Source of the DNA: Candidatus Kaiserbacteria bacterium
GTDB lineage: Bacteria > Patescibacteriota > Minisyncoccia > Phycocordibacterales > UBA2100
Assembly: GCA_963767115.1 (NCBI GenBank)
Contig: CAVYCR010000003.1
Span: 109,377 to 173,376, forward strand
Direction: 5' to 3'
Length of the DNA: 64,000 bases
The first letter of the stretch is position 1, and every line of letters begins with the position of its first letter. Under the pieces are notes generated by a model. It did not search any database. It saw only the letters and a list, made by a program, of their open reading frames with translations, and was not told the DNA's origin. This document shows, in pieces, positions 1 through 64,000 of the stretch. The translations under genes and the position numbers were made by a program.

Positions 1-485
1 TTTTGGTCGGTGAGCGCAAGTATCTGGTCGCCTGCGATGATTCCCGCCGCGCTTGCCGGAGATCCCGCGATCACATCAGAGACCATAAGGCGCGCAGACG
101 GGTCGTGTGCGGCAGAGGTATCATCGACGACGCGCGGCACACCTATCGCAAGCGCGGTAGAGAAAAGCAGCCACGCAACGATTGCGTTCATCGCGACTCC
201 TGCAAAGAGGATGACCGCCTGCTTGAGGCGAGAAGCCCGCACGAAACTCCCCCGTCCGTTTTCGTTGTCGTCTTCGCCGAAGAGCCGCACAAAGCCGCCA
301 AAAGGCAGCCAATTGATCGTGTATTCCGTATCATTGATCTTGGCGAGGAGAAATGCGCGCGGCGGATACCCGATGCCAAACTCGTCGACGCGTACCTTGA
401 AAATTTTGGCCGCAACGAAATGCCCGAGCTCATGCGTGACGATGAGCAATACGAGTATAGCGATGACGATGAGCACAGTGGTCAT
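1..485 (-). CDS. rseP: RseP-like site-2 zinc metalloprotease, N-terminal part (gene continues beyond window start)
   Basis: Reverse-strand translation from the ATG at 485..483 gives MTTVLIVIAILVLLIVTHELGHFVAAKIF...INWLPFGGFVRLFGED. This carries the HExxH zinc site and the LPFGG motif of S2P proteases. It is absent from the ORF track because it runs off the window edge. The + strand ORF 3..590 is its antisense shadow. Confidence 0.8.
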   Translation of the reverse strand, partial: MTTVLIVIAILVLLIVTHELGHFVAAKIFKVRVDEFGIGYPPRAFLLAKINDTEYTINWLPFGGFVRLFGEDDNENGRGSFVRASRLKQAVILFAGVAMNAIVAWLLFSTALAIGVPRVVDDTSAAHDPSARLMVSDVIAGSPASAAGIIAGDQILALTDQ

Positions 486-512
486 AAGGAAAATGCTTCG
501 CGTCTCTTAGCA

Positions 513-1064
513 CTAGAGACTCATTTCTTTTTCTTTTGCTTCGAAGCTTGCCTCCAGTTCTTCGTTGAGCTTGTCGACGCGTTCCTGTAGCTGGTCTTTG
601 AGGGTAAATTTGTCGTCCTCGGTGAGCGTACCCTCGCGTTCGCGCTCCTGGATCTCCTTCCAACTCTCGTCGCGTGCTACGCGCGATGATGCGCGGGCCT
701 CTTCAAGCTTGGCCTTCGCAAGCTTCACCAGCTCCGTGCGGCGCTCGGAGGTAAGCTCGGGGAAGGTCACGCGCACGCCGCTACTGTCGGCAGAAGTGCC
801 GACGCCAAGATTGGCCGAGGCGATCGCCTTCTCGATATCCTTGACGACGCTCGAGTCCCACGGGATCACGCGCAGCGTGCGTGCGTCTTCGCTCGTCACG
901 TTGCCTACCTGCTTGAGGGGCACCATCGAGCCGTAGGCTGAGACCATCACACTGTCGAGGATCGTCGGCGACGCGCGGCCGGTGCGCAGTGTGCGATATT
1001 CCTTCGCAAGCCATTCTTTGGCCTGCGCAAATTTCTGATCGAGCTGTTTGAAATCGTAGTTCAT
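513..1064 (-). CDS. frr: ribosome recycling factor
   Basis: The 183-aa ORF (MNYDFKQLDQKFAQAKEWLAKEYRTLRTGRASPTILDSV...) matches the Frr family over its full length. Confidence 0.9.
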   Translation of the reverse strand: MNYDFKQLDQKFAQAKEWLAKEYRTLRTGRASPTILDSVMVSAYGSMVPLKQVGNVTSEDARTLRVIPWDSSVVKDIEKAIASANLGVGTSADSSGVRVTFPELTSERRTELVKLAKAKLEEARASSRVARDESWKEIQEREREGTLTEDDKFTLKDQLQERVDKLNEELEASFEAKEKEMSL

Positions 1065-1073
1065 ATCTTTTAA

Positions 1074-1742
1074 CTATATCACGGGCACGATCAAGGCAAC
1101 GCTTTCCAAAAGTGGCTTCACAAGCGCACCCTTGTCCGTACTATATTGGCGCGCAGTGTAGATCGTCTGAATTCCCTCGAGAATCTCATGCCGCTCAAAC
1201 CGCCCTGCGAGATCCTTCTCGAGCTCGGCGAGAAATGCGAGGAGTGCGCCCATGTCGCGACGATCGTCATCGCCTTTCTCTAAAAGAGGCTTAAGCATCT
1301 CGATTCTTTTTGCAGGCAGCGCCTTGAGGAAGTCGCGTGCATTGACCAAGCCTGGGTTTACCGACTTCGTAAGCGCGTATATTGAAAGCGTCTGCGCTCG
1401 CGAACGCACGGTCGAGAGTAGTGTCGATGGCGACGGCACCATAATGATGAACGACGCATCGGCGGGCGGTTCTTCGAGTGTTTTCAATAGTGCGTTCTGC
1501 GCTTCACTTGTGATCGATGCCGCAACGAGAACGAATGTGCGATGCTCGCCCATCGCGCGCGAGGAAGCGCGCTCGCGCAGCTCAAGCGCCTCGTCGATGC
1601 CGAAGTGCGAATACGTGCGGATATAGAAGTCGGGGTTCGCCGGCGAGACGTCTATGCCACCTTCGGCAAGCACCTTCAAAAGCGTCGGCACATCAGCAGC
1701 CGAGCCCGCGACGAGGTACGTAGTGCCTGCAAATCTATTCAT
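1074..1742 (-). CDS. holB: DNA polymerase III delta-prime-like clamp-loader subunit (short form)
   Basis: 222 aa with the clamp-loader LLKTLEEPP motif and a sensor region, but no Walker A, i.e. a short delta-prime-like protein. It lies immediately upstream of frr on the same strand. Confidence 0.6.
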   Translation of the reverse strand: MNRFAGTTYLVAGSAADVPTLLKVLAEGGIDVSPANPDFYIRTYSHFGIDEALELRERASSRAMGEHRTFVLVAASITSEAQNALLKTLEEPPADASFIIMVPSPSTLLSTVRSRAQTLSIYALTKSVNPGLVNARDFLKALPAKRIEMLKPLLEKGDDDRRDMGALLAFLAELEKDLAGRFERHEILEGIQTIYTARQYSTDKGALVKPLLESVALIVPVI

Positions 1743-1764
1743 ATTTGAATTATAGCGGAAAATC

Positions 1765-1850
1765 CCCGAGGTATCCCCTAGGTCTCCCCTAGGTCTCTCT
1801 CCTAGGTCCTCTCTCCTAGGTCCGACCTAGTGCTCTTCCTAGTGCTCTTA
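1765..1850. repeat. array of short tandem CCTAGG-containing repeats in a divergent promoter region
   Basis: Sequence reads ...cccctaggtct cccctaggtctctct cctaggtcctctct cctaggtccga cctagtgctctt cctagtgctctta. There are four CCTAGG palindromes plus two CCTAGT half-copies. The array lies between holB-like (-) and the DUF1003 gene (+). Confidence 0.6.
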
Positions 1851-1890
1851 CGTGGTCAGGCCTCGGAGATTTTGGTGCTATACTCGCGGC

Positions 1891-2400
1891 ATGCAAGAAA
1901 TCCCCAAGATACAGCGCGTCGCGCTCACCTTCACGCGATGGATCGGATCGCCACTATCGATCATTCTGCACAGCATCGTTTTTGCGGCGACGATCTCCCT
2001 CTTGATCGCCAACGTTTTCCCTTTCGACGTCGTCATCCTCGTCTTCAACACGGCCGTTTCTCTCGAAGCGATCTACCTCGCGCTTTTCATACAGATGACG
2101 GTCAACTTCCAGTCGGCAAGCCTCGAAGAAGTCGGCGAGGACATCGGGGAGATCCAGGAAGACATCGGGGAGATCACCGAAGACGTCGATGAGATCCAAA
2201 AAGACGTCGACGAACTGCAAGAAGATGTCGAGGAGATCAGCGAGGACGTGGAAGAAATCTCAGAAGACGTTGAGGAAATCAACGAAGACGACCAGGAGCA
2301 TGAGGCGCACACTACCAAGCAGCAGGAGACACTTTCAAAGATCCAAACAGACCTCCAAAAACTGATGGAAGACATCGAGCAACTCAAGAGTGGAAAATAA
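1891..2400 (+). CDS. DUF1003-family membrane protein with C-terminal acidic heptad-repeat tail
   Basis: Core sequence FPFDVVILVFNTAVSLEAIYLALFIQMTVNFQS matches the DUF1003 pattern. A probable start at MQEIPK (1891) is used. The tail EDIGEIQEDIGEITEDVDEIQKDVDELQEDVEEISEDVEEISEDVEEINED is encoded by seven copies of a 21-bp tandem repeat. Confidence 0.55.
   Translation: MQEIPKIQRVALTFTRWIGSPLSIILHSIVFAATISLLIANVFPFDVVILVFNTAVSLEAIYLALFIQMTVNFQSASLEEVGEDIGEIQEDIGEITEDVDEIQKDVDELQEDVEEISEDVEEISEDVEEINEDDQEHEAHTTKQQETLSKIQTDLQKLMEDIEQLKSGK
2137..2283 (+). repeat. 7 x 21-bp in-frame tandem repeat (gaa gac rtc grg gar atc nnn) encoding an E-D-[IV]-x-E-I-x heptad
   Basis: Direct reading of the nucleotide and protein sequence. 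Confidence 0.7.
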
Positions 2401-2489
2401 AAATACCCCGCAAGATCGCAGGGTATGGTAAGTGGTCGCTTCAGCTGTATCTATTTATACAGCTTTGATTCTATGTAGATGGATATCTA

Positions 2490-2678
2490 TCAATCGTCAC
2501 TTCTTAACAAAAGGATTGGTGTAAATATGACAACGGCACATAGTATCATCAAAAAGCCAATGATAAACAGTGCGGCATCGCTTTTGGAAACTTTAGAGAG
2601 TTCCTCGAGAGACGGTGCTGGCATGTATTCCTCCCTGTATCGTGATACGCGCCTACTACCTGAGATTGTAGTGCGCAA
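2490..2678 (-). CDS. small membrane protein (62 aa), TTG start, immediately downstream of mreB
   Basis: It has one clear transmembrane helix (ALFIIGFLMILCAVVIFTPILLL) and sits tightly packed after the mreB stop. It has no detectable homology signal and a weak start context. Confidence 0.25.
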   Translation of the reverse strand: MRTTISGSRRVSRYREEYMPAPSLEELSKVSKSDAALFIIGFLMILCAVVIFTPILLLRSDD

Positions 2679-2688
2679 GAACTTTATG

Positions 2689-3718
<1,030 letters not shown>

Positions 3719-3768
3719 TGTATACGCTTGCAGACGTTTACCAAAATGGACACAGATCGACTCGAGGC

Positions 3769-4089
3769 TTAGCCTCTAGGATTTTTGCGGTCACGCCATG
3801 CCTGCGCGTTTTCGCGACGCTTTTCTTCAGTATGATTCTCCGGATTGAGCTCCCACCAAAACCTCTTGGCGAAATGGGGTGCCTTGTCGCAAACGCTTTT
3901 GAGATAATAGAGATCCTTGGTGGGGATCTTCTCGAAGATCTTGCCCATGCGCGGCATCGTGATGCGCTCGTAGCCGTCGACGCTGCGCGTCGCATTGAGA
4001 CGTCCGACGAAATATTTCATAAGCTCGCCGCGCTCAGTCTCGCGCGCCTTCTGGATGCTCGTACGCAAGCGGTTGCCGATGTGATCCAT
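3769..4089 (-). CDS. conserved hypothetical protein
   Basis: The 106-111 aa ORF ([34 protein letters not shown]...[11 protein letters not shown]) has protein-like composition. No family was recognised. Confidence 0.4.
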
Positions 4090-4156
4090 AGAGTGATTGT
4101 ACAATAGTGGAGCATACTCTAGAGCAAAGAGTGTTTACGGGTTATATTCTTCATAC

Positions 4157-4837
4157 ATGCATACGATTATCCCATTCGAGCAAAACCCGGCTTTGCGCGA
4201 GATAGCTCGCGAGATCCCGATAGCCGAGATCACGAGCCCGCGCATCCGCGATCTCGTAGCTCACATGAGCGCGCTTCTCTCCAAGGAGAAAAACGGTGTC
4301 GCGATGGCGGCAAGCCAGCTCGGCGAGCCCCTCGCGCTCTTTATCGTCTCGGGCCGCGCGCTTGCGGAGCGCGAAGAAGACGAGGATCGTCCGGATAAAA
4401 GCAAGGTGCCGGTAAAGGACCAGGTCTACATCAACCCGAAGATCCTCAAGACGTCGCGCGGCAGGAAGCCCAAGCACGAGGGCTGCCTCTCGATCCGCGG
4501 CATCTGGGGCATGGTGCCACGCGCCGAGAAGGCGACGATCCGCGCATACGACGAAGAAGGCAGACACTTCACGCGCGGCGCCTCAGGCTTCCTCGCGCAC
4601 GTCTTCCAGCACGAGATGGATCATCTTGAAGGCATTCTCTACACTGACAAAGCCACAAAGCTGTATGACGATGACCCGCAAGACCAGAGATTAAGTTCGT
4701 CTTCTTCGGCACCGCACCGCTCGCGGACGCCGTCTTGGGCGCGCTCGAGAAAGAAGGACACCTGCCTCAATTGGTGGTTGCTGCGCCGGATGACCGATAC
4801 GAAATGCCAAAGACGGCGAAGTTATTCTGCCGACTGA
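4157..4837 (+). CDS. def: peptide deformylase (C-terminal boundary uncertain: frame reads on into the fmt region)
   Basis: The EGCLS and HEMDHLEG metal-binding motifs are present, with start at MHTIIPFEQ (4157). After about residue 175 (..KLYDDDPQDQ) the frame continues as a low-complexity tail (RLSSSSSAPHRSR...) that overlaps fmt in another frame. This suggests a further indel near 4670-4700. Confidence 0.75.
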   Translation: MHTIIPFEQNPALREIAREIPIAEITSPRIRDLVAHMSALLSKEKNGVAMAASQLGEPLALFIVSGRALAEREEDEDRPDKSKVPVKDQVYINPKILKTSRGRKPKHEGCLSIRGIWGMVPRAEKATIRAYDEEGRHFTRGASGFLAHVFQHEMDHLEGILYTDKATKLYDDDPQDQRLSSSSSAPHRSRTPSWARSRKKDTCLNWWLLRRMTDTKCQRRRSYSAD

Positions 4838-5537
4838 AAAGACATGGGCAGACGAAAGAAACATTCGTGTAGTACAGCCCGAAAAGATCGATGAGGATTT
4901 TATCGACCTGCTCAAAACTGAAGAATGTGATGTGTTTGTCGTCGCATCGTACGGCAAGATCCTGCCGAAAGCACTACTTGATATTCCGCGTCGCGGCGTC
5001 GTCAACATGCACCCGTCACTATTACCAAGATTGCGCGGCCCATCTCCTATCCGCTCCGCCATTCTCAACGACGAGAAAGAAGTCGGTGTCTCGGTGATGC
5101 TGCTCGACGAGAAGATGGATCACGGGCCGCTGATCGCGCAGAAAAAAGTCGAGATGCCGTATTGGCCGATGCACGGGCTCGAGCTCGACGACCTCCTCGC
5201 GCGCGAAGGCGGCGAATTGCTCGCGGACTATTTGCCGCTCTGGATCGACGGTGATGGTCGAAGCGCACAACAAAACCACGATCTCGCGACCTATTGCTCG
5301 ATGTTCAAGAAGGAAGACGGGCTGATCGACATGCAAGACGATGCGCATTACAACCTGCTGAAGATTCGCGCACTGGAAGGCTGGCCGGGCACATTTACTT
5401 TCTTCGAACGCAACGGGAAACAGTTACGCGTAAAGATCATCGACGCACATGTCGAAAACGGAAATCTGATTCTCGATCGAATTATTCCCGACGGAAAACG
5501 TATTATGTCGTTCCAAGAATTCTCGCGCGGGCTCTAG
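4687..5537 (+). CDS. fmt: methionyl-tRNA formyltransferase, no canonical start codon and an internal -1 frameshift near 4789-4797
   Basis: The N-terminal frame reads (E)IKFVFFGTAPLADAVLGALEKEGHLPQLVVAAPD then runs to a stop at 4876-4878. The other frame reads ...PIRNAKDGEVILPTEKTWADERNIRVVQPEKIDEDFIDLLKTEECDVFVVASYGKILPK...NMHPSLLPRLRGPSPI (ORF 4932..5537). Inserting one base after 4791 gives VVAAPDRPIRNAKDGEV..., the canonical Fmt (PDRPxGRG) layout. Confidence 0.8.
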
Positions 5538-5541
5538 CGGT

Positions 5542-5671
5542 GGCCGCAAGGGCCTGCACCCTTTGCGAACTGGTACTGATTATCTGCTCGTACGTCTACA
5601 TCTGTGGCCGTACTTTGTATGGCGTTGGCGCGGTTAGGCAATGTTCGCAAAGGGTGCAGGCCCTTGCGGCC
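5542..5671. repeat. long perfect palindromic element: 29-bp stems (5542-5570 / 5643-5671) around a 72-nt loop, filling the gap between the convergent fmt and hpf stops
   Basis: The left arm ggccgcaagggcctgcaccctttgcgaac is the exact reverse complement of the right arm gttcgcaaagggtgcaggcccttgcggcc. Confidence 0.85.
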
Positions 5672-6042
5672 TATTCCTCATCATCTCTGCGCATCCAACC
5701 CTTGATAGCAGAACCCGTACGACGGATGAAGCGGCGATGAAATTGCTTGCTCTTGCGGAGCTGCGTCATCACTTCCTCCTTGGCGCGGTCGATTGCCGCG
5801 TTGATCGTATCCTCGTGGTTGGTCGCGTGCACATGTACACCACCGGGCGTCCAGACGTCGATCTCGGCAAACCAGCCGTGGTCGCTATGATGCTTGCCGG
5901 AAGCGCGACCTAGCTGTACCTCGATACGCGCGGTATCGGCGTCGCTTCCGAGATGCTTCTCGATCGCCGCCATGCGCTCATCGATATAATCGCTCACTTC
6001 GGGCACCATCTGATAATCCGTCGTCTTGATGCGTAGTTCCAT
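5671..6042 (-). CDS. hpf: ribosome hibernation promoting factor (HPF/RaiA family)
   Basis: 123 aa (MELRIKTTDYQMVPEVSDYIDERMAAIEKHLG...IEVQLGRASG...) matches the sigma-54 modulation protein / S30EA family. Confidence 0.85.
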   Translation of the reverse strand: MELRIKTTDYQMVPEVSDYIDERMAAIEKHLGSDADTARIEVQLGRASGKHHSDHGWFAEIDVWTPGGVHVHATNHEDTINAAIDRAKEEVMTQLRKSKQFHRRFIRRTGSAIKGWMRRDDEE

Positions 6043-6069
6043 ATACTCGTATTGTACCCCACTTTTGGC

Positions 6070-6110
6070 ATGAAAAAATGAAGCCCCCGCGGCATACGCT
6101 GCGGGGGCTT
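6070..6110 (-). terminator. rho-independent terminator for the minus-strand gene 6124..6747
   Basis: A 10-bp GC stem (aagcccccgc ... gcgggggctt, 6081-6110) is followed on the minus strand by a T6 run (the A6 at 6073-6078 on the plus strand). Confidence 0.7.
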
Positions 6111-6123
6111 ATCAAGAAAGAAC

Positions 6124-6747
6124 TTACATTGTAAGCAACGAGCTCGTATCAGGGCATGTAACTGGTACACCCCTGCTCAGAAATGATGCTAGCTCAAGCG
6201 TCTCAGCCGAATGGCCGAGCTGACGAGCAGTAAACGCATGCGTCGAATCATAGAGCCAAAAAGAGGCCCGCTGATTCCAAGGTTTGATGAACAACCCTAA
6301 ACGCATCTTTACCGTCACATTTCTAATTGCATGCCCCTGCTCATCTACTCTGTGGTAATGAACGAGGAACATATCTTCAACCGAAGCTGTCGGTACGATC
6401 GGACGCACTACACTGACGTCTGTGACGTCACACAGAAATGTCTCGCTAGAAAAAGTAGGGTCACAATAGCGCTCATATCTTGCCTGCGGGACCAACCCAC
6501 AAAAGCGTTTCACTATTCCTGAAACTCTTCTGCACTCTGCGCCCGAAAGCCGATTAAGAGCAGTATTTGCCGGCTGGCTTCTCACTTTCGCCAGTACTTC
6601 TTCCAATTCTCCAACTCCTTCCTCGTAATCGCGAAACATTTCTATATGGTTCCTAAAACCAACCATCACTTGTGCTCCAGACCATTTCACTATAGGCACC
6701 TTGCAGTACCTAAGGCTTATACAACCATACTCCTGTACTTCTTTCAA
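6124..6747 (-). CDS. hypothetical protein (207 aa, Cys-rich)
   Basis: It is a long ORF with its own terminator. No recognisable family. Confidence 0.4.
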   Translation of the reverse strand: MKEVQEYGCISLRYCKVPIVKWSGAQVMVGFRNHIEMFRDYEEGVGELEEVLAKVRSQPANTALNRLSGAECRRVSGIVKRFCGLVPQARYERYCDPTFSSETFLCDVTDVSVVRPIVPTASVEDMFLVHYHRVDEQGHAIRNVTVKMRLGLFIKPWNQRASFWLYDSTHAFTARQLGHSAETLELASFLSRGVPVTCPDTSSLLTM

Positions 6748-6884
6748 GTTTCACTGTTGAAAAATGCCGATTTTGGGCCACGCTTTATAGATAGCCCCTG
6801 AGGAGAGGGCGCATACACAACGATATTTTGTCTTTTGGCCAAGATTTGGCTATACTCTCACGTAACCTCGCATACGAGGAATAT

Positions 6885-6957
6885 TCCGCGGTAGCTCAGT
6901 TGGTAGAGCGGCCCGCTGTTAACGGGTTGGTCGTAGGTTCGAGTCCTACCCGCGGAG
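6885..6957 (+). tRNA. tRNA-Asn (anticodon GTT)
   Basis: Cloverleaf: acceptor tccgcgg/ccgcgga, D-arm gctc-agttggta-gagc, anticodon stem gcccg/cgggt with loop ctGTTaa, T-arm gtagg-ttcgagt-cctac. Discriminator is g and CCA is not encoded. Confidence 0.9.
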
Positions 6958-7029
6958 CTTGACATTTTAAATAATTCTGTCATTTTAATGACAGTTGATA
7001 GCTTAGACCACTACGAAAGGACCGGGATC

Positions 7030-7701
7030 ATGAGTTTCTGGACAGCACATGGTTACTTGGGTGGCCTCTTTTACATCATATTTCTCCTCCTATTGCCACG
7101 CTTGACCATGTTCGTCTCGGCAGTTGGCTCTGTAGGAATATTAGTGTATCTGACTGCGCCATTTGGCTTTGCCCACACACCTCTTGGGTTTCCAGTTGGA
7201 TTACTCGGGATATTCGTGTGGGTCTTCTTTCCTCGTTTTCTTGTTGCCGCACTGGCAACAGGGCTCTACTTCGAGACCAACACAGTGCTATGCGTAGAAG
7301 CCTGGATACTTGCATACGTTATCTTGGATGCCAAAAAAGGAATAGCCGAAGAAAGGGCTAAGAAACGTCAGAAGGAGCAGGAAGAGGCCATTCGAGATGA
7401 GGCCGCTCGAGTTGCTGCAGAAAAGACTGCAGAACAGAAAAGGCGCACGCGCGGCTCTGATCAACAATCAGGACAGCAACGTAGGCAACGGCCCACTCAG
7501 TCAGCGGGCCAACGAGCGCAGCAGTGGTGGGATGTGTTGGGCGTCAGTCCTTCTGCATCCGCTGACGCTATCAAAGCAGCATATCGTCGAATGGCAAAGA
7601 CGACACATCCCGATAGTGCCCCTGATGGCAAAGGCGATGTGGAACGCTTCCGCAAGGCCAGTGAAGCCTATAAGGCAGGGCTCAGTCGCAATGGCAAATA
7701 A
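7030..7701 (+). CDS. membrane protein with C-terminal DnaJ (J) domain
   Basis: Several N-terminal transmembrane helices are followed by a Lys/Glu/Gln-rich linker and WWDVLGVSPSASADAIKAAYRRMAKTTHPDSAPDG, a J-domain with the HPD motif. Confidence 0.6.
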   Translation: MSFWTAHGYLGGLFYIIFLLLLPRLTMFVSAVGSVGILVYLTAPFGFAHTPLGFPVGLLGIFVWVFFPRFLVAALATGLYFETNTVLCVEAWILAYVILDAKKGIAEERAKKRQKEQEEAIRDEAARVAAEKTAEQKRRTRGSDQQSGQQRRQRPTQSAGQRAQQWWDVLGVSPSASADAIKAAYRRMAKTTHPDSAPDGKGDVERFRKASEAYKAGLSRNGK

Positions 7702-7706
7702 GCCGA

Positions 7707-7738
7707 CCCGTGGTGGGGCAACTCACCACGGGTTTTTA
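7707..7738 (+). terminator. intrinsic terminator after the J-domain protein gene
   Basis: A 9-bp stem (cccgtggtg ... caccacggg) is followed by ttttt. Confidence 0.7.
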
Positions 7739-7891
7739 TACAAAACTCAACCTACTTAATTCCCTCTCGACTTTCGCCCAATCGATATTTCGAAACTTAT
7801 CCAGTTCGGGGAGCATCCACAAAATACCCTTATTTTCCTTGCTATTCTAGATACGTAGGTAGGACAACCGAACCTAGCAAGCAATAACCGC
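7739..7891. repeat. intergenic repeat R1, copy 1 (about 153 bp); second copy at 11505-11657
   Basis: The copies are about 80% identical: caaaactcaa..ttcaattccctctc...ccagttcggggagcatcca.aaaatac...ttgctatt.tagatacgtaggtaggacaa.cgaacctagc..g..a.taccgc. Both follow a terminator hairpin of a + strand gene. Confidence 0.75.
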
Positions 7892-7950
7892 TTGAGGCTT
7901 TTTGCATGAGAAAGGCTCGTCGCGTGAACGACGAGCCTAACGGTCTTGGA

Positions 7951-8214
7951 TCAGGGTTGTGCTTCGAGCCGGTCGGCTTCAGCGACGAGCTCAATCGCCT
8001 TCTCGCGATGAAGTCGAGCACGTTCGCGAGCTTCTGCCGCAGTTCCGAGTTTGCCGGATGTTGCCCCGAAGGCGGCGGTAATCTGGTCGATGCGCTCGGC
8101 CTTCTTATCCTCGATATCTGCGAGGTCCAGTTCCGACTTTGCCGCAACATATTTGATCGCGGCATCGGTCTTTCTGTACTTGACTAGTGTTGCTGGCGAC
8201 CACGATATTGCCAT
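7951..8214 (-). CDS. hypothetical small protein (87 aa)
   Basis: An AGGAGG ribosome-binding site lies 7 nt upstream of the ATG. Composition is protein-like, and the overlapping + strand ORF looks spurious. Confidence 0.45.
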   Translation of the reverse strand: MAISWSPATLVKYRKTDAAIKYVAAKSELDLADIEDKKAERIDQITAAFGATSGKLGTAAEARERARLHREKAIELVAEADRLEAQP

Positions 8215-8331
8215 TGGGTACCCTCCTTTGCAGTCTTATCTATAATATATTGGATAATCTATGTCAAGCTGGCTGGTTTGTGACCACTCAATTCTTATGG
8301 TATAAAAATATCTGCCACAAGGGAGGTTGCA

Positions 8332-8868
8332 ATGGTATATGCTAGGCGCCTGAACGACGAGAACGCTGCGCAGGCTCAGGCCGAAATGGATGCAGAGTTG
8401 GAGAAGCTTCGCCAGGTCGGATTCTTGGCTGCGCCGAAACCGAAGCAGGGCCAATCCGCACGGCCCGTGCCGGTACGTATCCCGATTGTCGTAAAGACGA
8501 GGAGTCCTTCGGTAGTCGTTGAAATGAAACCTAAAGCACGTCTCAGCGACGGTGAGCTTTGCGCTCGACGCGCCGCTGCCGCACTGCAGCGAAAGAAGAC
8601 ACAGGAGAAAGTCGTGACTCGTACTGAATCCCCCAAGGTGGATGAAGCTGCTGAAGCGAGGAAAGATATGAGGAATTCATATCTTCCTATCGCGGTCCGC
8701 ATAATGGCCGCCGAATGCCTCGGTTATACGGTAACGTACCGTGGGCCTGAAGATCACCCACGGCGCATCATATTCCGGCACCCGCGGGGTAAGCTGCGCA
8801 TCGCGATCATGTTCCCCAAAGGCCGGACGAAACGACGTGAGGCAATGGCCGCATTCAATCGTCGTTGA
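8332..8868 (+). CDS. hypothetical basic protein (178 aa)
   Basis: A GGGAGG ribosome-binding site lies upstream of the ATG at 8332, divergent from 7951..8214 across a promoter-like AT-rich spacer. Confidence 0.45.
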   Translation: MVYARRLNDENAAQAQAEMDAELEKLRQVGFLAAPKPKQGQSARPVPVRIPIVVKTRSPSVVVEMKPKARLSDGELCARRAAAALQRKKTQEKVVTRTESPKVDEAAEARKDMRNSYLPIAVRIMAAECLGYTVTYRGPEDHPRRIIFRHPRGKLRIAIMFPKGRTKRREAMAAFNRR

Positions 8869-9056
8869 TAGCGACGGATGCCACCCCGATGAATTGATCG
8901 GTCACGATATACAGTCGCCCCTGCCAACAAGCTCGGGCGGCTTTTTCTTTGACGAGCCGTTCTCAGCAGGGTATCGGAACTTTTTTGTTTACGGCACTTT
9001 GTCCTTGTGATATCGTCCGGTCAGTATGAAGAAGCAGGGTGTGGAAGGAGCTGACG

Positions 9057-9281
9057 ATGCAAGAATATGAACTGCAATTCCGAGCGCCTACGATCCGAAG
9101 AGGCGGGAAGATTAAATACAACAAGCGGCGCAGACGATTCTTTGCGAAGGATAATGAGGAGGCGAGATCGGACGTTGACCGTTTTCTCAAAGAAAAAAGT
9201 GTCCTGCTAGATGGAAAGACTTATCATGCTAAGAATGCAAAACTCTTCCGTCTCGTACCGGTTGACTACGTTCTCGTCTAG
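9057..9281 (+). CDS. small basic hypothetical protein
   Basis: A GGAAGGAG ribosome-binding site lies upstream of ATG 9057 (MQEYELQF...). Confidence 0.3.
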   Translation: MQEYELQFRAPTIRRGGKIKYNKRRRRFFAKDNEEARSDVDRFLKEKSVLLDGKTYHAKNAKLFRLVPVDYVLV

Positions 9282-9388
9282 GCCGCCGACATCCTCTGGA
9301 CTCAGTGGTCTTTCCCGGGGTTATCCTTTTGTCTCATTTGACTCTCACCTATGATTAAACTATGGTGAAGATGGAAGGAAGGTGTCCT

Positions 9389-9655
9389 ATGTTAATCACA
9401 CTTGTAGCGGTACTTTGTCATTCTGTATCCGGGATTCCAGAACCCGTCTGCGTAGAGGAGATTGTCACTGATAACGACATGAGCGGCATTACTTGGATGT
9501 CGTGTCAGGTCTCGGCGCAAGAAGGCATCTCGAAATGGATGTCCGAAAACCCGAAGTACGCCGCGAGCATCGAGGCGCCGCACGCGGAAGGTTCCTGGCA
9601 TCTTTCCAAATGGAAATGCGTTCCCGGTCAGTACTCGATAGCAGGGAAGGCATAA
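9389..9655 (+). CDS. small secreted Cys-containing protein
   Basis: A ribosome-binding site (gaaggaagg) is followed by MLITLVAVLCHSVSG, a signal-peptide-like N-terminus. Confidence 0.35.
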   Translation: MLITLVAVLCHSVSGIPEPVCVEEIVTDNDMSGITWMSCQVSAQEGISKWMSENPKYAASIEAPHAEGSWHLSKWKCVPGQYSIAGKA

Positions 9656-9953
9656 TGAGAGGAGAAGGAAATGGCACGATACGAAGGGCGCCGCGACCGG
9701 CAACCTTGCAGGATATGTCCGGAAGACGCCCATATCATCGCAATCATTGGCGGGTATCCATGTCTCTTCTGTTCGAAGACACACGAGCTCACCTACAGAG
9801 CCCTCGCCACCGGAAGCGGAGGCGGTCTCAAGAAGAAATCGCATTATACACTCGACGGAGCATTCGACTCCTCGAGTGTCTCTGTTTTATGCGATCCAAT
9901 CTTTCTTACATCCTACCCCAGCACGACAGCAATTCTACCGTCGATACGTTATC

Positions 9954-10128
9954 ACCTTGAGTGCAGAGCCAGAAGCATCATTTCAACGTCCACAGACATC
10001 CTTCTGTGGTTTGTTGTGGCCCTCGGTGGCGCGAGTATTATTGCCGTCCTACGCTTTCCCCTACCATCCCCGAAAACCCTTGTGTTCCCTCACCATTGTA
10101 GGTTCGAAGGTCGTTCAACATGCGGAGC
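9954..10128. repeat. intergenic repeat R2, copy 1 (about 175 bp); second copy at 14035-14218
   Basis: This is an about 85% identical direct repeat (accttgagtgcag.gc.agaagc.tcatttcaacgtccac.gacatccttctgtgg.ttg.tgtggccctc...). Both copies end ...gtaggttcgaaggtcgttcaacatgcggagc, which partly resembles the 3' T-arm/acceptor of the tRNA-Asn at 6885. Confidence 0.8.
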
Positions 10129-10200
10129 AAACTTGACACAGTGTGCATACTGTGATATTAAATTTATGGACAATCTCGTCCTTTAAGAAAGAGGTGCTTC

Positions 10201-10566
10201 GTGACCGAAGTCGAAAGCTGTGGCCTCAAAATCGAGGACTTTGTGAAAACGATACAGCCCGATGGCACTGTCGTTTTTACTCACAAGACCTTCAATGACC
10301 GTATCGAGCTCACGCCGAATCAATCGCCGCTCTGGTTCTTCTTGAAAATCAGAGAGTTCTCGGAGAAACACGGTGTTCTGATGTGTCCCGAGATGGCGAA
10401 GCTGACTAACGGACTTGAGGCTGACTTTTACGGCGGTCTGGAACGTTTCGAGCACGAACTATCAGCGTCTATGGACCGAGATCTCGACGACGCATTCGAT
10501 GCGGAGATATTCGGATCAGACGAAGACGATATTATGCTCGGCTTTGAGCTCGCAAAGAGAAAATAG
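10201..10566 (+). CDS. small acidic hypothetical protein (GTG start)
   Basis: The ribosome-binding site aagaaagagg precedes GTG at 10201. 121 aa, acidic C-terminus. Confidence 0.4.
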   Translation: MTEVESCGLKIEDFVKTIQPDGTVVFTHKTFNDRIELTPNQSPLWFFLKIREFSEKHGVLMCPEMAKLTNGLEADFYGGLERFEHELSASMDRDLDDAFDAEIFGSDEDDIMLGFELAKRK

Positions 10567-10785
10567 GAGACCGCTATGTCTACAAGACCGTAACCCCGCC
10601 CGATGTGGCGGGGTTTTTTATTGAGAGGTTTAAAAAGTTCAGCTCATCCGCAATACGTTTCCAGTCCAAAGTTCTGAACGCATCCAATCGGCGGAGCTTG
10701 ACATTCTGGCATAATATATTAAAATACCGATTAGTTTTGAAAGTGCATCATTTTGATGTGCTCGCACGTTGAAAAGAGGTCTGAC

Positions 10786-11451
10786 ATGGAAAATCGCCAT
10801 ATCTCCGAAGCTCACAAGTGGCTCGGTCATCTACGCAACGGCACCGACATGTACGACTCGTTCATCGGCCACGTTCGCAAGGAAGCCCATAAAGGCAACC
10901 TCACGCTCGAAGATGTCGGCACCAGCGAAGCCGAACTTGCCGAAGTGAAGGTGAAGGGTTGCAAGACCGCCGCCAACAAGTGGCTCGGTCATCTACGCAA
11001 CGGCACCGACATGTACGACTCGTTCATCGGCCACGTTCGCAAGGAAGCCCATAAAGGCAACCTCACGCTCGAAGATGTCGGCACCAGCGAAGCCGAACTT
11101 GCCGAAGTGAAGGTGAAGGGTTGCAAGACCGCCGCCAACAAGTGGCTCGGTCATCTACGCAACGGCACCGACATGTACGACTCGTTCATCGGCCACGTTC
11201 GCGAGGAAGCCCAGAAGGGCGGCCTCACGCTCGAAGATGTCGGCACCAGCGAAGCCGAACTTGCCGAAGTGAAGGTGAAGGGTTGCAAGACCGCCGCCAA
11301 CAAGTGGCTCGGTCATCTACGCAACGGCACCGACATGTACGACTCGTTCATCGGCCACGTTCGCGAGGAAGCCCAGAAGGGCGGCCTCACGCTCGAAGAT
11401 GTCGGCACGAGCGAGGAGGAGCTTGCATCTCTCAATCGCCACGTCGCCTGA
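10786..11451 (+). CDS. tandem-repeat protein (about 4 x 54-aa repeat KWLGHLRNGTDMYDSFIGHVRKEAHKGNLTLEDVGTSEAELAEVKVKGCKTAAN)
   Basis: The ribosome-binding site AAAGAGG precedes ATG 10786. Four near-identical 162-bp DNA repeats span 10816-11451, and copies 1/2 and 3/4 are pairwise identical. Confidence 0.6.
   Translation: MENRHISEAHKWLGHLRNGTDMYDSFIGHVRKEAHKGNLTLEDVGTSEAELAEVKVKGCKTAANKWLGHLRNGTDMYDSFIGHVRKEAHKGNLTLEDVGTSEAELAEVKVKGCKTAANKWLGHLRNGTDMYDSFIGHVREEAQKGGLTLEDVGTSEAELAEVKVKGCKTAANKWLGHLRNGTDMYDSFIGHVREEAQKGGLTLEDVGTSEEELASLNRHVA
10816..11451 (+). repeat. 162-bp tandem repeat x about 3.9 (coding)
   Basis: The direct repeats are nearly perfect at nucleotide level. The alternative-frame ORF 11121..11588 is an artefact of the repeat. 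Confidence 0.85.
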
Positions 11452-11470
11452 CACTTGCACAATCAACCGA

Positions 11471-11500
11471 AAGCCGCCCTTCCACAAGGCGGCTTTTCAC
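11471..11500 (+). terminator. intrinsic terminator after the repeat-protein gene
   Basis: The stem aagccgcc ... ggcggctt is followed by tttt. Confidence 0.65.
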
Positions 11501-11504
11501 TTTA

Positions 11505-11657
11505 TGCAAAACTCAATCCGTTCAATTCCCTCTCCACGCCCGCCCAATTAATCGTTCGAAAAGCGTCCAGTTCGGGGAGCATCCATAAAATACGTTGATT
11601 TTGCTTGCTATTTTAGATACGTAGGTAGGACAATCGAACCTAGCGAGAAATTACCGC
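11505..11657. repeat. intergenic repeat R1, copy 2
   Basis: See copy 1 at 7739-7891. Confidence 0.75.
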
Positions 11658-11764
11658 AACGCGATTGCGCTTCGCTAGAGAATTTACAACCAACAATGTA
11701 TCATTGCCAGGAGTGGACTTCAGTAATATAGTCGTGCTGGATCACTTGAACATAGGTGAGAATC

Positions 11765-12058
11765 ATGGACATACCGAAACATTCCGTCGTACGAGACCTA
11801 GCGGGCGATGTCATAAGTCCAATAAATCTTCCACCCCCTGGTTATTCCCGGTGGACGCCCAACAAAAAGGCCATTGTCGTCCGTGCTGTACGCGCCGGTC
11901 TTGTGACACTACAAAGCGTGCTCGACCGTTATCAAATGACAGAACAAGAGTTTTCGATTTGGGAACATGGCTTGTACGATGACGGAGCGACAGGGTTAAA
12001 GATTACAAAGTATCAGAAGCGTAGAAGAAAAAGGGCAGCGAGTTCTGGTAAAGATTAA
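11765..12058 (+). CDS. DUF1153-like small HTH protein
   Basis: The sequence ...YSRWTPNKKAIVVRAVRAGLVTLQSVLDRYQMTEQEFSIWEHGLYDDGATGLKITKYQKRRR matches the DUF1153 pattern (RWTxxRKAxVVxAVxxGxLSLEEAxxRYxLSxEEFxxW). Confidence 0.4.
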   Translation: MDIPKHSVVRDLAGDVISPINLPPPGYSRWTPNKKAIVVRAVRAGLVTLQSVLDRYQMTEQEFSIWEHGLYDDGATGLKITKYQKRRRKRAASSGKD

Positions 12059-12066
12059 AAAGAAAT

Positions 12067-12088
12067 GGGTCGACCTTTCGGTCGACCC
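12067..12088. terminator. bidirectional hairpin between convergent genes (gggtcgacc-tttc-ggtcgaccc)
   Basis: A perfect 9-bp stem sits between the stops of 11765..12058 (+) and 12099..13034 (-). Confidence 0.55.
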
Positions 12089-12098
12089 TTCTACTTTA

Positions 12099-13034
12099 CT
12101 ATCCCCGCGAGATTCTTCGAGCAACATCGCGCAGTAGATCCGTAATTCCGACCACGCCAGAGTTCAGTGAAATTTGACTTGGATTTTCACTGATAGGCTC
12201 ATTCGATGATCCGAGCACATAGCCGCGCCCCCATACGGTCACGATGAGTTTCCCCGCATCGGGATGCGCATCGGTGAGCTTCTTACGTAATTTGCATACG
12301 AAGACGTCAATGATTTTCATCTCCGGCTCATCGTCTAATCCACCGGTGTATAGCTGAGTCAAAATCATTTCTTTCGAGAGAACACGTCCAGCCGTCGACG
12401 CTAACAGCAACATCAAAGCAAGCTCTTTGCCAGTGAGTTCGACCGGTCTCTCATTAATCAACACTGATTTGGTTGTCAGGTTGACTTTGAGCCTTGCTTC
12501 GCCGCTTTCGCATTCGAATATGTCAAGCAAGGCTCCTTTGAAACGCCTCGTGGCGGCTCGTAGTGATGCAACGAGCTCGCGAGGGTTCTCAGGTCCTCGC
12601 AATAGATCGTCGCCGCCATTTTCAAGAAACATGGCGCGATGGTCGCCCCACACTCTATCTTCTGATCCACGCGAAATGCCGATGAGCGGCATTGTCATTT
12701 TATTCACTCGCAAGCCACGAGCAAAGTAAATGCCAAGACCACTCTTCTCAAGATCGATAACACCAGCATCGCATGGGCCATTTAGGAGCCAGGCCCGCAA
12801 GTCCTCGGTATTCTCGACATCTTCTTGTTCAACGGCGATACCATTATCGCGTAAGAAAACGATTGTGGTACTGTCGAGTCCTGCTGCAAAGACCTTCATA
12901 GCCACCTCCATTGAGAACTGGTTAAACGCTAGTTCTATAGCGGAGTAAAACACAGCATATTGGTAAAGTCCACATAGAAAAAATGGGCCCCGAGGGGCCC
13001 ACGATAGTAGTCCACGTCGAAGGTGATCATTCAC
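12099..13034 (-). CDS. OmpR/PhoB-type winged-helix transcriptional regulator with atypical N-terminal receiver-like domain
   Basis: The C-terminus (ERPVELTGKELALMLLLASTAGRVLSKEMILTQLY...CKLRKKLTDAHPDAGKLIVTVWGRGYVL) is a Trans_reg_C domain. The N-terminal 190 aa are only weakly receiver-like and lack the N-terminal acidic pair. Confidence 0.55.
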   Translation of the reverse strand: MNDHLRRGLLSWAPRGPFFLCGLYQYAVFYSAIELAFNQFSMEVAMKVFAAGLDSTTIVFLRDNGIAVEQEDVENTEDLRAWLLNGPCDAGVIDLEKSGLGIYFARGLRVNKMTMPLIGISRGSEDRVWGDHRAMFLENGGDDLLRGPENPRELVASLRAATRRFKGALLDIFECESGEARLKVNLTTKSVLINERPVELTGKELALMLLLASTAGRVLSKEMILTQLYTGGLDDEPEMKIIDVFVCKLRKKLTDAHPDAGKLIVTVWGRGYVLGSSNEPISENPSQISLNSGVVGITDLLRDVARRISRG

Positions 13035-14016
13035 CTACGATCGCCTTGTGTATATCGCCAAGGTATCCGATAAGCTGCTGGACCAGCTTGGCGTCATACT
13101 CGCGGTCAACTTTCTCATTATCGCGAGTTCCGTACAGCGCATTGACGTCTAGATCTTGGTGTACGCGACGCGCTCGATTGAGCGTGCCTCCGATAAAGGC
13201 CTTGAGCGCCTTGTAGTCATCGGACGGTTTGCGCATACGCCCGCTGATGCCGTAACCACTTTTGCCTGTTTTCACTGAGATAAGTGTCCGAGTTTCCACG
13301 ACACCAAGGTTGCGTTCGATTGCTTCCCTGGCAATGGTAACTTGGAGCGCCGGGTCGTTGGTGCTTCGTGCAATGTCAATCGCTGCCGTCACGGTCAAGC
13401 GTTCATCCTTATGTCTTGTCGGGTCCATAAGTAGCTTAACCACATCAGGCAAAGTGTGCATCTGCAAGTAGCCGTCGACGTGCGTGAAGGACTTCTTCAC
13501 AATTGTCGCAATCTCGGTGACCCGTGCACGATGACTTCCCGTACCTTCATCATAAAGACGCTGGTATGCTGCCGCCTCGTCCTGCGGAATAAGATCCTCA
13601 CGATTCAGGTTATCGAGCAATGCTTCTCGGAAGTGATGCCGCTCATCGTTGACTGTGTCAATGAAGCATTTAACGAGCGGGTCACCGCCATTGCGTTCTT
13701 GAATGATGCCGAATGCCCGCAATCTACGTTCACCACCGATAAGTACGAACACACCTTTCTCAGATGAATGCTTGCAGACTCGCACAGGGGTCTTTTGACC
13801 ATCCCGTTCAATAGCGTCAGCAAGATCATCTAGCCCCCTCGGATCAAAGTACCGTCGGGGCTGACCATCGAAGCGTTGGATGCGACTGAGTTTAACAAGA
13901 AGTGGCTGACCAAGCCCGCTCTCATCGCTATTTTCAATAACACGCAGTGCTAGCTTATTCATCTCTACCTCCTTTTGGGTTGCATTTAGATCAAAACTCA
14001 ACCGATAATGCCACAT
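13027..14016 (-). CDS. ParB-like nuclease/partition domain protein
   Basis: The ParB N-terminal motif VLIGGERRLRAF (GERRxRA) is present. The probable true start is MNKLALRV, slightly downstream of the listed start. Confidence 0.65.
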   Translation of the reverse strand: MWHYRLSFDLNATQKEVEMNKLALRVIENSDESGLGQPLLVKLSRIQRFDGQPRRYFDPRGLDDLADAIERDGQKTPVRVCKHSSEKGVFVLIGGERRLRAFGIIQERNGGDPLVKCFIDTVNDERHHFREALLDNLNREDLIPQDEAAAYQRLYDEGTGSHRARVTEIATIVKKSFTHVDGYLQMHTLPDVVKLLMDPTRHKDERLTVTAAIDIARSTNDPALQVTIAREAIERNLGVVETRTLISVKTGKSGYGISGRMRKPSDDYKALKAFIGGTLNRARRVHQDLDVNALYGTRDNEKVDREYDAKLVQQLIGYLGDIHKAIVGE

Positions 14017-14034
14017 CTTAGAAATTACACAACG

Positions 14035-14218
14035 ACCTTGAGTGCAGGGCTAGAAGCGTCATTTCAACGTCCACTGACATCCTTCTGTGGCTTGCTGTGG
14101 CCCTCTGGGGCGCGTGCATTACGGTTGTCCCATGTTTTCCCTCACCGACCCTGAAAACCCTTGTTTTGCCTCAAGGTTTAGGTTCGAAGGTCGTTCAACA
14201 TGCGGAGCCCAATAGGCA
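14035..14218. repeat. intergenic repeat R2, copy 2
   Basis: See copy 1. The 3' end of the excisionase-like gene overlaps the last about 24 bp of this copy. Confidence 0.8.
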
Positions 14219-14419
14219 TACTGATTTTTGCGTTTTATGAGACGCTAAGAAGCTTTCAAATTCTCTGGTCTCAATGCGAAATTCTTTGCCGAATTTGTAC
14301 GCCTTAAGCCTCCCTGCCTTTATATAGCGGTAGATCGTCATTACGTTAACACGGAGCGAGTCTGCGAGTTCCTGAGCGGTATAGAAGTCTTTCTCCTTCG
14401 CCATAATGTTTAGAATCAT
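14195..14419 (-). CDS. excisionase-family helix-turn-helix DNA-binding protein
   Basis: YTAQELADSLRVNVMTIYRYIKAGRLKAYKFGKEFRIETREFESFL matches the HTH_17/Xis pattern. Confidence 0.65.
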   Translation of the reverse strand: MILNIMAKEKDFYTAQELADSLRVNVMTIYRYIKAGRLKAYKFGKEFRIETREFESFLASHKTQKSVCLLGSAC

Positions 14420-14432
14420 ACCTTACAATGCT

Positions 14433-15545
14433 TTACACGCCAAACGTGCCTGTGGACACGCGGAGCGGCTCATAATGCGCAAGGGCGCGATCTACCTGCC
14501 CAATCCAATTATGCTCGGGAAACACGCCCTCAATGCGCTTTAAATCCCCTAGGACGCGTCTGTGCCATGCTTCCCTAGAGAAGCTCCGCGAAAGGGTCGC
14601 TCTGAATCCACGCATTCCATCTGCATCCTTTGAGAGCATGGCAAGCCCCGCGAGGTATATTGCCTCTTTTGCATCCTTTGCAATTTTCTTGCGAAGAATC
14701 AGCTCAAACATGGTTTGCGGCTGGACCGGAGACGTAAGAATTGAAACACTGGCTTTCTTTATGGCCTCCCATTCCCGCCGTAGTGCCGCCATAGCGACGC
14801 CGTGGCTGAATACATCCTTGAACAGCACCTCGTCTTTGTTTTTCGGACCGAATACTGCCTGTCTTACCTCCTTTTTATTGCCATATCGCGCCTCTATCCG
14901 GAGAATCTCCGGCACAAGTTCCACCTTTTTCCAGTCGAACAGTGAAAGTTGTTTTGCCGTTTGCTCTTTGTCTACAGCCTTAGATTTTGGCCTTAGAAGG
15001 TCTTTTACTTTGTCGTAGAACACCACCTCGCGATCATGCGTGTGAGCCAGATGAAGGGCATGGCCAGCATCCGGAAAACGGTCCCTTTCTATGCCGAGAT
15101 ACCTTGGAAGGTCGACTTTGCCAAGATCGCTCAATATCGGCTGAACGCTATAACCATCTTTGAGAACTATGTTTTTCCCAAAATGCACTGCGGATACTAT
15201 CGCAGTCCGTAAATGCTCTATCGTTACGAAAATATCCTGCTCCCTCAACGTATCGCGTAGCTTTTCGAGGACCGCTGGAAAATCTGCGTCCGAAAACTCG
15301 TTTACATTATCTCCCCACATCATCTTAGGGAGTGAGACCTCAAACTGCAAAGAGAATCCTTCGCCACGCCTTATTACTCGTAAACGAGGCCGCGTCTTGC
15401 CGTCTTTTTTCTGTTCGGTAGTATGCGGTTTGAGCCATTTTTGATACCCGCTTCGCCTGCTATTTAGCTCCCATTTTTGCCCATCCGGATTTGTTATACG
15501 GGCAAAAGTATTGCTGTTCAAAGTCAAAACGATTGTATCTATCAT
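14433..15545 (-). CDS. Rep_trans-like (rolling-circle type) replication initiation protein
   Basis: The N-terminus MIDTIVLTL.. resembles the IDYLSFTF start of the family. VVFYDKVKDLL resembles the RIYdK motif and ILRIEARYGNKKE resembles the lwRvEielk motif of pT181-type Rep proteins. Assigned from motifs only. Confidence 0.45.
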   Translation of the reverse strand: MIDTIVLTLNSNTFARITNPDGQKWELNSRRSGYQKWLKPHTTEQKKDGKTRPRLRVIRRGEGFSLQFEVSLPKMMWGDNVNEFSDADFPAVLEKLRDTLREQDIFVTIEHLRTAIVSAVHFGKNIVLKDGYSVQPILSDLGKVDLPRYLGIERDRFPDAGHALHLAHTHDREVVFYDKVKDLLRPKSKAVDKEQTAKQLSLFDWKKVELVPEILRIEARYGNKKEVRQAVFGPKNKDEVLFKDVFSHGVAMAALRREWEAIKKASVSILTSPVQPQTMFELILRKKIAKDAKEAIYLAGLAMLSKDADGMRGFRATLSRSFSREAWHRRVLGDLKRIEGVFPEHNWIGQVDRALAHYEPLRVSTGTFGV

Positions 15546-15547
15546 AT

Positions 15548-15763
15548 TTATTCGCTATCTAATAATTTGCCATCTTCGGCGTCTAAACGTCGTTCGATCT
15601 CCAACAGTTTGCCGAAAAAACGTCCAACTTCCGGAATCGAAAAATCGCTAGCAACGATCACGCACGTAGACTCTTTACCTTTTGTATCGTTTGCTGTAGG
15701 CATGTACAACACACTCGCACGCGCCGCATAATGCGTCGTAGTAGGCGGACTGCTTCGGTCCAC
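15548..15763 (-). CDS. small hypothetical protein (71 aa) upstream of the Rep gene
   Basis: It is tightly packed on the same strand. No homology signal. Confidence 0.25.
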   Translation of the reverse strand: MDRSSPPTTTHYAARASVLYMPTANDTKGKESTCVIVASDFSIPEVGRFFGKLLEIERRLDAEDGKLLDSE

Positions 15764-16187
15764 ATAGGACGTTATCCTACAAGGGACTCTTATCTATCGG
15801 CCGCGCTCTATTCAGGGAATACAAATCAAGCCACTATCTATATGAGCGATGAGGTTGAAGCCAGTCTGCCGACCAGTGTGCAAGCGTATGTTTCTCCTGT
15901 CTCCTCGAATACAAACGCCTTGAATATCCAAAACTGGTCCATTGCAGAGCTTGGTGTGCCGCCGTATCCAGAGAATAGGATTTACGAGAGCGTGGCAAAG
16001 GAGGTATGTGCCTTGTCCAACAAGCCTACTCAACTAAATCTCATCATTCAAGATGAGCGAATGTTCAATGATGGTCTGAAACGGAACTACACGTGCGCTG
16101 ATTTGCAGTCAAGCTACCATTGACAAATATTTAATACGTGATACAATAACATTAGCGGACTTCCCCGCACTTTGTAAGGAATCTGAA

Positions 16188-16463
16188 ATGTCGAAGCTCG
16201 TAACTCTGGCTTTTGTCATCCCCGCCTTCTTGTCCCCCGTGGCGGCAAGCGCCGACTATCTGCCGAACCCCGACGATATGACTCGGCACATCGACCGCAC
16301 TGGCAACGTGCAGCAGCAGATTGCCTCTGTCGGAATCTGCCTCAAGGTGCGTGGCATCGAGTACAAGGTCATGCAGGGCTATACGGGAACCGACATTGTC
16401 GTTTTCGGCGGCGCAAAGGCGTCGTCCGATACGAAAGCGCACATTGACGAATGTTTCAAGTAG
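16188..16463 (+). CDS. small secreted protein (signal peptide)
   Basis: The ribosome-binding site AAGGAA precedes MSKLVTLAFVIPAFLSPVAASA. Confidence 0.45.
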   Translation: MSKLVTLAFVIPAFLSPVAASADYLPNPDDMTRHIDRTGNVQQQIASVGICLKVRGIEYKVMQGYTGTDIVVFGGAKASSDTKAHIDECFK

Positions 16464-16725
16464 CCAGCAGTCCCACACTACGCCGCCACTTCGGCGGGAC
16501 GAATGCCATCGCTTCGTCTCGTACGGAGCGGCGGCATTTCTTTTTAAGTATTCATCGCAAAAGAAGGGCACCGATAGATAAACTGGCTTTTTCCCTCTAT
16601 CAAACAGGTTCTAACGTCGTCCAGTCCTCGGAGCAAAATTTGATTTTTTAATACAGAATGTTATTACTATTGCGGTTACGGACTTGGTATCCGTTGCTCA
16701 AATTCACCAATCCGAGGAGGATGCC

Positions 16726-17151
16726 GTGATAGACATTAAGGACAAAGTATTCACCGAGTGCGATTCCATCGCCAAAGATCTTGAAGGATTCAGGGCTGCG
16801 ATTCAAGGCATGTCAAAGGAAGAGGTCGTCCTTCATCTTCTTTCTCGTCCTGTGGGAGAAAACACGGCCTATGCCATCTGGGTACATGCCGATCGCCTCT
16901 CTTATAATATACCCCAGGAACTACTGAGGAAGACTGTTGAGGCCCGTAAACTCTCGCCAGACGAAGAGCCTGACACGGAGTCCGAGATCCTCGTTGAGTT
17001 CGAAGGCGAACGCTATGGCGTGAAGACGGCGTTCCTCTACGATGGCACGGGCTTAGCGGTGAGTCTCTGCGACGCGCGCTATATTGTGCCAGTCGGACCT
17101 TGGAGCCACGAGACGCCGCCCAAGCCAGAGGGTGGATGGAAATCTGCCTGA
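16726..17151 (+). CDS. hypothetical protein (GTG start after GAGGAGG)
   Basis: GAGGAGG lies 6 nt upstream of GTG 16726. The listed upstream ATG (16684) lacks a ribosome-binding site. Confidence 0.4.
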   Translation: MIDIKDKVFTECDSIAKDLEGFRAAIQGMSKEEVVLHLLSRPVGENTAYAIWVHADRLSYNIPQELLRKTVEARKLSPDEEPDTESEILVEFEGERYGVKTAFLYDGTGLAVSLCDARYIVPVGPWSHETPPKPEGGWKSA

Positions 17152-17547
17152 TCTTCTAACGAACCACAACTCGAAGGCGGCGCTGCGAAGCGTCGCTTTT
17201 CTTTTACACAAACCCTAACCTTTGAACCTCTCTTGCTATACTTCTCCACTTGAAAGTTCTGAAATCATCCAGCCTATTGGGGAAAAATGCTACCTGACAT
17301 ACTGCGATTGTTTACCTTCAATGTGTTGCTGCTGCGGTATTGAGATGTTTTCTACGGAGCATGACTGACACCATTTTCCCGATCGCACGAACAGCGTACC
17401 GTGCCTTCAAAAGACGCACGATGACCGCCCGATCTTCGCCTCCAATGTGTGTATGTGCCATATCCCAAGAGTGTGGAGGTCCTCTAGGGTGGTGCAATTA
17501 GCCTGCAAACTTTGGTGCTTTTAGAGTGAGAATTCACTCGCGTGTAT

Positions 17548-17579
17548 TTGACGCAACCAATGCAATGTTGTACATTGCA
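17548..17579 (+). promoter_or_regulatory. sigma70-like promoter (TTGACG-17-TACATT) overlapped by an 8-bp inverted-repeat operator (tgcaatgt-tgt-acattgca)
   Basis: -35 at 17548-17553, -10 at 17571-17576, inverted-repeat arms at 17561-17568 and 17572-17579. It lies 35 bp upstream of the ribosome-binding site/ATG of 17614. Confidence 0.4.
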
Positions 17580-17613
17580 AAACAGAAGGACCCGCCACGT
17601 AGGAGACTTACTA

Positions 17614-18069
17614 ATGAGCAGAACAACGTTGAATGAGAAACCCTTCGAGCATCATTGTCGCAACGGCACCACTTTCACGGCGGAGCGTTGCGATTTTGTA
17701 GGCGGCGTTACGGCCTATGTCCCCGCCGGGCTAACAGAAGCTCAAATGATGGCGGATGCGGCCGAGCTCGGAGCTTGGCACTGGGCCAATATTGTCCCGG
17801 AGCTGAATGGCTTCACTGGGGTCGCCCGATGCACTGTCATACGAGTTGGCGTGAATGGGACATGGCGACACGAGGCACTGCGCTTGCGTCGCAAACCACA
17901 GTTGCTTTTGGGTACTGTCATCAGTCTCGCCGATGTCGGCAAAATATTCGTCTTGGCTGCGGACAAGTCGTCGGGGAGGGTTGTAACCCGCGAGGACTTT
18001 CTCGCCCTCCCGCTCGATCAGATCGGCGCGTGGTATGAGATTGACGAGTTCGACATAAACGACGATTGA
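17614..18069 (+). CDS. hypothetical protein
   Basis: The ribosome-binding site AGGAGA precedes ATG 17614 (MSRTTLNEKPFEHH...). Confidence 0.45.
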   Translation: MSRTTLNEKPFEHHCRNGTTFTAERCDFVGGVTAYVPAGLTEAQMMADAAELGAWHWANIVPELNGFTGVARCTVIRVGVNGTWRHEALRLRRKPQLLLGTVISLADVGKIFVLAADKSSGRVVTREDFLALPLDQIGAWYEIDEFDINDD

Positions 18070-18181
18070 CTCGTGAGTCGTCTCTCAATAGCCGCCAGCC
18101 GCGGTTTGGCGAAAGCCAATAACGATAAACGGTCGCCGCCTATCCTCGAGGATAGGCGGCTTTTCGTGATATAGTCGTCGC

Positions 18182-18610
18182 ATGGCAACCATACATCCGT
18201 GGATCAACTTCAACGGCAATGCCGAGGAAGCCTTTACTTTTTACCGATCGGTCTTTGGAGGTGAATTTACCAAGATCGTACGCTTCAAGGACATCGCGGG
18301 TGCAGGACCGCATGTATCAGAGACAGACGCCGAGAAGATAATGCTGATCGCATTGCCGATCGGCAACGGCGCTACGCTTTTCGCAAACGACGTGCCTTCG
18401 GCGATGGGCACCGTGAATGAGCAGGAAAATCGAAGCAAGATTCTAGTCAATGCAGCGAGCAAAGAAGAGGCCGATGCCATCTTCAACGGTCTCTCAAGCG
18501 GCGGGCAGGTAGAGGCTCCGATGAGCGAGAGCCCGTGGGGTACGTACTTTGGTATGTTTAGAGACAAATACGGCATCGAGTGGATGGTGGAATTCTCTGC
18601 CGCCGCATAA
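18182..18610 (+). CDS. PhnB/YjdN-like VOC (glyoxalase-fold) protein
   Basis: MATIHPWINFNGNAEEAFTFYRSVFGG...IEWMV matches the 3-demethylubiquinone-9 methyltransferase-like / PhnB family. Confidence 0.75.
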   Translation: MATIHPWINFNGNAEEAFTFYRSVFGGEFTKIVRFKDIAGAGPHVSETDAEKIMLIALPIGNGATLFANDVPSAMGTVNEQENRSKILVNAASKEEADAIFNGLSSGGQVEAPMSESPWGTYFGMFRDKYGIEWMVEFSAAA

Positions 18611-18645
18611 GCAATCTGCGCTTCTTTACAGTGCTCGGTCGGCTT

Positions 18646-19571
18646 TTATTTTATCGCGGCAATCTTGCATTCAGGCGAGCAGAAGGCCTTGCCCTGCTCA
18701 TCTCTGCACGCGTCGCAGGCCAGAAAGTGCAGATGGCACGTATCCTCTGCACAGTCGGCATAACGCTCCGACTTTGCTCCGCACAAACGGCAGCGTCCGA
18801 TGACTTCCCGCTCCGCTCCCTCTGCGCCGCCGAAGTCCATCGTGAGGCGCTGGTCGAAGGTGTAGAGCGTGCCTTGGAAATCCTTGCCCGGGAACTTCTC
18901 CATATACGTGTGGATGCCGCCGTCGAGCTGGCGCACATCCTTAAACCCTTTGTGCATCAAGTACGCTGACATCTTCTCGCAGCGCACACCACCGGTGCAG
19001 ACCGTGACGATCGTCTTTTCTTTGAGAGGTTCCAGCCTGCCCATGGCAAGCGGCAAATGCCGCGAAGCGGAAATGTCGGGCTGTATCGAATCTTTGAAAT
19101 GCCCCGACGCAAATTCGTAATTGTTGCGCATATCGACGACGACGAAGTCCTGCTTGCTCTCGTACCAATCACGCAGCTCTTCCACAGAAAGTTTCGGTGC
19201 AGTAGCGACGCGTGGGTCGGCCTCCTCGCTTGAGAGACCAGTCGAGACTATTTCGTCACGGACCTTGACCGAAAGCCGGGGAAGCTTTTGCCATTGCCCG
19301 CGCTTCTTTTGATCTGTGTGTCAGCAAAGAGCGACTCAGCAAGAAACCTCGCAGCGAATGCTTCGGTGTTGTGTACGGTCCCCTCCAGGGTCGCATTGAT
19401 TCCTTCAGCGGCTATGATGACGCGCCCGATGAGCGAAAATTCCGTCGCGAGCGATCTCATCTTTTGTGCCAATTCTTGGGGCGCGTCCACGTACGCGTAT
19501 TTGTAGAAAAGCAGTACCTGATATACATCAGACGCCATGGGTACCGATTGTATTTGCTCCCCTTGTAACAT
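18646..19571 (-). CDS. trhO: tRNA U34 hydroxylase TrhO (rhodanese-domain, UPF0176/YceA), split by a -1 frameshift near 19270-19280
   Basis: The N-terminal ORF (19248..19571) reads VLLFYKYAYVDAPQ...RVIIAAEGINATLEG. The C-terminal ORF (18646..19185) reads LRDWYESKQDFVVVDMRNNYEFASGHF plus a Cys-rich tail. Reading the other frame across the gap gives ...SVKVRDEIVSTGL..., the expected linker. One missing base in the ccggc/tttcgg run rejoins them. Confidence 0.8.
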
Positions 19572-19658
19572 CTCCGCACTATACCAAGTCTTTCAATTAT
19601 TGATATTGGTATGATTTTAGTTGGAAAGATTTTCTTTTATGTTATATAGTTTTACGGT

Positions 19659-20087
19659 ATGTCAAAGCTTACCTTTTCAGCCCCGTCCGGAGAGGTTCTC
19701 GAAAACCCAGAGCTAAGCGATATCAAGAAACTGATTCTGACCAAGGGCGAGCGATACTGGAATACGGGCTCCGGCGACGGCGGTTTCGATTTCTATTATG
19801 AGACCGGCAATGCAAACCTTCAATTGATATTCGACAAGAAATGGGGGTTTTATCTTCTCTACCGAGGAGCAGACAAGAAAAGCTATACTTCGTTTGGGCC
19901 AGGAGATTTCGATCATACCGTCTCTCCTGGTGTGGGCGGTGATCCGTTGCTCTTGCCAACAAAATTCTTCGTACCGCGCGAACGTGCCTGGGAAGCAGTG
20001 GAGGAATTTTGCAAGAGCGGTCAAAAGTCAGCAAAAATTACGTGGATGGACAATGCGAAGGTGAAATGGAATTACGGCGAAGAGTAA
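19659..20087 (+). CDS. hypothetical protein (142 aa)
   Basis: Composition is protein-like. No family recognised. Confidence 0.4.
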   Translation: MSKLTFSAPSGEVLENPELSDIKKLILTKGERYWNTGSGDGGFDFYYETGNANLQLIFDKKWGFYLLYRGADKKSYTSFGPGDFDHTVSPGVGGDPLLLPTKFFVPRERAWEAVEEFCKSGQKSAKITWMDNAKVKWNYGEE

Positions 20088-20138
20088 TGTTTACAGTATC
20101 GCGCGCTATATCCATACAACCTTTTGTGTCGCTCTTTC

Positions 20139-20753
20139 CTAGCGTGAAAGGTTTTCTTTGAGCCCAGCAAACATCGCTTCATCAGCAAGGTAATCAAACA
20201 TGCCCGGGAGCGCCGCCGGCAGCCACGTGTAATGCGTCGGCTCGGGGATGCGTAATCGCAAATGGAATGTCGTACTGCTCGCCGTATTGTTTTCCAAGAT
20301 GAGCGTCCAAGTAAAATTGCATTGGTCTCCCATGTAATTGATATTCGGTATCGAGCAATATTCGATGTACTGCCCGGGCGCTATCGCGAGCACGCGCAAA
20401 GCACCACCGCCAAAATCCGGGATCTGCTCGCCGACAGCGAGTGTCTGATATTGCGCAAGCGTCGTCGTTGCACTGTATTTACGCAAGAGATCTTCAAGCC
20501 ACATCGGCGCGTACCAGCCTGCGCGCTCTGAGCCGAGCTGTACTACCCACGGCCACACAGCAGCACTCGACGTCGCAAAGGTGGCAGCACGATCAATCGT
20601 CACCCACGGCTGGGGAAACATCTCATCGCCGGGCAGGGCCTCGGCGACTTGCGCCTCAGTCACACCTGAGCGAACGCCGAGCCTTACTATGAGAAACCCG
20701 AGCGCAACAAGGATTACTAGCAGGACTAGCCCGGCAATCAGAATTCTCTTCAT
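20139..20753 (-). CDS. membrane-anchored hypothetical protein
   Basis: The N-terminus MKRILIAGLVLLVILVALGFLIV is a transmembrane anchor, followed by a soluble domain. Confidence 0.4.
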   Translation of the reverse strand: MKRILIAGLVLLVILVALGFLIVRLGVRSGVTEAQVAEALPGDEMFPQPWVTIDRAATFATSSAAVWPWVVQLGSERAGWYAPMWLEDLLRKYSATTTLAQYQTLAVGEQIPDFGGGALRVLAIAPGQYIEYCSIPNINYMGDQCNFTWTLILENNTASSTTFHLRLRIPEPTHYTWLPAALPGMFDYLADEAMFAGLKENLSR

Positions 20754-20803
20754 TGGTATACATAGTACACCACTCATACCATTGTCGTTGAGCATCGAAA
20801 ATA

Positions 20804-22495
20804 GTGGCTTCCCTATTTATAGAACTTCATAAAAAGCTCGAAAATAAGCTGATTTTTGATACTATTGTACGCATGGACCCTGTAAGCGTGGCCGCACGAC
20901 ACTTCAGATTCACAGGGCGAGAATGGCGAACCATGGGAGTGCTCGCGCTCTCGTATCTCGCCGTCTTCTTTGCAAGCACTGCGCTCGTTGAACCTTTTGC
21001 CCAGCTCTACCCGGCTTCAGCCGTCGCGTTCTCGGTGCTCTTTTTTGGCGGCGCGCGAATCTTCCCGGCACTCTACCTGGCGGCGTTGGTCGGCGAGCTC
21101 ATCGTGCATGCGCCACTCTCCTTCGTCATCGTCATGCCGATTGCTATTACTTTGCAAGCGCTTGTTGGCGCATGGATATTGCGCGCATGCCGTCTCGACC
21201 CGCTCTTCCGCCGGTATGTTGACGTGCTCTTCGTACTCATCGCAATCGCCGCCGCATCTTTTGTGTCCCCCACCGGCACATCGCTTGCGGTTCTCTCAAG
21301 CGGCGGATCGTACCCGGTACAGGCGTGGTACTACGGCTACATAGCGTCTTTCTGTACGACACTCATCATCGCGCCTTTTATCTTACGATGGTTTGGGAAG
21401 CCACGCTTCAGTCGACTTCGTGTCGAGACTTTTGAAATCACCGGCGTCTTCGCTCTCCTCGGTGCGATACTCTTCGCCGTCTTTATCGAGAATATCTCGA
21501 CCGTCATCGGCATACCGCTTCTGTATTTCATTCTTGGACCGCTCTTCTGGATCGCACTTCGCTTGCGACCGCGTTTCCTCACCCTAGCGCTTCTCATCAC
21601 CGGCATCGCATCGCTCGGGAGCGTACTCGCCTACTCGCCAACGCTCGTGCTCACGCGCCACCTCTTCACCGACGAGATATTCTTGATCGCGCTTTCGATC
21701 AGCTTCTTCATCGTCGTAGCGCTCGAGGAAGAACGCCGCGTCAATACCAACAAAATGCATTCACAGCTCTCGACACTCGAAAACGCGATGACGCGCGTGC
21801 GCCAAGAGTCACAAGCCAAGAACGACTTCATAGCCATCCTCGCGCATGAGCTGCGCAATCCATTGGCACCGGTCCTCTCCGGTATCGAATTCCTCAAGCT
21901 CAAAGGCGCACGAGATGCCGACGAAATGGAGACGCTCATGGTCATGGATGACCGGATGATGACAGTGCGGCGCCTGCTCGACGACCTGCTCGACATCTCG
22001 CGCATCTCCGAGGGCAAGGTCGCGCTTGACAAGAAGAAAGTCAACCTTGAATCAATCGTCCGCCAGGCCATCCTGTCGACCGATCACTATCGCAAGGAGC
22101 GGCATCAATCACTGGCCTTTCGACCGCCCCAGAGCCCGCTCGAGATCGAAGGCGACACATTACGCATCGAGCAAATCTTCTCCAACCTGCTGGGGAATGC
22201 TTCCAAATACTCCAACTCCGGTGACCGCATCACGATCATCATCGGGGAGGTCAACGGCATGGCCGAAGTACGCATCATCGACGAAGGCGTCGGCCTGCGG
22301 CGCGAAGCGCTCGAGAGCATCTTCATGCCCTTCCAGCAGATAGAGCACGGCGAACGTAGCAAGCAGGGCCTCGGCATCGGGCTCGCGCTCGTGAAGACCT
22401 TTGCCGAACTGCACGGCGGCAGCGCAGAGGCCTTCAGCGACGGCCCGGGCAAGGGCAGCACCTTCATCATCCGCCTGCCGCTCATCAATAAATAA
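20804..22495 (+). CDS. sensor histidine kinase with polytopic N-terminal membrane sensor domain
   Basis: About 8 transmembrane segments, then HisKA (FIAILAHELRNPLAPV) and HATPase_c (GLGIGLALVKTFAELHGG). Confidence 0.8.
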   Translation: MASLFIELHKKLENKLIFDTIVRMDPVSVAARHFRFTGREWRTMGVLALSYLAVFFASTALVEPFAQLYPASAVAFSVLFFGGARIFPALYLAALVGELIVHAPLSFVIVMPIAITLQALVGAWILRACRLDPLFRRYVDVLFVLIAIAAASFVSPTGTSLAVLSSGGSYPVQAWYYGYIASFCTTLIIAPFILRWFGKPRFSRLRVETFEITGVFALLGAILFAVFIENISTVIGIPLLYFILGPLFWIALRLRPRFLTLALLITGIASLGSVLAYSPTLVLTRHLFTDEIFLIALSISFFIVVALEEERRVNTNKMHSQLSTLENAMTRVRQESQAKNDFIAILAHELRNPLAPVLSGIEFLKLKGARDADEMETLMVMDDRMMTVRRLLDDLLDISRISEGKVALDKKKVNLESIVRQAILSTDHYRKERHQSLAFRPPQSPLEIEGDTLRIEQIFSNLLGNASKYSNSGDRITIIIGEVNGMAEVRIIDEGVGLRREALESIFMPFQQIEHGERSKQGLGIGLALVKTFAELHGGSAEAFSDGPGKGSTFIIRLPLINK

Positions 22496-22564
22496 CGGCT
22501 GACTTGTGTGATTGTAGATAAAAACGTATAACTCTCTACAGAATAAATCAACGGAGATATCCAA

Positions 22565-23242
22565 ATGCTCATGGGGATACCACGAGACGAAGCTCACATG
22601 CTCATAAGGTTTGAGGAGATCGACATCGACGTCCCGACGCTCGTACGCGGAGCACGACGACCAATGTCGAGCTTGTACAGGCAAATCTCAGAGTATGAAG
22701 CGGCAATCGTACTAAACGAATCCGGTAAGTTTTTGACAATGTTTCGCGAAAGCGTTAAGACACTCATAAGATTTACGGATGCGCAAAACATTCAGCATAC
22801 GCTCCATGAAATAGGTCGCATCTATCAGCAACCCCACCTCAATTCGGGCATGCCGAGAGAATGGGTTCCAAACAAGAGACCTTACAGTCTTTCAGGAACC
22901 CGTAAGAAAATAATTGGTGCGAACGGCGTGTTGCAAATGGAGGATATCCTTACAGCCGCTCAAAGAGAGATGTGGGAGGAATTGAAAATTGATATCGGAA
23001 AAATAGACGCAGTATTGAAACCAGCAAATCAAGCGCCAGTATCTGATGAACATCCTTCCTCGATATACCCCGGACTCCGAGTATCAGAGCATATGACATT
23101 CGTAGACTGTTGGTTAGCAGAATGTCCTGTGGAATTACGATCACCTCCAGTGGCAGATGACGACCATACATTTATAATGTTTGAGTGGTCTCCGCCCTTT
23201 CACTTACTTGACGGCGTCGTGCTCAGTGCGCAGATCTCTTGA
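22565..23242 (+). CDS. NUDIX-hydrolase-like protein
   Basis: GVLQMEDILTAAQREMWEELKIDIG fits the Nudix box G-x5-E-x7-REuxEExGu. Confidence 0.45.
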   Translation: MLMGIPRDEAHMLIRFEEIDIDVPTLVRGARRPMSSLYRQISEYEAAIVLNESGKFLTMFRESVKTLIRFTDAQNIQHTLHEIGRIYQQPHLNSGMPREWVPNKRPYSLSGTRKKIIGANGVLQMEDILTAAQREMWEELKIDIGKIDAVLKPANQAPVSDEHPSSIYPGLRVSEHMTFVDCWLAECPVELRSPPVADDDHTFIMFEWSPPFHLLDGVVLSAQIS

Positions 23243-23329
23243 AGAACCCGGCGAAAACCGGGTTCTTTTCTTTTTGCCTTATACACCGCCCCGTATTGAA
23301 TCTCGCGCCGTTTCTTATATACTAGGGAG

Positions 23330-23698
23330 GTGAAAAAGGTACTGATCGCCGAAGATGATTCTTTCCTCTCATCACTCCTGATACAGGATCTCAAAGTGAT
23401 CGGCTTTGATCTGATGACCGCCTTCGACGGCAACGAAGCGCTTGAGCGCATCCACTCGTGGCACCCCGACATGATCCTGCTCGACCTCGTCATGCCCAAC
23501 AAAGACGGCTTCGCCGTGATGGAGGAGCTGCACAAGGACACCGGCGAGGCTTCCAAGATCCCTATACTCGTGCTCTCCAACCTCAGCAAGGAGTCAGACG
23601 TGGCCAAGGCCAAGCAATACGGCGCAGTCGACTTCATGGTGAAGGCCAACACCACCCCGCACGACATAGCTGAGCGAATCAAGAAGATACTTTCTTAG
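23330..23698 (+). CDS. single-domain response regulator (CheY-like receiver)
   Basis: VLIAEDD...ILLDLVMPNKDGF...ILVLSNL...KPF is a canonical REC domain. Confidence 0.85.
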   Translation: MKKVLIAEDDSFLSSLLIQDLKVIGFDLMTAFDGNEALERIHSWHPDMILLDLVMPNKDGFAVMEELHKDTGEASKIPILVLSNLSKESDVAKAKQYGAVDFMVKANTTPHDIAERIKKILS

Positions 23699-23702
23699 CG
23701 CC

Positions 23703-24851
23703 ATGAGCGAGACACGCGTCATCACGACCGTGAAGGAAAAGAAGGCCGGTATGCGCTTGTTCTTTTCGATATATTTCAAGATCGCTTTGACGATCATTTG
23801 TGCGCTTGCACTGCCTCTCTTGCTTGCGGCCGTGCTGCCAAGCCAATGGTTCGCGACGAGCAGCTTTCATCCGTGGTTTATCTTCCTTTGGACTACGCAA
23901 CTATCTCTGGGTGCTCATACACTCCGGCTTTATTACCTGGCGCTCGCGCTCCTTGGCTTCGTCTGCTTCGCATTCGTCATGCTCGATATCTATGCGCTCT
24001 ATATGCGCCCGCTTGCGATACTGCACTCATGGGTGCAAATGGTGCGTGACGGCGCACATCCGCTCACACCAGAGCTTGCGCGCGACGAGGTAGGCGCCCT
24101 CGGGATAGAAATCAGCTCGCTCGTCGCCTCTTACATGGAGACGCGTGAGCTCAACACCGACCTCGCCGAGCAAAAATCGCTTTTCACGACGATCATGGCG
24201 CACCAGCTGCGCACGCCGCTCACGGGCCTCATCTGGAGCATCGATGCGCTTCTCAACCCCGCCACACAGGAAGAGCAGCGCAAGAAGATGCTCACCGACG
24301 TCGACATGCTCCTCAAGCGCATGCGGCTCATCATCAACCACATCCTCGCTGCCGCCAACGTCGAGAGCGAGCACTTCGGGTTCGTCATGACGGAGACCGA
24401 CCTCGCGCCGATCGTCGAGAAGCTGGTCGAAGGGTTCAAGCCCATAGCACAGGATCGCTCGCTCACGCTTGCCTTTGACCATCCCGACAACCTCCCCGTG
24501 GTGTACGCAGACGGAGAGCGCATCTCGATCGCGCTTTTCGACTTGCTCTCCAACGCGATCGACTATACGCCCAAAGGCGGCACGGTGACGGTCTCGCTCC
24601 TGCCTGGCAAGGACCGTGTAAGCGTCTCGGTCAGCGACACGGGGATCGGGATCCCTTCAAATGAATTACCGCTCCTCTTCAACAAGTTTTATCGCGGAGA
24701 GAACGCGCGGCATATGCGCGCCAATGGCACCGGCCTCGGACTCTATCTCGTCAAACAGATCATCACCGCGCACGCGTCAGAAATTTCTGTACAATCCAAT
24801 TCTAAAGGATCACGCTTCTCGTTTTATTTGAGTACAAAGAAACCAGTGTAG
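23703..24851 (+). CDS. sensor histidine kinase
   Basis: Transmembrane N-terminus, HisKA (LFTTIMAHQLRTPLTGL) and HATPase_c (GTGLGLYLVKQII). It starts 5 nt after the receiver gene stop. Confidence 0.85.
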   Translation: MSETRVITTVKEKKAGMRLFFSIYFKIALTIICALALPLLLAAVLPSQWFATSSFHPWFIFLWTTQLSLGAHTLRLYYLALALLGFVCFAFVMLDIYALYMRPLAILHSWVQMVRDGAHPLTPELARDEVGALGIEISSLVASYMETRELNTDLAEQKSLFTTIMAHQLRTPLTGLIWSIDALLNPATQEEQRKKMLTDVDMLLKRMRLIINHILAAANVESEHFGFVMTETDLAPIVEKLVEGFKPIAQDRSLTLAFDHPDNLPVVYADGERISIALFDLLSNAIDYTPKGGTVTVSLLPGKDRVSVSVSDTGIGIPSNELPLLFNKFYRGENARHMRANGTGLGLYLVKQIITAHASEISVQSNSKGSRFSFYLSTKKPV

Positions 24852-24857
24852 GCACGA

Positions 24858-24973
24858 GTGGCCACCTAGGAGCGCAAGCATTTTGGGGTCTTTGCAGCGC
24901 GGCGGCGCGAAACAGAGGGATTTTCTAGCAAGAAAATCCCGACCCCAAAATGCTTGCGCTCCTAGGTGGCCAC
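24858..24973. repeat. long perfect palindromic element, family B: 33-bp stems (24858-24890 / 24941-24973), 50-nt loop
   Basis: gtggccacctaggagcgcaagcattttggggtc and its exact reverse complement flank the loop tttgcagcgcggcggcgcgaaacagag-gggattttctagcaagaaaatccc. It sits between the stops of the convergent HK (+) and GH15 (-) genes. Confidence 0.85.
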
Positions 24974-24979
24974 GCAGAA

Positions 24980-26047
24980 TTATCTCAACATTTCACGTTG
25001 GTTTACCTCATGCAAAGCAACGATAAAAAGGCTCTCGCTCCAACCGAGCGGCGTGTTGTCGTTGTATTTCGTTGAGTTGGAATAATAGAGCTCCGGCTGG
25101 CCTTTGCTGGTCGCGGTGGCCTTCGCCATTTCGAGATATTCCTGCGCCTTAGTATGCTCTCCGAGCTTCTCGTAGATGATCGCAAGCCAGCTCAAGCCGA
25201 AGGTCCATTCTGCTTCTTCCGACCATCCGTCTTCGTTCTTGTTGTAGTAGCGGTCGCCCTTGTAGCGGATCACGCCGCGTTCGCGCAGGAGATGATATTC
25301 GACATGCTCGAGAATCGTTTTACTCTCCTCGGGCGACGTGACGCCATACGGCCAGATGAGCGACAGGAGTGCGAGGTCGACGAACTTGGCCTTCGACTCG
25401 CGCGGGAGCATGCGCGTGAGCGTTTCTTCACCTTTGGCTATCAACTCTTCCGGCACGTCGATCCCCTCTATGCTACGGATCATCTTCAGGCCCGCGAGAC
25501 ACGCGCCGACCGAAGAAGCATGCAGCTCCTGGTTTTCTTCCCACATGCCGGAGTCGGGATCATTCCAATACTCGAGTGTCGAGAGATACCACACGAGCTT
25601 CTGCAAGACACGCCTGTCGTCATCGTCGAGCGCGAGCGCTCCCGGCCGCGCGTTCTCGAGCTCGCCGATCTTGAAGAGAATGCAGCCGATCGAATCGTTC
25701 TGCTTGTTGCCCCATTCTTCCCAATATTCGTCGAAGGTCTCCGGGTGATAGCGCGGATGAATGTACTGATGCGTATGCTCGGGCTTCGCGCTGATCGCAT
25801 GGTCGATCTTGTACTCGTGCTTCTTGAAGATGTCGAGGATCGCGCGGTAGGTCTTGCGGACGGTGTCGAAGTCGCCGACCACCTCGAAGGCGAGGCATTC
25901 ATAAAAGTTGTCGCGCAGCCACGCCTTGTCATACCCCGTCCCCACCTCTTTGCGAGATGCCGCAAAAAGCCCCGAATCGTACTGCAGGTCCTTCAAGATC
26001 TGCAGATGTTGCTCCAGGAGCTTATCGTAGATCGCGCTTTGTGCCAT
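24980..26047 (-). CDS. glycoside hydrolase family 15-like (glucoamylase/trehalase-type (alpha/alpha)6 barrel)
   Basis: GYDKAWLRDNFY and ...WEENQELHASSVGACLAGL... are hallmarks of GH15. Confidence 0.65.
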   Translation of the reverse strand: MAQSAIYDKLLEQHLQILKDLQYDSGLFAASRKEVGTGYDKAWLRDNFYECLAFEVVGDFDTVRKTYRAILDIFKKHEYKIDHAISAKPEHTHQYIHPRYHPETFDEYWEEWGNKQNDSIGCILFKIGELENARPGALALDDDDRRVLQKLVWYLSTLEYWNDPDSGMWEENQELHASSVGACLAGLKMIRSIEGIDVPEELIAKGEETLTRMLPRESKAKFVDLALLSLIWPYGVTSPEESKTILEHVEYHLLRERGVIRYKGDRYYNKNEDGWSEEAEWTFGLSWLAIIYEKLGEHTKAQEYLEMAKATATSKGQPELYYSNSTKYNDNTPLGWSESLFIVALHEVNQREMLR

Positions 26048-26146
26048 GCATATATTATACACACCTGTAATAAACGATCCTGCAGAGAGGTATTATTAAT
26101 CGAAGATTAATGAAGTATCTTATTTATAAAAATACATTACAGGGAT

Positions 26147-28243
26147 ATGCACTTTCATATGTATCGCGCTCTTAGATCTGTTTCGCTTTTAGTCATTTCA
26201 AGTAGCGTCGCGCTTTTTGCACCACTGGCCTTCGCGTACGCGGATGTCTCGGTTTCTATCCAGTCGCTCTCGCCCAGCAACACTGTGACAGTCGGAACGA
26301 CGGTCTCTTTCTCGGTCACGGAGACTGGCTTCACCAACCCGACCTACACGATCACGGACCCGACAAGCGGCAGCAGTATCACGACCAACGACATCAACTC
26401 AAGCGGCAACTTCTCATGGACGCCCGAGAGCATCGACGTGGGTACGCACAGCCTTACGATCACCGTAAACGACGCGCAGGGTGACACTGCAAACACACAG
26501 GAATCTATTACCGTCAATCCGACGCCTACTCTTACCCTAGGCTCGCTTTCGCCGGGAACCTCTATCACTGCCGGGCAGACAGTAAGCTTCGCTGCGACCA
26601 CCAACGGCTTCACCAACCCAACTTTTAGCGTCAGTGATTCGCTCAATGGTTCGTCAGTATCCAACAACGACATCAATCCCTCCACTGGTGCCTTCTCCTG
26701 GACACCGGCAAGCAATCAAACGGGTACGCACACGATCACGATGTATGCGACAGATGCACTCGGACACAGCGCAAACGCAACTGAGACGATCATCGTCGGT
26801 TCGACGCCTGTGGTCGCGATACAATCACTCTCGCCGGGCTCGAGCGTGGGCGTCGGCCAAAACGTGACCTTTACCGCACTTGCATCCAACTTCAACGACC
26901 CTTCGTATACCGTAAGCGACACCTTCGGCAATAGTTCAGTCTCAGACAACAATATCAACTCTTCAGGCCAATTCTCGTGGACACCGGAGACGAGCGACAT
27001 CGGCACGCATACGATCACCGTGACGGTCAACGATGCATCCGGTCATAGTTCGACTGCGACGCAGACGATCACGGTCTCGAGCAGCAGCGTGGTGAGCGGC
27101 ACCGGCGGCGCGACCGTACAAGGTCTTTCGCCCGGCACCAATGTAATAATCGGCCAGCCTGTCTCCTTCACTGTCGCTGCATCCGGCTTCAGTAATCCCG
27201 TCTTTAGCGCGCAAGATTCTTTCTCTGGTTCGACTATGACTGGGAGCGACATCAATTCCGCTGGCTATTTCTCATGGACACCTACCAGCTCTGACACAGG
27301 GACGCACACCATCACTGTCTACGTGAATGACTCTTCGGGCCATACCGGCAATGTGACGCTTCAGCTCACCGTCAATCAGCCAAACATTACCATCACCTCG
27401 ATCAACCCGGGCACGACCGTCCTTGAGAATTCCCTGCTCACCTTCAACGTGACGCCCGCAGGCTTCACCAATCCGACCTACACGCTTTCGGATTCTTTCA
27501 GCGGCACAACGATCAGTACTTCAAACATCAACTCTTCGGGTCAGTTCTCATGGACGGCGCTTGCGAGCCAAGTGGGTACGCATACGATCACCGTCTCGGC
27601 GACCGATGCCTCGGGACACAACACCACGACGCAGCTCGTCATCGACGTGACGGCGAGCGGTACGGCAGTCACGCCGACCACGACAAGCAGCGCTTCCCTG
27701 AGCACGCTCGAGACGGAGCTCGCACAAGCCGAAGCTGCGCTCCAAGCTGCGCAAGGGACGAGCGGATCGTCAGCAACGAGCCAGCTCACCGAGAACCTCT
27801 CTTTCGGCATGACCGACGACCAAGTAACGACACTGCAAAACCTGCTCGCAGCGCACGGCTATTTCTCGGGCACGGCGACGGGCTATTTCGGAGGACAGAC
27901 ACAGGCCGCCGTGGAGAGATTCCAGAGCGCAAACGGCATCAGTCCGATCGGCATCGTGGGCCCTGCGACGCGCGAAGCGCTCAACAGCCTGAGTACCACC
28001 GCGACTGCGAGTACTTCGACCGGTGACGGCTATGTATTCTCCAACTTCATCGGCATGGGTAGCACAGGCACCGACGTGACCGAACTGCAAAAGCGCCTCA
28101 CCGCGCTCGGCTTTTACTCCGGCCCAGTCACCGGCACCTTCGGCTCACTCACCCAGGCGGCGGTCAAGGCATTCCAAGCCGCCCACGGCATCACCCAAGC
28201 CGGCTACGTCGGCCCGGGCACGCGTGCGGCCTTGAATCAGTAA
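26147..28243 (+). CDS. secreted surface protein: signal peptide, six about 100-aa Ig-like repeats, two C-terminal peptidoglycan-binding (PG_binding_1) domains
   Basis: The repeat SLSPGxxVxxGQxVSFxxxxxGFxNPxYxxSDSxxGSSxxxxDINSSGxFSWTPxxxDxGTHTITV occurs six times. The C-terminus has TTLQNLLAAHGYFSGTATGYFGGQTQAAVERFQ and TELQKRLTALGFYSGPVTGTFGSLTQAAVKAFQ. Confidence 0.75.
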   Translation: MHFHMYRALRSVSLLVISSSVALFAPLAFAYADVSVSIQSLSPSNTVTVGTTVSFSVTETGFTNPTYTITDPTSGSSITTNDINSSGNFSWTPESIDVGTHSLTITVNDAQGDTANTQESITVNPTPTLTLGSLSPGTSITAGQTVSFAATTNGFTNPTFSVSDSLNGSSVSNNDINPSTGAFSWTPASNQTGTHTITMYATDALGHSANATETIIVGSTPVVAIQSLSPGSSVGVGQNVTFTALASNFNDPSYTVSDTFGNSSVSDNNINSSGQFSWTPETSDIGTHTITVTVNDASGHSSTATQTITVSSSSVVSGTGGATVQGLSPGTNVIIGQPVSFTVAASGFSNPVFSAQDSFSGSTMTGSDINSAGYFSWTPTSSDTGTHTITVYVNDSSGHTGNVTLQLTVNQPNITITSINPGTTVLENSLLTFNVTPAGFTNPTYTLSDSFSGTTISTSNINSSGQFSWTALASQVGTHTITVSATDASGHNTTTQLVIDVTASGTAVTPTTTSSASLSTLETELAQAEAALQAAQGTSGSSATSQLTENLSFGMTDDQVTTLQNLLAAHGYFSGTATGYFGGQTQAAVERFQSANGISPIGIVGPATREALNSLSTTATASTSTGDGYVFSNFIGMGSTGTDVTELQKRLTALGFYSGPVTGTFGSLTQAAVKAFQAAHGITQAGYVGPGTRAALNQ

Positions 28244-28253
28244 TAAAAAAAAT

Positions 28254-28279
28254 ACCCGCGGAGCTTTTGTTCCGCGGGT
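28254..28279. terminator. bidirectional intrinsic terminator (acccgcgga-gcttttgt-tccgcgggt) flanked by A-run/T-run
   Basis: It lies between the convergent stops of 26147..28243 (+) and 28292..29284 (-). Confidence 0.65.
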
Positions 28280-28291
28280 AAAAAGTTCAGT

Positions 28292-29284
28292 TCAAAGGAA
28301 GTCGATATCATCCAGATGCGTCGAGTATTTCTCAGGATAATTGAGAAAGGTGTCGACACATGGAAACACAATAACGATTTCGCCGTCGGTATTGCGACGC
28401 TGATCCCATTCGCTTCGGGTATTTTCGAGGTCCTCTTCAATACCTTCAAGCACCAAGCCACCACTCGGACCGGTAAGGATTCCATGCCGGACTAGCTTGA
28501 GACTCTTGCGATATGCATCCTTGGAGCTAATCTGGATGCAATCTTTTTTGTACTTTTCGACATCAAATTCGACATCGGCATCAATTCGCACGAGTGGCCG
28601 TGCGCCAGGTGTTTGATCTTCTTTAGGCACGACCATGCGCACGCGCACGTTTGCACCCTGACCCTGGAAGTATTTATCGGGACCTATAACATGACCACAC
28701 GTTCCACCGGCCGCATAATAGTCCGTAATCATGCCACCTGTTTGATGCCAAATCTGCGGGCCAAGCCATTTGACGTAGGTCTTCCAGTTGTCCGGATTAT
28801 GGTACTGACCAGGATTGAAACATCCCGGTTTCGAGCCTTCGAGATGAGCTTCCTCGGGTCCGCTTAAGTCGGACGAACCACTGAACTTATATCTGACACC
28901 GATCAGACGCAAGCCTTCAAGTTTCGCCGGCGCCATAGTTGGCGGGACGTAAGCGCGGAATTTCTCGATACCGAAAACGACATACGCAACAATTTTCATC
29001 GCGAATGCGCTACCTCCGGACGAATTTTCAATAATTTCTTCGACACCCTCAAGCCCTCCCCTAAGATACGCTTCGTAGAGCATATTGAACGCCATCGGCC
29101 ACTTGTCAGTGAGCAGGGGCGAGAGATATGCGAGTTTTACAAAGATTCTGATCTTGTCTTTGGTGAAGCGATTGAGCCTGTCATCAAGCTCAACCAGCGG
29201 GGTGGGCAGGTGATGCGCGGGGTTCAAGAAGTTCTTCATTCCATCCCGCCCTGCAAACACGTTCATGTGGAGCGTATCGCTCAT
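28292..29284 (-). CDS. PLP-dependent fold-type II enzyme (cysteine synthase / tryptophan synthase beta superfamily)
   Basis: The ribosome-binding site GAAAGGAAA precedes MSDTLHMNVF. LPTPLVELD and SSGGSAFAM resemble the TPLVRLN and TSGNTGIAL motifs of CysK, and a Gly-rich loop YAAGGTCGHVIG is present. Confidence 0.45.
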   Translation of the reverse strand: MSDTLHMNVFAGRDGMKNFLNPAHHLPTPLVELDDRLNRFTKDKIRIFVKLAYLSPLLTDKWPMAFNMLYEAYLRGGLEGVEEIIENSSGGSAFAMKIVAYVVFGIEKFRAYVPPTMAPAKLEGLRLIGVRYKFSGSSDLSGPEEAHLEGSKPGCFNPGQYHNPDNWKTYVKWLGPQIWHQTGGMITDYYAAGGTCGHVIGPDKYFQGQGANVRVRMVVPKEDQTPGARPLVRIDADVEFDVEKYKKDCIQISSKDAYRKSLKLVRHGILTGPSGGLVLEGIEEDLENTRSEWDQRRNTDGEIVIVFPCVDTFLNYPEKYSTHLDDIDFL

Positions 29285-29408
29285 GGTAGATTTCCTTTCT
29301 CTGTTGCCTTTCCGAAGAAAAGCATTTTCTCGCCCAAAGATCAAATATTGACAAAAAACTCGGATATGGCAATGATACTGCTTGGCCCTAAGAAAACAGG
29401 AGGTCAGG

Positions 29409-29588
29409 TTGGTAAAAATAGTCGATGGTGACGACAGGCACCGTGAACCGGAATACTACGGTCCGCAAGAGCGCGACTTCGACAATCGGCAGATCGGGCC
29501 CGGATGGATAGCGGTATCGATGATCCTGCTCGGCATGGCGCTCTTCGCGCTGATCAAATACTATCCCAGTTGGCCTATGCCTCACTAG
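29409..29588 (+). CDS. small membrane protein (about 59 aa, TTG start after AGGAGG)
   Basis: AGGAGG precedes TTG 29409. The C-terminal transmembrane helix is WIAVSMILLGMALFALI. Confidence 0.25.
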   Translation: MVKIVDGDDRHREPEYYGPQERDFDNRQIGPGWIAVSMILLGMALFALIKYYPSWPMPH

Positions 29589-29648
29589 ACTTGGCACTGG
29601 CCTACAGTTCACCCTCGCGACCCGCTCACAAGCGGGTCGTTTCTTTTT

Positions 29649-31482
29649 TTATGACGTACGCTTGCCATGCAGAAGCAGGTCGAGTGCCTGCTGCATGGAG
29701 CCGGCACGAGTGACTTCCCCGCCGTTGACGAAGAAGATCTCGTCGGCGTTCTCGATCGTGTTGAGGCGGTGCGCGATGATGACCTTAGTCGTCGACTTCG
29801 GCAACTTTTCCAATATCTCCTCTAGGAGCTGCTCGGTGACTGTGTCGATGTTGGCAGTCGCCTCGTCGAGGATGAGAAGCTCCGGCTCTCTCATGACTGC
29901 GCGGATGAAAGCGATGAGCTGCTTCTGGCCGAGGCTGATCGCGTCTGCTCCCACCGCGACCTTCGTATCAAGCCCTTCGTCGAAGCGCTTCATCAGGCCG
30001 TCGAGCCCTTTGCGCTTAAGTTCCTCAACAATCTGATTGTTGATCGAGCCTGCGACAATCTGATTGTTGTCAGAGCGGAAGCGCTCGTTGCCGTAGACGA
30101 TGTTGTCGCGGATCGTGCCGCTGAAGAGAAACGGTTCTTGCAGGATGAAACCAATCACGCCTGCCTTCTCCTCGCTCGTGAAGCTGCGAATGTCGCGGCC
30201 ATTGAGAAGCACGCTGCCTTCAGTAGGGTCATAGAGGCGCGCCATGAGGGATGCGGTCGTGGTCTTGCCGCCGCCGGTCGGTCCCACGAGCGCGTAGGTC
30301 TTCCCCTTCTCGAGACCGAAGGAGACGTGCTTGAGGACGTCGGGTCCTTCGCTGTAGCGGAACGATACATCCTTAAACTCAAGAATACGCGTACCTAGCT
30401 CAGTGGAATTATTTGCGACAATCTGATTGTCCCGCCCTGGTGCGACAATCAGATTGTCGCAGATGGGCATGTCACTCTTGAGCGAAAGCACTTCCGAGAT
30501 GCGGTCGAGGCCGGCAAGCGCGAGCTGCAGCGACGACCACACGGAGGCGAGCTGGCGCAAGCGGGTTGTAGAAGTTGTTGACGTAGAGCAAGAAGCCCAC
30601 GAGCAGTCCCACCGTGAAGTTGCCCGTCGAGATGAGATAGATGCCGTAGGCAAGGACGATGAGCTGGCCGAGGTTGTACGCGAGGCCGTAGAGCGGCGTG
30701 AAAATACCGCTCGCGATCCCGGCACTCACGTTGGCGGAGAAGTTCGCGGCGTTTTTCTCGTGGAACTTGTCGCGGAAATAATCAAGGCGGTTGAAGGCCA
30801 CAATGACCTTGAAGTTGTTGATGCTCTCTTGGATCTCGCCGCTCATGGCACCGAGGCTTTGCAAGCTCGTGAAGCTCGTGCGCTTGACCCATGGCGAGAT
30901 GATCTGCGTGATTATAAGTACGAGCAGCGCGGGCACGAGCGCGGCGGCACCGAGCTTGATGTTGAGGACGAGGAGGAATACCCCGGCCCCGACGATGATG
31001 AAGAAATTGCCGACGAACTGCATGAGTGCCTGCGCGAAGAATTGGTTGAGCTTGTCGGTGTCGTTGTTGATGCGCGAAATGATGTCGCCGGCCTTGTTTT
31101 GGTTGAAGAATGCGACAGGCAGCTCCTGGAGCTTGTTGAAGATGTCGTTGCGTAGGTCGAAAAGCACGCGGCGGCCGATCGACCCCATCGTGATGGTCTG
31201 GAGGTAGTTGCTGCCGACGCCGATGAGATAGACGACGAGCAGGATTCCCGACCATTCGAAGAGTCCTGAGAGGTCGCGCGTGTCGATATACGCATCGATG
31301 ATGTGCGCGATGATGATCGGTGAGAGCAGAGTCGAGAGCGCGTTGAAAAGTATTGCGAAAAGCGCGATGACGATCGGCCTGCGTTCTTTGCCAAGAAGCG
31401 GCAGGAGCTTCTGCACGCCGCCGAAGAAGCTTCCCTTCTCCCCTGTGTCATCCATGGTTGCAAGTTTGTAGTTGGTGTTCAT
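29649..31482 (-). CDS. ABC exporter permease/ATPase fusion (MsbA-like half transporter B), interrupted by a +1 frameshift near 30553-30562
   Basis: The TMD ORF (30472..31482) reads ...YVNNFYNPL then out-of-frame junk. The NBD ORF (29649..30725) has Walker A GPTGGGKTT, signature LSLGQKQ and Walker B LLILDEAT. Removing one base in cttgcgcc gives ...NPLRQLASVWSSLQLALAGLDRISEVL..., the canonical TMD-NBD linker. Confidence 0.8.
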
Positions 31483-33221
31483 ACGCGTTCGTAGCTTTCG
31501 GTGCTTTTCTGAGAATTGTAAATCTGCACGTATTCCGGTGACTCTTTGAGCAGTTCTTGGTGCGTACCTTTCGCGAGCACCTCGCCCTCCATCAGAAGCA
31601 CGATCTGATCGTATCCTTCGACAGGTGCGATCTTCTGCGTGACAGAGATCAGCGTGAGATCAGGATAGTTCTTCGCGACATTACTGAGGATCTTGCCTTC
31701 AGTCGAAGTATCGACTCGCGCAGTAAAGTCGTCGAGCAAGAGGATCTTGGGGTCAAGCGCGAGCGCACGAGCGAGCATCACGCGCTGTTTCTGGCCGCCC
31801 GAGAGGCTCGTGCCGCGTTCAGAGACGATTTCGTCCAAGCCCTTCGGAAGCTTCGCGATGAAGTCACCAAGCTCCGCAGTGTCGATTGCCTTCTTAAGGT
31901 CCTCGTCGCGCACCGTGTTGCTGAAGGCGATGTTCTCGCGCAAGCTGAGGTTGAACATGATGCTGTCTTGAAAGACAAAGCCGATCTGTCGATGAAGTGC
32001 TTGTTTCTTGTAGTGCGCGATAGGCACGCCGTCGTAGTCGATCTCGCCCTCACTGAGCTCAATGAGGCCCGTCATCGCGTAGAGTAGCTGCGTCTTGCCG
32101 GCCGCTGTCGGGCCGATAATCGCATTTTTGGTGCCGGGCTTGATCTCAAAGGAAACGGCTTTCAGCGCGGAGCGTTCACCATAACGGATCGAGACATCGC
32201 GCACCGAGATCGCACCCCTGAGTGTGGCTTCGACCGTGCCCACATCCTGCTCGACCGGTGCATCCAAGACTTCGGCGATACGCGCGAGAGACGCTTGTGC
32301 CTGTGCGATCGCATTGCTCATAAAACCGATGATAAGGATCGGGAAAACAAGGACCGCAAGGTAGCTGTTGAAGGCGGTAAAATCGCCGAGTGTCATGCTG
32401 CCGTGTATCACGAAAGTACCGCCGAGCGTCACGATGATGAGGGTTGCGAGATTGGTCGCGAAGGTAATGACCGGAATGAGACTCGCAAAGAGGCGCAGGA
32501 TACTCATGCCGATCGACCGCGACTCATTGTTGGCCGCGAGGAATTTCTCATACTCCGGCTGTTGCGAATTGAGAAGACGAATCAAGGCCGCGCCAAGTAT
32601 GCTCTCGTTGATGACTTTGTTGAGCCAATCTATCGCTTCTTGCGAACGACGGAAAAGTTTGCGCACACGTACCAGCACCAAGAAAAAGGTGATGCCGATC
32701 AAGGGCACCACCACTAACACTGCCAGCGCAAGCGGCCAGTTGATCCAAAGTAGAAGCAGGCTTGCCCCGACGATCAAGAATACCGACGAGATCAGGGACG
32801 CGATCGCCTGTGAGACGAAGGTCTTCACCGCATCAGTGTCAGAAGTAAGGTTGGTAAGGAGCTTCGAGGGCGTGACGTCTTCTATATAAGCATAATCGTG
32901 ATGCGAGACCTTGGCGATGAAACGGTCACGCAGGTCGCGCGCGACGCGCTCGGAAGCGTATGTCTGGGCGATGCTCTGCGCATAGGTGAGGATGAAAATA
33001 CCAGCGGACACAATGAAAAATTCAACTATCAGGCCCGAGAGTATGAAAGCAGGAGTTCCGTATGAGTCGATCGCCCGTGCGATCATCAAGGGTACAACCA
33101 GATTGAGTGCGTTTGCAAGAACAGTAGCGACAGCGAGACCCGCGACGAGCCACGCATACGGCCTGAGCACGCTCAAGAGCGTGATGGATGCTGCGGGCTT
33201 GTTGGTATGGGTATCAGGCAT
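31479..33221 (-). CDS. ABC exporter permease/ATPase fusion (half transporter A), intact
   Basis: A six-helix TMD is followed by Walker A GPTAAGKTQ, LSGGQKQRVMLARAL and LLLDDFTARVD. Its stop overlaps the start of partner B (ATGA). Confidence 0.85.
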   Translation of the reverse strand: MPDTHTNKPAASITLLSVLRPYAWLVAGLAVATVLANALNLVVPLMIARAIDSYGTPAFILSGLIVEFFIVSAGIFILTYAQSIAQTYASERVARDLRDRFIAKVSHHDYAYIEDVTPSKLLTNLTSDTDAVKTFVSQAIASLISSVFLIVGASLLLLWINWPLALAVLVVVPLIGITFFLVLVRVRKLFRRSQEAIDWLNKVINESILGAALIRLLNSQQPEYEKFLAANNESRSIGMSILRLFASLIPVITFATNLATLIIVTLGGTFVIHGSMTLGDFTAFNSYLAVLVFPILIIGFMSNAIAQAQASLARIAEVLDAPVEQDVGTVEATLRGAISVRDVSIRYGERSALKAVSFEIKPGTKNAIIGPTAAGKTQLLYAMTGLIELSEGEIDYDGVPIAHYKKQALHRQIGFVFQDSIMFNLSLRENIAFSNTVRDEDLKKAIDTAELGDFIAKLPKGLDEIVSERGTSLSGGQKQRVMLARALALDPKILLLDDFTARVDTSTEGKILSNVAKNYPDLTLISVTQKIAPVEGYDQIVLLMEGEVLAKGTHQELLKESPEYVQIYNSQKSTESYERV

Positions 33222-33302
33222 AGCGGAATGCGTAATCGTACTACGATGCGGCAGCGAAATATAGTGAAGTCCGACATCACTACATCATGCTATGGGCTGT
33301 AT

Positions 33303-33782
33303 CTAGATGACTTTGCCTTGGAGGAAGCGTGTGAATTCATCACGGCGATCTACTTGGTCCTCGGCGCGCATGTGCGAGATCGGATAGCACTCCGGCGTAA
33401 GCTCGTAATGGCCGCGCACTTCCCTGTCGACAAATACTCGCAGATGGTATTGGTACTCGAATCCGTCGACATAGCGCAGGCTTACGAGCTCCCCCTCATC
33501 CTTGAGAGCGAAGAGATGCCGTCCGAACCCTTGCTCCACGAGCTGCATGATGAATTCCTGCGTCGAAAGATCAGGCGTAATCGTGCCCAGGAGATAATTC
33601 TGACGGCCGCGATGACGCACGAGGCCGACTGAGACGAGCGCGTCGCGCAATATGGGATGGTACGGCGTATATGCTCTCCAAAAAAAGTATTTGGCTCGTT
33701 TAGCGAGCGTATCGGGAAAGACCATTCGCGACCGCGGCAGCGATTTGATCCAATATTTTATCTCCACCGGCGAGGGGTTCAT
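33303..33782 (-). CDS. hypothetical protein (true start probably MNPSPVEIKYW; listed N-terminus is read from the palindromic element)
   Basis: ORF 33303..33935 extends into the repeat at 33844-33957. An internal Met at about 33782 precedes protein-like sequence. Confidence 0.35.
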   Translation of the reverse strand: MNPSPVEIKYWIKSLPRSRMVFPDTLAKRAKYFFWRAYTPYHPILRDALVSVGLVRHRGRQNYLLGTITPDLSTQEFIMQLVEQGFGRHLFALKDEGELVSLRYVDGFEYQYHLRVFVDREVRGHYELTPECYPISHMRAEDQVDRRDEFTRFLQGKVI

Positions 33783-33843
33783 AGTGCCACGAGCTATGCC
33801 CCCTATCTTACCAGATATATCGATGAGCAAACAGTGGCTTTTG

Positions 33844-33957
33844 TGCGTATCCCAGATATAAGTATTTGGGGTCGCTATCTGGGACTGCTGTCCCAGCGCT
33901 CGGACTCGGCCCCGTCGGGCCTGCGTAGACCCCAAATACTTATATCTGGGATACGCA
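33844..33957. repeat. long perfect palindromic element, family A (inverted orientation): 30-bp stems (33844-33873 / 33928-33957), 54-nt loop
   Basis: Stem tgcgtatcccagatataagtatttggggtc has an exact reverse complement on the other side. The loop is the reverse complement of the 60777-60830 loop except for the inner mini-hairpin, which carries compensatory changes. Confidence 0.85.
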
Positions 33958-33965
33958 TCCGCTTT

Positions 33966-34466
33966 TTATTCACGAATGAACTGCACCTCGATCGCTGGCG
34001 TGGCACTACTTGTATCGATTTGTCCCGTTACCGTGACCAACTGCCCGGGCTCAAGGTCGGAAAGCGCAGCAGCACTGCCATCACCTGCGAAGACTTTGGT
34101 CGCACTCGTTATTTCACCATGCCAACTGAAGCTCTCAGCGCCCCACGAGCTTTCGATCGTCGCGCTCTCGCCCGATATCGCTTCGAGCGTCGCGTTTTGT
34201 AAGTACACGATGCCGTTGTTGCCGATCGTCATTTGATGCGTCACCATCGGGGCACTCGCAAGCATTGCATTTTCTCCGCTGGAGTCGGAGGAAAGTACCG
34301 GTGCAGCAGAAGCGTATACGACGTTCTCATATGAGAGATACACAAAGAGCGATGCCGCGACCAGCACGACTCCCGAAGCGCCCAAGGCAAGCGCGGCGCG
34401 CGACGGCCCATATGAGCGCGGGACGGCGACTGTGGAGACCGTAAGCTGTTGAATCGTCTGCAGCAT
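33966..34466 (-). CDS. membrane-anchored/secreted hypothetical protein
   Basis: A transmembrane/signal-anchor segment LALGASGVVLVAASLFVYL is followed by a Ser/Thr-rich domain. Confidence 0.4.
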   Translation of the reverse strand: MLQTIQQLTVSTVAVPRSYGPSRAALALGASGVVLVAASLFVYLSYENVVYASAAPVLSSDSSGENAMLASAPMVTHQMTIGNNGIVYLQNATLEAISGESATIESSWGAESFSWHGEITSATKVFAGDGSAAALSDLEPGQLVTVTGQIDTSSATPAIEVQFIRE

Positions 34467-34518
34467 TACGGCATATTCATACGAAGAGCGTTAAGAATTT
34501 GTGAACAGTAAATGTTTT

Positions 34519-34634
34519 GGCCGCACCCTTTCCGAATGCATTTCCGCGGTCGTTCTTTTCTTGCTAGAAAAGAACTCTGTTTCGCGCCGCCGCGCTGCAA
34601 AGACCCCGGAAATGCATTCGGAAAGGGTGCGGCC
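34519..34634. repeat. long perfect palindromic element, family B (inverted orientation): 28-bp stems (34519-34546 / 34607-34634), 60-nt loop
   Basis: ggccgcaccctttccgaatgcatttccg and its reverse complement flank a loop whose reverse complement (tttgcagcgcggcggcgcgaaacagag-ttcttttctagcaagaaaagaac) matches the 24891-24940 loop with compensatory mini-hairpin changes. It lies directly 3' of the uppS stop. Confidence 0.85.
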
Positions 34635-34636
34635 CG

Positions 34637-35320
34637 CTATTTACCGTGTCTGCGCGATCGTTGTGCAAATTCAGCAAGTACCTGATCTAAGTCTGCTTCA
34701 GAAAAGTCGGGCCAATAAGCGGGTATAAAAAAGAGTTCACTGTATGCCGCCTGCCAGAGCAGGAAGTTGGAGAGGCGGATCTCGCCGCCGGTGCGGATGA
34801 TGAGCTCGGGGTCGGGCATCTGCGCGCTCCACATATGCGCGCGCAACCTTTCTTCTGTAATTTCAATTCCCTTTGCGGAGAGTAGCTCAGCTGCATCTGT
34901 AATCTCTGCGCGACTTCCATACGAGAGGCAGACCCACGCAGTCATGTCAAAATCACCCCTGCGCTTGTCGTTCTCAGCGATAGCATCCTGAATCGGTTGC
35001 GGGAGCATCTCGAGCTTCCCTACGAAACGGACGCGGATACGCTCAGGCGCAAATCGTTTCGGTAGGTCTCGCGCTGCCTCCGCAAGCAAATCCATGAGAT
35101 AGCCGACTTCCGTCTCCGTACGTTTCCAATTCTCGGTCGAGAACGCATAGACCGCGAGATGCTTGACGCCTTTGTCTCTCGCCCAGAGTGCACACTCGAT
35201 CAGGCGCTCATATCCTGCTCGATGCCCTGCAAAAGAAGGCAGTCCCTTTTCCTTCGCCCAACGGCGATTGCCGTCGAGAATGATGCCGACACACTCAGGA
35301 GGGTTTGCTTTTTCTGACAT
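34637..35320 (-). CDS. uppS: undecaprenyl diphosphate synthase (cis-prenyltransferase)
   Basis: VGIILDGNRRWAKEKGLP...HLAVYAFSTENWKR... matches the UppS family. Confidence 0.85.
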   Translation of the reverse strand: MSEKANPPECVGIILDGNRRWAKEKGLPSFAGHRAGYERLIECALWARDKGVKHLAVYAFSTENWKRTETEVGYLMDLLAEAARDLPKRFAPERIRVRFVGKLEMLPQPIQDAIAENDKRRGDFDMTAWVCLSYGSRAEITDAAELLSAKGIEITEERLRAHMWSAQMPDPELIIRTGGEIRLSNFLLWQAAYSELFFIPAYWPDFSEADLDQVLAEFAQRSRRHGK

Positions 35321-35424
35321 TGGACCATGCTACTCGCACAGCTCATGCAGGTCAACGAAACTTCATCGAGAGTACAGAGAGCGCTGCGGTATACTGCATC
35401 GATATTCGTAACATCTTACCGATT

Positions 35425-36132
35425 ATGGAAATCAAAAATAAGGTTGCGATCGTGACAGGGGCCTCAGAAGGCATCGGCAAGGAAATCGCACGGCAGCTAC
35501 ACGCAGGCGGCGCCAAGGTCGTGCTTGCTGCACGCACACAAAAGACGCTCGCAGAGATCGAGAAGGAGTTGCCCGGAGCAGTAGGCATCCAGACCGACAT
35601 GCGCCGTCCTGAAGCGATTCAAAATCTCGTCGATAGCACAGTACAACAGTTCGGTCGTATCGATATCGTTATCAACAACGCCGGCCAGGGCATGTACATG
35701 CCAGTCGAAAAGATCGATATCGCGGCATATCAAGACATCATTGAGCTCAATATCATGGGTGTCTTGCGGATGATGCAGGCAGTGATACCGATCATGCGCA
35801 CACAAGGCGGCGGCATGATCGTCAACATAAGCTCGATGGTCTCCAAGAATTATTACCCTGGACTTGGTGCCTATGCGTCTACCAAATACGCCCTCAACGC
35901 GCTCTCTCTCACCGCACGCGCAGAGCTTGCCGATGAAAAGATCGTCGTCTCCGTCATGCATCCGCGCATGACAGCGACCCGTTTCGGCGAAAACGCGCTC
36001 GGTGAGAGTCCTTCATGGGATAGCGATACCTTCAAGGGTCGCCCGCGCCCCGAAGTTGATTCACCAGAAGACGTCGCCGCGCGCACGCTCGAGCTTATCG
36101 AGAGCGAGGAGGGTGAAGCGATGATGGGTTAA
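35425..36132 (+). CDS. short-chain dehydrogenase/reductase (SDR)
   Basis: The motif VAIVTGASEGIGKEIARQL (TGxxxGIG) is followed by the YxxxK region. The start is taken at MEIKNK (35425) to avoid overlap with uppS. Confidence 0.75.
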   Translation: MEIKNKVAIVTGASEGIGKEIARQLHAGGAKVVLAARTQKTLAEIEKELPGAVGIQTDMRRPEAIQNLVDSTVQQFGRIDIVINNAGQGMYMPVEKIDIAAYQDIIELNIMGVLRMMQAVIPIMRTQGGGMIVNISSMVSKNYYPGLGAYASTKYALNALSLTARAELADEKIVVSVMHPRMTATRFGENALGESPSWDSDTFKGRPRPEVDSPEDVAARTLELIESEEGEAMMG

Positions 36133-36160
36133 CCCTTACAAATATGATAGCCTCACCTCC

Positions 36161-36538
36161 ATGAACGAGCCTAGCATTAGCAGCGGACTCAGAATCCTTA
36201 TCGTTGACGACAACGAGCTGGCAGCGCATGGGCTACAAAAACTCCTCGGTTATCGCGGCCACTTCGTTGACCTCGCCTATGATGGCGAGGGTGCGCTGAA
36301 GGTCGCCGCCGAAGCGTCATATGATGTGATTGTGCTCGACATCGGGCTTCCCGACATGAACGGATACGAGGTCGCGCGCCGCCTGCGCGCGGGAGGTTCA
36401 CCCGCAACCCTTATTGCACTCACCGGCTACGGCCAAGACGAAGACAAGGCGCTCGCTTTCGAGTCTGGTTTCAATCATCATCTGACCAAACCCGTCGGTC
36501 TCGTCGACATCGAAGCAGTGCTGCCGCGACAAACCTAG
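36161..36538 (+). CDS. single-domain response regulator (receiver only)
   Basis: ILIVDDNELAAHGL...VIVLDIGLPDMNGYEV...LIALTGYG...KPV is a REC domain. Confidence 0.8.
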   Translation: MNEPSISSGLRILIVDDNELAAHGLQKLLGYRGHFVDLAYDGEGALKVAAEASYDVIVLDIGLPDMNGYEVARRLRAGGSPATLIALTGYGQDEDKALAFESGFNHHLTKPVGLVDIEAVLPRQT

Positions 36539-36700
36539 TTCCTCCGACGCCAGCGACCAATCCTATTGTGCCATCACTACAACAAGCTCAAGGAGTCTTT
36601 CGTTTCTTGAGCTCGATCTTCTAGACTATCCCCATAACACCTCAGTATTCGAATACGATTTCTGAATATGCTGATACAATACTCGTAATCGCATTCTTTC

Positions 36701-39700
36701 ATGAAATCAAGATTCAATCTCCTGATCATAACAGGAACGCTCTTACTCTCTTTTCCACTCATTGCTTCAGCAACCTCCTACCTCCCCGGCCAAACACTCA
36801 ACCCAAGCTGTACGCCGACTGACCCTACGTGTGTCGTCGTCCCCAATACTACAAGCAGCAACTTTACTGCAACATCAAGTACCGCAACATCTACCTTTGC
36901 CGGCAACGTCACGGTCTCGGGCAACGTCTCGGTTGGCGGCCTCTCCGGTATTCTCCGTGCCGTTGAAGGAGTGATCACGAGTACGCTGGTCAATCTCTCT
37001 TCTGATGTTACCGGCGTGCTTGGCATCATCAATGGCGGTACCGGCATATCGTCTGCTCCGGGGTATGGACAGGTGCTGGTGGGCAATGCGCTTGGCGGTT
37101 ATACGCTCATGTCGACGTCGTCACTGGGTATTGCGGGTGCATCGAGTCAGTGGACGATTGGCGGTTCGAACATCTATTTCAATACGGGCAATATCGGTAT
37201 CGGGACCACCAGTCCTTCGGGATTGCTAACACTCGATTCTTCGTCGGCGACCGGTACCATCCTGCGTATGAGCAACACCTCGGTAGGCGGTCACGTCTAC
37301 GACTTCCTGGAGACTGGCTCAGCCAATACCGGCGGTGCAGGACGGCTCGACTTCTTTGACAACACGGTAGGCGCGGCGCGGCTATCGATTGCTGCCAATG
37401 GGAATGTGGGGGTGGGCACCACGAGCCCGTTTACAAATTTTGGTGTTTCCGGAAGCGGATATTTCGGGGGGAATCTTGCGGCCGCCACTCTATCAGTACC
37501 AGGTCTCACAACACTTGGAAATGCAACAACAACGAACCTTGAGGTTACTGGAGGTCTAAGTTTTACGGGCAATCAGGTTTATTCTGGCTCTGGTACTTCG
37601 AGTCCAGCAAATTCTTTTATATTCATGAAGGGTTCTCTCTCTGGAGTTGCAGCCCCAGCGGGGGACGGGATCATAAGCCCTTTTCATGTTTTTATTCCCG
37701 CAGATACAGTCAATACTAATGGAAACGGAAGCCTCATTGGATTCTCAATTGAAGAAGCTGCGAGTACTGGCCATGCGGGTGCACGCATCGCGTCACAGAG
37801 TTATTTGGCTGTTGTCGGAACACCTTCAACTACACCCGGTTCGGGTGGTTATGTAGGAGAAGCAGCCTTAACAAGAATCAGTGCAAACTTGGATGGAACC
37901 GCCGGCGCCTACTCCAATTACAAAGGCTCTACCTTTGGTGCCAACTCGGACATTTATCTCACTTCAGGTGCGACGTTTCTTGGTTTGGTAAATGCGGAAG
38001 AGTTTGATGTAACGATTCCATCCGGAGATTCAACTGCCGATAAATTTGGCATATCCATCGTGAAAGGTTCAAATGACGCAGTGCGCGGGACGTACGATGA
38101 CTCAGCGATAAGTATCAATGACCAGGATAATGCAAATACCCAAGGGTGGCATTACGGGCTTTCCTTCGGCTCCTATGCACATCAATGGGCATTTGCCACC
38201 GACAGCACGCTCATCATGGCTCAGACACGGCAGACAGGAGCCTCGAGCCCAGACGTAGCATTGAATGGTATCGACTTTCGAAACGTAACATTTGGAGGGT
38301 TGGCGTTTGCTTCTCCAGGATTCTCTGTTGATCCCTCGGGGAACATTGTTGGAAACGATTTTTATGCTTCTTCGACGAATTTTATGACGTTCGGCGGCAT
38401 CGGCGCAGGTACTAGAATCATTGCAGACGGAACCTCCACAAATATCACTTCTTCTCCCAGCGCGACTGCCTTTGGGTACGACGCTCTCGAATACGCATCA
38501 TCTACATCAGGTAATGGAAGCAGTGCTTTCGGATTCGAAGCGCTTCTCGGCAGTTTCTCTCTTGGCAACACGGGAAACAATACAGCTCTGGGGTATAAAT
38601 CGCTAATTGTCGACAGTAGTGGTGCTTCCAATACCGGGGTTGGTGCCAATACATTGCTTGGGAATACGACAGGGTCTTCAAACGTAGCCTTAGGGCAAGG
38701 TGCTCTTTTTGCAAATACTTCGGGCAATCAAAATATCTCGATTGGGCAGTCTTCACTCGTTGGCAACACATCAGGGTCAGGTAATATAGCCATGGGTACG
38801 GGCGCGCTTCGTGGTCTCGCGGGGAGCAGTGCAAACGACAACATTGGAATTGGTACAAATACTGCTACAACATCGACTTCTGGCTCCAACAACATCGCCA
38901 TCGGTTATGATATCGGCCTGCCCAACCTCACCGGCTCGAACCAACTAGATATTGGCAATTTGATTTTCGGCACCGGTGTAAGCGGCCAGGGTATAGCCGT
39001 TTCAGGTAATGTAGGTATTGGCACTTCGTCCCCGCAGGCTACGCTCGAAGTGTGGGGACCAGATACTGCATCTACAAGTGCCTTTACGGTCGCCAATAGC
39101 GCATCGACGACCGAATTCACGGTCTATGATACCGGCAATGCAGTCCTTGCTGGTAGCCTCACACAGAACTCGGATCAAAGGCTCAAGACCAACATCTCGG
39201 ATCTTGATGGCTCGAGCTCGCTTGCAGAGATTAATGCCTTAAACCCCGTCACTTTCAATTGGATCGACCCCGAGAAGAGTTCCGTACCGCAATTTGGCTT
39301 CATCGCGCAGCAGGTAGAGAACGTCTTCCCGAACCTTGTTGCGACGACTTCCCCGACCGCGCTCACACCTGACGGCACGCTCTCATTGAATTACATTGAT
39401 CTCATTTCGCCGATCATTGCGGCGATACAGCAGTTGGATAGAGATCTGACAACGCTCAGCTCAACAGTTGATGGTTTTGCGCAGTCGATAACATCTATGG
39501 TCGGCAATTTCGGCCAAGTTAATACGCAAGAATTGTGCGTTCAAGGCACCTGTGTAACCGGCGCCCAGCTCAAAGCGCTTCTCGCATCCGCTCATCAGTC
39601 TGCGAGTTCATCCGGTTCATCGCCTGGTGATCCGACCGATGCCACTGACACTTCGGATTCGACAAACTCACCGCAATCGCCTGTCATTCAGGTCAATGGC

Positions 39701-40000
39701 GCCAATCCTGCCACGATCGAGGTCGGCGCCATCTACAACGATCTCGGTGCGACCATCACCGGTCCGCAGGCTGATCTCAATCTGGGAATCGCGACCTATC
39801 TCAACGGTGTGGCGATGAATCCGATACAGCTCGACACCACGCAAACGGCGACTGATACGATCGATTACGTCGTGACTGATCAAAGTGGATTGACGAGCAC
39901 CTCGACGCGCACGGTCGTCATACAGGCGCCGATCACTCCGGTTGCGACCGCATCTACCACGACCGCCACGAGCTCATCAGCGACAAGCACTACGCCATAG
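36701..40000 (+). CDS. giant secreted fibre protein 1 (1099 aa): signal peptide, N-terminal module shared with the 41003 gene, collar repeats, C-terminal peptidase-S74 intramolecular-chaperone domain plus Ig-like (DUF5011-type) domain
   Basis: Signal peptide MKSRFNLLIITGTLLLSFPLIASA. Collar repeats read NTxxGxxALxxNTxGxxN.. The sequence ...LTQNSDQRLKTNISDLDGSSSLAEINALNPVTFNWIDPEKSSVPQFGFIAQQVENVFPNLV matches the S74 auto-chaperone, with the predicted S|D autocleavage site at 39172/39173. The C-terminal VIQVNGANPATIEVGAIYNDLGATITGP...DTIDYVVTDQSGLTSTSTRTVVIQ is Ig-like. Confidence 0.8.
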   Translation: MKSRFNLLIITGTLLLSFPLIASATSYLPGQTLNPSCTPTDPTCVVVPNTTSSNFTATSSTATSTFAGNVTVSGNVSVGGLSGILRAVEGVITSTLVNLSSDVTGVLGIINGGTGISSAPGYGQVLVGNALGGYTLMSTSSLGIAGASSQWTIGGSNIYFNTGNIGIGTTSPSGLLTLDSSSATGTILRMSNTSVGGHVYDFLETGSANTGGAGRLDFFDNTVGAARLSIAANGNVGVGTTSPFTNFGVSGSGYFGGNLAAATLSVPGLTTLGNATTTNLEVTGGLSFTGNQVYSGSGTSSPANSFIFMKGSLSGVAAPAGDGIISPFHVFIPADTVNTNGNGSLIGFSIEEAASTGHAGARIASQSYLAVVGTPSTTPGSGGYVGEAALTRISANLDGTAGAYSNYKGSTFGANSDIYLTSGATFLGLVNAEEFDVTIPSGDSTADKFGISIVKGSNDAVRGTYDDSAISINDQDNANTQGWHYGLSFGSYAHQWAFATDSTLIMAQTRQTGASSPDVALNGIDFRNVTFGGLAFASPGFSVDPSGNIVGNDFYASSTNFMTFGGIGAGTRIIADGTSTNITSSPSATAFGYDALEYASSTSGNGSSAFGFEALLGSFSLGNTGNNTALGYKSLIVDSSGASNTGVGANTLLGNTTGSSNVALGQGALFANTSGNQNISIGQSSLVGNTSGSGNIAMGTGALRGLAGSSANDNIGIGTNTATTSTSGSNNIAIGYDIGLPNLTGSNQLDIGNLIFGTGVSGQGIAVSGNVGIGTSSPQATLEVWGPDTASTSAFTVANSASTTEFTVYDTGNAVLAGSLTQNSDQRLKTNISDLDGSSSLAEINALNPVTFNWIDPEKSSVPQFGFIAQQVENVFPNLVATTSPTALTPDGTLSLNYIDLISPIIAAIQQLDRDLTTLSSTVDGFAQSITSMVGNFGQVNTQELCVQGTCVTGAQLKALLASAHQSASSSGSSPGDPTDATDTSDSTNSPQSPVIQVNGANPATIEVGAIYNDLGATITGPQADLNLGIATYLNGVAMNPIQLDTTQTATDTIDYVVTDQSGLTSTSTRTVVIQAPITPVATASTTTATSSSATSTTP

Positions 40001-40013
40001 TATAATCTTTCCT

Positions 40014-40925
40014 ATGTATCAACGCACCGCCGCGATGCTTGCCCTCGGACTTTCCCTCTTCGCCATCACCACATCCGTGGCTTTCGCATCCACCGGCACC
40101 ATTGTTTCACCCGATCAATACGCATGGGATGACAACGGCGGGTATGTGAATTGGCTTGCAGTCGGCGGCAATGTCACTGTCACCGATACCGGACTCACCG
40201 GATATATCTGGTCTGCAGGATTCGGCTGGATCAACCTCTCACCGACCGACGGCGGCGTCACCAACGTGGGTGGAGTTCTCGGCGGCTATGCATGGGGTAC
40301 CAATACCGGCTGGATCAATTTCACCGGGGTGACGATCGACAGTAATGGCCTCTTTCATGGTCACACTGTCGCGCAATCCACCTTCGGCACGATGACGTTT
40401 GACTGTACCTACTGCGATGTTGTCACTTCGTGGACAGGATCTTTTGTGGCGCCGCCGACTACTCCTACACCATCACCATCTCCTATCACTGGGGCCAACG
40501 GCATGCCGGCGCAAAGCGGCACGCTTTCATACGGCTACCAAGCGACAACTACAATTACTGGTAGTGCGTCGACACAAGTAGCTACAACTACCATCACAGC
40601 ACAAACATCGACTAACGTATCGCCATCATTGCGACCAACGACCCCGCCACCATCCGTTGAGCCGACGTCCGCGCCGCCAAAGGCTTCAGCATATGTATCA
40701 CAACATATTTCAAATCAGCACGTGGTGACTGCAGTAGTTTCTCAAGCAAACATGCCGACAGTCGGCCCCTCGACAAACGGAGGCGCTCCGACGCCAGCGA
40801 CCAATACCATCGAGCCATCTCCACAGCACGCTCCGGCGCAATCAACAACGCCGCTTCCTCCTACGTGCTCACTATTCACCTGCTGGATTCAGGGACTTTT
40901 TGATTTCTTGAAGTCGATTTTTTGA
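40014..40925 (+). CDS. secreted repeat protein (GYxWSxxxGWINF/L repeats, Pro/Thr-rich C-terminus)
   Basis: Signal peptide MYQRTAAMLALGLSLFAITTSVAFA. The repeated units are GYIWSAGFGWINL and GYAWGTNTGWINF. It lies between the two giant genes. Confidence 0.55.
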   Translation: MYQRTAAMLALGLSLFAITTSVAFASTGTIVSPDQYAWDDNGGYVNWLAVGGNVTVTDTGLTGYIWSAGFGWINLSPTDGGVTNVGGVLGGYAWGTNTGWINFTGVTIDSNGLFHGHTVAQSTFGTMTFDCTYCDVVTSWTGSFVAPPTTPTPSPSPITGANGMPAQSGTLSYGYQATTTITGSASTQVATTTITAQTSTNVSPSLRPTTPPPSVEPTSAPPKASAYVSQHISNQHVVTAVVSQANMPTVGPSTNGGAPTPATNTIEPSPQHAPAQSTTPLPPTCSLFTCWIQGLFDFLKSIF

Positions 40926-41002
40926 GTAATACACATAATCTTTTCAGCATTTAAATAGTGGCCTTGAATTTCTTGCTACAATGCAGGAACGTTAAATATT
41001 GC

Positions 41003-44000
41003 ATGAAATCCAGGTTATCAGTTATTGTCGGATTTGCTCTCTTACTTGCAGCTCCATTCGCCGCTTCAGCAACCTCCTATTTGCCAGGTCAAACCCTCAA
41101 CCCAAGCTGTACACCGACTGATCCTACGTGTATCGTCGTTCCCAACACGACGAGTAGCAGCTTCACGGCGACGTCTTCTTCGGCGACATCGACGTTTGCC
41201 GGCAGCGTCACTGTCTCAGGTAATGTAGCTATCGGTGGTCTCAGCGGCATTCTCCGTGCTGTTGCTGGTGTGATCACAAACACGCTCGTCAATCTCAGCT
41301 CAGACGTGACAGGTGTACTGAGCATCATCAACGGTGGCACCGGCATATCATCCGCTCCGAGTTACGGCCAAGTCCTCGTCGGCAACGGGAGTGGTGGATA
41401 CACGCTGACGTCGACATCGTCCTTGGGAGTGGCGGCGTCGGGTGCAGTATGGGGCAGCATTGTGGGATCGATTGCTAGTCAGGCGGATTTGCAGAGTGCG
41501 CTTGGTGCGAAGCTCGGACTCGCTGCCTGGTACGCAACCACTACCGACGCCTTAGCACAAGGCTCAACCAACAAATATTTTGCCAATTCACTCGCGCAAG
41601 CGGCTATTTCGGTCTCCGGTTCCCCACTCACCTATACATCCGGTGTGATCGGCATCAACCAAGCAAGCGCCAGTCAGAACGGTTACCTCGCTTCTACTGA
41701 CTGGTCAAATTTCAACGGGAAACTCGCATCGTCATCACTCTCCGCCTCGTATCCGCTTGCGTACAACTCTTCAACGGGAGTCTTTAGTCTCGGCTTCGGT
41801 ACAACGACTGCCAACACTTTCTCTTCTCTCCAAACGTTCAAAGGTGGGGCTTCTACCTCTGCACTCACCCTTGGCACGGGCGCAGGCATTTTGCAAACGA
41901 ACGCTGCTGGCGTGGTATCAGCGGGCACTGTGAGCCTGACTTCTCAAGTAGCAGGCACGCTCGCTCAAAGCAACGGTGGCACCGGATTCAATTCATATAC
42001 TGCCGGTGCCATCCTCTATGCAGACGGCTCGGGCAATCTTCAGGAGCTTCCTGCCGGCAGTAACGGCCAAGTCCTCAAGGTCGCGGCAGGATTACCGGGC
42101 TGGGGAGTTGACCTTACCTCCGGTGGCGGGGGTAGTAATGACGGCATCTTTGCAACGACGAGCAGCGGTGTCGTGTATCAACTCAACACCTCAAATCCCG
42201 TCGTCATCGGTTCGAATTCCACCTCGACTGCCAACAGCATCTTTGAAGTCTCAGGGCAACAATATATTTCAACCAAGCTCGGCATCGCGACCACTACTCC
42301 AAGTACCAATCTCTCGGTTGCAGGCTCAGGCTACTTTACCGGAGGCCTCGGCATCGGTACCTTGAATACTGCTCCGGGTTCACTTGTCGTCACGGGCAAC
42401 ACCACGCTTGGCAGCGCAACCTCCACCAATTTCTTCTCGACAGTTGCCAACTTCACCAGCGCTATCGCTACGACTTTTAATGCTTCGCTTGCTAATATCG
42501 CTGGTTTGAGCGTGACGAATTCGACTACTACTAACGCAACGACGACCAATCTCTACGCGCAAAGCGCATCGATCGGATCATTGGGTCTCTCTTCTGCACT
42601 TGGTATCGGGAGTGGGGGCACAGGACTTGCTTCTGGACCCGCCTATGGCCAAGTACTGCTCGGCAATGGAAGTGGCGGATACACGCTGACGTCGACATCA
42701 TCACTTGGAATAACGAGCGGCGTTTGGGGCAATATCACCGGCACACTTGCCAATCAGACCGATTTGCAAAGTGCACTCAATCTCAAATTGTCATCGTCAT
42801 CACTCTCCGCCACCTATCCGCTCTCATACAATAATAGTAGCGGTATTTTCAGTATTGGCTTCGGCACCACGACGAGTAACTCTTGGGCTGGAACGCAAAC
42901 ATTTAACAATATTTCTGCAACGAATGCGACGACGAGTAATTTTGGCATCACTGGTATTACCAATGGCGTTCTTGCGACGAATGGAAACGGTTCGGTGATT
43001 GCGACAACAAGTATTGGTGCCAACTACATCAACGGCATCCTGGGTACGATCAATGGCACAAACTTTTCACGCGGCGGATCAATTACACTGGGAGGAGCAT
43101 CAACGACACTGCTTTCTGATGCCAACACTTTTTCGGGTAGTAATATATTCTCAGCACTTAGCACATTCACAACCGGAATTCTTTCGAATGCCTCATCGAC
43201 ATTCACTTCGATCTTGAACGTGAATACAGTTAATCTCTCCAACGCACTCGGTATCGGGAGTGGCGGCACAGGACTTGCCTCCGCCCCTACGTACGGTCAA
43301 TTATTGCTCGGCAACGGAAGTGGCGGCTATACCCTCACATCGACCTCATCGCTCGGCATTGCAAACGGTTTCCAGTGGGCAACGAATGGTTCAGCTATTT
43401 CATACAGTACGGGTAATGTGGGTATTGGTACGAGTTCTCCCGGCGCAGCATTGTCAGTAAGTGGCAATACAGCACTTGCCGGCACCCTTTCGATCCAGAC
43501 GTCAGGCACCTCAACACTTACCGACCTTCAGGGTACGTCACAGTATGTCTTCGGCTCATGGGCTCCGCGTTTATGGGAACTTGCAGATGGTACGTCGCTC
43601 AATCCAGTAACCACCACTGGTGCGACCTTCAAGATTTCCCGCACCGAAGCAGTGGCGAGCAGCACCTGTAACAACAACAATGTTGATAATGAATGCAACG
43701 CGGCATTGCTTGTCGAATCTAATGCAAACGCGATCGCCGCATCTTCCTCCCAACAAACCGACGCAATTTTTGCCGGGGCAAAAGGACAACCGATCGGAAC
43801 TGACGTCGTAGGACTTTCAGCTATTGGCGACGTAGTGGGCGCTGGCACCGGTATCGGTACAGGCGCGTATCTTGAGGGCCGCCGCGATACCGCGACAGGC
43901 CTTGCAAAAGGCCTCGAGGTGCGCGTCACCAACATCACCAGCAAAGCGGGCACCTACTATAACGCTGGCGAATCGGACACCGAAGGCATCTGGGTCACCG

Positions 44001-47000
44001 GTAATTCAAGCAACGGACTTCCGATAGGCGCCGGCATGTCATTTGGTGCCATTAACGGGAGCGAATTCCTGACTGGTATCGGATTTACAACAAACAGCGT
44101 TGCGTCTTCCACCATTCGTGATGACAGTTCTGCATCCACATCAATCCAGATCAACGGAAATCACACCAATGCGATCAATATAGCGAGTAATGGTACCTAC
44201 GCTTTAACTACTGGAGCAAATTCAGGAAACGTCGGCATCGGCACAGCCAGCCCCGGTTATGAATTGACGGTCTCAACGACATCAGGAACGCAAGCGTATT
44301 TTGGAAGCACGGGCTCGCATAACGGTGGCATCATCATCGACAACGCCGCCGGTGGATTCCAGTCGGTCATTAATTTACTGAATGCCGGTACACAAATATT
44401 CCAAATCGGAAAGCAGACGGACAATTCATTCTTCATGTATGACGCATCGAACACGCGGAATTTTTTAACCTACTCACCGACCTCACAAAATCTCATACTC
44501 AATTCAGCGGCAGTAGGAAATGTCGGCATTGGTACGACCACTCCCGGATCGCTTCTCTCTGTCGGCGGCGTTGCAAACTTCAGCACAGCCACCAGCACGT
44601 TTTATTCTTCAGGCGGCATCAATCTTACGAACGGCTGTTTTGCATTAAATGGAACCTGCATAACAGGCGGTGGTGGTTCTAACTATTGGACCTCGTCAGC
44701 GGGGACGCTCTATAACAACACCGGCGCGAGCATCGGAATCAACAATGCATCCCCTTCTTACCCCCTCGACGTCGGAGGCTTTATCAACACCAGCGCACTC
44801 ACTGGTGGATTCAAGCAGGGCGGCACCACGCTCTTGTACGCAAGTACTACAAACCTTTCAACCTTTGTCGGCTTCAATGCGGGAGCGAATGTCCTCACGA
44901 TCGCTACCTCAAGCTCGCTCACCTCCGGCGCATACAACACGGTACTTGGCTACCAAGCACTCCAGAACGCGACCTCATCCCAGAACGTTGCAATCGGCTA
45001 CCAGGCACTGCAGGGAAACTCCAGCTCGGGCGATAGCTCTGGCAACCAGAACGTGGGTGTCGGCTATCAGTCACTGCGATACAACGCGGGTGGATCCGAC
45101 AACAGCGCACTCGGCTATATAGCGCTCCTTAACAACACCAGCGGCACGCTCAACACCGCACTCGGCTACCAAGCGCTCACCGGCAACACGGGCGGCTCAA
45201 ACAACCTCGCCATCGGTCCCTTCGCGCTTGATGGGAATCAGACTGGTGTGAGCAACGTTGCCGTCGGCAGAAATGCGATGCTCAATGAACTGAACGGATC
45301 GAGTAACGTCGCAGTCGGTATGGGCGCCGGAGACGGTGTCGCGTCAAACTCATTCTCCAACAACGTGCTTCTCGGCTATTACTCCGGATTCGGCCTTTCG
45401 ACGGGCGGTAATAACATACTACTTGGGTATCAGGCCGCCTCCACCACTGCAACAGGCGGAAACAACATCGCACTCGGCTACAACATCGATCTGCCGTCCG
45501 CAAACGGCTCCAACCAACTCGATATCGGCAACCTGATCTACGGCACGGGGATCAATGGAACTCTGAACACTGTCTCGACGGGCAACATCGGCATCGGCGA
45601 ATCCGCTCCCCTTGCAAAACTTGATATAGCGAACTCTTCAGCAACGAGCAGCCTTCTTTTGCGCGGTGGCAATAACCAGACTTCATCCACTACCAACCAG
45701 ATCGTCTTCAGCTACGCAGGCACTGCCAACTACGAGAGCGCCCTCAAGACTCGCAGCAATAGTGCCGGCAACAGTGGCAACGACATTGACTTCTACCTGT
45801 GGAACACCACCGACGGAGCAGCGAGCATTGCCAACAACCCCGCATTCACCATCGATGGCGCGGGCGGTATCGCGGTTGGGCAAGGATACGCGGGTGCCGG
45901 CGGGATCACTCCGCCTGCCAACGGCGCGATCATACAAGGAAATGTGGGGATCGGCACCACGTCACCTTCTTCTGCACTCTCACTGAATGGCAACGCACTT
46001 TTTGGCGGTAACCTCAATGTCATTGGCAATATTACTGGCAACTATCCCTTCAGCCAATACGGCACCGGCGCAGTAGCAGAACCGATCATCACTACCGTCG
46101 GCCGCGTGATCTACGCAGATCAATACGGCACGCATCACGACGGTATCACCGACGACACGACGGCAATCCAAAACGCACTCAACGCTGCAAGCTCTGAAGG
46201 CGGCGGCACAGTTTTCATCGGTCCGTACCGCTACCTCATCAACAGTGCGAACCTCACGATCCCGTCGCAAGTCACCCTCTCAGGCGAGGCATGGCCGGGA
46301 GTACCTTCAGCTGGGAACTTCGGTACCAAGCCGTACACGCTGGTGCTCAACCCTACCTACACGATCATCGGTAGTGACAACGCAGGCCTCCAAGACCTGC
46401 TGATCTTGAAAAGCGGAATGACCTCGCCGACATCGACGCGCTCCAGCATGAACTTGGTCGCGAGCTACGCGGGCACCGCCATTACCGGAGCAGGTAATGA
46501 CTTCAGCGTGCAGAACGTGACAGTTGGCGGCTTCAATACGTGCTTCTACTCAAGCGGGTACGCGAGAATGGTACTCAACCAGTTCTTCGGCGACTGTACC
46601 AACGGCCTCGTCGCGGACAACGTCCACGATATCGGCAAGCTACACAATATCGAGTTCTGGTCGTTCCTCTCGGTAGGTTTCGGTGGTGCCTATGTCGTCG
46701 CGTACCCTGTATCTAATGTTTCCAACAGTAGTGGCAACTATGATGTCACAATCCCGACTAACGTCTTCCAGACTGGTGACACGGTCTGGGTCTCGGGTGT
46801 CGGTGGTGCCGTAGGTGCTAACGGTAAATGGATCGCGACAGTCGCTGGTCCCAACGACCTAATTCTCCAGAACTCTGCGGTCTCCCCCTCAGTTGTCGGC
46901 ACCACGACCGCAAGCTCATACGAAGTATCCGTCGCAACCACAACCGCGCTCTATGCCGGGGAAGGCGTGAGCGGTACCGGCATTCCCTCGGGCGACACTG

Positions 47001-50000
47001 TCGCGCAAGTTTCATCGCCCGCTTCAGTGATCTGGCTTACCCAAGCCGCAACAGCAAGTGGTACGAACGTGACGTTGAGCTTTACCAACGGCACCTACAC
47101 GAGCGGTGGTAACGTCTATATAGATACGACGATCCGCAATGGAACTGCCTACACAATTACTCATAGTGAGGGGCTGGAATGCAACGACTGCTCCGATATC
47201 GGCCACCAAATAGGCTTCTATCTCGGCGCGGGAGCGAGCGGCATCAATATTATTAATGGAGTTTCTGACTATGATGGAAATCTCCAAGATCCTACCGCGA
47301 TCAACCTTGAGGTCACCAGCACCTCGACTGCTTCGGATTGGAATGGTGGTTGGATGGATTCAAAGAATACTTCAATCTATAACGCTAACGCGAGTGGCCC
47401 TGCGACAACGGTGTCGGGGGTAAATATTTCTACCGAATCAGGCGGTACCACGGCTGACGTCGAAAGCGGTCGCCTCATTATATCCAACTCGCAGCAGTGG
47501 AACGCGAGCGATATCTTGGTGGGCTCAGGGACCGGCAGCCTCACCATGAATGGTGACGACATGGTCCACACGACTATGTTGCCGGCTAATTCCGCAACGC
47601 TCGCGGAACTGTCGATCGATGGTAGTACGCAGCTTAAGTCCAACTCAGTTGACCAGGGTCTTGCCTCGTTCTCTTCGCCTCTCAACGGCAATACGGGAGC
47701 AGGCACCGGTGCGCTGACCCTCTATCTCGGCACCACCACGACCGGCTTCGAGACCGCTTTCGGCAACAACGCACTCCAAAACGCCACGTCATCCTCCGAT
47801 GACGTCGCCGTCGGCTATGGTGCGCTCACCGGAAGTGCCACGATCTCGAGTGTTGGCTCCAATACCGCAATCGGCTGGAACACGCTCAACCTCAATACCT
47901 CGGGACACGGCAATGCTGCGCTCGGCGCAGGTGCCTTGTATCGTAACACCTCTGGCAGTTTCAACATCGGCATTGGTAATTCCGCACTCGCTTTTAACAC
48001 GACCGGCTCATCCAATGTCGGCATCGGCGCATCTGCTTTGTGGTTCAACACGGGATCTCAAAACACGGCGATCGGCTATCAAGCCGGCGAAGGCGTCAAT
48101 GGCAGTTCTTCCGGCGGCAGCAATACATTCTTCGGATACAATACCGGCTTCGGCGACACGACCGGCGCTTCAAACCTCTATATCGGCAACAACGTCGCTT
48201 CAACCAGCGCGACTGGCTCTTTCAACGTAGCGCTCGGCTACGATATCGCCCTGCCAAGCGTGAACGGCTCCAATCAACTCGACATCGGCAATCTCCTCTT
48301 CGGCACCAATTTGACGCAAGGCACTACGGTCTCGACGGGTAATTTCGGCATCGGTACTTCGAGTCCCGGATCGATCTTCTCTGTAGGAGGTGTGGGCAAC
48401 TGGACCACGGGAACGTCGACCATGTACAGCTCTGGCGGCATCAACCTCTCTGGCGGCTGTTTCGCGGTAAACGGTACGTGCATTACCACCAGTAGTGGTG
48501 GCGGTGGAAGTTCTGCGTCGACGACATTACTCACAGATAACGACACCTTCTCCGGCGCCGAATTCTTCACCAAACCCATAAATACCTCAGGCACGACAGG
48601 AGGATACGACATCGACGGAAACCTCATCCTGCAAGCTTCTTCAACACTCGCCTCGACGCTCGTCGGTCAGAATGCAGGTTCGTCACTCACTACGTCATTC
48701 GGCAACGTCGCTCTCGGCTACGGTGCACTTCAGTACGCCACCTCGAGTCCTGACAACGTTGCAATTGGCTACAACGCACTGAACGCATTCACCTTCGCCA
48801 TTCCTGCGAATCCCGGCGCAGTGGGAGATATGACCGCGGTCGGGTATAACGCACTCGCGAGTTCCACCAACGGCTACATCAACACCGCAATCGGCTACGA
48901 ATCGATGTATGAGAGCACATCAACGGTCGAGAACACCTGCGTGGGATGGACTTCTTGCGGAGACCTGCAAAATCAGTTTTTGTCGACCGCCGGCAGCTAC
49001 AACGTTGGCGTTGGTGCTGGCGCTTTGTGGCACGATACCACTGGGGACAACAACGTGTCGGTTGGTTCTGACAACATGCGCAATACCGTCGGCGCGCAGG
49101 GCGACGTCGCCGTCGGCGAGGGATCGATCAGGAATGGCGTGCCGAATGCTGACATTGGTATCGGCGTCTATGCGCTGCGCGGCCAGGGTTGGTACGATGG
49201 CAACGCCGCAACTTCTACCGAGGCCGACGACATTGCCATCGGTACCTATGCAATGTCGACGACGAGTCTGACCACAGCACAGTACGACACGGCGGTAGGT
49301 CACTACTCCTCGCAGAACTTGATTAATGGTAACTACAACGTCGCATTCGGTGCCTTTACCTTGCAGAATGCCACCTCGTCCAACAACAACGTCGCCATCG
49401 GCTACAACGCACTCTTGGGAAGCAGTACAGTCTCGAGCGTCGGCAACAACACAGCTATCGGATACAACTCACTCGAAAATGATGCTTCCGGTGCAAGCAA
49501 TACAGCCCTTGGTTATTCATCTCTCGCCAGCAACACTTCCGGCGGCAACAACGTGGGTCTCGGCTATGGAGCGCTGACTGCGAATCTTGCAGGCAACAAC
49601 AACGTCGCGATCGGTCTCAATTCGCTTGCTAACGACAATACTTCAGGAAGTACCGGTATCGGCGCTTCATCACTCTTATACAGTACCGGTGCGGGCAACA
49701 CTGCAGTGGGCTTCCTCGCAGGTCAGGGTGTAAACGGTAGTTCTTCAGGCACTTTCAATTCACTTTTCGGCTACCAGAGCGGTTTTGGACTTACAACCGG
49801 CGCTGCAAACATTCTCCTCGGTACTAATGCTGCATCGACCACGGCATCAGGCTCATTCAATATCGCGCTCGGTTATGACGTCGCACTGCCAAGTCAGAAC
49901 GGCTCCAACCAGCTCGACATCGGCAACTTGATCTACGGCACCGGCATCAATGGCCAAGGGAGCAATGTCTCGACCGGCAATATCGGTATTGGCACCACGA

Positions 50001-50941
50001 CCTCATATTCACGTCTTGAAGTCTGGGGCCCTGATTTCTCAGCTTCTACGACCGCTTTTCTCGTCTCAAATGCCGCTTCGACAACCGAGTTCGCCGTCCT
50101 CGACAACGGCAATGCGACGCTTGCCGGCAACCTGATTCAAAACTCTGACCAACGCCTCAAGACCAACATCACCGACCTCGATGGTTCAAGTTCGCTCGCC
50201 GAAATCAATGCGCTGAACCCGGTAACTTTCAACTGGATCGATCCGGCCAAAAGCTCAGTGCCGCAGTTCGGCTTCATTGCCCAGCAGGTGGAAGGAGTGT
50301 TCCCCAACCTAGTCTCCACAACCTCACCAACTGCCCTTACACCAGATGGCACGCTTTCACTCAACTACATTGATCTCGTATCTCCTATTGTGGCAGCCAT
50401 TCAAGAACTCTCGCGGGAGATTGCTTCAATCGAGAATACTGTTTCCGGATTTGCGACGATATTTCATACCAACGAGCTTTGCGTTGGCTCCACATGCGTG
50501 ACACCCGCACAGTTCGAGGCGATGGTTGCTGCGGCAAATCAGACAAACCAATCAGGAGAATCCTCCCAGAGTTCAAGTAGTTCGGACAATTCCTCAAATG
50601 CAACCGACACTCCGCCCGTCATAGAAATCAACGGCGCCAACCCTGCAACTATTCAAGTCGGCGCGACATACAACGACCTCGGTGCCACCATCATCGGACC
50701 AAGTGCTGATACGAACCTCGATATTACGACCTATCTCAACGGTATCGCTCTGTCCCCCATCACGATTGATACTTCAGCTGCTGCTACAGACACGATCGAC
50801 TACGTCGTGACTGATCAGAACGGCCTTACGAGTACATCCACACGCACCGTGATCATACAATCATTGAATACGATCGACGCTTCTACTTCAGTAGCCGACG
50901 ACGCAACAAGTACATCGGATACTTCCTCGACCAATCAATAA
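41003..50941 (+). CDS. giant secreted fibre protein 2 (about 3312 aa): signal peptide, N-terminal module paralogous to 36701, GGYTLTSTSSLG-type repeats, YadA-head/tail-fibre-like collar repeats, internal pectate-lyase-fold (tailspike-like) domain, C-terminal peptidase-S74 chaperone domain plus Ig-like domain
   Basis: Start chosen at ATG 41003 (MKSRLSVIVGFALLLAAPFAASA); the listed GTG at 40958 is also possible. The pectate-lyase-3-like segment is VIYADQYGTHHDGITDDTTAIQNALNAASSEGGGTVFIGPYRYLI (about 46090-46700). The S74 segment is ...LIQNSDQRLKTNITDLDGSSSLAEINALNPVTFNWIDPAKSSVPQFGFIAQQVEGVFPNLV, with predicted cleavage at 50146/50147. The C-terminal Ig module is near-identical to that of protein 1. 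Confidence 0.8.
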   Translation: MKSRLSVIVGFALLLAAPFAASATSYLPGQTLNPSCTPTDPTCIVVPNTTSSSFTATSSSATSTFAGSVTVSGNVAIGGLSGILRAVAGVITNTLVNLSSDVTGVLSIINGGTGISSAPSYGQVLVGNGSGGYTLTSTSSLGVAASGAVWGSIVGSIASQADLQSALGAKLGLAAWYATTTDALAQGSTNKYFANSLAQAAISVSGSPLTYTSGVIGINQASASQNGYLASTDWSNFNGKLASSSLSASYPLAYNSSTGVFSLGFGTTTANTFSSLQTFKGGASTSALTLGTGAGILQTNAAGVVSAGTVSLTSQVAGTLAQSNGGTGFNSYTAGAILYADGSGNLQELPAGSNGQVLKVAAGLPGWGVDLTSGGGGSNDGIFATTSSGVVYQLNTSNPVVIGSNSTSTANSIFEVSGQQYISTKLGIATTTPSTNLSVAGSGYFTGGLGIGTLNTAPGSLVVTGNTTLGSATSTNFFSTVANFTSAIATTFNASLANIAGLSVTNSTTTNATTTNLYAQSASIGSLGLSSALGIGSGGTGLASGPAYGQVLLGNGSGGYTLTSTSSLGITSGVWGNITGTLANQTDLQSALNLKLSSSSLSATYPLSYNNSSGIFSIGFGTTTSNSWAGTQTFNNISATNATTSNFGITGITNGVLATNGNGSVIATTSIGANYINGILGTINGTNFSRGGSITLGGASTTLLSDANTFSGSNIFSALSTFTTGILSNASSTFTSILNVNTVNLSNALGIGSGGTGLASAPTYGQLLLGNGSGGYTLTSTSSLGIANGFQWATNGSAISYSTGNVGIGTSSPGAALSVSGNTALAGTLSIQTSGTSTLTDLQGTSQYVFGSWAPRLWELADGTSLNPVTTTGATFKISRTEAVASSTCNNNNVDNECNAALLVESNANAIAASSSQQTDAIFAGAKGQPIGTDVVGLSAIGDVVGAGTGIGTGAYLEGRRDTATGLAKGLEVRVTNITSKAGTYYNAGESDTEGIWVTGNSSNGLPIGAGMSFGAINGSEFLTGIGFTTNSVASSTIRDDSSASTSIQINGNHTNAINIASNGTYALTTGANSGNVGIGTASPGYELTVSTTSGTQAYFGSTGSHNGGIIIDNAAGGFQSVINLLNAGTQIFQIGKQTDNSFFMYDASNTRNFLTYSPTSQNLILNSAAVGNVGIGTTTPGSLLSVGGVANFSTATSTFYSSGGINLTNGCFALNGTCITGGGGSNYWTSSAGTLYNNTGASIGINNASPSYPLDVGGFINTSALTGGFKQGGTTLLYASTTNLSTFVGFNAGANVLTIATSSSLTSGAYNTVLGYQALQNATSSQNVAIGYQALQGNSSSGDSSGNQNVGVGYQSLRYNAGGSDNSALGYIALLNNTSGTLNTALGYQALTGNTGGSNNLAIGPFALDGNQTGVSNVAVGRNAMLNELNGSSNVAVGMGAGDGVASNSFSNNVLLGYYSGFGLSTGGNNILLGYQAASTTATGGNNIALGYNIDLPSANGSNQLDIGNLIYGTGINGTLNTVSTGNIGIGESAPLAKLDIANSSATSSLLLRGGNNQTSSTTNQIVFSYAGTANYESALKTRSNSAGNSGNDIDFYLWNTTDGAASIANNPAFTIDGAGGIAVGQGYAGAGGITPPANGAIIQGNVGIGTTSPSSALSLNGNALFGGNLNVIGNITGNYPFSQYGTGAVAEPIITTVGRVIYADQYGTHHDGITDDTTAIQNALNAASSEGGGTVFIGPYRYLINSANLTIPSQVTLSGEAWPGVPSAGNFGTKPYTLVLNPTYTIIGSDNAGLQDLLILKSGMTSPTSTRSSMNLVASYAGTAITGAGNDFSVQNVTVGGFNTCFYSSGYARMVLNQFFGDCTNGLVADNVHDIGKLHNIEFWSFLSVGFGGAYVVAYPVSNVSNSSGNYDVTIPTNVFQTGDTVWVSGVGGAVGANGKWIATVAGPNDLILQNSAVSPSVVGTTTASSYEVSVATTTALYAGEGVSGTGIPSGDTVAQVSSPASVIWLTQAATASGTNVTLSFTNGTYTSGGNVYIDTTIRNGTAYTITHSEGLECNDCSDIGHQIGFYLGAGASGINIINGVSDYDGNLQDPTAINLEVTSTSTASDWNGGWMDSKNTSIYNANASGPATTVSGVNISTESGGTTADVESGRLIISNSQQWNASDILVGSGTGSLTMNGDDMVHTTMLPANSATLAELSIDGSTQLKSNSVDQGLASFSSPLNGNTGAGTGALTLYLGTTTTGFETAFGNNALQNATSSSDDVAVGYGALTGSATISSVGSNTAIGWNTLNLNTSGHGNAALGAGALYRNTSGSFNIGIGNSALAFNTTGSSNVGIGASALWFNTGSQNTAIGYQAGEGVNGSSSGGSNTFFGYNTGFGDTTGASNLYIGNNVASTSATGSFNVALGYDIALPSVNGSNQLDIGNLLFGTNLTQGTTVSTGNFGIGTSSPGSIFSVGGVGNWTTGTSTMYSSGGINLSGGCFAVNGTCITTSSGGGGSSASTTLLTDNDTFSGAEFFTKPINTSGTTGGYDIDGNLILQASSTLASTLVGQNAGSSLTTSFGNVALGYGALQYATSSPDNVAIGYNALNAFTFAIPANPGAVGDMTAVGYNALASSTNGYINTAIGYESMYESTSTVENTCVGWTSCGDLQNQFLSTAGSYNVGVGAGALWHDTTGDNNVSVGSDNMRNTVGAQGDVAVGEGSIRNGVPNADIGIGVYALRGQGWYDGNAATSTEADDIAIGTYAMSTTSLTTAQYDTAVGHYSSQNLINGNYNVAFGAFTLQNATSSNNNVAIGYNALLGSSTVSSVGNNTAIGYNSLENDASGASNTALGYSSLASNTSGGNNVGLGYGALTANLAGNNNVAIGLNSLANDNTSGSTGIGASSLLYSTGAGNTAVGFLAGQGVNGSSSGTFNSLFGYQSGFGLTTGAANILLGTNAASTTASGSFNIALGYDVALPSQNGSNQLDIGNLIYGTGINGQGSNVSTGNIGIGTTTSYSRLEVWGPDFSASTTAFLVSNAASTTEFAVLDNGNATLAGNLIQNSDQRLKTNITDLDGSSSLAEINALNPVTFNWIDPAKSSVPQFGFIAQQVEGVFPNLVSTTSPTALTPDGTLSLNYIDLVSPIVAAIQELSREIASIENTVSGFATIFHTNELCVGSTCVTPAQFEAMVAAANQTNQSGESSQSSSSSDNSSNATDTPPVIEINGANPATIQVGATYNDLGATIIGPSADTNLDITTYLNGIALSPITIDTSAAATDTIDYVVTDQNGLTSTSTRTVIIQSLNTIDASTSVADDATSTSDTSSTNQ

Positions 50942-50970
50942 AGGTTTAGAAACTGAATCCACTTGTGTCA

Positions 50971-50999
50971 AAAACCACCCTAATAACGGGTGGTTTTTG
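50971..50999. terminator. bidirectional intrinsic terminator between the giant gene and 51029..52234
   Basis: aaaaccaccc-taataac-gggtggttttt forms a GC stem with A-run and T-run flanks. Confidence 0.8.
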
Positions 51000-51028
51000 T
51001 TTGCTAAACAATTTGCTCGGTTGCATTA

Positions 51029-52234
51029 CTATTGTGTGCGACGGCGCATGACGTAGTACGAGCTGCCCAAGACTACAGCTGCAGAGAGCGCGAGTACCAA
51101 GAAGTTCATTGGTGCCTCGCCGCCTGCGCCGGTGTTTGGTGTGCCAGGAGTAGTTACTGTCACTCCGGTGCCGGTCGTACCGGTAGTTGTCGTGGTCGTA
51201 GTGGGTGCAGTGATCATAACCGTACCGGAAGTCGGCTCAACGATGCCCGAGGTTGTAGTCTCTACGATCGGCATAAACGAGCCGCTTGTGCTACCACTTG
51301 CTGTCACTGCTGACGGTACGACAGCGATACCAATCGTGCTACCTACTGAAGCCGCAGAGGACGCATTGCATGTGAGCGCGAGGATATCTGCAGAACCTGC
51401 CGATATAGTAAGCGGCGTGTCGAGCGTGAAGGTGTTGGTGCCGTTTACCGGCGCATTGATGGCGTTGAGTCCTGTGTTGAGCGAGCTTGCGAGACTCGCA
51501 GCCGTATGCAGCGAACAATCCGAAAGATAATTCGAAGCAAGCGACGCATTGCTACTCGTCACCGTGAACGAAAGCGGGATCGAGGAGATGCTCACCGGCT
51601 GGTTGGAATTGGAGGCGTCAAGCGTGACGAGCGCCAATACCGCGTTCTGTGCGCCAGCGCGAACGCTTGCGATCGGCGAGAGCATTACGCCGAGCGCGCT
51701 CGTGCCTGTAGTCGTGCTCGTCGTCGGTGCCATAGCAGACGTAATGACGGGCGTTCCCGCGGTGAATTGATACATTGCGCCCGACGGGCTCGATGAGCTC
51801 ACTGCACAATCGAGATTGAGCGTGACGGATGTGTTGGCAGGGACCGTAAGCGGCGCATTAAGGACGAAGGTGTTGGTCCCGCTTGCGATCGTCGGAATGT
51901 TGGTGCCCGTGTTGAGGGCGGTGCTACTTGCTGTATTCATAAGCTGACAATTGGAGAGGTACGAGGGCACCCCGCCGCTGCTGGTCGAAAACATGAACGG
52001 GATCGACGAGACGGTGTATGTCTCACTGTTGGTACCGGTAAGCGTCACCAACGCCATCGTGCCGGAGGATCCCGCGACAGGCGTGGAAGCGGGTGCTGCG
52101 GTCGAGACATTCACAGTATTGACTGTCTGCGCCGAAGCGGAGCCCGTCATCAACGCCACAGCGAGGAGCATTGCCACCCCCCCTGCAATAACCCCGATAT
52201 TTCTCCCAGTACTTCTGATTGTTCTAGATTTCAT
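51029..52234 (-). CDS. Ser/Thr-rich cell-surface protein with two about 130-aa internal repeats and a C-terminal LPXTG-like (TPNTG) sorting signal
   Basis: Signal peptide MKSRTIRSTGRNIGVIAGGVAMLLAVALMTGSASA. The C-terminus is TPGTPNTGAGGEAPMNFLVLALSAAVVLGSSYYVMRRRTQ, i.e. motif, hydrophobic span, then a basic tail. Confidence 0.55.
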   Translation of the reverse strand: MKSRTIRSTGRNIGVIAGGVAMLLAVALMTGSASAQTVNTVNVSTAAPASTPVAGSSGTMALVTLTGTNSETYTVSSIPFMFSTSSGGVPSYLSNCQLMNTASSTALNTGTNIPTIASGTNTFVLNAPLTVPANTSVTLNLDCAVSSSSPSGAMYQFTAGTPVITSAMAPTTSTTTGTSALGVMLSPIASVRAGAQNAVLALVTLDASNSNQPVSISSIPLSFTVTSSNASLASNYLSDCSLHTAASLASSLNTGLNAINAPVNGTNTFTLDTPLTISAGSADILALTCNASSAASVGSTIGIAVVPSAVTASGSTSGSFMPIVETTTSGIVEPTSGTVMITAPTTTTTTTGTTGTGVTVTTPGTPNTGAGGEAPMNFLVLALSAAVVLGSSYYVMRRRTQ

Positions 52235-52352
52235 ACTGACTGATTAATTAAGACTGCTACTACTAATAGCATCATCTAATACCAAGAGCGATTAAGCCTC
52301 CATGAAGGCGCAGTAGGCACTCATACCTGAGGAGTTTGCTATACTGGCCCCC

Positions 52353-53246
52353 ATGCAAGACAAGCTCGTGATCGGCACTCGCGGAAGCAAGCTCGCGCTC
52401 GCGCAGACGAGACTCGTTCTCGAAGCGATGAGACAGATACTCCCGACGGTCACCATCGAGACCAAAATCATCACCACTACCGGCGACATCAACACCTCGC
52501 CCATCCCGCAGACTACTATCGGCAAGGCATGGTTCACCGCAGAGATCGAGGAAGAGCTCGCCTCCGGGGCGATCGACATCGCCGTACACAGTCTCAAAGA
52601 CGTGCCGCCTGCCGTGAAAGAAGGCACGACAGTGTTGCCGGTCTTGCGCCGCGGCGATCCGCGCGATGTCTTGATCGCAGCCGATGTGCGCAGCTTTTCA
52701 GAGCTCCCGCGCGGCGCACGCATCGGCACTGACAGCGCACGACGCAAGGCGCTCCTTTTTGCGTTACGAAGCGACCTCTCCGTAGAGAGCATCCGCGGCA
52801 ACGTCGACACCCGCCTGCGCAAGATGCATGAGGAAGGCTACGACGCGATCGTGCTCGCGGCCGCGGGCCTTCAACGGCTCGACATGCTGGGACTCGTGAA
52901 CGAATTCTTCCCTATCGAGACTTTCACTCCTGCACCGGGTCAGGGAGTGCTTGCCGTACAGATCAAGAGTGACAACGCGGAATTACTTACAACACTACAG
53001 GCGATCCAGGACCCTGACACCGTCGTCGCCGTTGATGCTGAATTTTCATTCGTGAAGACGCTCGGCGGAGGCTGCAAGAGCCCGGTCGGTGCCTACGCGC
53101 TCCCGCAAGGCGACGCCTTGCGGTTGTATGGCATGGCCGTCGGCTCTTCCGGCACACTCTTCGATACCGAGACGGGCCCGCGCTCCGAAGCCGCACACAT
53201 CGGAAGCACCCTCGGCGAGCGTTTGACCAAGATGATACATGAATAA
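52353..53246 (+). CDS. hemC: hydroxymethylbilane synthase (porphobilinogen deaminase)
   Basis: KLVIGTRGSKLALAQT... matches HemC over its full length. Confidence 0.9.
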   Translation: MQDKLVIGTRGSKLALAQTRLVLEAMRQILPTVTIETKIITTTGDINTSPIPQTTIGKAWFTAEIEEELASGAIDIAVHSLKDVPPAVKEGTTVLPVLRRGDPRDVLIAADVRSFSELPRGARIGTDSARRKALLFALRSDLSVESIRGNVDTRLRKMHEEGYDAIVLAAAGLQRLDMLGLVNEFFPIETFTPAPGQGVLAVQIKSDNAELLTTLQAIQDPDTVVAVDAEFSFVKTLGGGCKSPVGAYALPQGDALRLYGMAVGSSGTLFDTETGPRSEAAHIGSTLGERLTKMIHE

Positions 53247-53991
53247 TACGACATATATCGTGGTGACCGGCGCCGAGGACGAGTGCCGCGCACTTGCCGC
53301 GCGCATGAGCGAGCTCGGCCTCAGCACGTCTGCCCTGCCGACGATCCGCATACGCAAGCGGTCCTTGAGCGCTTCGTCCAAGAGGTTCATGGCGGGTCTC
53401 GAGGACTACGACTACATTCTTTTCACGAGCGCGCATGCCGCGCGCTTTTTCGACGAGGCATTGCGCGCACTCCGGATCAAGCGTCCGCGCGGCGTTTCCA
53501 TTGCAGCCGTCGGCCCCGCGACCGCGCGTGCACTCCGAGAAGTCGACCTCTCGCCGCGAATCATCGCGAAAAACCCCGGCGCTTCCGCGCTCGTAAGCCA
53601 ACTGCGGAATATCAAGGGCAAACGCATCCTCTTCCCCCGCTCTACAATCGCGTCGAAAGAAACTCTCGAGTCGTTGCGTACTAGGGGTGCATCGGTCGAT
53701 GTAATTCCTTTGTATATGACCTCTTCAATCGCGATATCGGGCCCTGCGTTCGCTCGAGCATTCAAGAATCCGGTGACACAAATCGTCTTCTTGAGCCCGT
53801 CGAGTGTGGACAGCTTCGCAAAGAATCTGCGCAGCGCTATACTGCGCAAGCGCGTGCTTGAGGCGAAAGTCTTCGCGATCGGTACGACGACTGCGAGCGC
53901 GGCACGCGATGCGGGCTTTATCCACGTAGCGATCGCGCGGCCGTCAACGACCGACGGCATTGTGCAAATGTTCAAATCAAAAGCCTTATGA
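53239..53991 (+). CDS. hemD: uroporphyrinogen-III synthase
   Basis: DYILFTSAHAARFF and IAAVGPATARAL are HemD hallmarks. It overlaps the hemC stop. Confidence 0.65.
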   Translation: MNNTTYIVVTGAEDECRALAARMSELGLSTSALPTIRIRKRSLSASSKRFMAGLEDYDYILFTSAHAARFFDEALRALRIKRPRGVSIAAVGPATARALREVDLSPRIIAKNPGASALVSQLRNIKGKRILFPRSTIASKETLESLRTRGASVDVIPLYMTSSIAISGPAFARAFKNPVTQIVFLSPSSVDSFAKNLRSAILRKRVLEAKVFAIGTTTASAARDAGFIHVAIARPSTTDGIVQMFKSKAL

Positions 53992-54638
53992 CACACAGTT
54001 ATCTCTTCTTGGATACGATGCCGAGCATCAGAGAGCTCTCGCCGAGCGATCTTGATTCATACAAACGCGAATTTGAAGAAGTCATCACGAATCGTCCCGA
54101 GATATATGTGCGCTCCTATGCGACACTCGCTCTCAAGGTCGGTTCACGATTCATGCTGCATCTGCGTGCCGAGGATGCGACGACGATACAGGACCTAGCA
54201 CGTGAGCTCTTGCACACTCGTCTCGGCAAGCATCTCGTTATCACCTATACACTCCTCGGCATAACGCGTCCGTCGCCCTACAATCCGAAAGGTACCGAAT
54301 CCGAAGAAGAAGACCCGGGCCGCACCTATCTGATTGTGTATCCATTTACAAAGACTATTGAATGGCACCTCCTGCCCAAGGAGGAGCGCGGCCGCATCAT
54401 GAAAGACCACGTAAGCGTCGGCAAGAAGTTCAACGACGATATTTCGCAACTCCTGCTCTATAGCTACGGCATTGACGACCACGAATTCATCGTCTCGTAC
54501 CAGACGGAGAGCCTGCTGCATTTCCAAACGCTCGTCATGGAACTGCGCGGCACCGAAGGCCGCGGCCATACCGAGCGCGACACGCCGATTTTCACTTGTG
54601 TACGGAAGACTATTACTGAAGTGTTGGATTTTATATGA
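53988..54638 (+). CDS. hemQ: chlorite-dismutase-family coproheme decarboxylase (HemQ/ChdC)
   Basis: YLIVYPFTKTIEWHLLPKEERGRIMKDHVSVGKKF... is Cld-like. It sits in hemC-hemD-(this)-hemE-hemH synteny. Confidence 0.65.
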   Translation: MTHSYLFLDTMPSIRELSPSDLDSYKREFEEVITNRPEIYVRSYATLALKVGSRFMLHLRAEDATTIQDLARELLHTRLGKHLVITYTLLGITRPSPYNPKGTESEEEDPGRTYLIVYPFTKTIEWHLLPKEERGRIMKDHVSVGKKFNDDISQLLLYSYGIDDHEFIVSYQTESLLHFQTLVMELRGTEGRGHTERDTPIFTCVRKTITEVLDFI

Positions 54639-54750
54639 GCGGAAATGACAAAGGTATTTTTTCGTTCTGCGGGACGCATAGCGCCCTCACGCCCCTGCGG
54701 GGCTGCGGGTTCGGTCCTCGAACGAAAAAATACCTTTGTCATTTCCGCTC
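54637..54750. repeat. long perfect palindromic element: 31-bp stems (54637-54667 / 54720-54750), 52-nt loop, directly after the hemQ stop
   Basis: gagcggaaatgacaaaggtattttttcgttc and its exact reverse complement flank the loop. The loop contains the mini-hairpin cccctgcgggg. Confidence 0.85.
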
Positions 54751-54762
54751 TCACGTTCGAGT

Positions 54763-55767
54763 ATGAACACCTTCCTCGATGCAGCGGCAGGTAAGAGGGT
54801 CGACAAGATTCCAGTCTGGTTCATGCGCCAAGCGGGGCGCTCGCTCCCCGGCTATCGCAAGCTCCGCGAACAGTACGACGTGCTCACGCTCACCCAGACC
54901 CCCGAGCTTGCAGCACAAGTTTCTCTCGAGCCCATAGAGCGGCTCGGCGTCGACGCGGCGATACTCTTCGCTGACATCATGCTCCTGCCGATTGCGCTTG
55001 GAGTCGACGTGAAGATCGTCGACGGCGTCGGGCCGATCATTGACGAGCCGATCACGTGCGCCCACGACCTTGTAAAGCTCCGGCCTTTCCAAGCTGACAG
55101 TATCGCCTACCTGCAATCCACAATCAGATTGTTGCGCGGTGAGCTGAAGGTCCCGCTCATCGGCTTTTCCGGCGCGCCCTTTACGCTTGCGAGCTATCTC
55201 ATTGAGGGCAAGCCGTCGCGCACCTGGGGCCTGACCAAACGATTTATGTACGATCAACCGCAGGCGTGGAATGAACTGATGACCAAGCTTTCAGATGCGA
55301 CCATCCTGTATCTAAAAGCACAGGTGGATGCTGGCGCGCAGGCGGTGCAGATTTTCGACAGCTGGGTCGGATGCCTCTCCCCGGACGACTACCGCGCGTA
55401 CGTGCTGCCTCATATGCAAAGGATTTTCTCAGGCCTCAGAGAGGCAAATGTTCCGCGCATCCATTTCGCTACCAACACGGCCGGCATGCTTGCTGATTTC
55501 TCAGACGTCGATTGCGAAGTGATCGGCGTCGACTGGCGCGTGCGGCTCGCTGAGGCACGAAGTGTCGTCGGCACGAAATCATTGCAAGGCAACCTCGACC
55601 CCGCGATTCTTCTTGCCGAATGGGACATCATCAAGGCGAAGGTCGACTCGATGTTCTCGGAGATCGATCCGCATCAGAGTTATATTTTCAATCTCGGGCA
55701 CGGCGTATTGCCGGAGAGCGACGACGCAAAAGTACGCAAACTTGTCGAGTATGTCCACACCAAATAA
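54763..55767 (+). CDS. hemE: uroporphyrinogen decarboxylase
   Basis: MNTFLDAAAGKRVDKIPVWFMRQAGRSLPGYR is the canonical HemE N-terminus. The listed start at 54736 lies inside the palindromic element and is rejected. Confidence 0.85.
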   Translation: MNTFLDAAAGKRVDKIPVWFMRQAGRSLPGYRKLREQYDVLTLTQTPELAAQVSLEPIERLGVDAAILFADIMLLPIALGVDVKIVDGVGPIIDEPITCAHDLVKLRPFQADSIAYLQSTIRLLRGELKVPLIGFSGAPFTLASYLIEGKPSRTWGLTKRFMYDQPQAWNELMTKLSDATILYLKAQVDAGAQAVQIFDSWVGCLSPDDYRAYVLPHMQRIFSGLREANVPRIHFATNTAGMLADFSDVDCEVIGVDWRVRLAEARSVVGTKSLQGNLDPAILLAEWDIIKAKVDSMFSEIDPHQSYIFNLGHGVLPESDDAKVRKLVEYVHTK

Positions 55768-56662
55768 GACCGGTATCATTCTCATGACCTACGGCTCGGC
55801 AACGACTGCCGAACACGTCGAGGAATACATGCATCGCATCTATGGCGGCAAGGCTTCGCAAGAGCTGGTTGACGATTTCAAGATGCGTTATCGGCTCGTC
55901 GGTCATTCGCCCTTGATCGAAATAGCCCACAATCAAGCCATACTTTTGCAAGAGAGACTCGGCGGCGATTACATCGTGCGCTCCGCCATGCGGCATTCCG
56001 CACCATTCATAAATGATATGGTCGCCGAATGTCGTGCAGAAGGCGCTGAGAAAATAGTCGGCATCATTCTCTCGCCGCAATTTTCGTCATTCATAATGGA
56101 AGGATATCGCACCGCGCTCTACGAAGCCGGCAAACGTAATGGGTTAGCGATGTCCGACATCACTATTGCCGAGCCTTGGCCTACCGAAAAACATTTCATA
56201 GAACTCCTCGCGAAACGCGTGAAGGAGAAAACGGCAATTCTTGAAACATTGCATGGCGCGAAAATCCCTGTCGTCTTCACCACGCATTCGCTCCCGGAGC
56301 GCGTGGTCGCCAAAGATCCAACATATCTTGACCAACTCAAAGCGACTACCGACGCGGTACTCGCCAAGCTCAACGACCCCGAGCTCGAGTGGTACGCGGG
56401 GTATCAGAGCGCAGGGCACACGCCGGAGACGTGGCTCAAGCCCGACCTCACCGATATCTTGAAGATCCTGCGCGAGAAAAATTCGCCCGCCGTCCTCATC
56501 GTGCCGATCCAGTTCCTCGCCGATCACCTCGAGATACTCTATGACCTCGACATCGAGGGCGCGAAGCAGTGCGCGGAGCGCGAGATCGCCTACAACCGCA
56601 TCGACCTCCCCAACACCGACCCGCTCTTCATCGATTCGCTCGCGGCGATCGCACGAATGTAG
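55751..56662 (+). CDS. hemH: ferrochelatase (coproporphyrin ferrochelatase type)
   Basis: MSTPNKTGIILMTYGSATTAEHVEEYMHRIYGG... matches the HemH/CpfC N-terminus. The upstream 63 codons of the listed ORF are an out-of-frame overlap with hemE. Confidence 0.8.
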   Translation: MSTPNKTGIILMTYGSATTAEHVEEYMHRIYGGKASQELVDDFKMRYRLVGHSPLIEIAHNQAILLQERLGGDYIVRSAMRHSAPFINDMVAECRAEGAEKIVGIILSPQFSSFIMEGYRTALYEAGKRNGLAMSDITIAEPWPTEKHFIELLAKRVKEKTAILETLHGAKIPVVFTTHSLPERVVAKDPTYLDQLKATTDAVLAKLNDPELEWYAGYQSAGHTPETWLKPDLTDILKILREKNSPAVLIVPIQFLADHLEILYDLDIEGAKQCAEREIAYNRIDLPNTDPLFIDSLAAIARM

Positions 56663-56682
56663 ATTCGCGATATACTTTGCAC

Positions 56683-57519
56683 ATGCTCACCATTCTTCAG
56701 GCAATCGTGCTCGGCCTTCTGCAGGGCTTTACCGAACTCTTCCCGATCTCGAGCCTCGGGCACAGCGTGATCGTGCCGGCGCTCCTGCATTGGCAGATCG
56801 ACCAATCGAGCGACGAATTTGTCTCGTTCGTAGTATTGACGCATTTTGCGACATCGCTCGTCATGATCGGCTTCTTCTGGAGAGAATGGGTCGCCGTAGT
56901 CTTGGGCATGGTGCGCTCGATCGCGAAATTCAAGATCGACACTGCATACGGCAAGCTCGGCTGGCTCATCGTCGTGAGCACGATCCCCGCGGGAGTGCTC
57001 GGCTTACTGTTTCAAAACCAGCTGCAGAGCCTCTTCGGCGATGCGCTCTTGGTAAGCATCATTTTGATCCTCAACGGCTTCCTGCTCTACGCCGCGGAAT
57101 TCTTCCGCAAGCCCGCACCAGAGGGCAAACCCGACGATCGCGACATCGCGCATCTCTCGTGGACCAAGGCTCTCATGATCGGGCTCGCGCAATGCCTTGC
57201 GCTCATTCCAGGATTCTCCCGCACCGGCTCCACGATGACGGCAGGACTCATCAGCGGTCTCTCACACGAGAACGCGGCGCGTTATTCCTTCTTCCTCGCA
57301 GGCCCGATCATCCTCGCGGCCGCAGCGCTCAAGGTGCCGCACGTGTTTCATTATCGGGCAGGATTGCTTGCAGCACTCGTGGGCGCTGTGTGCGCCGCTG
57401 CGAGCGCGTATATTTCGGTGCGATTCCTCGTGAAATATTTCGAAGCGAAGACACTCAAGCCCTTCGCACTTTACTGCATCGTTGCCGGCGCGGTCTCGTG
57501 CGCGATATTGTTGGCGTAG
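56683..57519 (+). CDS. uppP: undecaprenyl-diphosphatase (BacA/UppP)
   Basis: MLTILQAIVLGLLQGFTELFPISSLGHSVIV... matches UppP. The alternative-frame ORF 56541..57710 is spurious. Confidence 0.85.
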   Translation: MLTILQAIVLGLLQGFTELFPISSLGHSVIVPALLHWQIDQSSDEFVSFVVLTHFATSLVMIGFFWREWVAVVLGMVRSIAKFKIDTAYGKLGWLIVVSTIPAGVLGLLFQNQLQSLFGDALLVSIILILNGFLLYAAEFFRKPAPEGKPDDRDIAHLSWTKALMIGLAQCLALIPGFSRTGSTMTAGLISGLSHENAARYSFFLAGPIILAAAALKVPHVFHYRAGLLAALVGAVCAAASAYISVRFLVKYFEAKTLKPFALYCIVAGAVSCAILLA

Positions 57520-58748
57520 TCAATCTTTGCTGGATGGAGAATCTCGGTCGCCGTCACATGCTCGGGCAGAAATCCGATGCCGATAATGTACGCGGGGATC
57601 TTCTGAAGCGGTGGGATTATATTGAAGAGTCTGAAAAACCACGGCGCACGCACATGCCCCTGCGCACGGAGTACGGTAGAGAAGACTCTTTTGTGCAGGA
57701 ACACCTGTAGCTTCTGTGTACGCCGCGTCGCTCTATCGCGGCGCTTCTGTACGGCATTGAGATCGGCCAAGCTCGGTACTCCTTTAGCGAAGACAGGCGC
57801 CAGAATATTCCCTGCAGCAACAGCATCCTGGATCGCAAGGTTGATGCCGATGCCGCCGACCGGGCTCATCGCATGCGCGCTGTCCCCTATGCAGAGCAGC
57901 CCCTCGCTCGCCCATTGTCTGAGATGATCGACGGCCACGGAGAGCATCTTTACTTGGTCCCACTCTTTCAGCTCATCGACGACACCTGAGAGAAACGGCG
58001 CAAGCGCCACCAAGTCTTTCTTGAAGGCATCGACGCCAGCAAGCTTAAGCGTATCGAACCCTCCTTTTGCGATGATGTATCCACACTGCCAGTAGTCATT
58101 GCGGTCGAGCAAGACGAGGCCCGCGCCAGCGTCGATATACCCGAGCGAGCGCTTGGTGCCGTCGTCGGTACGCGAAAGCCTGAACCACAAGACGTCGATC
58201 GGCGCGCCAAAATCCTCCAGAGGAAGCTTTGCTTTTTCACGGATCGTAGAATGCCGGCCATCAGCACCCACGACGAGATCAGTACGAATTTCAAGTTCGC
58301 CTTCTTTGTTCTTCGCCTTGATGCCGACTGTCTTTCCGTTTTCTACAATTATATCCGTCGCCTCCGTCTCCATCATGAGATGGAAGTGCGGGAACGCTTT
58401 TGCCTTTGCCGACATAAAGTTGAGAAAATCCCACTGCGGGATAAATGCGATGAAGGGAGTGCGCGTCCTGAGGCGAGTGAAATCGGCCGCGATGAACTCC
58501 TCGCCGCCGATGTGCGCATCCATCTGCTGCATCTCGCTGTGCGGCAATGCCAGGAATTCTTCAAGCAGTCCGAGCTCAAAGAGAACTTCCATAGTCGAAG
58601 GATGGATCGTGTCACCACGAAAGTCTCTGAAGAAATCCGGCCACTTTTCGAGCACGACTACATCGATGCCGGCACGAGCCAAGAGATACCCGAGCATGAT
58701 ACCCGCAGGCCCGCCGCCTGCTATCGCGCACCGCGTCGAATGGTTCAT
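57471..58748 (-). CDS. FAD-dependent class-A flavoprotein monooxygenase (PHBH/UbiH-like)
   Basis: CAIAGGGPAGIMLGYLLARAGIDVVVLEK is a Rossmann GxGxxG motif. CIGDSAHAMSPVGGIGINLAIQDA is the GD(A/S)AH...G.G.N motif of this class. Start taken at MNHSTR. Confidence 0.65.
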   Translation of the reverse strand: MNHSTRCAIAGGGPAGIMLGYLLARAGIDVVVLEKWPDFFRDFRGDTIHPSTMEVLFELGLLEEFLALPHSEMQQMDAHIGGEEFIAADFTRLRTRTPFIAFIPQWDFLNFMSAKAKAFPHFHLMMETEATDIIVENGKTVGIKAKNKEGELEIRTDLVVGADGRHSTIREKAKLPLEDFGAPIDVLWFRLSRTDDGTKRSLGYIDAGAGLVLLDRNDYWQCGYIIAKGGFDTLKLAGVDAFKKDLVALAPFLSGVVDELKEWDQVKMLSVAVDHLRQWASEGLLCIGDSAHAMSPVGGIGINLAIQDAVAAGNILAPVFAKGVPSLADLNAVQKRRDRATRRTQKLQVFLHKRVFSTVLRAQGHVRAPWFFRLFNIIPPLQKIPAYIIGIGFLPEHVTATEILHPAKIDYANNIAHETAPATMQ

Positions 58749-59145
58749 GTACGAAGAATAACACGCATTTGGGCGCTCATAATGCCAGTTCGAACCCAAA
58801 ACCCCAGCACTTGACATAAAATTTATATCAACTATATTAATTTTGATCGGCAAAGAAGTCGGTCGGTGCACCTGGAAGCTGTAAATCGCAAGTCAGTCGA
58901 AATCAGAGATACGCAGTAGTCAACAGACGAGAAAAGCAGTTGAATTTCGCATACAGATTGGTCTATGGGGACTGGTCTGGGCGGGAGTCCCATAACTCCC
59001 GCCACCACCAAAAATCCGGTCGCAAGACCGGATTTATTTTTTAAAAAAGGTTTCAACATTGTCCCGAACTCCAAAAAAACTACAACGGAGTGACAAACTG
59101 CCGGTGTGTTACAATCTCCCCATTATTCGTTCATACTTAGAGACC

Positions 59146-59550
59146 ATGTTGAAAGGATTTAGAGATTTTATACTCCGCGGCAACGTTGTCGACCTCGCGG
59201 TCGGTATCGTGATCGGCGCGGCATTCTCGGCGGTCGTGCAGGGCCTCGTGAAGGACCTCATTACGCCCTTGATCGGCGCTGTCGCCCAAGTGCCCAATTT
59301 TTCCAACCTCGTCTTCACGATCAACGGCAGCCAGTTCATGTACGGCGATTTTATCAACCTCCTCGTCGCATTCCTCATCGACGCGGCAGCGATCTACTTC
59401 TTCGTGGTACTGCCAGTCAACAAGCTTATGAACCGTTTCAAAGGGCCGCCTGCCGAGTCCACCACTAAAGCGTGTGAATTCTGCAAGATGGCCGACGTCC
59501 CCAAGGACGCGGTCAAATGCCCGCACTGCGCTTCAGCGCTCGCAGTCTAA
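59146..59550 (+). CDS. mscL: large-conductance mechanosensitive channel with C-terminal zinc-ribbon-like CxxC...CxxC tail
   Basis: MLKGFRDFILRGNVVDLAVGIVIGAAFSAVVQGLVKDLITPLIG is the canonical MscL N-terminus. The C-terminus is CEFCKMADVPKDAVKCPHCAS. Confidence 0.85.
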   Translation: MLKGFRDFILRGNVVDLAVGIVIGAAFSAVVQGLVKDLITPLIGAVAQVPNFSNLVFTINGSQFMYGDFINLLVAFLIDAAAIYFFVVLPVNKLMNRFKGPPAESTTKACEFCKMADVPKDAVKCPHCASALAV

Positions 59551-60431
59551 TAACGCGAGATTCTGAGAAAGCCGTTGGGCTCAAGATACACGCGGAACCG
59601 CCGCGAAGTCTCGTGTGCGCCACCGTTACCGTAAGCATAATTCTGGTACGCGCGCGTCGCATACGACGGTACGCCGATGCCGATCGAGGATGATGCCGCG
59701 GTAGTGCGCTCGACAGTGAAGCTCATACCGTCTGTGCCGAGACTCGATGGCACGGCTGTCGGTTCGCCATTTTGGTTTTGCATCGTGAGCGCTTGTGCGC
59801 CGGAGTCTGCGATGGTTTCACTCGTGCCGTTTTGCATGGTCGATCCGTCGGAGAAGTCGATCGTGCCGAAATCGTCAAGCGAGATGCGCTCTCCGACGCC
59901 CGCCGGCATTTCCTCGATCCATTCTGCCGATGAGAGCGACGAAGCATACATGACCGTCGTCTGATACGACTGTCCGGTCGTGCTGTCGTTAAAATCAATG
60001 CTCCATTCATCAGTCGTTGCCGATTGCAGGGCGATCGAGACACTTACCGAATCGCCGGGATGTATGGTGAGCGGCACCACCTGGGAATTGTCGGGCAGAA
60101 GCTCATACCAGGCCTCATAATCAGTATCCCCGTTACTATCCGGTACCGCTTCTGTGCCTGCCTGTATAAGGTCGTGCGAAAGAACGCCGCCGATGCCCAC
60201 CCACGTGGCGTCAGCACTCGTGTCATTGGTCGTCGTCACGGTCGGGATGACCCACGAGCCCGTGATCTGCGTGTAGCTGCCTATATCAGCGACATACCCC
60301 GACCAATTCAGCGCTGTTGCACTACTAGTAGTAGATCCCGAAGATACAGATTGTGCCGAAGCCGCAAGCGGAGAGACAACCATCAAGAGTGCACACAACG
60401 CGCTAACATATGTGATGTATTTTGTCTGCAT
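59547..60431 (-). CDS. secreted peptidase G1 (eqolisin / Peptidase_A4)-like protein
   Basis: Signal peptide MQTKYITYVSALCALLMVVSPLAASA. NWSGYVA..YTQITGSWVIPTV...ATWVGIGG...YEAWYELLPD follows the scytalidoglutamic-peptidase pattern (NWAGAV..VTGEFTVP...ASAWVGIDG...YDAWYEWYP). Confidence 0.5.
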   Translation of the reverse strand: MQTKYITYVSALCALLMVVSPLAASAQSVSSGSTTSSATALNWSGYVADIGSYTQITGSWVIPTVTTTNDTSADATWVGIGGVLSHDLIQAGTEAVPDSNGDTDYEAWYELLPDNSQVVPLTIHPGDSVSVSIALQSATTDEWSIDFNDSTTGQSYQTTVMYASSLSSAEWIEEMPAGVGERISLDDFGTIDFSDGSTMQNGTSETIADSGAQALTMQNQNGEPTAVPSSLGTDGMSFTVERTTAASSSIGIGVPSYATRAYQNYAYGNGGAHETSRRFRVYLEPNGFLRISRY

Positions 60432-60680
60432 ACACCTCTAGTACGTCCTGTGGATAACTTTTATTTCTTCTTGTGTTTCCTCTTCTGTTTTCTTTTGCAG
60501 GAGATTCACGATCCGTTCATGCAACTTGTTTTATATTTGCGCGTAGACATAGCACTTTGTTGCGCTCATAAGAGCGCTTGCCCGCTACTTTTAGTGGGAC
60601 CACCCAATTAGTCATCAAGGTAAGGTACATTCATGGAAACCAGCACGGAACAAGTCATGGATCTTCGCAAGATCGTGACG

Positions 60681-60728
60681 GCCGGGGCGGCTGCAGCGTC
60701 TAGGCGCGCAGCCGCCCCGGCGTTTTTG
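60681..60728 (+). terminator. GC-rich hairpin plus T-run (ccggggcggctgc-N13-gcagccgccccgg cgtttttggg), terminator/attenuator-like, upstream of the OmpR regulator gene
   Basis: A perfect 13-bp inverted repeat is followed by T5. It lies inside the small + ORF 60633..60881. Confidence 0.5.
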
Positions 60729-60742
60729 GGTTCGATTTCTGT

Positions 60743-60864
60743 GCACAGAGACCGTTGGGTTTTGTATTTTGCCGTCTACGCAGGCCCGACGGGGCCGAGT
60801 CCGAGCGCTGGGCGAGCACGCCCAGATAGCGACGGCAAAATACAAAACCCAACGGTCTCTGTGC
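60743..60864. repeat. long perfect palindromic element, family A: 34-bp stems (60743-60776 / 60831-60864), 54-nt loop
   Basis: gcacagagaccgttgggttttgtattttgccgtc and its exact reverse complement flank the loop tacgcaggcccgacggggccgagtccgagcgctgggcgagcacgcccagatagc. Confidence 0.85.
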
Positions 60865-60964
60865 CCTCATTCACATCATGAAATCTTCATCGTCCGAGAA
60901 TAGTATTACAATAGTTACTAGCTAAACAAAGTAGAAGCTCATTTTAGAAGCTCATGCACTTGTT

Positions 60965-61637
60965 ATGAAAATACTCTTAGTCGAAGATGAAGCCAAGCTC
61001 GCGGCCGCGATCAAGAAGGGGCTCGAGCTCGAGGGATATACGGTCGATATGATCGATGACGGTAAAAAAGCCTTGACACGACTCTCCCTGCATCGCAACG
61101 ATTACGACCTCGTGATTCTCGACCTCATGCTCCCCTCGCTTGACGGCCAGGAAATAACGAAGCAATCGGCGAGATGGGCGTCACGGTGCCGATCCTGATA
61201 CTCACCGCGCGCGCCGAGACGGACACCAAGGTCAGCGTCCTGCTCTCCGGCGCAGACGATTATATCGTCAAGCCGTTTTCATTCGCCGAGCTCTCAGCGC
61301 GCATGCGCGCGATACTACGCAGGCCCGCCGAATCGCTCCCCGAAGTCCTCAAGGTCGGCGATATCGAGCTCAATGCATCGCTCAGACGCGTGCTGCGCAA
61401 CGGTGATGAGATTTCGCTTACACTCAAAGAGTTCGGTCTCTTGGAATACTTCATGCGCCGGCCCAACCAGGTCGTGAACCGCGAAGACCTGCTGAACCAC
61501 TCTGGGACTTCAATTATATCGGTTTTAGCAACGTGGTAGACGTCCATGTCAAAAATCTTCGACACAAACTCTCTGATGCAAACGGCGGCAACATACTGGA
61601 AACGGTTCGCGGCATCGGCTACCGGTTGGTGGCGTAA
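60965..61637 (+). CDS. OmpR-family response regulator, disrupted by two single-base deletions (near 61163-61166 and 61498-61505)
   Basis: ORF 60965..61198 gives MKILLVEDEAKLAAAIKKGLELEGYTVDMIDDGKKALTRL...DLVILDLMLPSLDGQEI then junk. Frame 2 gives ..IGEMGVTVPILILTARAETDTKVSVLLSGADDYIVKPFSFAEL...LKVGDIELNASLRRVLRNGDEISLTLKEFGLLEYFMRRPNQVVNREDLLNH. Frame 3 gives .WDFNYIGFSNVVDVHVKNLRHKLSDANGGNILETVRGIGYRLVA*. Joined, these form a complete REC plus winged-helix protein. Confidence 0.8.
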
Positions 61638-61672
61638 ATACCAGACCGACCCCTTCTTCCGGACGGAAGTCA

Positions 61673-62719
61673 ATGTCGTCGCTTTTGCAAGCGCTCTTCG
61701 CCATCGTGATTATGATCACGATCGGGATCTCTTTCAGCGTGCTCTACCACAACGTCTCGCTCGCCATCCTCGAGGGTATTAGCGCGAGCCTCGCAAGCGA
61801 TGCGCCGACCTCGCTCGGGCCCGTGATCGTGCACGAGATAGAGAACATCCGCACGGTCAACCTCTGGATCATTCTTGGCGTCGTCACGCTCACGACGATC
61901 ATCTTCGGCTACGTCGTCTCAAGGGTGACACTGCGCCCGGCACGCACGGCACTCGCTTCGCAGAAACAATTCATCGGCAACGTCGCGCACGAGCTGCGCA
62001 CGCCGCTTTCGATCATCAAGACCAATACCGAGGTACTGCTCTTCGACCGTTCAATCTCACCTGACATACGCTCCACCCTCGAGAGCAACGTCGAGGAGCT
62101 CGACCGTATTTCGCAGATCATCAACAACCTGCTCTCGCTCTCGAGCCTTGCGCGGCGCGAAAATATGGAATTTGGCCTGATCGATTTTTCCGCGCTCGTC
62201 GCCGCGACAGTCGACAAATACGCGCAGCTCGGCAAGCAAAGCAAGCTCGAGATCGAGCTCAGGCAGGGCGAAGGCATCCGTGTCTGGGGCAACACGACCG
62301 CGCTCGAGCAGGTCGTCGGCAACATCGTAAAAAACGCCATCAACTACACGCCTGTCGGCGGGCGCATCAGCATCACCGTCGATCAGACCGACGAACACGT
62401 CTCATTCGTAGTGCAAGACTCGGGGATCGGCATCGAGCGCAAGGATCTCTTCCGTATTTTTGAGCCTTTCTATCGCGCAGAGCCGTCGCGTGCGCGTCGC
62501 GAAACGCGCTCCGGCAAAGTAAGCGGCAGCGGCCTGGGACTCACCATAGTCTCCGAGCTCATCAAGATGCATGAGGGAAGCATCACCGTGAGGAGTGCTC
62601 TCGGCGCGGGAACGACGGTCACCGTGCTCTTCCCCCTGCCTCAAGGCTTTGACGCAAAACGGCAGTTGGACCAGCAGGCGCTCTCAAGCGAGATCGCGAT
62701 TGATTTCTCCAAGAAGTAG
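61673..62719 (+). CDS. sensor histidine kinase (cognate of the adjacent OmpR regulator)
   Basis: Two transmembrane helices, HisKA (FIGNVAHELRTPLSIIKT) and HATPase_c (GSGLGLTIVSELIKMHEG). Confidence 0.85.
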   Translation: MSSLLQALFAIVIMITIGISFSVLYHNVSLAILEGISASLASDAPTSLGPVIVHEIENIRTVNLWIILGVVTLTTIIFGYVVSRVTLRPARTALASQKQFIGNVAHELRTPLSIIKTNTEVLLFDRSISPDIRSTLESNVEELDRISQIINNLLSLSSLARRENMEFGLIDFSALVAATVDKYAQLGKQSKLEIELRQGEGIRVWGNTTALEQVVGNIVKNAINYTPVGGRISITVDQTDEHVSFVVQDSGIGIERKDLFRIFEPFYRAEPSRARRETRSGKVSGSGLGLTIVSELIKMHEGSITVRSALGAGTTVTVLFPLPQGFDAKRQLDQQALSSEIAIDFSKK

Positions 62720-62838
62720 CGGCTCTCGCGGAGTTTTTGTATTTTGCCGTCTTCGCAGGGCCGGCGGGCCCGAGACCGAGCGCTGGCCTAGCAAGGCCAG
62801 ATAGCGACGGCAAAATACAAAAACTCCGCGAGAGCCGC
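62719..62838. repeat. long perfect palindromic element, family A: 33-bp stems (62719-62751 / 62806-62838), 54-nt loop, starting in the HK stop codon
   Basis: gcggctctcgcggagtttttgtattttgccgtc and its exact reverse complement flank the loop ttcgcagggccggcgggcccgagaccgagcgctggcctagcaaggccagatagc. This is the same core as 60777-60830, with compensatory mini-hairpin changes. Confidence 0.85.
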
Positions 62839-62936
62839 CACCCTACTTTTTAGCCATGCACATTGCACGTTCACAAAGAAAGGCTACAATACCGAAGCTT
62901 ATCAGTTTACTTTTTAAAGTGCCCCGTAAAAAAATT

Positions 62937-63479
62937 GCTATGCAAGAAACAAATCTCTACACCGTTACCATCCCGCCGATGATCAAGACCCTTCGCGCGC
63001 TCTCAGGAGTGCTCGACAAGCTCGATACCCACGCCAAGTCTAAGCAGCTTGAATTTCATCCTGCCGGCATGCAGGAGGACGCGCTTCTCCAGTCGCGCCT
63101 CATCTCAGACCAGTTCCCGTTCGTTCGTCAGGTGCAAGTAGCGTGCGACAACGCCAAAGGCGCGGCGGCTCGCCTCGCCGAAGTCGAGATGCCGAAGTAC
63201 GAAGACACTGAGAAGACGGTCGCCGAGCTCAAAGAGCGCATCAAGAAGACGGTCGCCTTTATGGAGACTATCAAGCCCGAGCAAGTGATCGGCAAGGAAG
63301 GCATTAAGATTTCCCTCCCCTTCTGGAAGGGCAAGCATGTGACCGGCTTCGAGTACGTCACGGAATTTCTCCTGCCCAATTTTTATTTCCACGTCACGAC
63401 GGCGTATTCGATCCTTCGCAAAAACGGCGTCGATTTGGGCAAGGCTGATTATATCGGCGACATTCCACTCAAAGATTAA
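62937..63479 (+). CDS. DUF1993-family protein
   Basis: MQETNLYTVTIPPMIKTLRALSGVLDKL...NFYFHVTTAYSILRKNGVDLGKADYIG matches the DUF1993 pattern. Confidence 0.55.
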   Translation, partial: AMQETNLYTVTIPPMIKTLRALSGVLDKLDTHAKSKQLEFHPAGMQEDALLQSRLISDQFPFVRQVQVACDNAKGAAARLAEVEMPKYEDTEKTVAELKERIKKTVAFMETIKPEQVIGKEGIKISLPFWKGKHVTGFEYVTEFLLPNFYFHVTTAYSILRKNGVDLGKADYIGDIPLKD

Positions 63480-63481
63480 TC

Positions 63482-64000
63482 ATGGCTTCAGCGCTCTCGA
63501 TCAAAGGTCTCACCAAGACCTACAATAATGGTGTTAAGGCGCTCAACGGCGTCGATCTCGACATTCCCGAGGGCGACTTTTTCGCGCTGCTCGGCCCCAA
63601 TGGCGCGGGCAAGACCACGATCATCGGCATCTCGACTGGGCTCGTCAACAAGACAGGCGGCACCGTCGAAGTCTTCGGCCACGACATCGACAAGGAGCCT
63701 GAGCTCGCGAAGACCTTCATCGGCCTCGTCGGGCAGGAGATCAACTTCAACCCTTTCGAGAAGCTCATCGACATGGTCGTGAATCAAGGCGGCTACTACG
63801 GCATCCCGCGCGCCGTCGCGATACCGCGCGCCGAGCAGTTGCTCACAGATCTCGGCCTCGGCGACAAGATGGCAATCAACGGGATGCAGCTCTCGGGCGG
63901 CATGAAGCGTCGCCTCATGATCGCACGCGCGCTCATTCATCAGCCCAAGTTCCTCATCCTCGACGAACCGACCGCCGGCGTCGACGTCGAGCTGCGCCGC
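63482..64000 (+). CDS. ABC transporter ATP-binding protein (5' part; continues beyond window end)
   Basis: The frame from ATG 63482 reads MASALSIKGLTKTYNNGVKALNGVDLDIPEGDFFALLGPNGAGKTT...LSGGMKRRLMIARALIHQPKFLILDEPTAGVD. No stop codon falls inside the window, so it is absent from the ORF track. Confidence 0.85.
   Translation, partial: MASALSIKGLTKTYNNGVKALNGVDLDIPEGDFFALLGPNGAGKTTIIGISTGLVNKTGGTVEVFGHDIDKEPELAKTFIGLVGQEINFNPFEKLIDMVVNQGGYYGIPRAVAIPRAEQLLTDLGLGDKMAINGMQLSGGMKRRLMIARALIHQPKFLILDEPTAGVDVELRR

Follow-up and report, generated by a model that had tools for sequence, protein, structure and literature searches.

A family of short, dispersed palindromic elements with a conserved three-way-junction head in Patescibacteria

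What is the long palindrome that occupies positions 60743–60864 (plus strand) of the 64-kb stretch of Candidatus Kaiserbacteria DNA analyzed here (the window), and why do copies of it recur between unrelated genes? This element, A2, is made of two 34-nt arms, 100% complementary and 54 nt apart, and scored 102.3 bits with a covariance model built from 27 copies (model R1); its minimum free energy as RNA is -89.9 kcal/mol (z = -13.95). The preliminary description had reported three copies of one family, and all three were recovered: A2 itself, A3 at 62719–62838 (plus strand), whose first base is the G of the TAG stop codon of a histidine kinase gene, and A1 at 33844–33957 (minus strand), which lies 8 nt past the TAA stop codon of the minus-strand ORF 33966–34466. 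Arms of 30, 34 and 33 bp in A1, A2 and A3, respectively, are fully complementary around a 54-nt core, and the folds, at -79 to -90 kcal/mol with z-scores of -11.7 to -14, are far beyond chance. The division of each arm into an inner part common to the three copies (13–15 bp) and a copy-specific outer part (16–20 bp) was also confirmed. In A2, the left arm (60743–60776, plus strand, the 5' strand of stem P1) consists of about 20 copy-specific outer nucleotides and the common inner TGTATTTTGCCGTC, which is also found in the element at locus L062.

The count of three copies was incomplete, as model R1 recognized at least two more homologous elements in the window (E about 1e-10). B1 (24858–24973, plus strand) is located between convergent genes, 6 nt from either stop codon, and has a homologous head, UUUGCAG-HP1-CGAAACAGAG-HP2 with an AGCA loop (59.1 bits, E 3e-11). 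B2 (34519–34634, minus strand) is found 2 nt past the uppS stop codon and contains a single G·G arm mismatch. Two other palindromes, to which no strand was assigned, display the same build with other cores. Palindrome C (54637–54750) combines 31-bp perfect arms with a different 52-nt core and overlaps the TGA of a HemQ-like gene; its inner arm is A-like (GGTATTTTTTCGTTC), its R1 score is only 17 bits (E 0.1), and it likely belongs to the same class as the family A and B elements. Palindrome D (5542–5671), 4 nt past a stop codon, has 29-bp perfect arms around an unrelated 72-nt core, and its arm has GCACCCTTT[CG]CGAA in common with B2. Duplication of a single locus during assembly was ruled out for A1–A3, because flanks and arms differ among the copies and because the left half of their sibling B2 was reproduced by an independent Logan assembly. 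The initial observation was partly confirmed.

The 54-nt core, or head, forms a three-way junction seated on the long stem, the whole corresponding to a T-shaped hairpin. Its invariant junction strands, GUC-U-N-C-GCAG ... CGAG-N'-CCGAGCG ... AUAGC-GAC, bear two hairpins, HP1, which is small and varies in length, and HP2, whose 7-bp stem is capped by an invariant AGCA loop, while the stem underneath accepts any sequence provided that pairing is kept. In A2, Alifold, pair counts and the cmsearch alignment place the head at 60777–60830, where P2 is formed by 60778–60779 and 60799–60800, HP1 by 60783–60787 and 60792–60796 (loop GACG), a GC/GC extension of P1 by 60805–60806 and 60829–60830, and HP2 by 60808–60814 and 60819–60825 (AGCA loop at 60815–60818); the right arm, the 3' strand of P1, covers 60831–60864 (all on the plus strand).

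The cores of A1–A3 are near-identical, and every difference between them falls at a paired position and is compensated. Both mini-hairpins covary as had been proposed: HP2 reads CUGG-NNN-AGCA-N'N'N'-CCAG with gcg/cgc, gac/guc or ccu/agg, and HP1 alternates between ggccc/gggcc and gggcc/ggccc. An additional covarying pair, absent from the preliminary description, links core base 2 to the N of GAGNCC (A-U versus U-A). HP1 also tolerates a 55-nt insertion or a near-complete loss. In an alignment of 62 distinct sequences, pairing was observed in 95.3% of the cells versus 72.1% after shuffling, a percentage somewhat inflated by the fitting of this alignment to the model, and a MAFFT-only alignment shows the same picture. 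Changes on both sides affected 25 of the 30 pairs, covariation supported all five helices, and the covariation score was 0.57, compared with 0.05–0.10 when partners were slid; not one of 500 shuffles attained what was observed for the five measures. Several helices thus show compensatory changes beyond the shuffled and slid-partner controls, as expected of a structured RNA motif in the generic sense. Junction strands and AGCA loop show no variation among copies from two classes of Patescibacteria. At one orthologous locus represented by three contigs, the head is 98–100% identical and the flanks about 85–88%; judged from this difference in identity, the element is under purifying selection in place.

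Model R1 finds five elements in the window and about 60 elsewhere, the latter all in Patescibacteria genomes or in metagenome contigs without taxon label. Loci L066, L068, L072 and L076 come from the CPR-rich groundwater of the Hainich wells. Scanning 185,579 species genomes led to the recovery of 31 loci, 29 of which belong to Patescibacteria (Kaiserbacteria, Paceibacterota and Saccharibacteria); the remaining two, in Rhizobiaceae and Aquariibacter, were considered chance matches because they are without flanking arms. The head variant of the window lineage, in which P2 is A-U, had zero matches in JGI metagenomes. A viral or plasmid origin was rejected, as IMG/VR, the INPHARED phages and the PLSDB plasmids gave zero matches to the elements. 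When the whole window was compared with Rfam 15, tRNA-Asn alone exceeded the gathering threshold. At E values up to 10 or 1, the elements gave generic miRNA-precursor and VA hairpin matches, far below the gathering scores, and no Rfam family (hammerhead, twister, pistol, hatchet, HDV-like, Y RNA, SRP and 6S included) reached its threshold with either the short or the long forms. Literature searches on repeats and MITEs of the Patescibacteria ("CPR") found no account of this element, nor any description of non-coding RNAs or repeats in these bacteria. The family is undescribed and is spread across Patescibacteria. By its nearest named homologues, the window too is Patescibacteria-like. All-against-all clustering of 603 ORFs from 76 loci yielded no protein family recurring beside the elements in more than 4 loci, and a cis-encoded partner protein was therefore rejected.

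Evidence for insertion came from the comparison of the window with syntenic relatives. L080 (ABC transporter 79% identical) has neither A1 nor B2 at the corresponding sites, and L081 and L082 have neither A2 nor A3, so that at all four testable window sites the entire palindrome, outer arms included, is missing from the relatives. The histidine kinase before A3 is 2 codons shorter than in the element-free L081 and L082: A3 replaces the last two kinase codons and supplies a new stop codon. In another pair, an element is present directly 3' of a stop codon in L059 and absent in L013 (neighbouring gene 88% identical); between L018 and L025, at 59% protein identity, synteny was lost at the site compared. 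Whole elements moreover recur at unrelated loci in other genomes, with outer arms 87–97% identical. Empty syntenic sites together with recurrence at unrelated loci lead us to conclude from the sequences that the element is inserted, and that it is probably mobile and non-autonomous. No parent insertion sequence was found in the window, and roughly 40 window ORFs that were scanned contained no transposase domain. No direct repeat indicative of a target-site duplication was present at the junctions of any of the seven window palindromes, and the outer 16–20 bp differ among all window copies, the inner arm and the centre being conserved; having neither conserved outermost terminal inverted repeats nor a target-site duplication, the window copies do not classify as MITEs. 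At the same uppS site as B2, locus L033 carries a B-type head in inverted orientation on a different arm. No head flip was seen between L057 and L071, two near-identical assemblies of one locus.

The elements occupy very short intergenic spacers in the window, mostly 0–8 nt past a stop codon, and six of the seven palindromes begin 0–8 nt past, or overlap, such a codon. The earlier statement that each family A copy lies directly 3' of a stop codon holds for A1 and A3 but not for A2, which is situated in a divergent intergenic region, 17 nt past a separate terminator-like hairpin with a T-run (60681–60726), and is followed, about 10 nt downstream, by a conserved promoter-region motif. No U-tract directly follows the stem of A1, A2 or A3 and a terminator scan listed none; lacking such a T-run, they do not fit the definition of intrinsic (Rho-independent) terminators. 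The copies are single, dispersed among housekeeping genes and flanked by ordinary chromosomal genes.

In the stems of the relatives, G-U pairs and recurrent tandem G·A loops are confined to one of the two strands. In a strand-neutral alignment of arms from copies outside the window, 100 G·U-type versus 53 A·C-type mismatches were counted (p = 2e-4), and 229 purine·purine versus 52 pyrimidine·pyrimidine mismatches. The commonest internal loop is a tandem GA/GA (CGAG opposite CGAG), observed 28 times. A reading of the CGAG...CGAG flanks as a 4-bp target duplication was rejected, since the two pair as a structural tandem G·A module; this is preferred because the same modules of 10–12 nt recur both nested in one element and at several stem depths. 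Strand-polar mismatches therefore denote selection on a single-stranded fold of fixed polarity, which is most likely RNA; a symmetrical duplex cruciform would account for them less well than RNA or a single strand of DNA. The proposal of selection on a folded RNA or a cruciform DNA is thus retained as far as a folded single strand is concerned, in agreement with the covariation, whereas the symmetrical duplex cruciform is disfavoured; overall, the earlier interpretation was partly supported. Single-stranded DNA, too, accommodates stable G·T wobbles and sheared G·A pairs, so that a DNA intermediate may act. Between co-directional genes, the orientation of the elements relative to their neighbours is random (10 sense, 12 antisense); the polar fold is therefore not accounted for by a simple function of the sense strand in cis on the mRNAs of the host.

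In the five model-confirmed window copies, the arms show one mismatch in total and zero G-U pairs. Matched indels were found on both arms when A1 was compared with A2, L061 with L038, and A2 with L062, the arms of the last two being related through these mirrored indels. An inverted duplication of the flanks, giving rise to site-specific outer stems, had been put forward to account for such arms. Our data do not support it, as the empty sites contain neither arm, arm-to-flank similarity is at chance (28 tests by longest common substring and local alignment against shuffles, best p about 0.02), and the arms travel with the copied elements. Since the arms are unlike the flanks and unlike any ancestral hairpin, flank duplication is unsupported. 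Hairpin-templated copying from arm to arm, in turn, may explain the perfect arms and mirrored indels.

Some short resemblances were recorded around the arms. Over 11–12 nt, the A2 left flank nearly repeats the sequence with which the A2 right arm ends (GATTTCTGTGC vs GGTCTCTGTGC), and a 9-mer is common to the A1 arm and the A1 flank; both likenesses are within chance. The A2 right arm also resembles native L081/L082 sequence (GCAAAA...CGTCT), a low-complexity and ambiguous likeness. The arms were also tried as spacers or guides, a reading that was rejected: two outer arms had no exact match in IMG/VR, and no arm 12-mer occurred elsewhere in 630 kb of compared sequence.

On these grounds, we believe that family A is probably, though far from certainly, a branch of a Patescibacteria-wide class of short (about 115–250 nt), non-autonomous, dispersed palindromic insertion elements. 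What the elements do we infer from their sequence. The fold would act as a single strand of one polarity, most likely as RNA co-transcribed with the neighbouring genes, and the head may be a recognition module for a trans-acting protein involved in mobilisation and/or processing. By analogy with Correia/NEMIS and ERIC, the long stem could represent a very stable 3'-end hairpin or a double-stranded RNA substrate affecting transcript ends or stability. The perfect, G-U-free arms and the mirrored stem changes and indels hint at DNA-level copying of one arm from its partner, possibly by template switching within the hairpin.

Several known repeats resemble these elements in part. The Correia/NEMIS repeats of Neisseria, whose long hairpins are RNase III substrates, are likewise non-autonomous, dispersed palindromic intergenic insertions of roughly 100–150 nt, frequently co-transcribed at gene ends as the present elements presumably are. 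Correia repeats differ by their conserved terminal inverted repeats, TA target duplication and variable or optional centre, whereas here the centre is conserved, with a head that forms a covarying three-way junction, the stem sequence is free and no target duplication was seen. ERIC/IRU and the RPE of Rickettsia are also imperfect palindromes of about 100–150 nt, scattered in compact genomes and tolerated at or inside gene ends, and the replacement of the last two kinase codons by A3 recalls the insertion of RPE into coding sequence; these repeats are, however, conserved over their whole length, belong to other phyla and lack an invariant junction head on freely varying paired stems. REP/REPIN-RAYT systems similarly form multicopy extragenic hairpins near gene 3' ends, recognized as single-stranded DNA by a single-copy trans-acting enzyme, yet with the reverse pattern of conservation, two conserved REP arms (GTAG or CGTC head) bordering a variable spacer. 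Our elements possess no conserved 20–40-nt REP arms, only GUC/GAC at the junction being invariant, so that they are not REPINs, and no RAYT gene was seen within the 64-kb window.

Other likenesses concern folded DNA. Parvoviral ITRs, which are the ends of the linear single-stranded DNA genomes of eukaryotic viruses with a Rep gene, would offer an analogy through their long stem capped by two small hairpins, perfect arms, both head orientations and GAGC-like motifs. The present elements, in contrast, are internal chromosomal repeats of bacteria with no Rep nearby, and a parvovirus-type hairpin telomere was discarded in view of the chromosomal flanks and of the lack of a flip among assemblies, the one inverted head belonging to a different species. 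Integron attC sites, recognized as folded single strands in which structure outweighs sequence, are imperfect palindromes of similar size directly 3' of genes. They differ by their conserved outer R''/R' cores, variable centre and cassette arrays beside an integrase; as copies with a conserved centre and variable ends, dispersed among housekeeping genes, our elements are not attC sites. TIGR-Tas systems also occur in CPR bacteria and the phages of these, and their units are flanked by "variable but consistently palindromic" stems (PMC12045711). These units are arranged in tandem beside a Nop-domain Tas gene, and in their loops box C and box D delimit variable dual spacers (PMC12045711). A TIGR-Tas array as so defined (PMC12045711) was rejected, the present copies being single and dispersed, with an invariant head, no adjacent gene of the Tas kind and no recurrent neighbour gene.

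An unlikely but still serious alternative to an insertion element read as RNA is that the element operates at the DNA level. Single-stranded DNA arising in replication, uptake or transfer would fold into the T-shaped hairpin, on which an enzyme that recognises hairpins (HUH nuclease/Rep, tyrosine recombinase or resolvase) would act, in the manner of parvoviral ITRs, IS200/IS605 ends and integron attC. If one arm were nicked and then resynthesised on the template of the other, perfect arms and a flipped head would result. This alternative would agree with the purely Watson-Crick window arms, the substitutions and indels mirrored on both arms, the inverted L033 head at the uppS site and the orientation random relative to transcription. 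The shape, a long stem with two small apical hairpins and GAGC/GCGAG-rich modules, fits as well, and hairpins of DNA can contain stable G·T and sheared G·A pairs. Nevertheless, no Rep, transposase or recombinase is associated in cis, the 3 plus and 2 minus copies within one GC-skew regime show no link with the replication strand, L057 and L071 do not differ by a flip, the elements are internal rather than terminal to the chromosome, and the G-U-rich, bulged stems of the relatives resemble typical RNA helices. We give little chance to a bolder proposal, namely that the stem is actively re-templated by nick-and-copy or template switch at the head, or that unique stem segments conserved in place are functional, guide-like sequences on an invariant protein-binding head. 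If true, either version would account for arms that are perfect and carry mirrored indels, for the sharp boundary between inner and outer arm, for a polar fold that is independent of host transcription and for the head found inverted at one shared site of a sister lineage; re-templating would further make the element a bacterial counterpart of hairpin-transfer (flip/flop) replication, with a hypervariable, always-paired stem.

It is distinctly unlikely that the elements are immobile, multicopy host non-coding RNA genes or 3'-UTR modules whose presence and absence reflect gene gain and loss, the head being a functional small RNA (protein sponge, ribozyme or ligand binder) freed from a processing stem. 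The invariance of the junction strands and AGCA loop, the polar fold, the conservation at the orthologous locus above that of the flanks and the likeness of long closing stems to RNase III processing stalks would be expected of such genes, but the recurrence of whole elements with their outer arms at unrelated loci, the four empty sites, a random orientation with no conserved promoter and the lack of a ribozyme or riboswitch family match even at E up to 10 are not. It is very improbable, and already largely contradicted, that the mobile part is a small core and that the palindrome around it is site-specific, whether the core inserted into a terminator hairpin already present or generated the palindrome by duplicating the flank in inverted orientation. 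The sharp boundary between common inner and unrelated outer arms in A2, A3 and L062 and the near-repeat in the A2 flank would speak for such an origin; on the other hand, that repeat is not significant, neither arm is present at the relatives' empty sites, outer arms are inherited in copies elsewhere, the arms of A2 and L062 are related through mirrored indels, and the stems are without a trailing U-tract. Finally, an assembly artefact or chance palindromes can be given practically no credit: it is true that assemblies tend to be interrupted at repeats of this kind, with Logan contigs that stop within the head, and that the contig contains several frameshift-like gene splits, but dozens of assemblies and studies, independent of one another, contain this head, the elements are contig-internal between ordinary genes, and the covariation could not come from an artefact.

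Patescibacteria are ultra-small bacteria with genomes of about 1 Mb and almost no spare DNA, and many copies of the insertion element are kept despite this compactness. Since the head hardly varies between two classes, it probably signals the presence of a factor that binds RNA or DNA. Because assemblers break contigs at these elements, a model of them would aid the assembly and annotation of CPR genomes. Their stem, free in sequence, always paired, sometimes perfect and bearing mirrored indels, represents a test case for distinguishing RNA-level compensatory evolution from palindrome correction at the DNA level. As the elements take up intergenic gaps in full and are able to alter the ends of genes, they could reveal how transcripts end or are processed in these bacteria.

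Re-reading of the sequence located the three family A palindromes exactly where the preliminary description had placed them, A1 at 33844-33957 on the minus strand (arms of 30 bp), A2 at 60743-60864 on the plus strand (34 bp) and A3 at 62719-62838 on the plus strand (33 bp). In an inverted-repeat scan, the arms, which form the two strands of the long closing stem P1, were 100% complementary in each copy and enclosed a 54-nt core. The same scan of the window led to the recovery of four further palindromes of the same build, B1 (24858-24973) and B2 (34519-34634), referred to as family B, and palindromes C (54637-54750) and D (5542-5671), which carry different cores. Folded as RNA, A1-A3 reached -79 to -90 kcal/mol (z of -11.7 to -14 relative to dinucleotide shuffles), and their reverse strands folded about equally well because the arms are perfect. 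Over the five model-confirmed window copies, the arms show a single mismatch and the palindromes contain no G-U pair, compared with about 5% G-U pairs in relatives, and the 1-bp indel that separates the inner arms of A1 and A2 is matched in both arms.

The core, a conserved three-way junction hereafter called the head, consists of U-N-C-GCAG, a small hairpin (HP1), CGAG-N'-CCGAGCG, a second hairpin (HP2, CUGG NNN AGCA N'N'N' CCAG) and AUAGC, and is closed by GUC...GAC. Pairs were counted on a five-helix model comprising P1, a 2-bp P2, HP1, a GC/GC extension of P1 and HP2. A first alignment of the three window copies with 24 homologues gave 95.0% pairing cells versus 74.3% after shuffling, double changes in 19 pairs and a covariation score of 0.50 versus 0.03-0.11 with slid partners. 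With the 62 distinct sequences collected by the covariance model, these cells amounted to 95.3% versus 72.1%, double changes were found in 25 of 30 pairs and not one of the observed values was reached in any of 500 shuffles; this alignment was fitted to the model, and an alignment made with MAFFT only led to the same answer. The covariation initially claimed from the sequence is thus upheld, five-helix pairing and double changes both lying above the shuffled and slid-partner controls, and the copies are homologous and share this fold. A pair between the second core base and the N of GAGNCC had been overlooked (U-A 45, G-C 11, A-U 2 and C-G 2 among the 62 sequences). HP1 is peripheral in the head and variable in size, with 55 nt in one relative where others have 8, and is nearly missing in another. 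The two family B palindromes of the window matched the family A model with E of about 1e-10, so that the two families are homologous, the second P2 pair being U-A instead of C-G in family B.

A 21-base head pattern was used to scan one genome per species in 185,579 species. Among the 31 loci recovered, 29 are real and all belong to Patescibacteria (Kaiserbacteria, Paceibacterota, Saccharibacteria and "Patescibacteria group"), to which the taxon-labelled copies are confined; one Kaiserbacteria MAG harbors at least 12 copies. The two other loci are chance matches that miss the arms. JGI and other metagenomes provided 43 additional loci, nearly all of them model-confirmed, and searches of IMG/VR, a phage collection and a plasmid collection gave no match to the element. 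The window itself is Patescibacteria-like, its UppS and histidine kinase having their best named homologues in Paceibacterota, Minisyncoccia and Kaiserbacteria. Two independent Logan assemblies, from the same organism and a relative, terminate within the head (L032, end at 10399; L033, end at 1335), indicating that the palindromes break short-read assemblies and that copies are probably under-represented in CPR MAGs.

Comparison with relatives revealed presence or absence of the palindrome as a whole unit. Contig L080 retains the order uppS, small gene, ORF and ABC transporter (UppS 73% identical over the part covered, ABC transporter 79%), and both site B2, after uppS, and site A1, after the small gene, are empty: the model finds no element at either and intergenic lengths equal those of the window minus the palindromes. 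Likewise, A2 and A3 are both absent from L081 and L082, which have in common with the window the operon response regulator - kinase - DUF1993 (kinase 65-66% identical). At the A3 site, the window kinase is shortened by two codons, and the first base of the palindrome falls within its TAG. Elsewhere, L013 lacks an element that directly follows a stop codon in L059, and the gene next to this site is 88% identical in the two. Whole elements have also been copied between unrelated loci, since they recur within unrelated flanks with outer-arm identities of 97% (L059/L068), 90% (L060/L054) and 87% (L017/L068). No recurrent protein family was found beside the elements. From the empty syntenic sites, the recurrence at unrelated loci and the lack of a recurring protein family, we conclude that the palindrome is a non-autonomous element and was inserted as a single unit.

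Six of the seven window palindromes start close to a stop codon, at positions ranging from 2 nt inside it to 8 nt beyond it, and almost fill the intergenic gap, B1 lying 6 nt from each of two convergent stop codons. Stop-codon proximity is therefore a property of this genome, but the proposal that each copy lies directly 3' of a stop codon fails for A2, which sits in a divergent promoter region. Among 43 classifiable copies, 15 lay between convergent and 6 between divergent genes, 10 were co-directional sense and 12 co-directional antisense, against 23% convergent and 20% divergent among the background gaps at these loci. Copies thus favour 3' ends mildly and show no preference in orientation. 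Located 17 nt upstream of A2 is a strong GC-rich hairpin (60681-60730) whose perfect stem of 14 bp runs into GTTTTT. It resembles a plus-strand terminator, but no convincing gene precedes it, and it may represent a small RNA or a leader end.

Several genes of the window appear split or truncated (60965-61539, 61673-62719, 2689-3707, 4932-5537), being either pseudogenes or assembly indel errors. A2 and A3 flank a degraded two-component operon, in which the response regulator is divided into two ORFs (intact at 224 aa in both L081 and L082) and the kinase has 348 aa versus 378-379 aa in relatives; MreB matches profile positions 96-326 only and Fmt positions 83-155 only of the N-terminal-domain profile. 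In the ABC-transporter gene, two tandem mini-palindromes of about 19 nt (GCGACAATCWGATTGTCGC, 30411-30464) form a 39-nt in-frame insertion relative to L080, and an extra nucleotide about 100 nt before them breaks the gene into two ORFs (29649-30725 and 30472-31482). Palindrome C, with a HemQ/chlorite-dismutase-like gene on one side and hemE on the other, lies within a haem-biosynthesis cluster (52353-55767) that also includes hemC and hemD; Patescibacteria are generally described as lacking such pathways, which makes the cluster unusual in a Patescibacteria-like contig. Beyond a tRNA-Asn (6885-6958) lies a stretch of lower GC (0.48-0.53) with many ORFs devoid of Pfam match, a ParB-like gene (13027-14016) and a weak match to filamentous-phage Rep (Phage_CRI/G2P, 14433-15545), and the 6885-20000 region may be an integrated element. 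Giant surface-protein genes, typical of episymbiotic CPR bacteria, occupy 36701-50941 (one of 1099 aa, with Peptidase_S74 and Ig-like domains, the other of 3327 aa), and a 698-aa Ig/PG-binding protein is encoded at 26147-28243.

The preliminary description suggested an inverted duplication of the flanks or hairpin-templated repair as the origin of the outer stems. The flank duplication is not borne out, as arms do not resemble their own flanks significantly (28 longest-substring and 28 local-alignment tests, best p about 0.02) and neither arm is present at the empty sites of relatives; no other match to the arms was found in 630 kb of compared sequence. Outer arms are partly related between copies: those of A2 and L062 have in common GCACA...GGGT...TGTATTTTGCCGTC and differ by an indel that the two arms show in mirror image, the start GCGG is common to A3, L062 and many relatives, and B2 and D have 14 of 15 nt in common. 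The stem thus belongs to the element and includes a hypervariable middle segment. The segment common to D and B2, whose cores are unrelated (GCACCCTTT[CG]CGAA, preceded by GGCCGCA), suggests that arms and heads can recombine between element types. L009, L038 and L061 represent one orthologous locus, with flanks about 85-88% and heads 98-100% identical. The stems of L009 and L038 differ by a single clean U-A to C-G swap, and in L061 at least 5 of the 9 middle base pairs differ, including a 1-bp deletion that occurs in both arms alike. At the uppS site, a family B head directly follows the stop codon in both the window and L033 (UppS 76% identical), the L033 head being inverted and its arm unrelated. 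Together with the window copies, these stems point to one of three processes: correction of one arm in the DNA with the other as template, re-insertion occurring repeatedly at hot spots, or conversion from paralogous copies.

The stems of relatives are imperfect and 17-68 bp long, and their mismatches denote a polarity of the fold. In a strand-neutral arm alignment of non-window copies, 100 mismatches were of the G·U type on the sense strand of the head and 53 of the A·C type, equivalent to G·U on the other strand (binomial p = 2e-4), besides 229 purine·purine and 52 pyrimidine·pyrimidine mismatches. The most frequent internal loop is a tandem GA/GA (n=28, CGAG opposite CGAG), often within the closing module 5'-GCGAGAC...GCGAGCG-3'. 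Hairpins bounded by this conserved module, which contains tandem G·A and a bulged A and is nested twice in some hairpins of other Patescibacteria, were observed at L020:3883-4027(-), L020:410-572(-) and L068:10885-11064(+). One has a different head, still with GCAG and an AGCA-loop hairpin, so that the element class is broader than families A and B. Because orientation is random relative to genes and mixed within a single GC-skew regime in the window, strand-biased mutation cannot yield this polarity, which implies selection on one single strand.

RNA fits such selection best. The active form of the element would then be RNA, with the head bound by a trans-acting factor and the stem acting either as a hairpin at 3' ends or as a double-stranded RNA substrate, by analogy with Correia/NEMIS elements. 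The arms would be symmetrised via hairpin-templated copying. The chief rival, analogous to the parvoviral ITR, is that a hairpin-specific enzyme may act on the element as single-stranded DNA. It would also explain why the window arms are perfect and why the head is inverted in L033, and it is compatible with the mismatches, G·T and sheared G·A pairs being stable in DNA hairpins too.

The element itself is real and well supported. No matching family was found in Rfam and no description in literature searches and, within the reach of Rfam 15 and the searchable literature, these structured repeats form a family not described before. They fall into the broad known kind of dispersed palindromic intergenic repeats, but with conservation reversed, the junction head being invariant and the stem free to vary while remaining paired.
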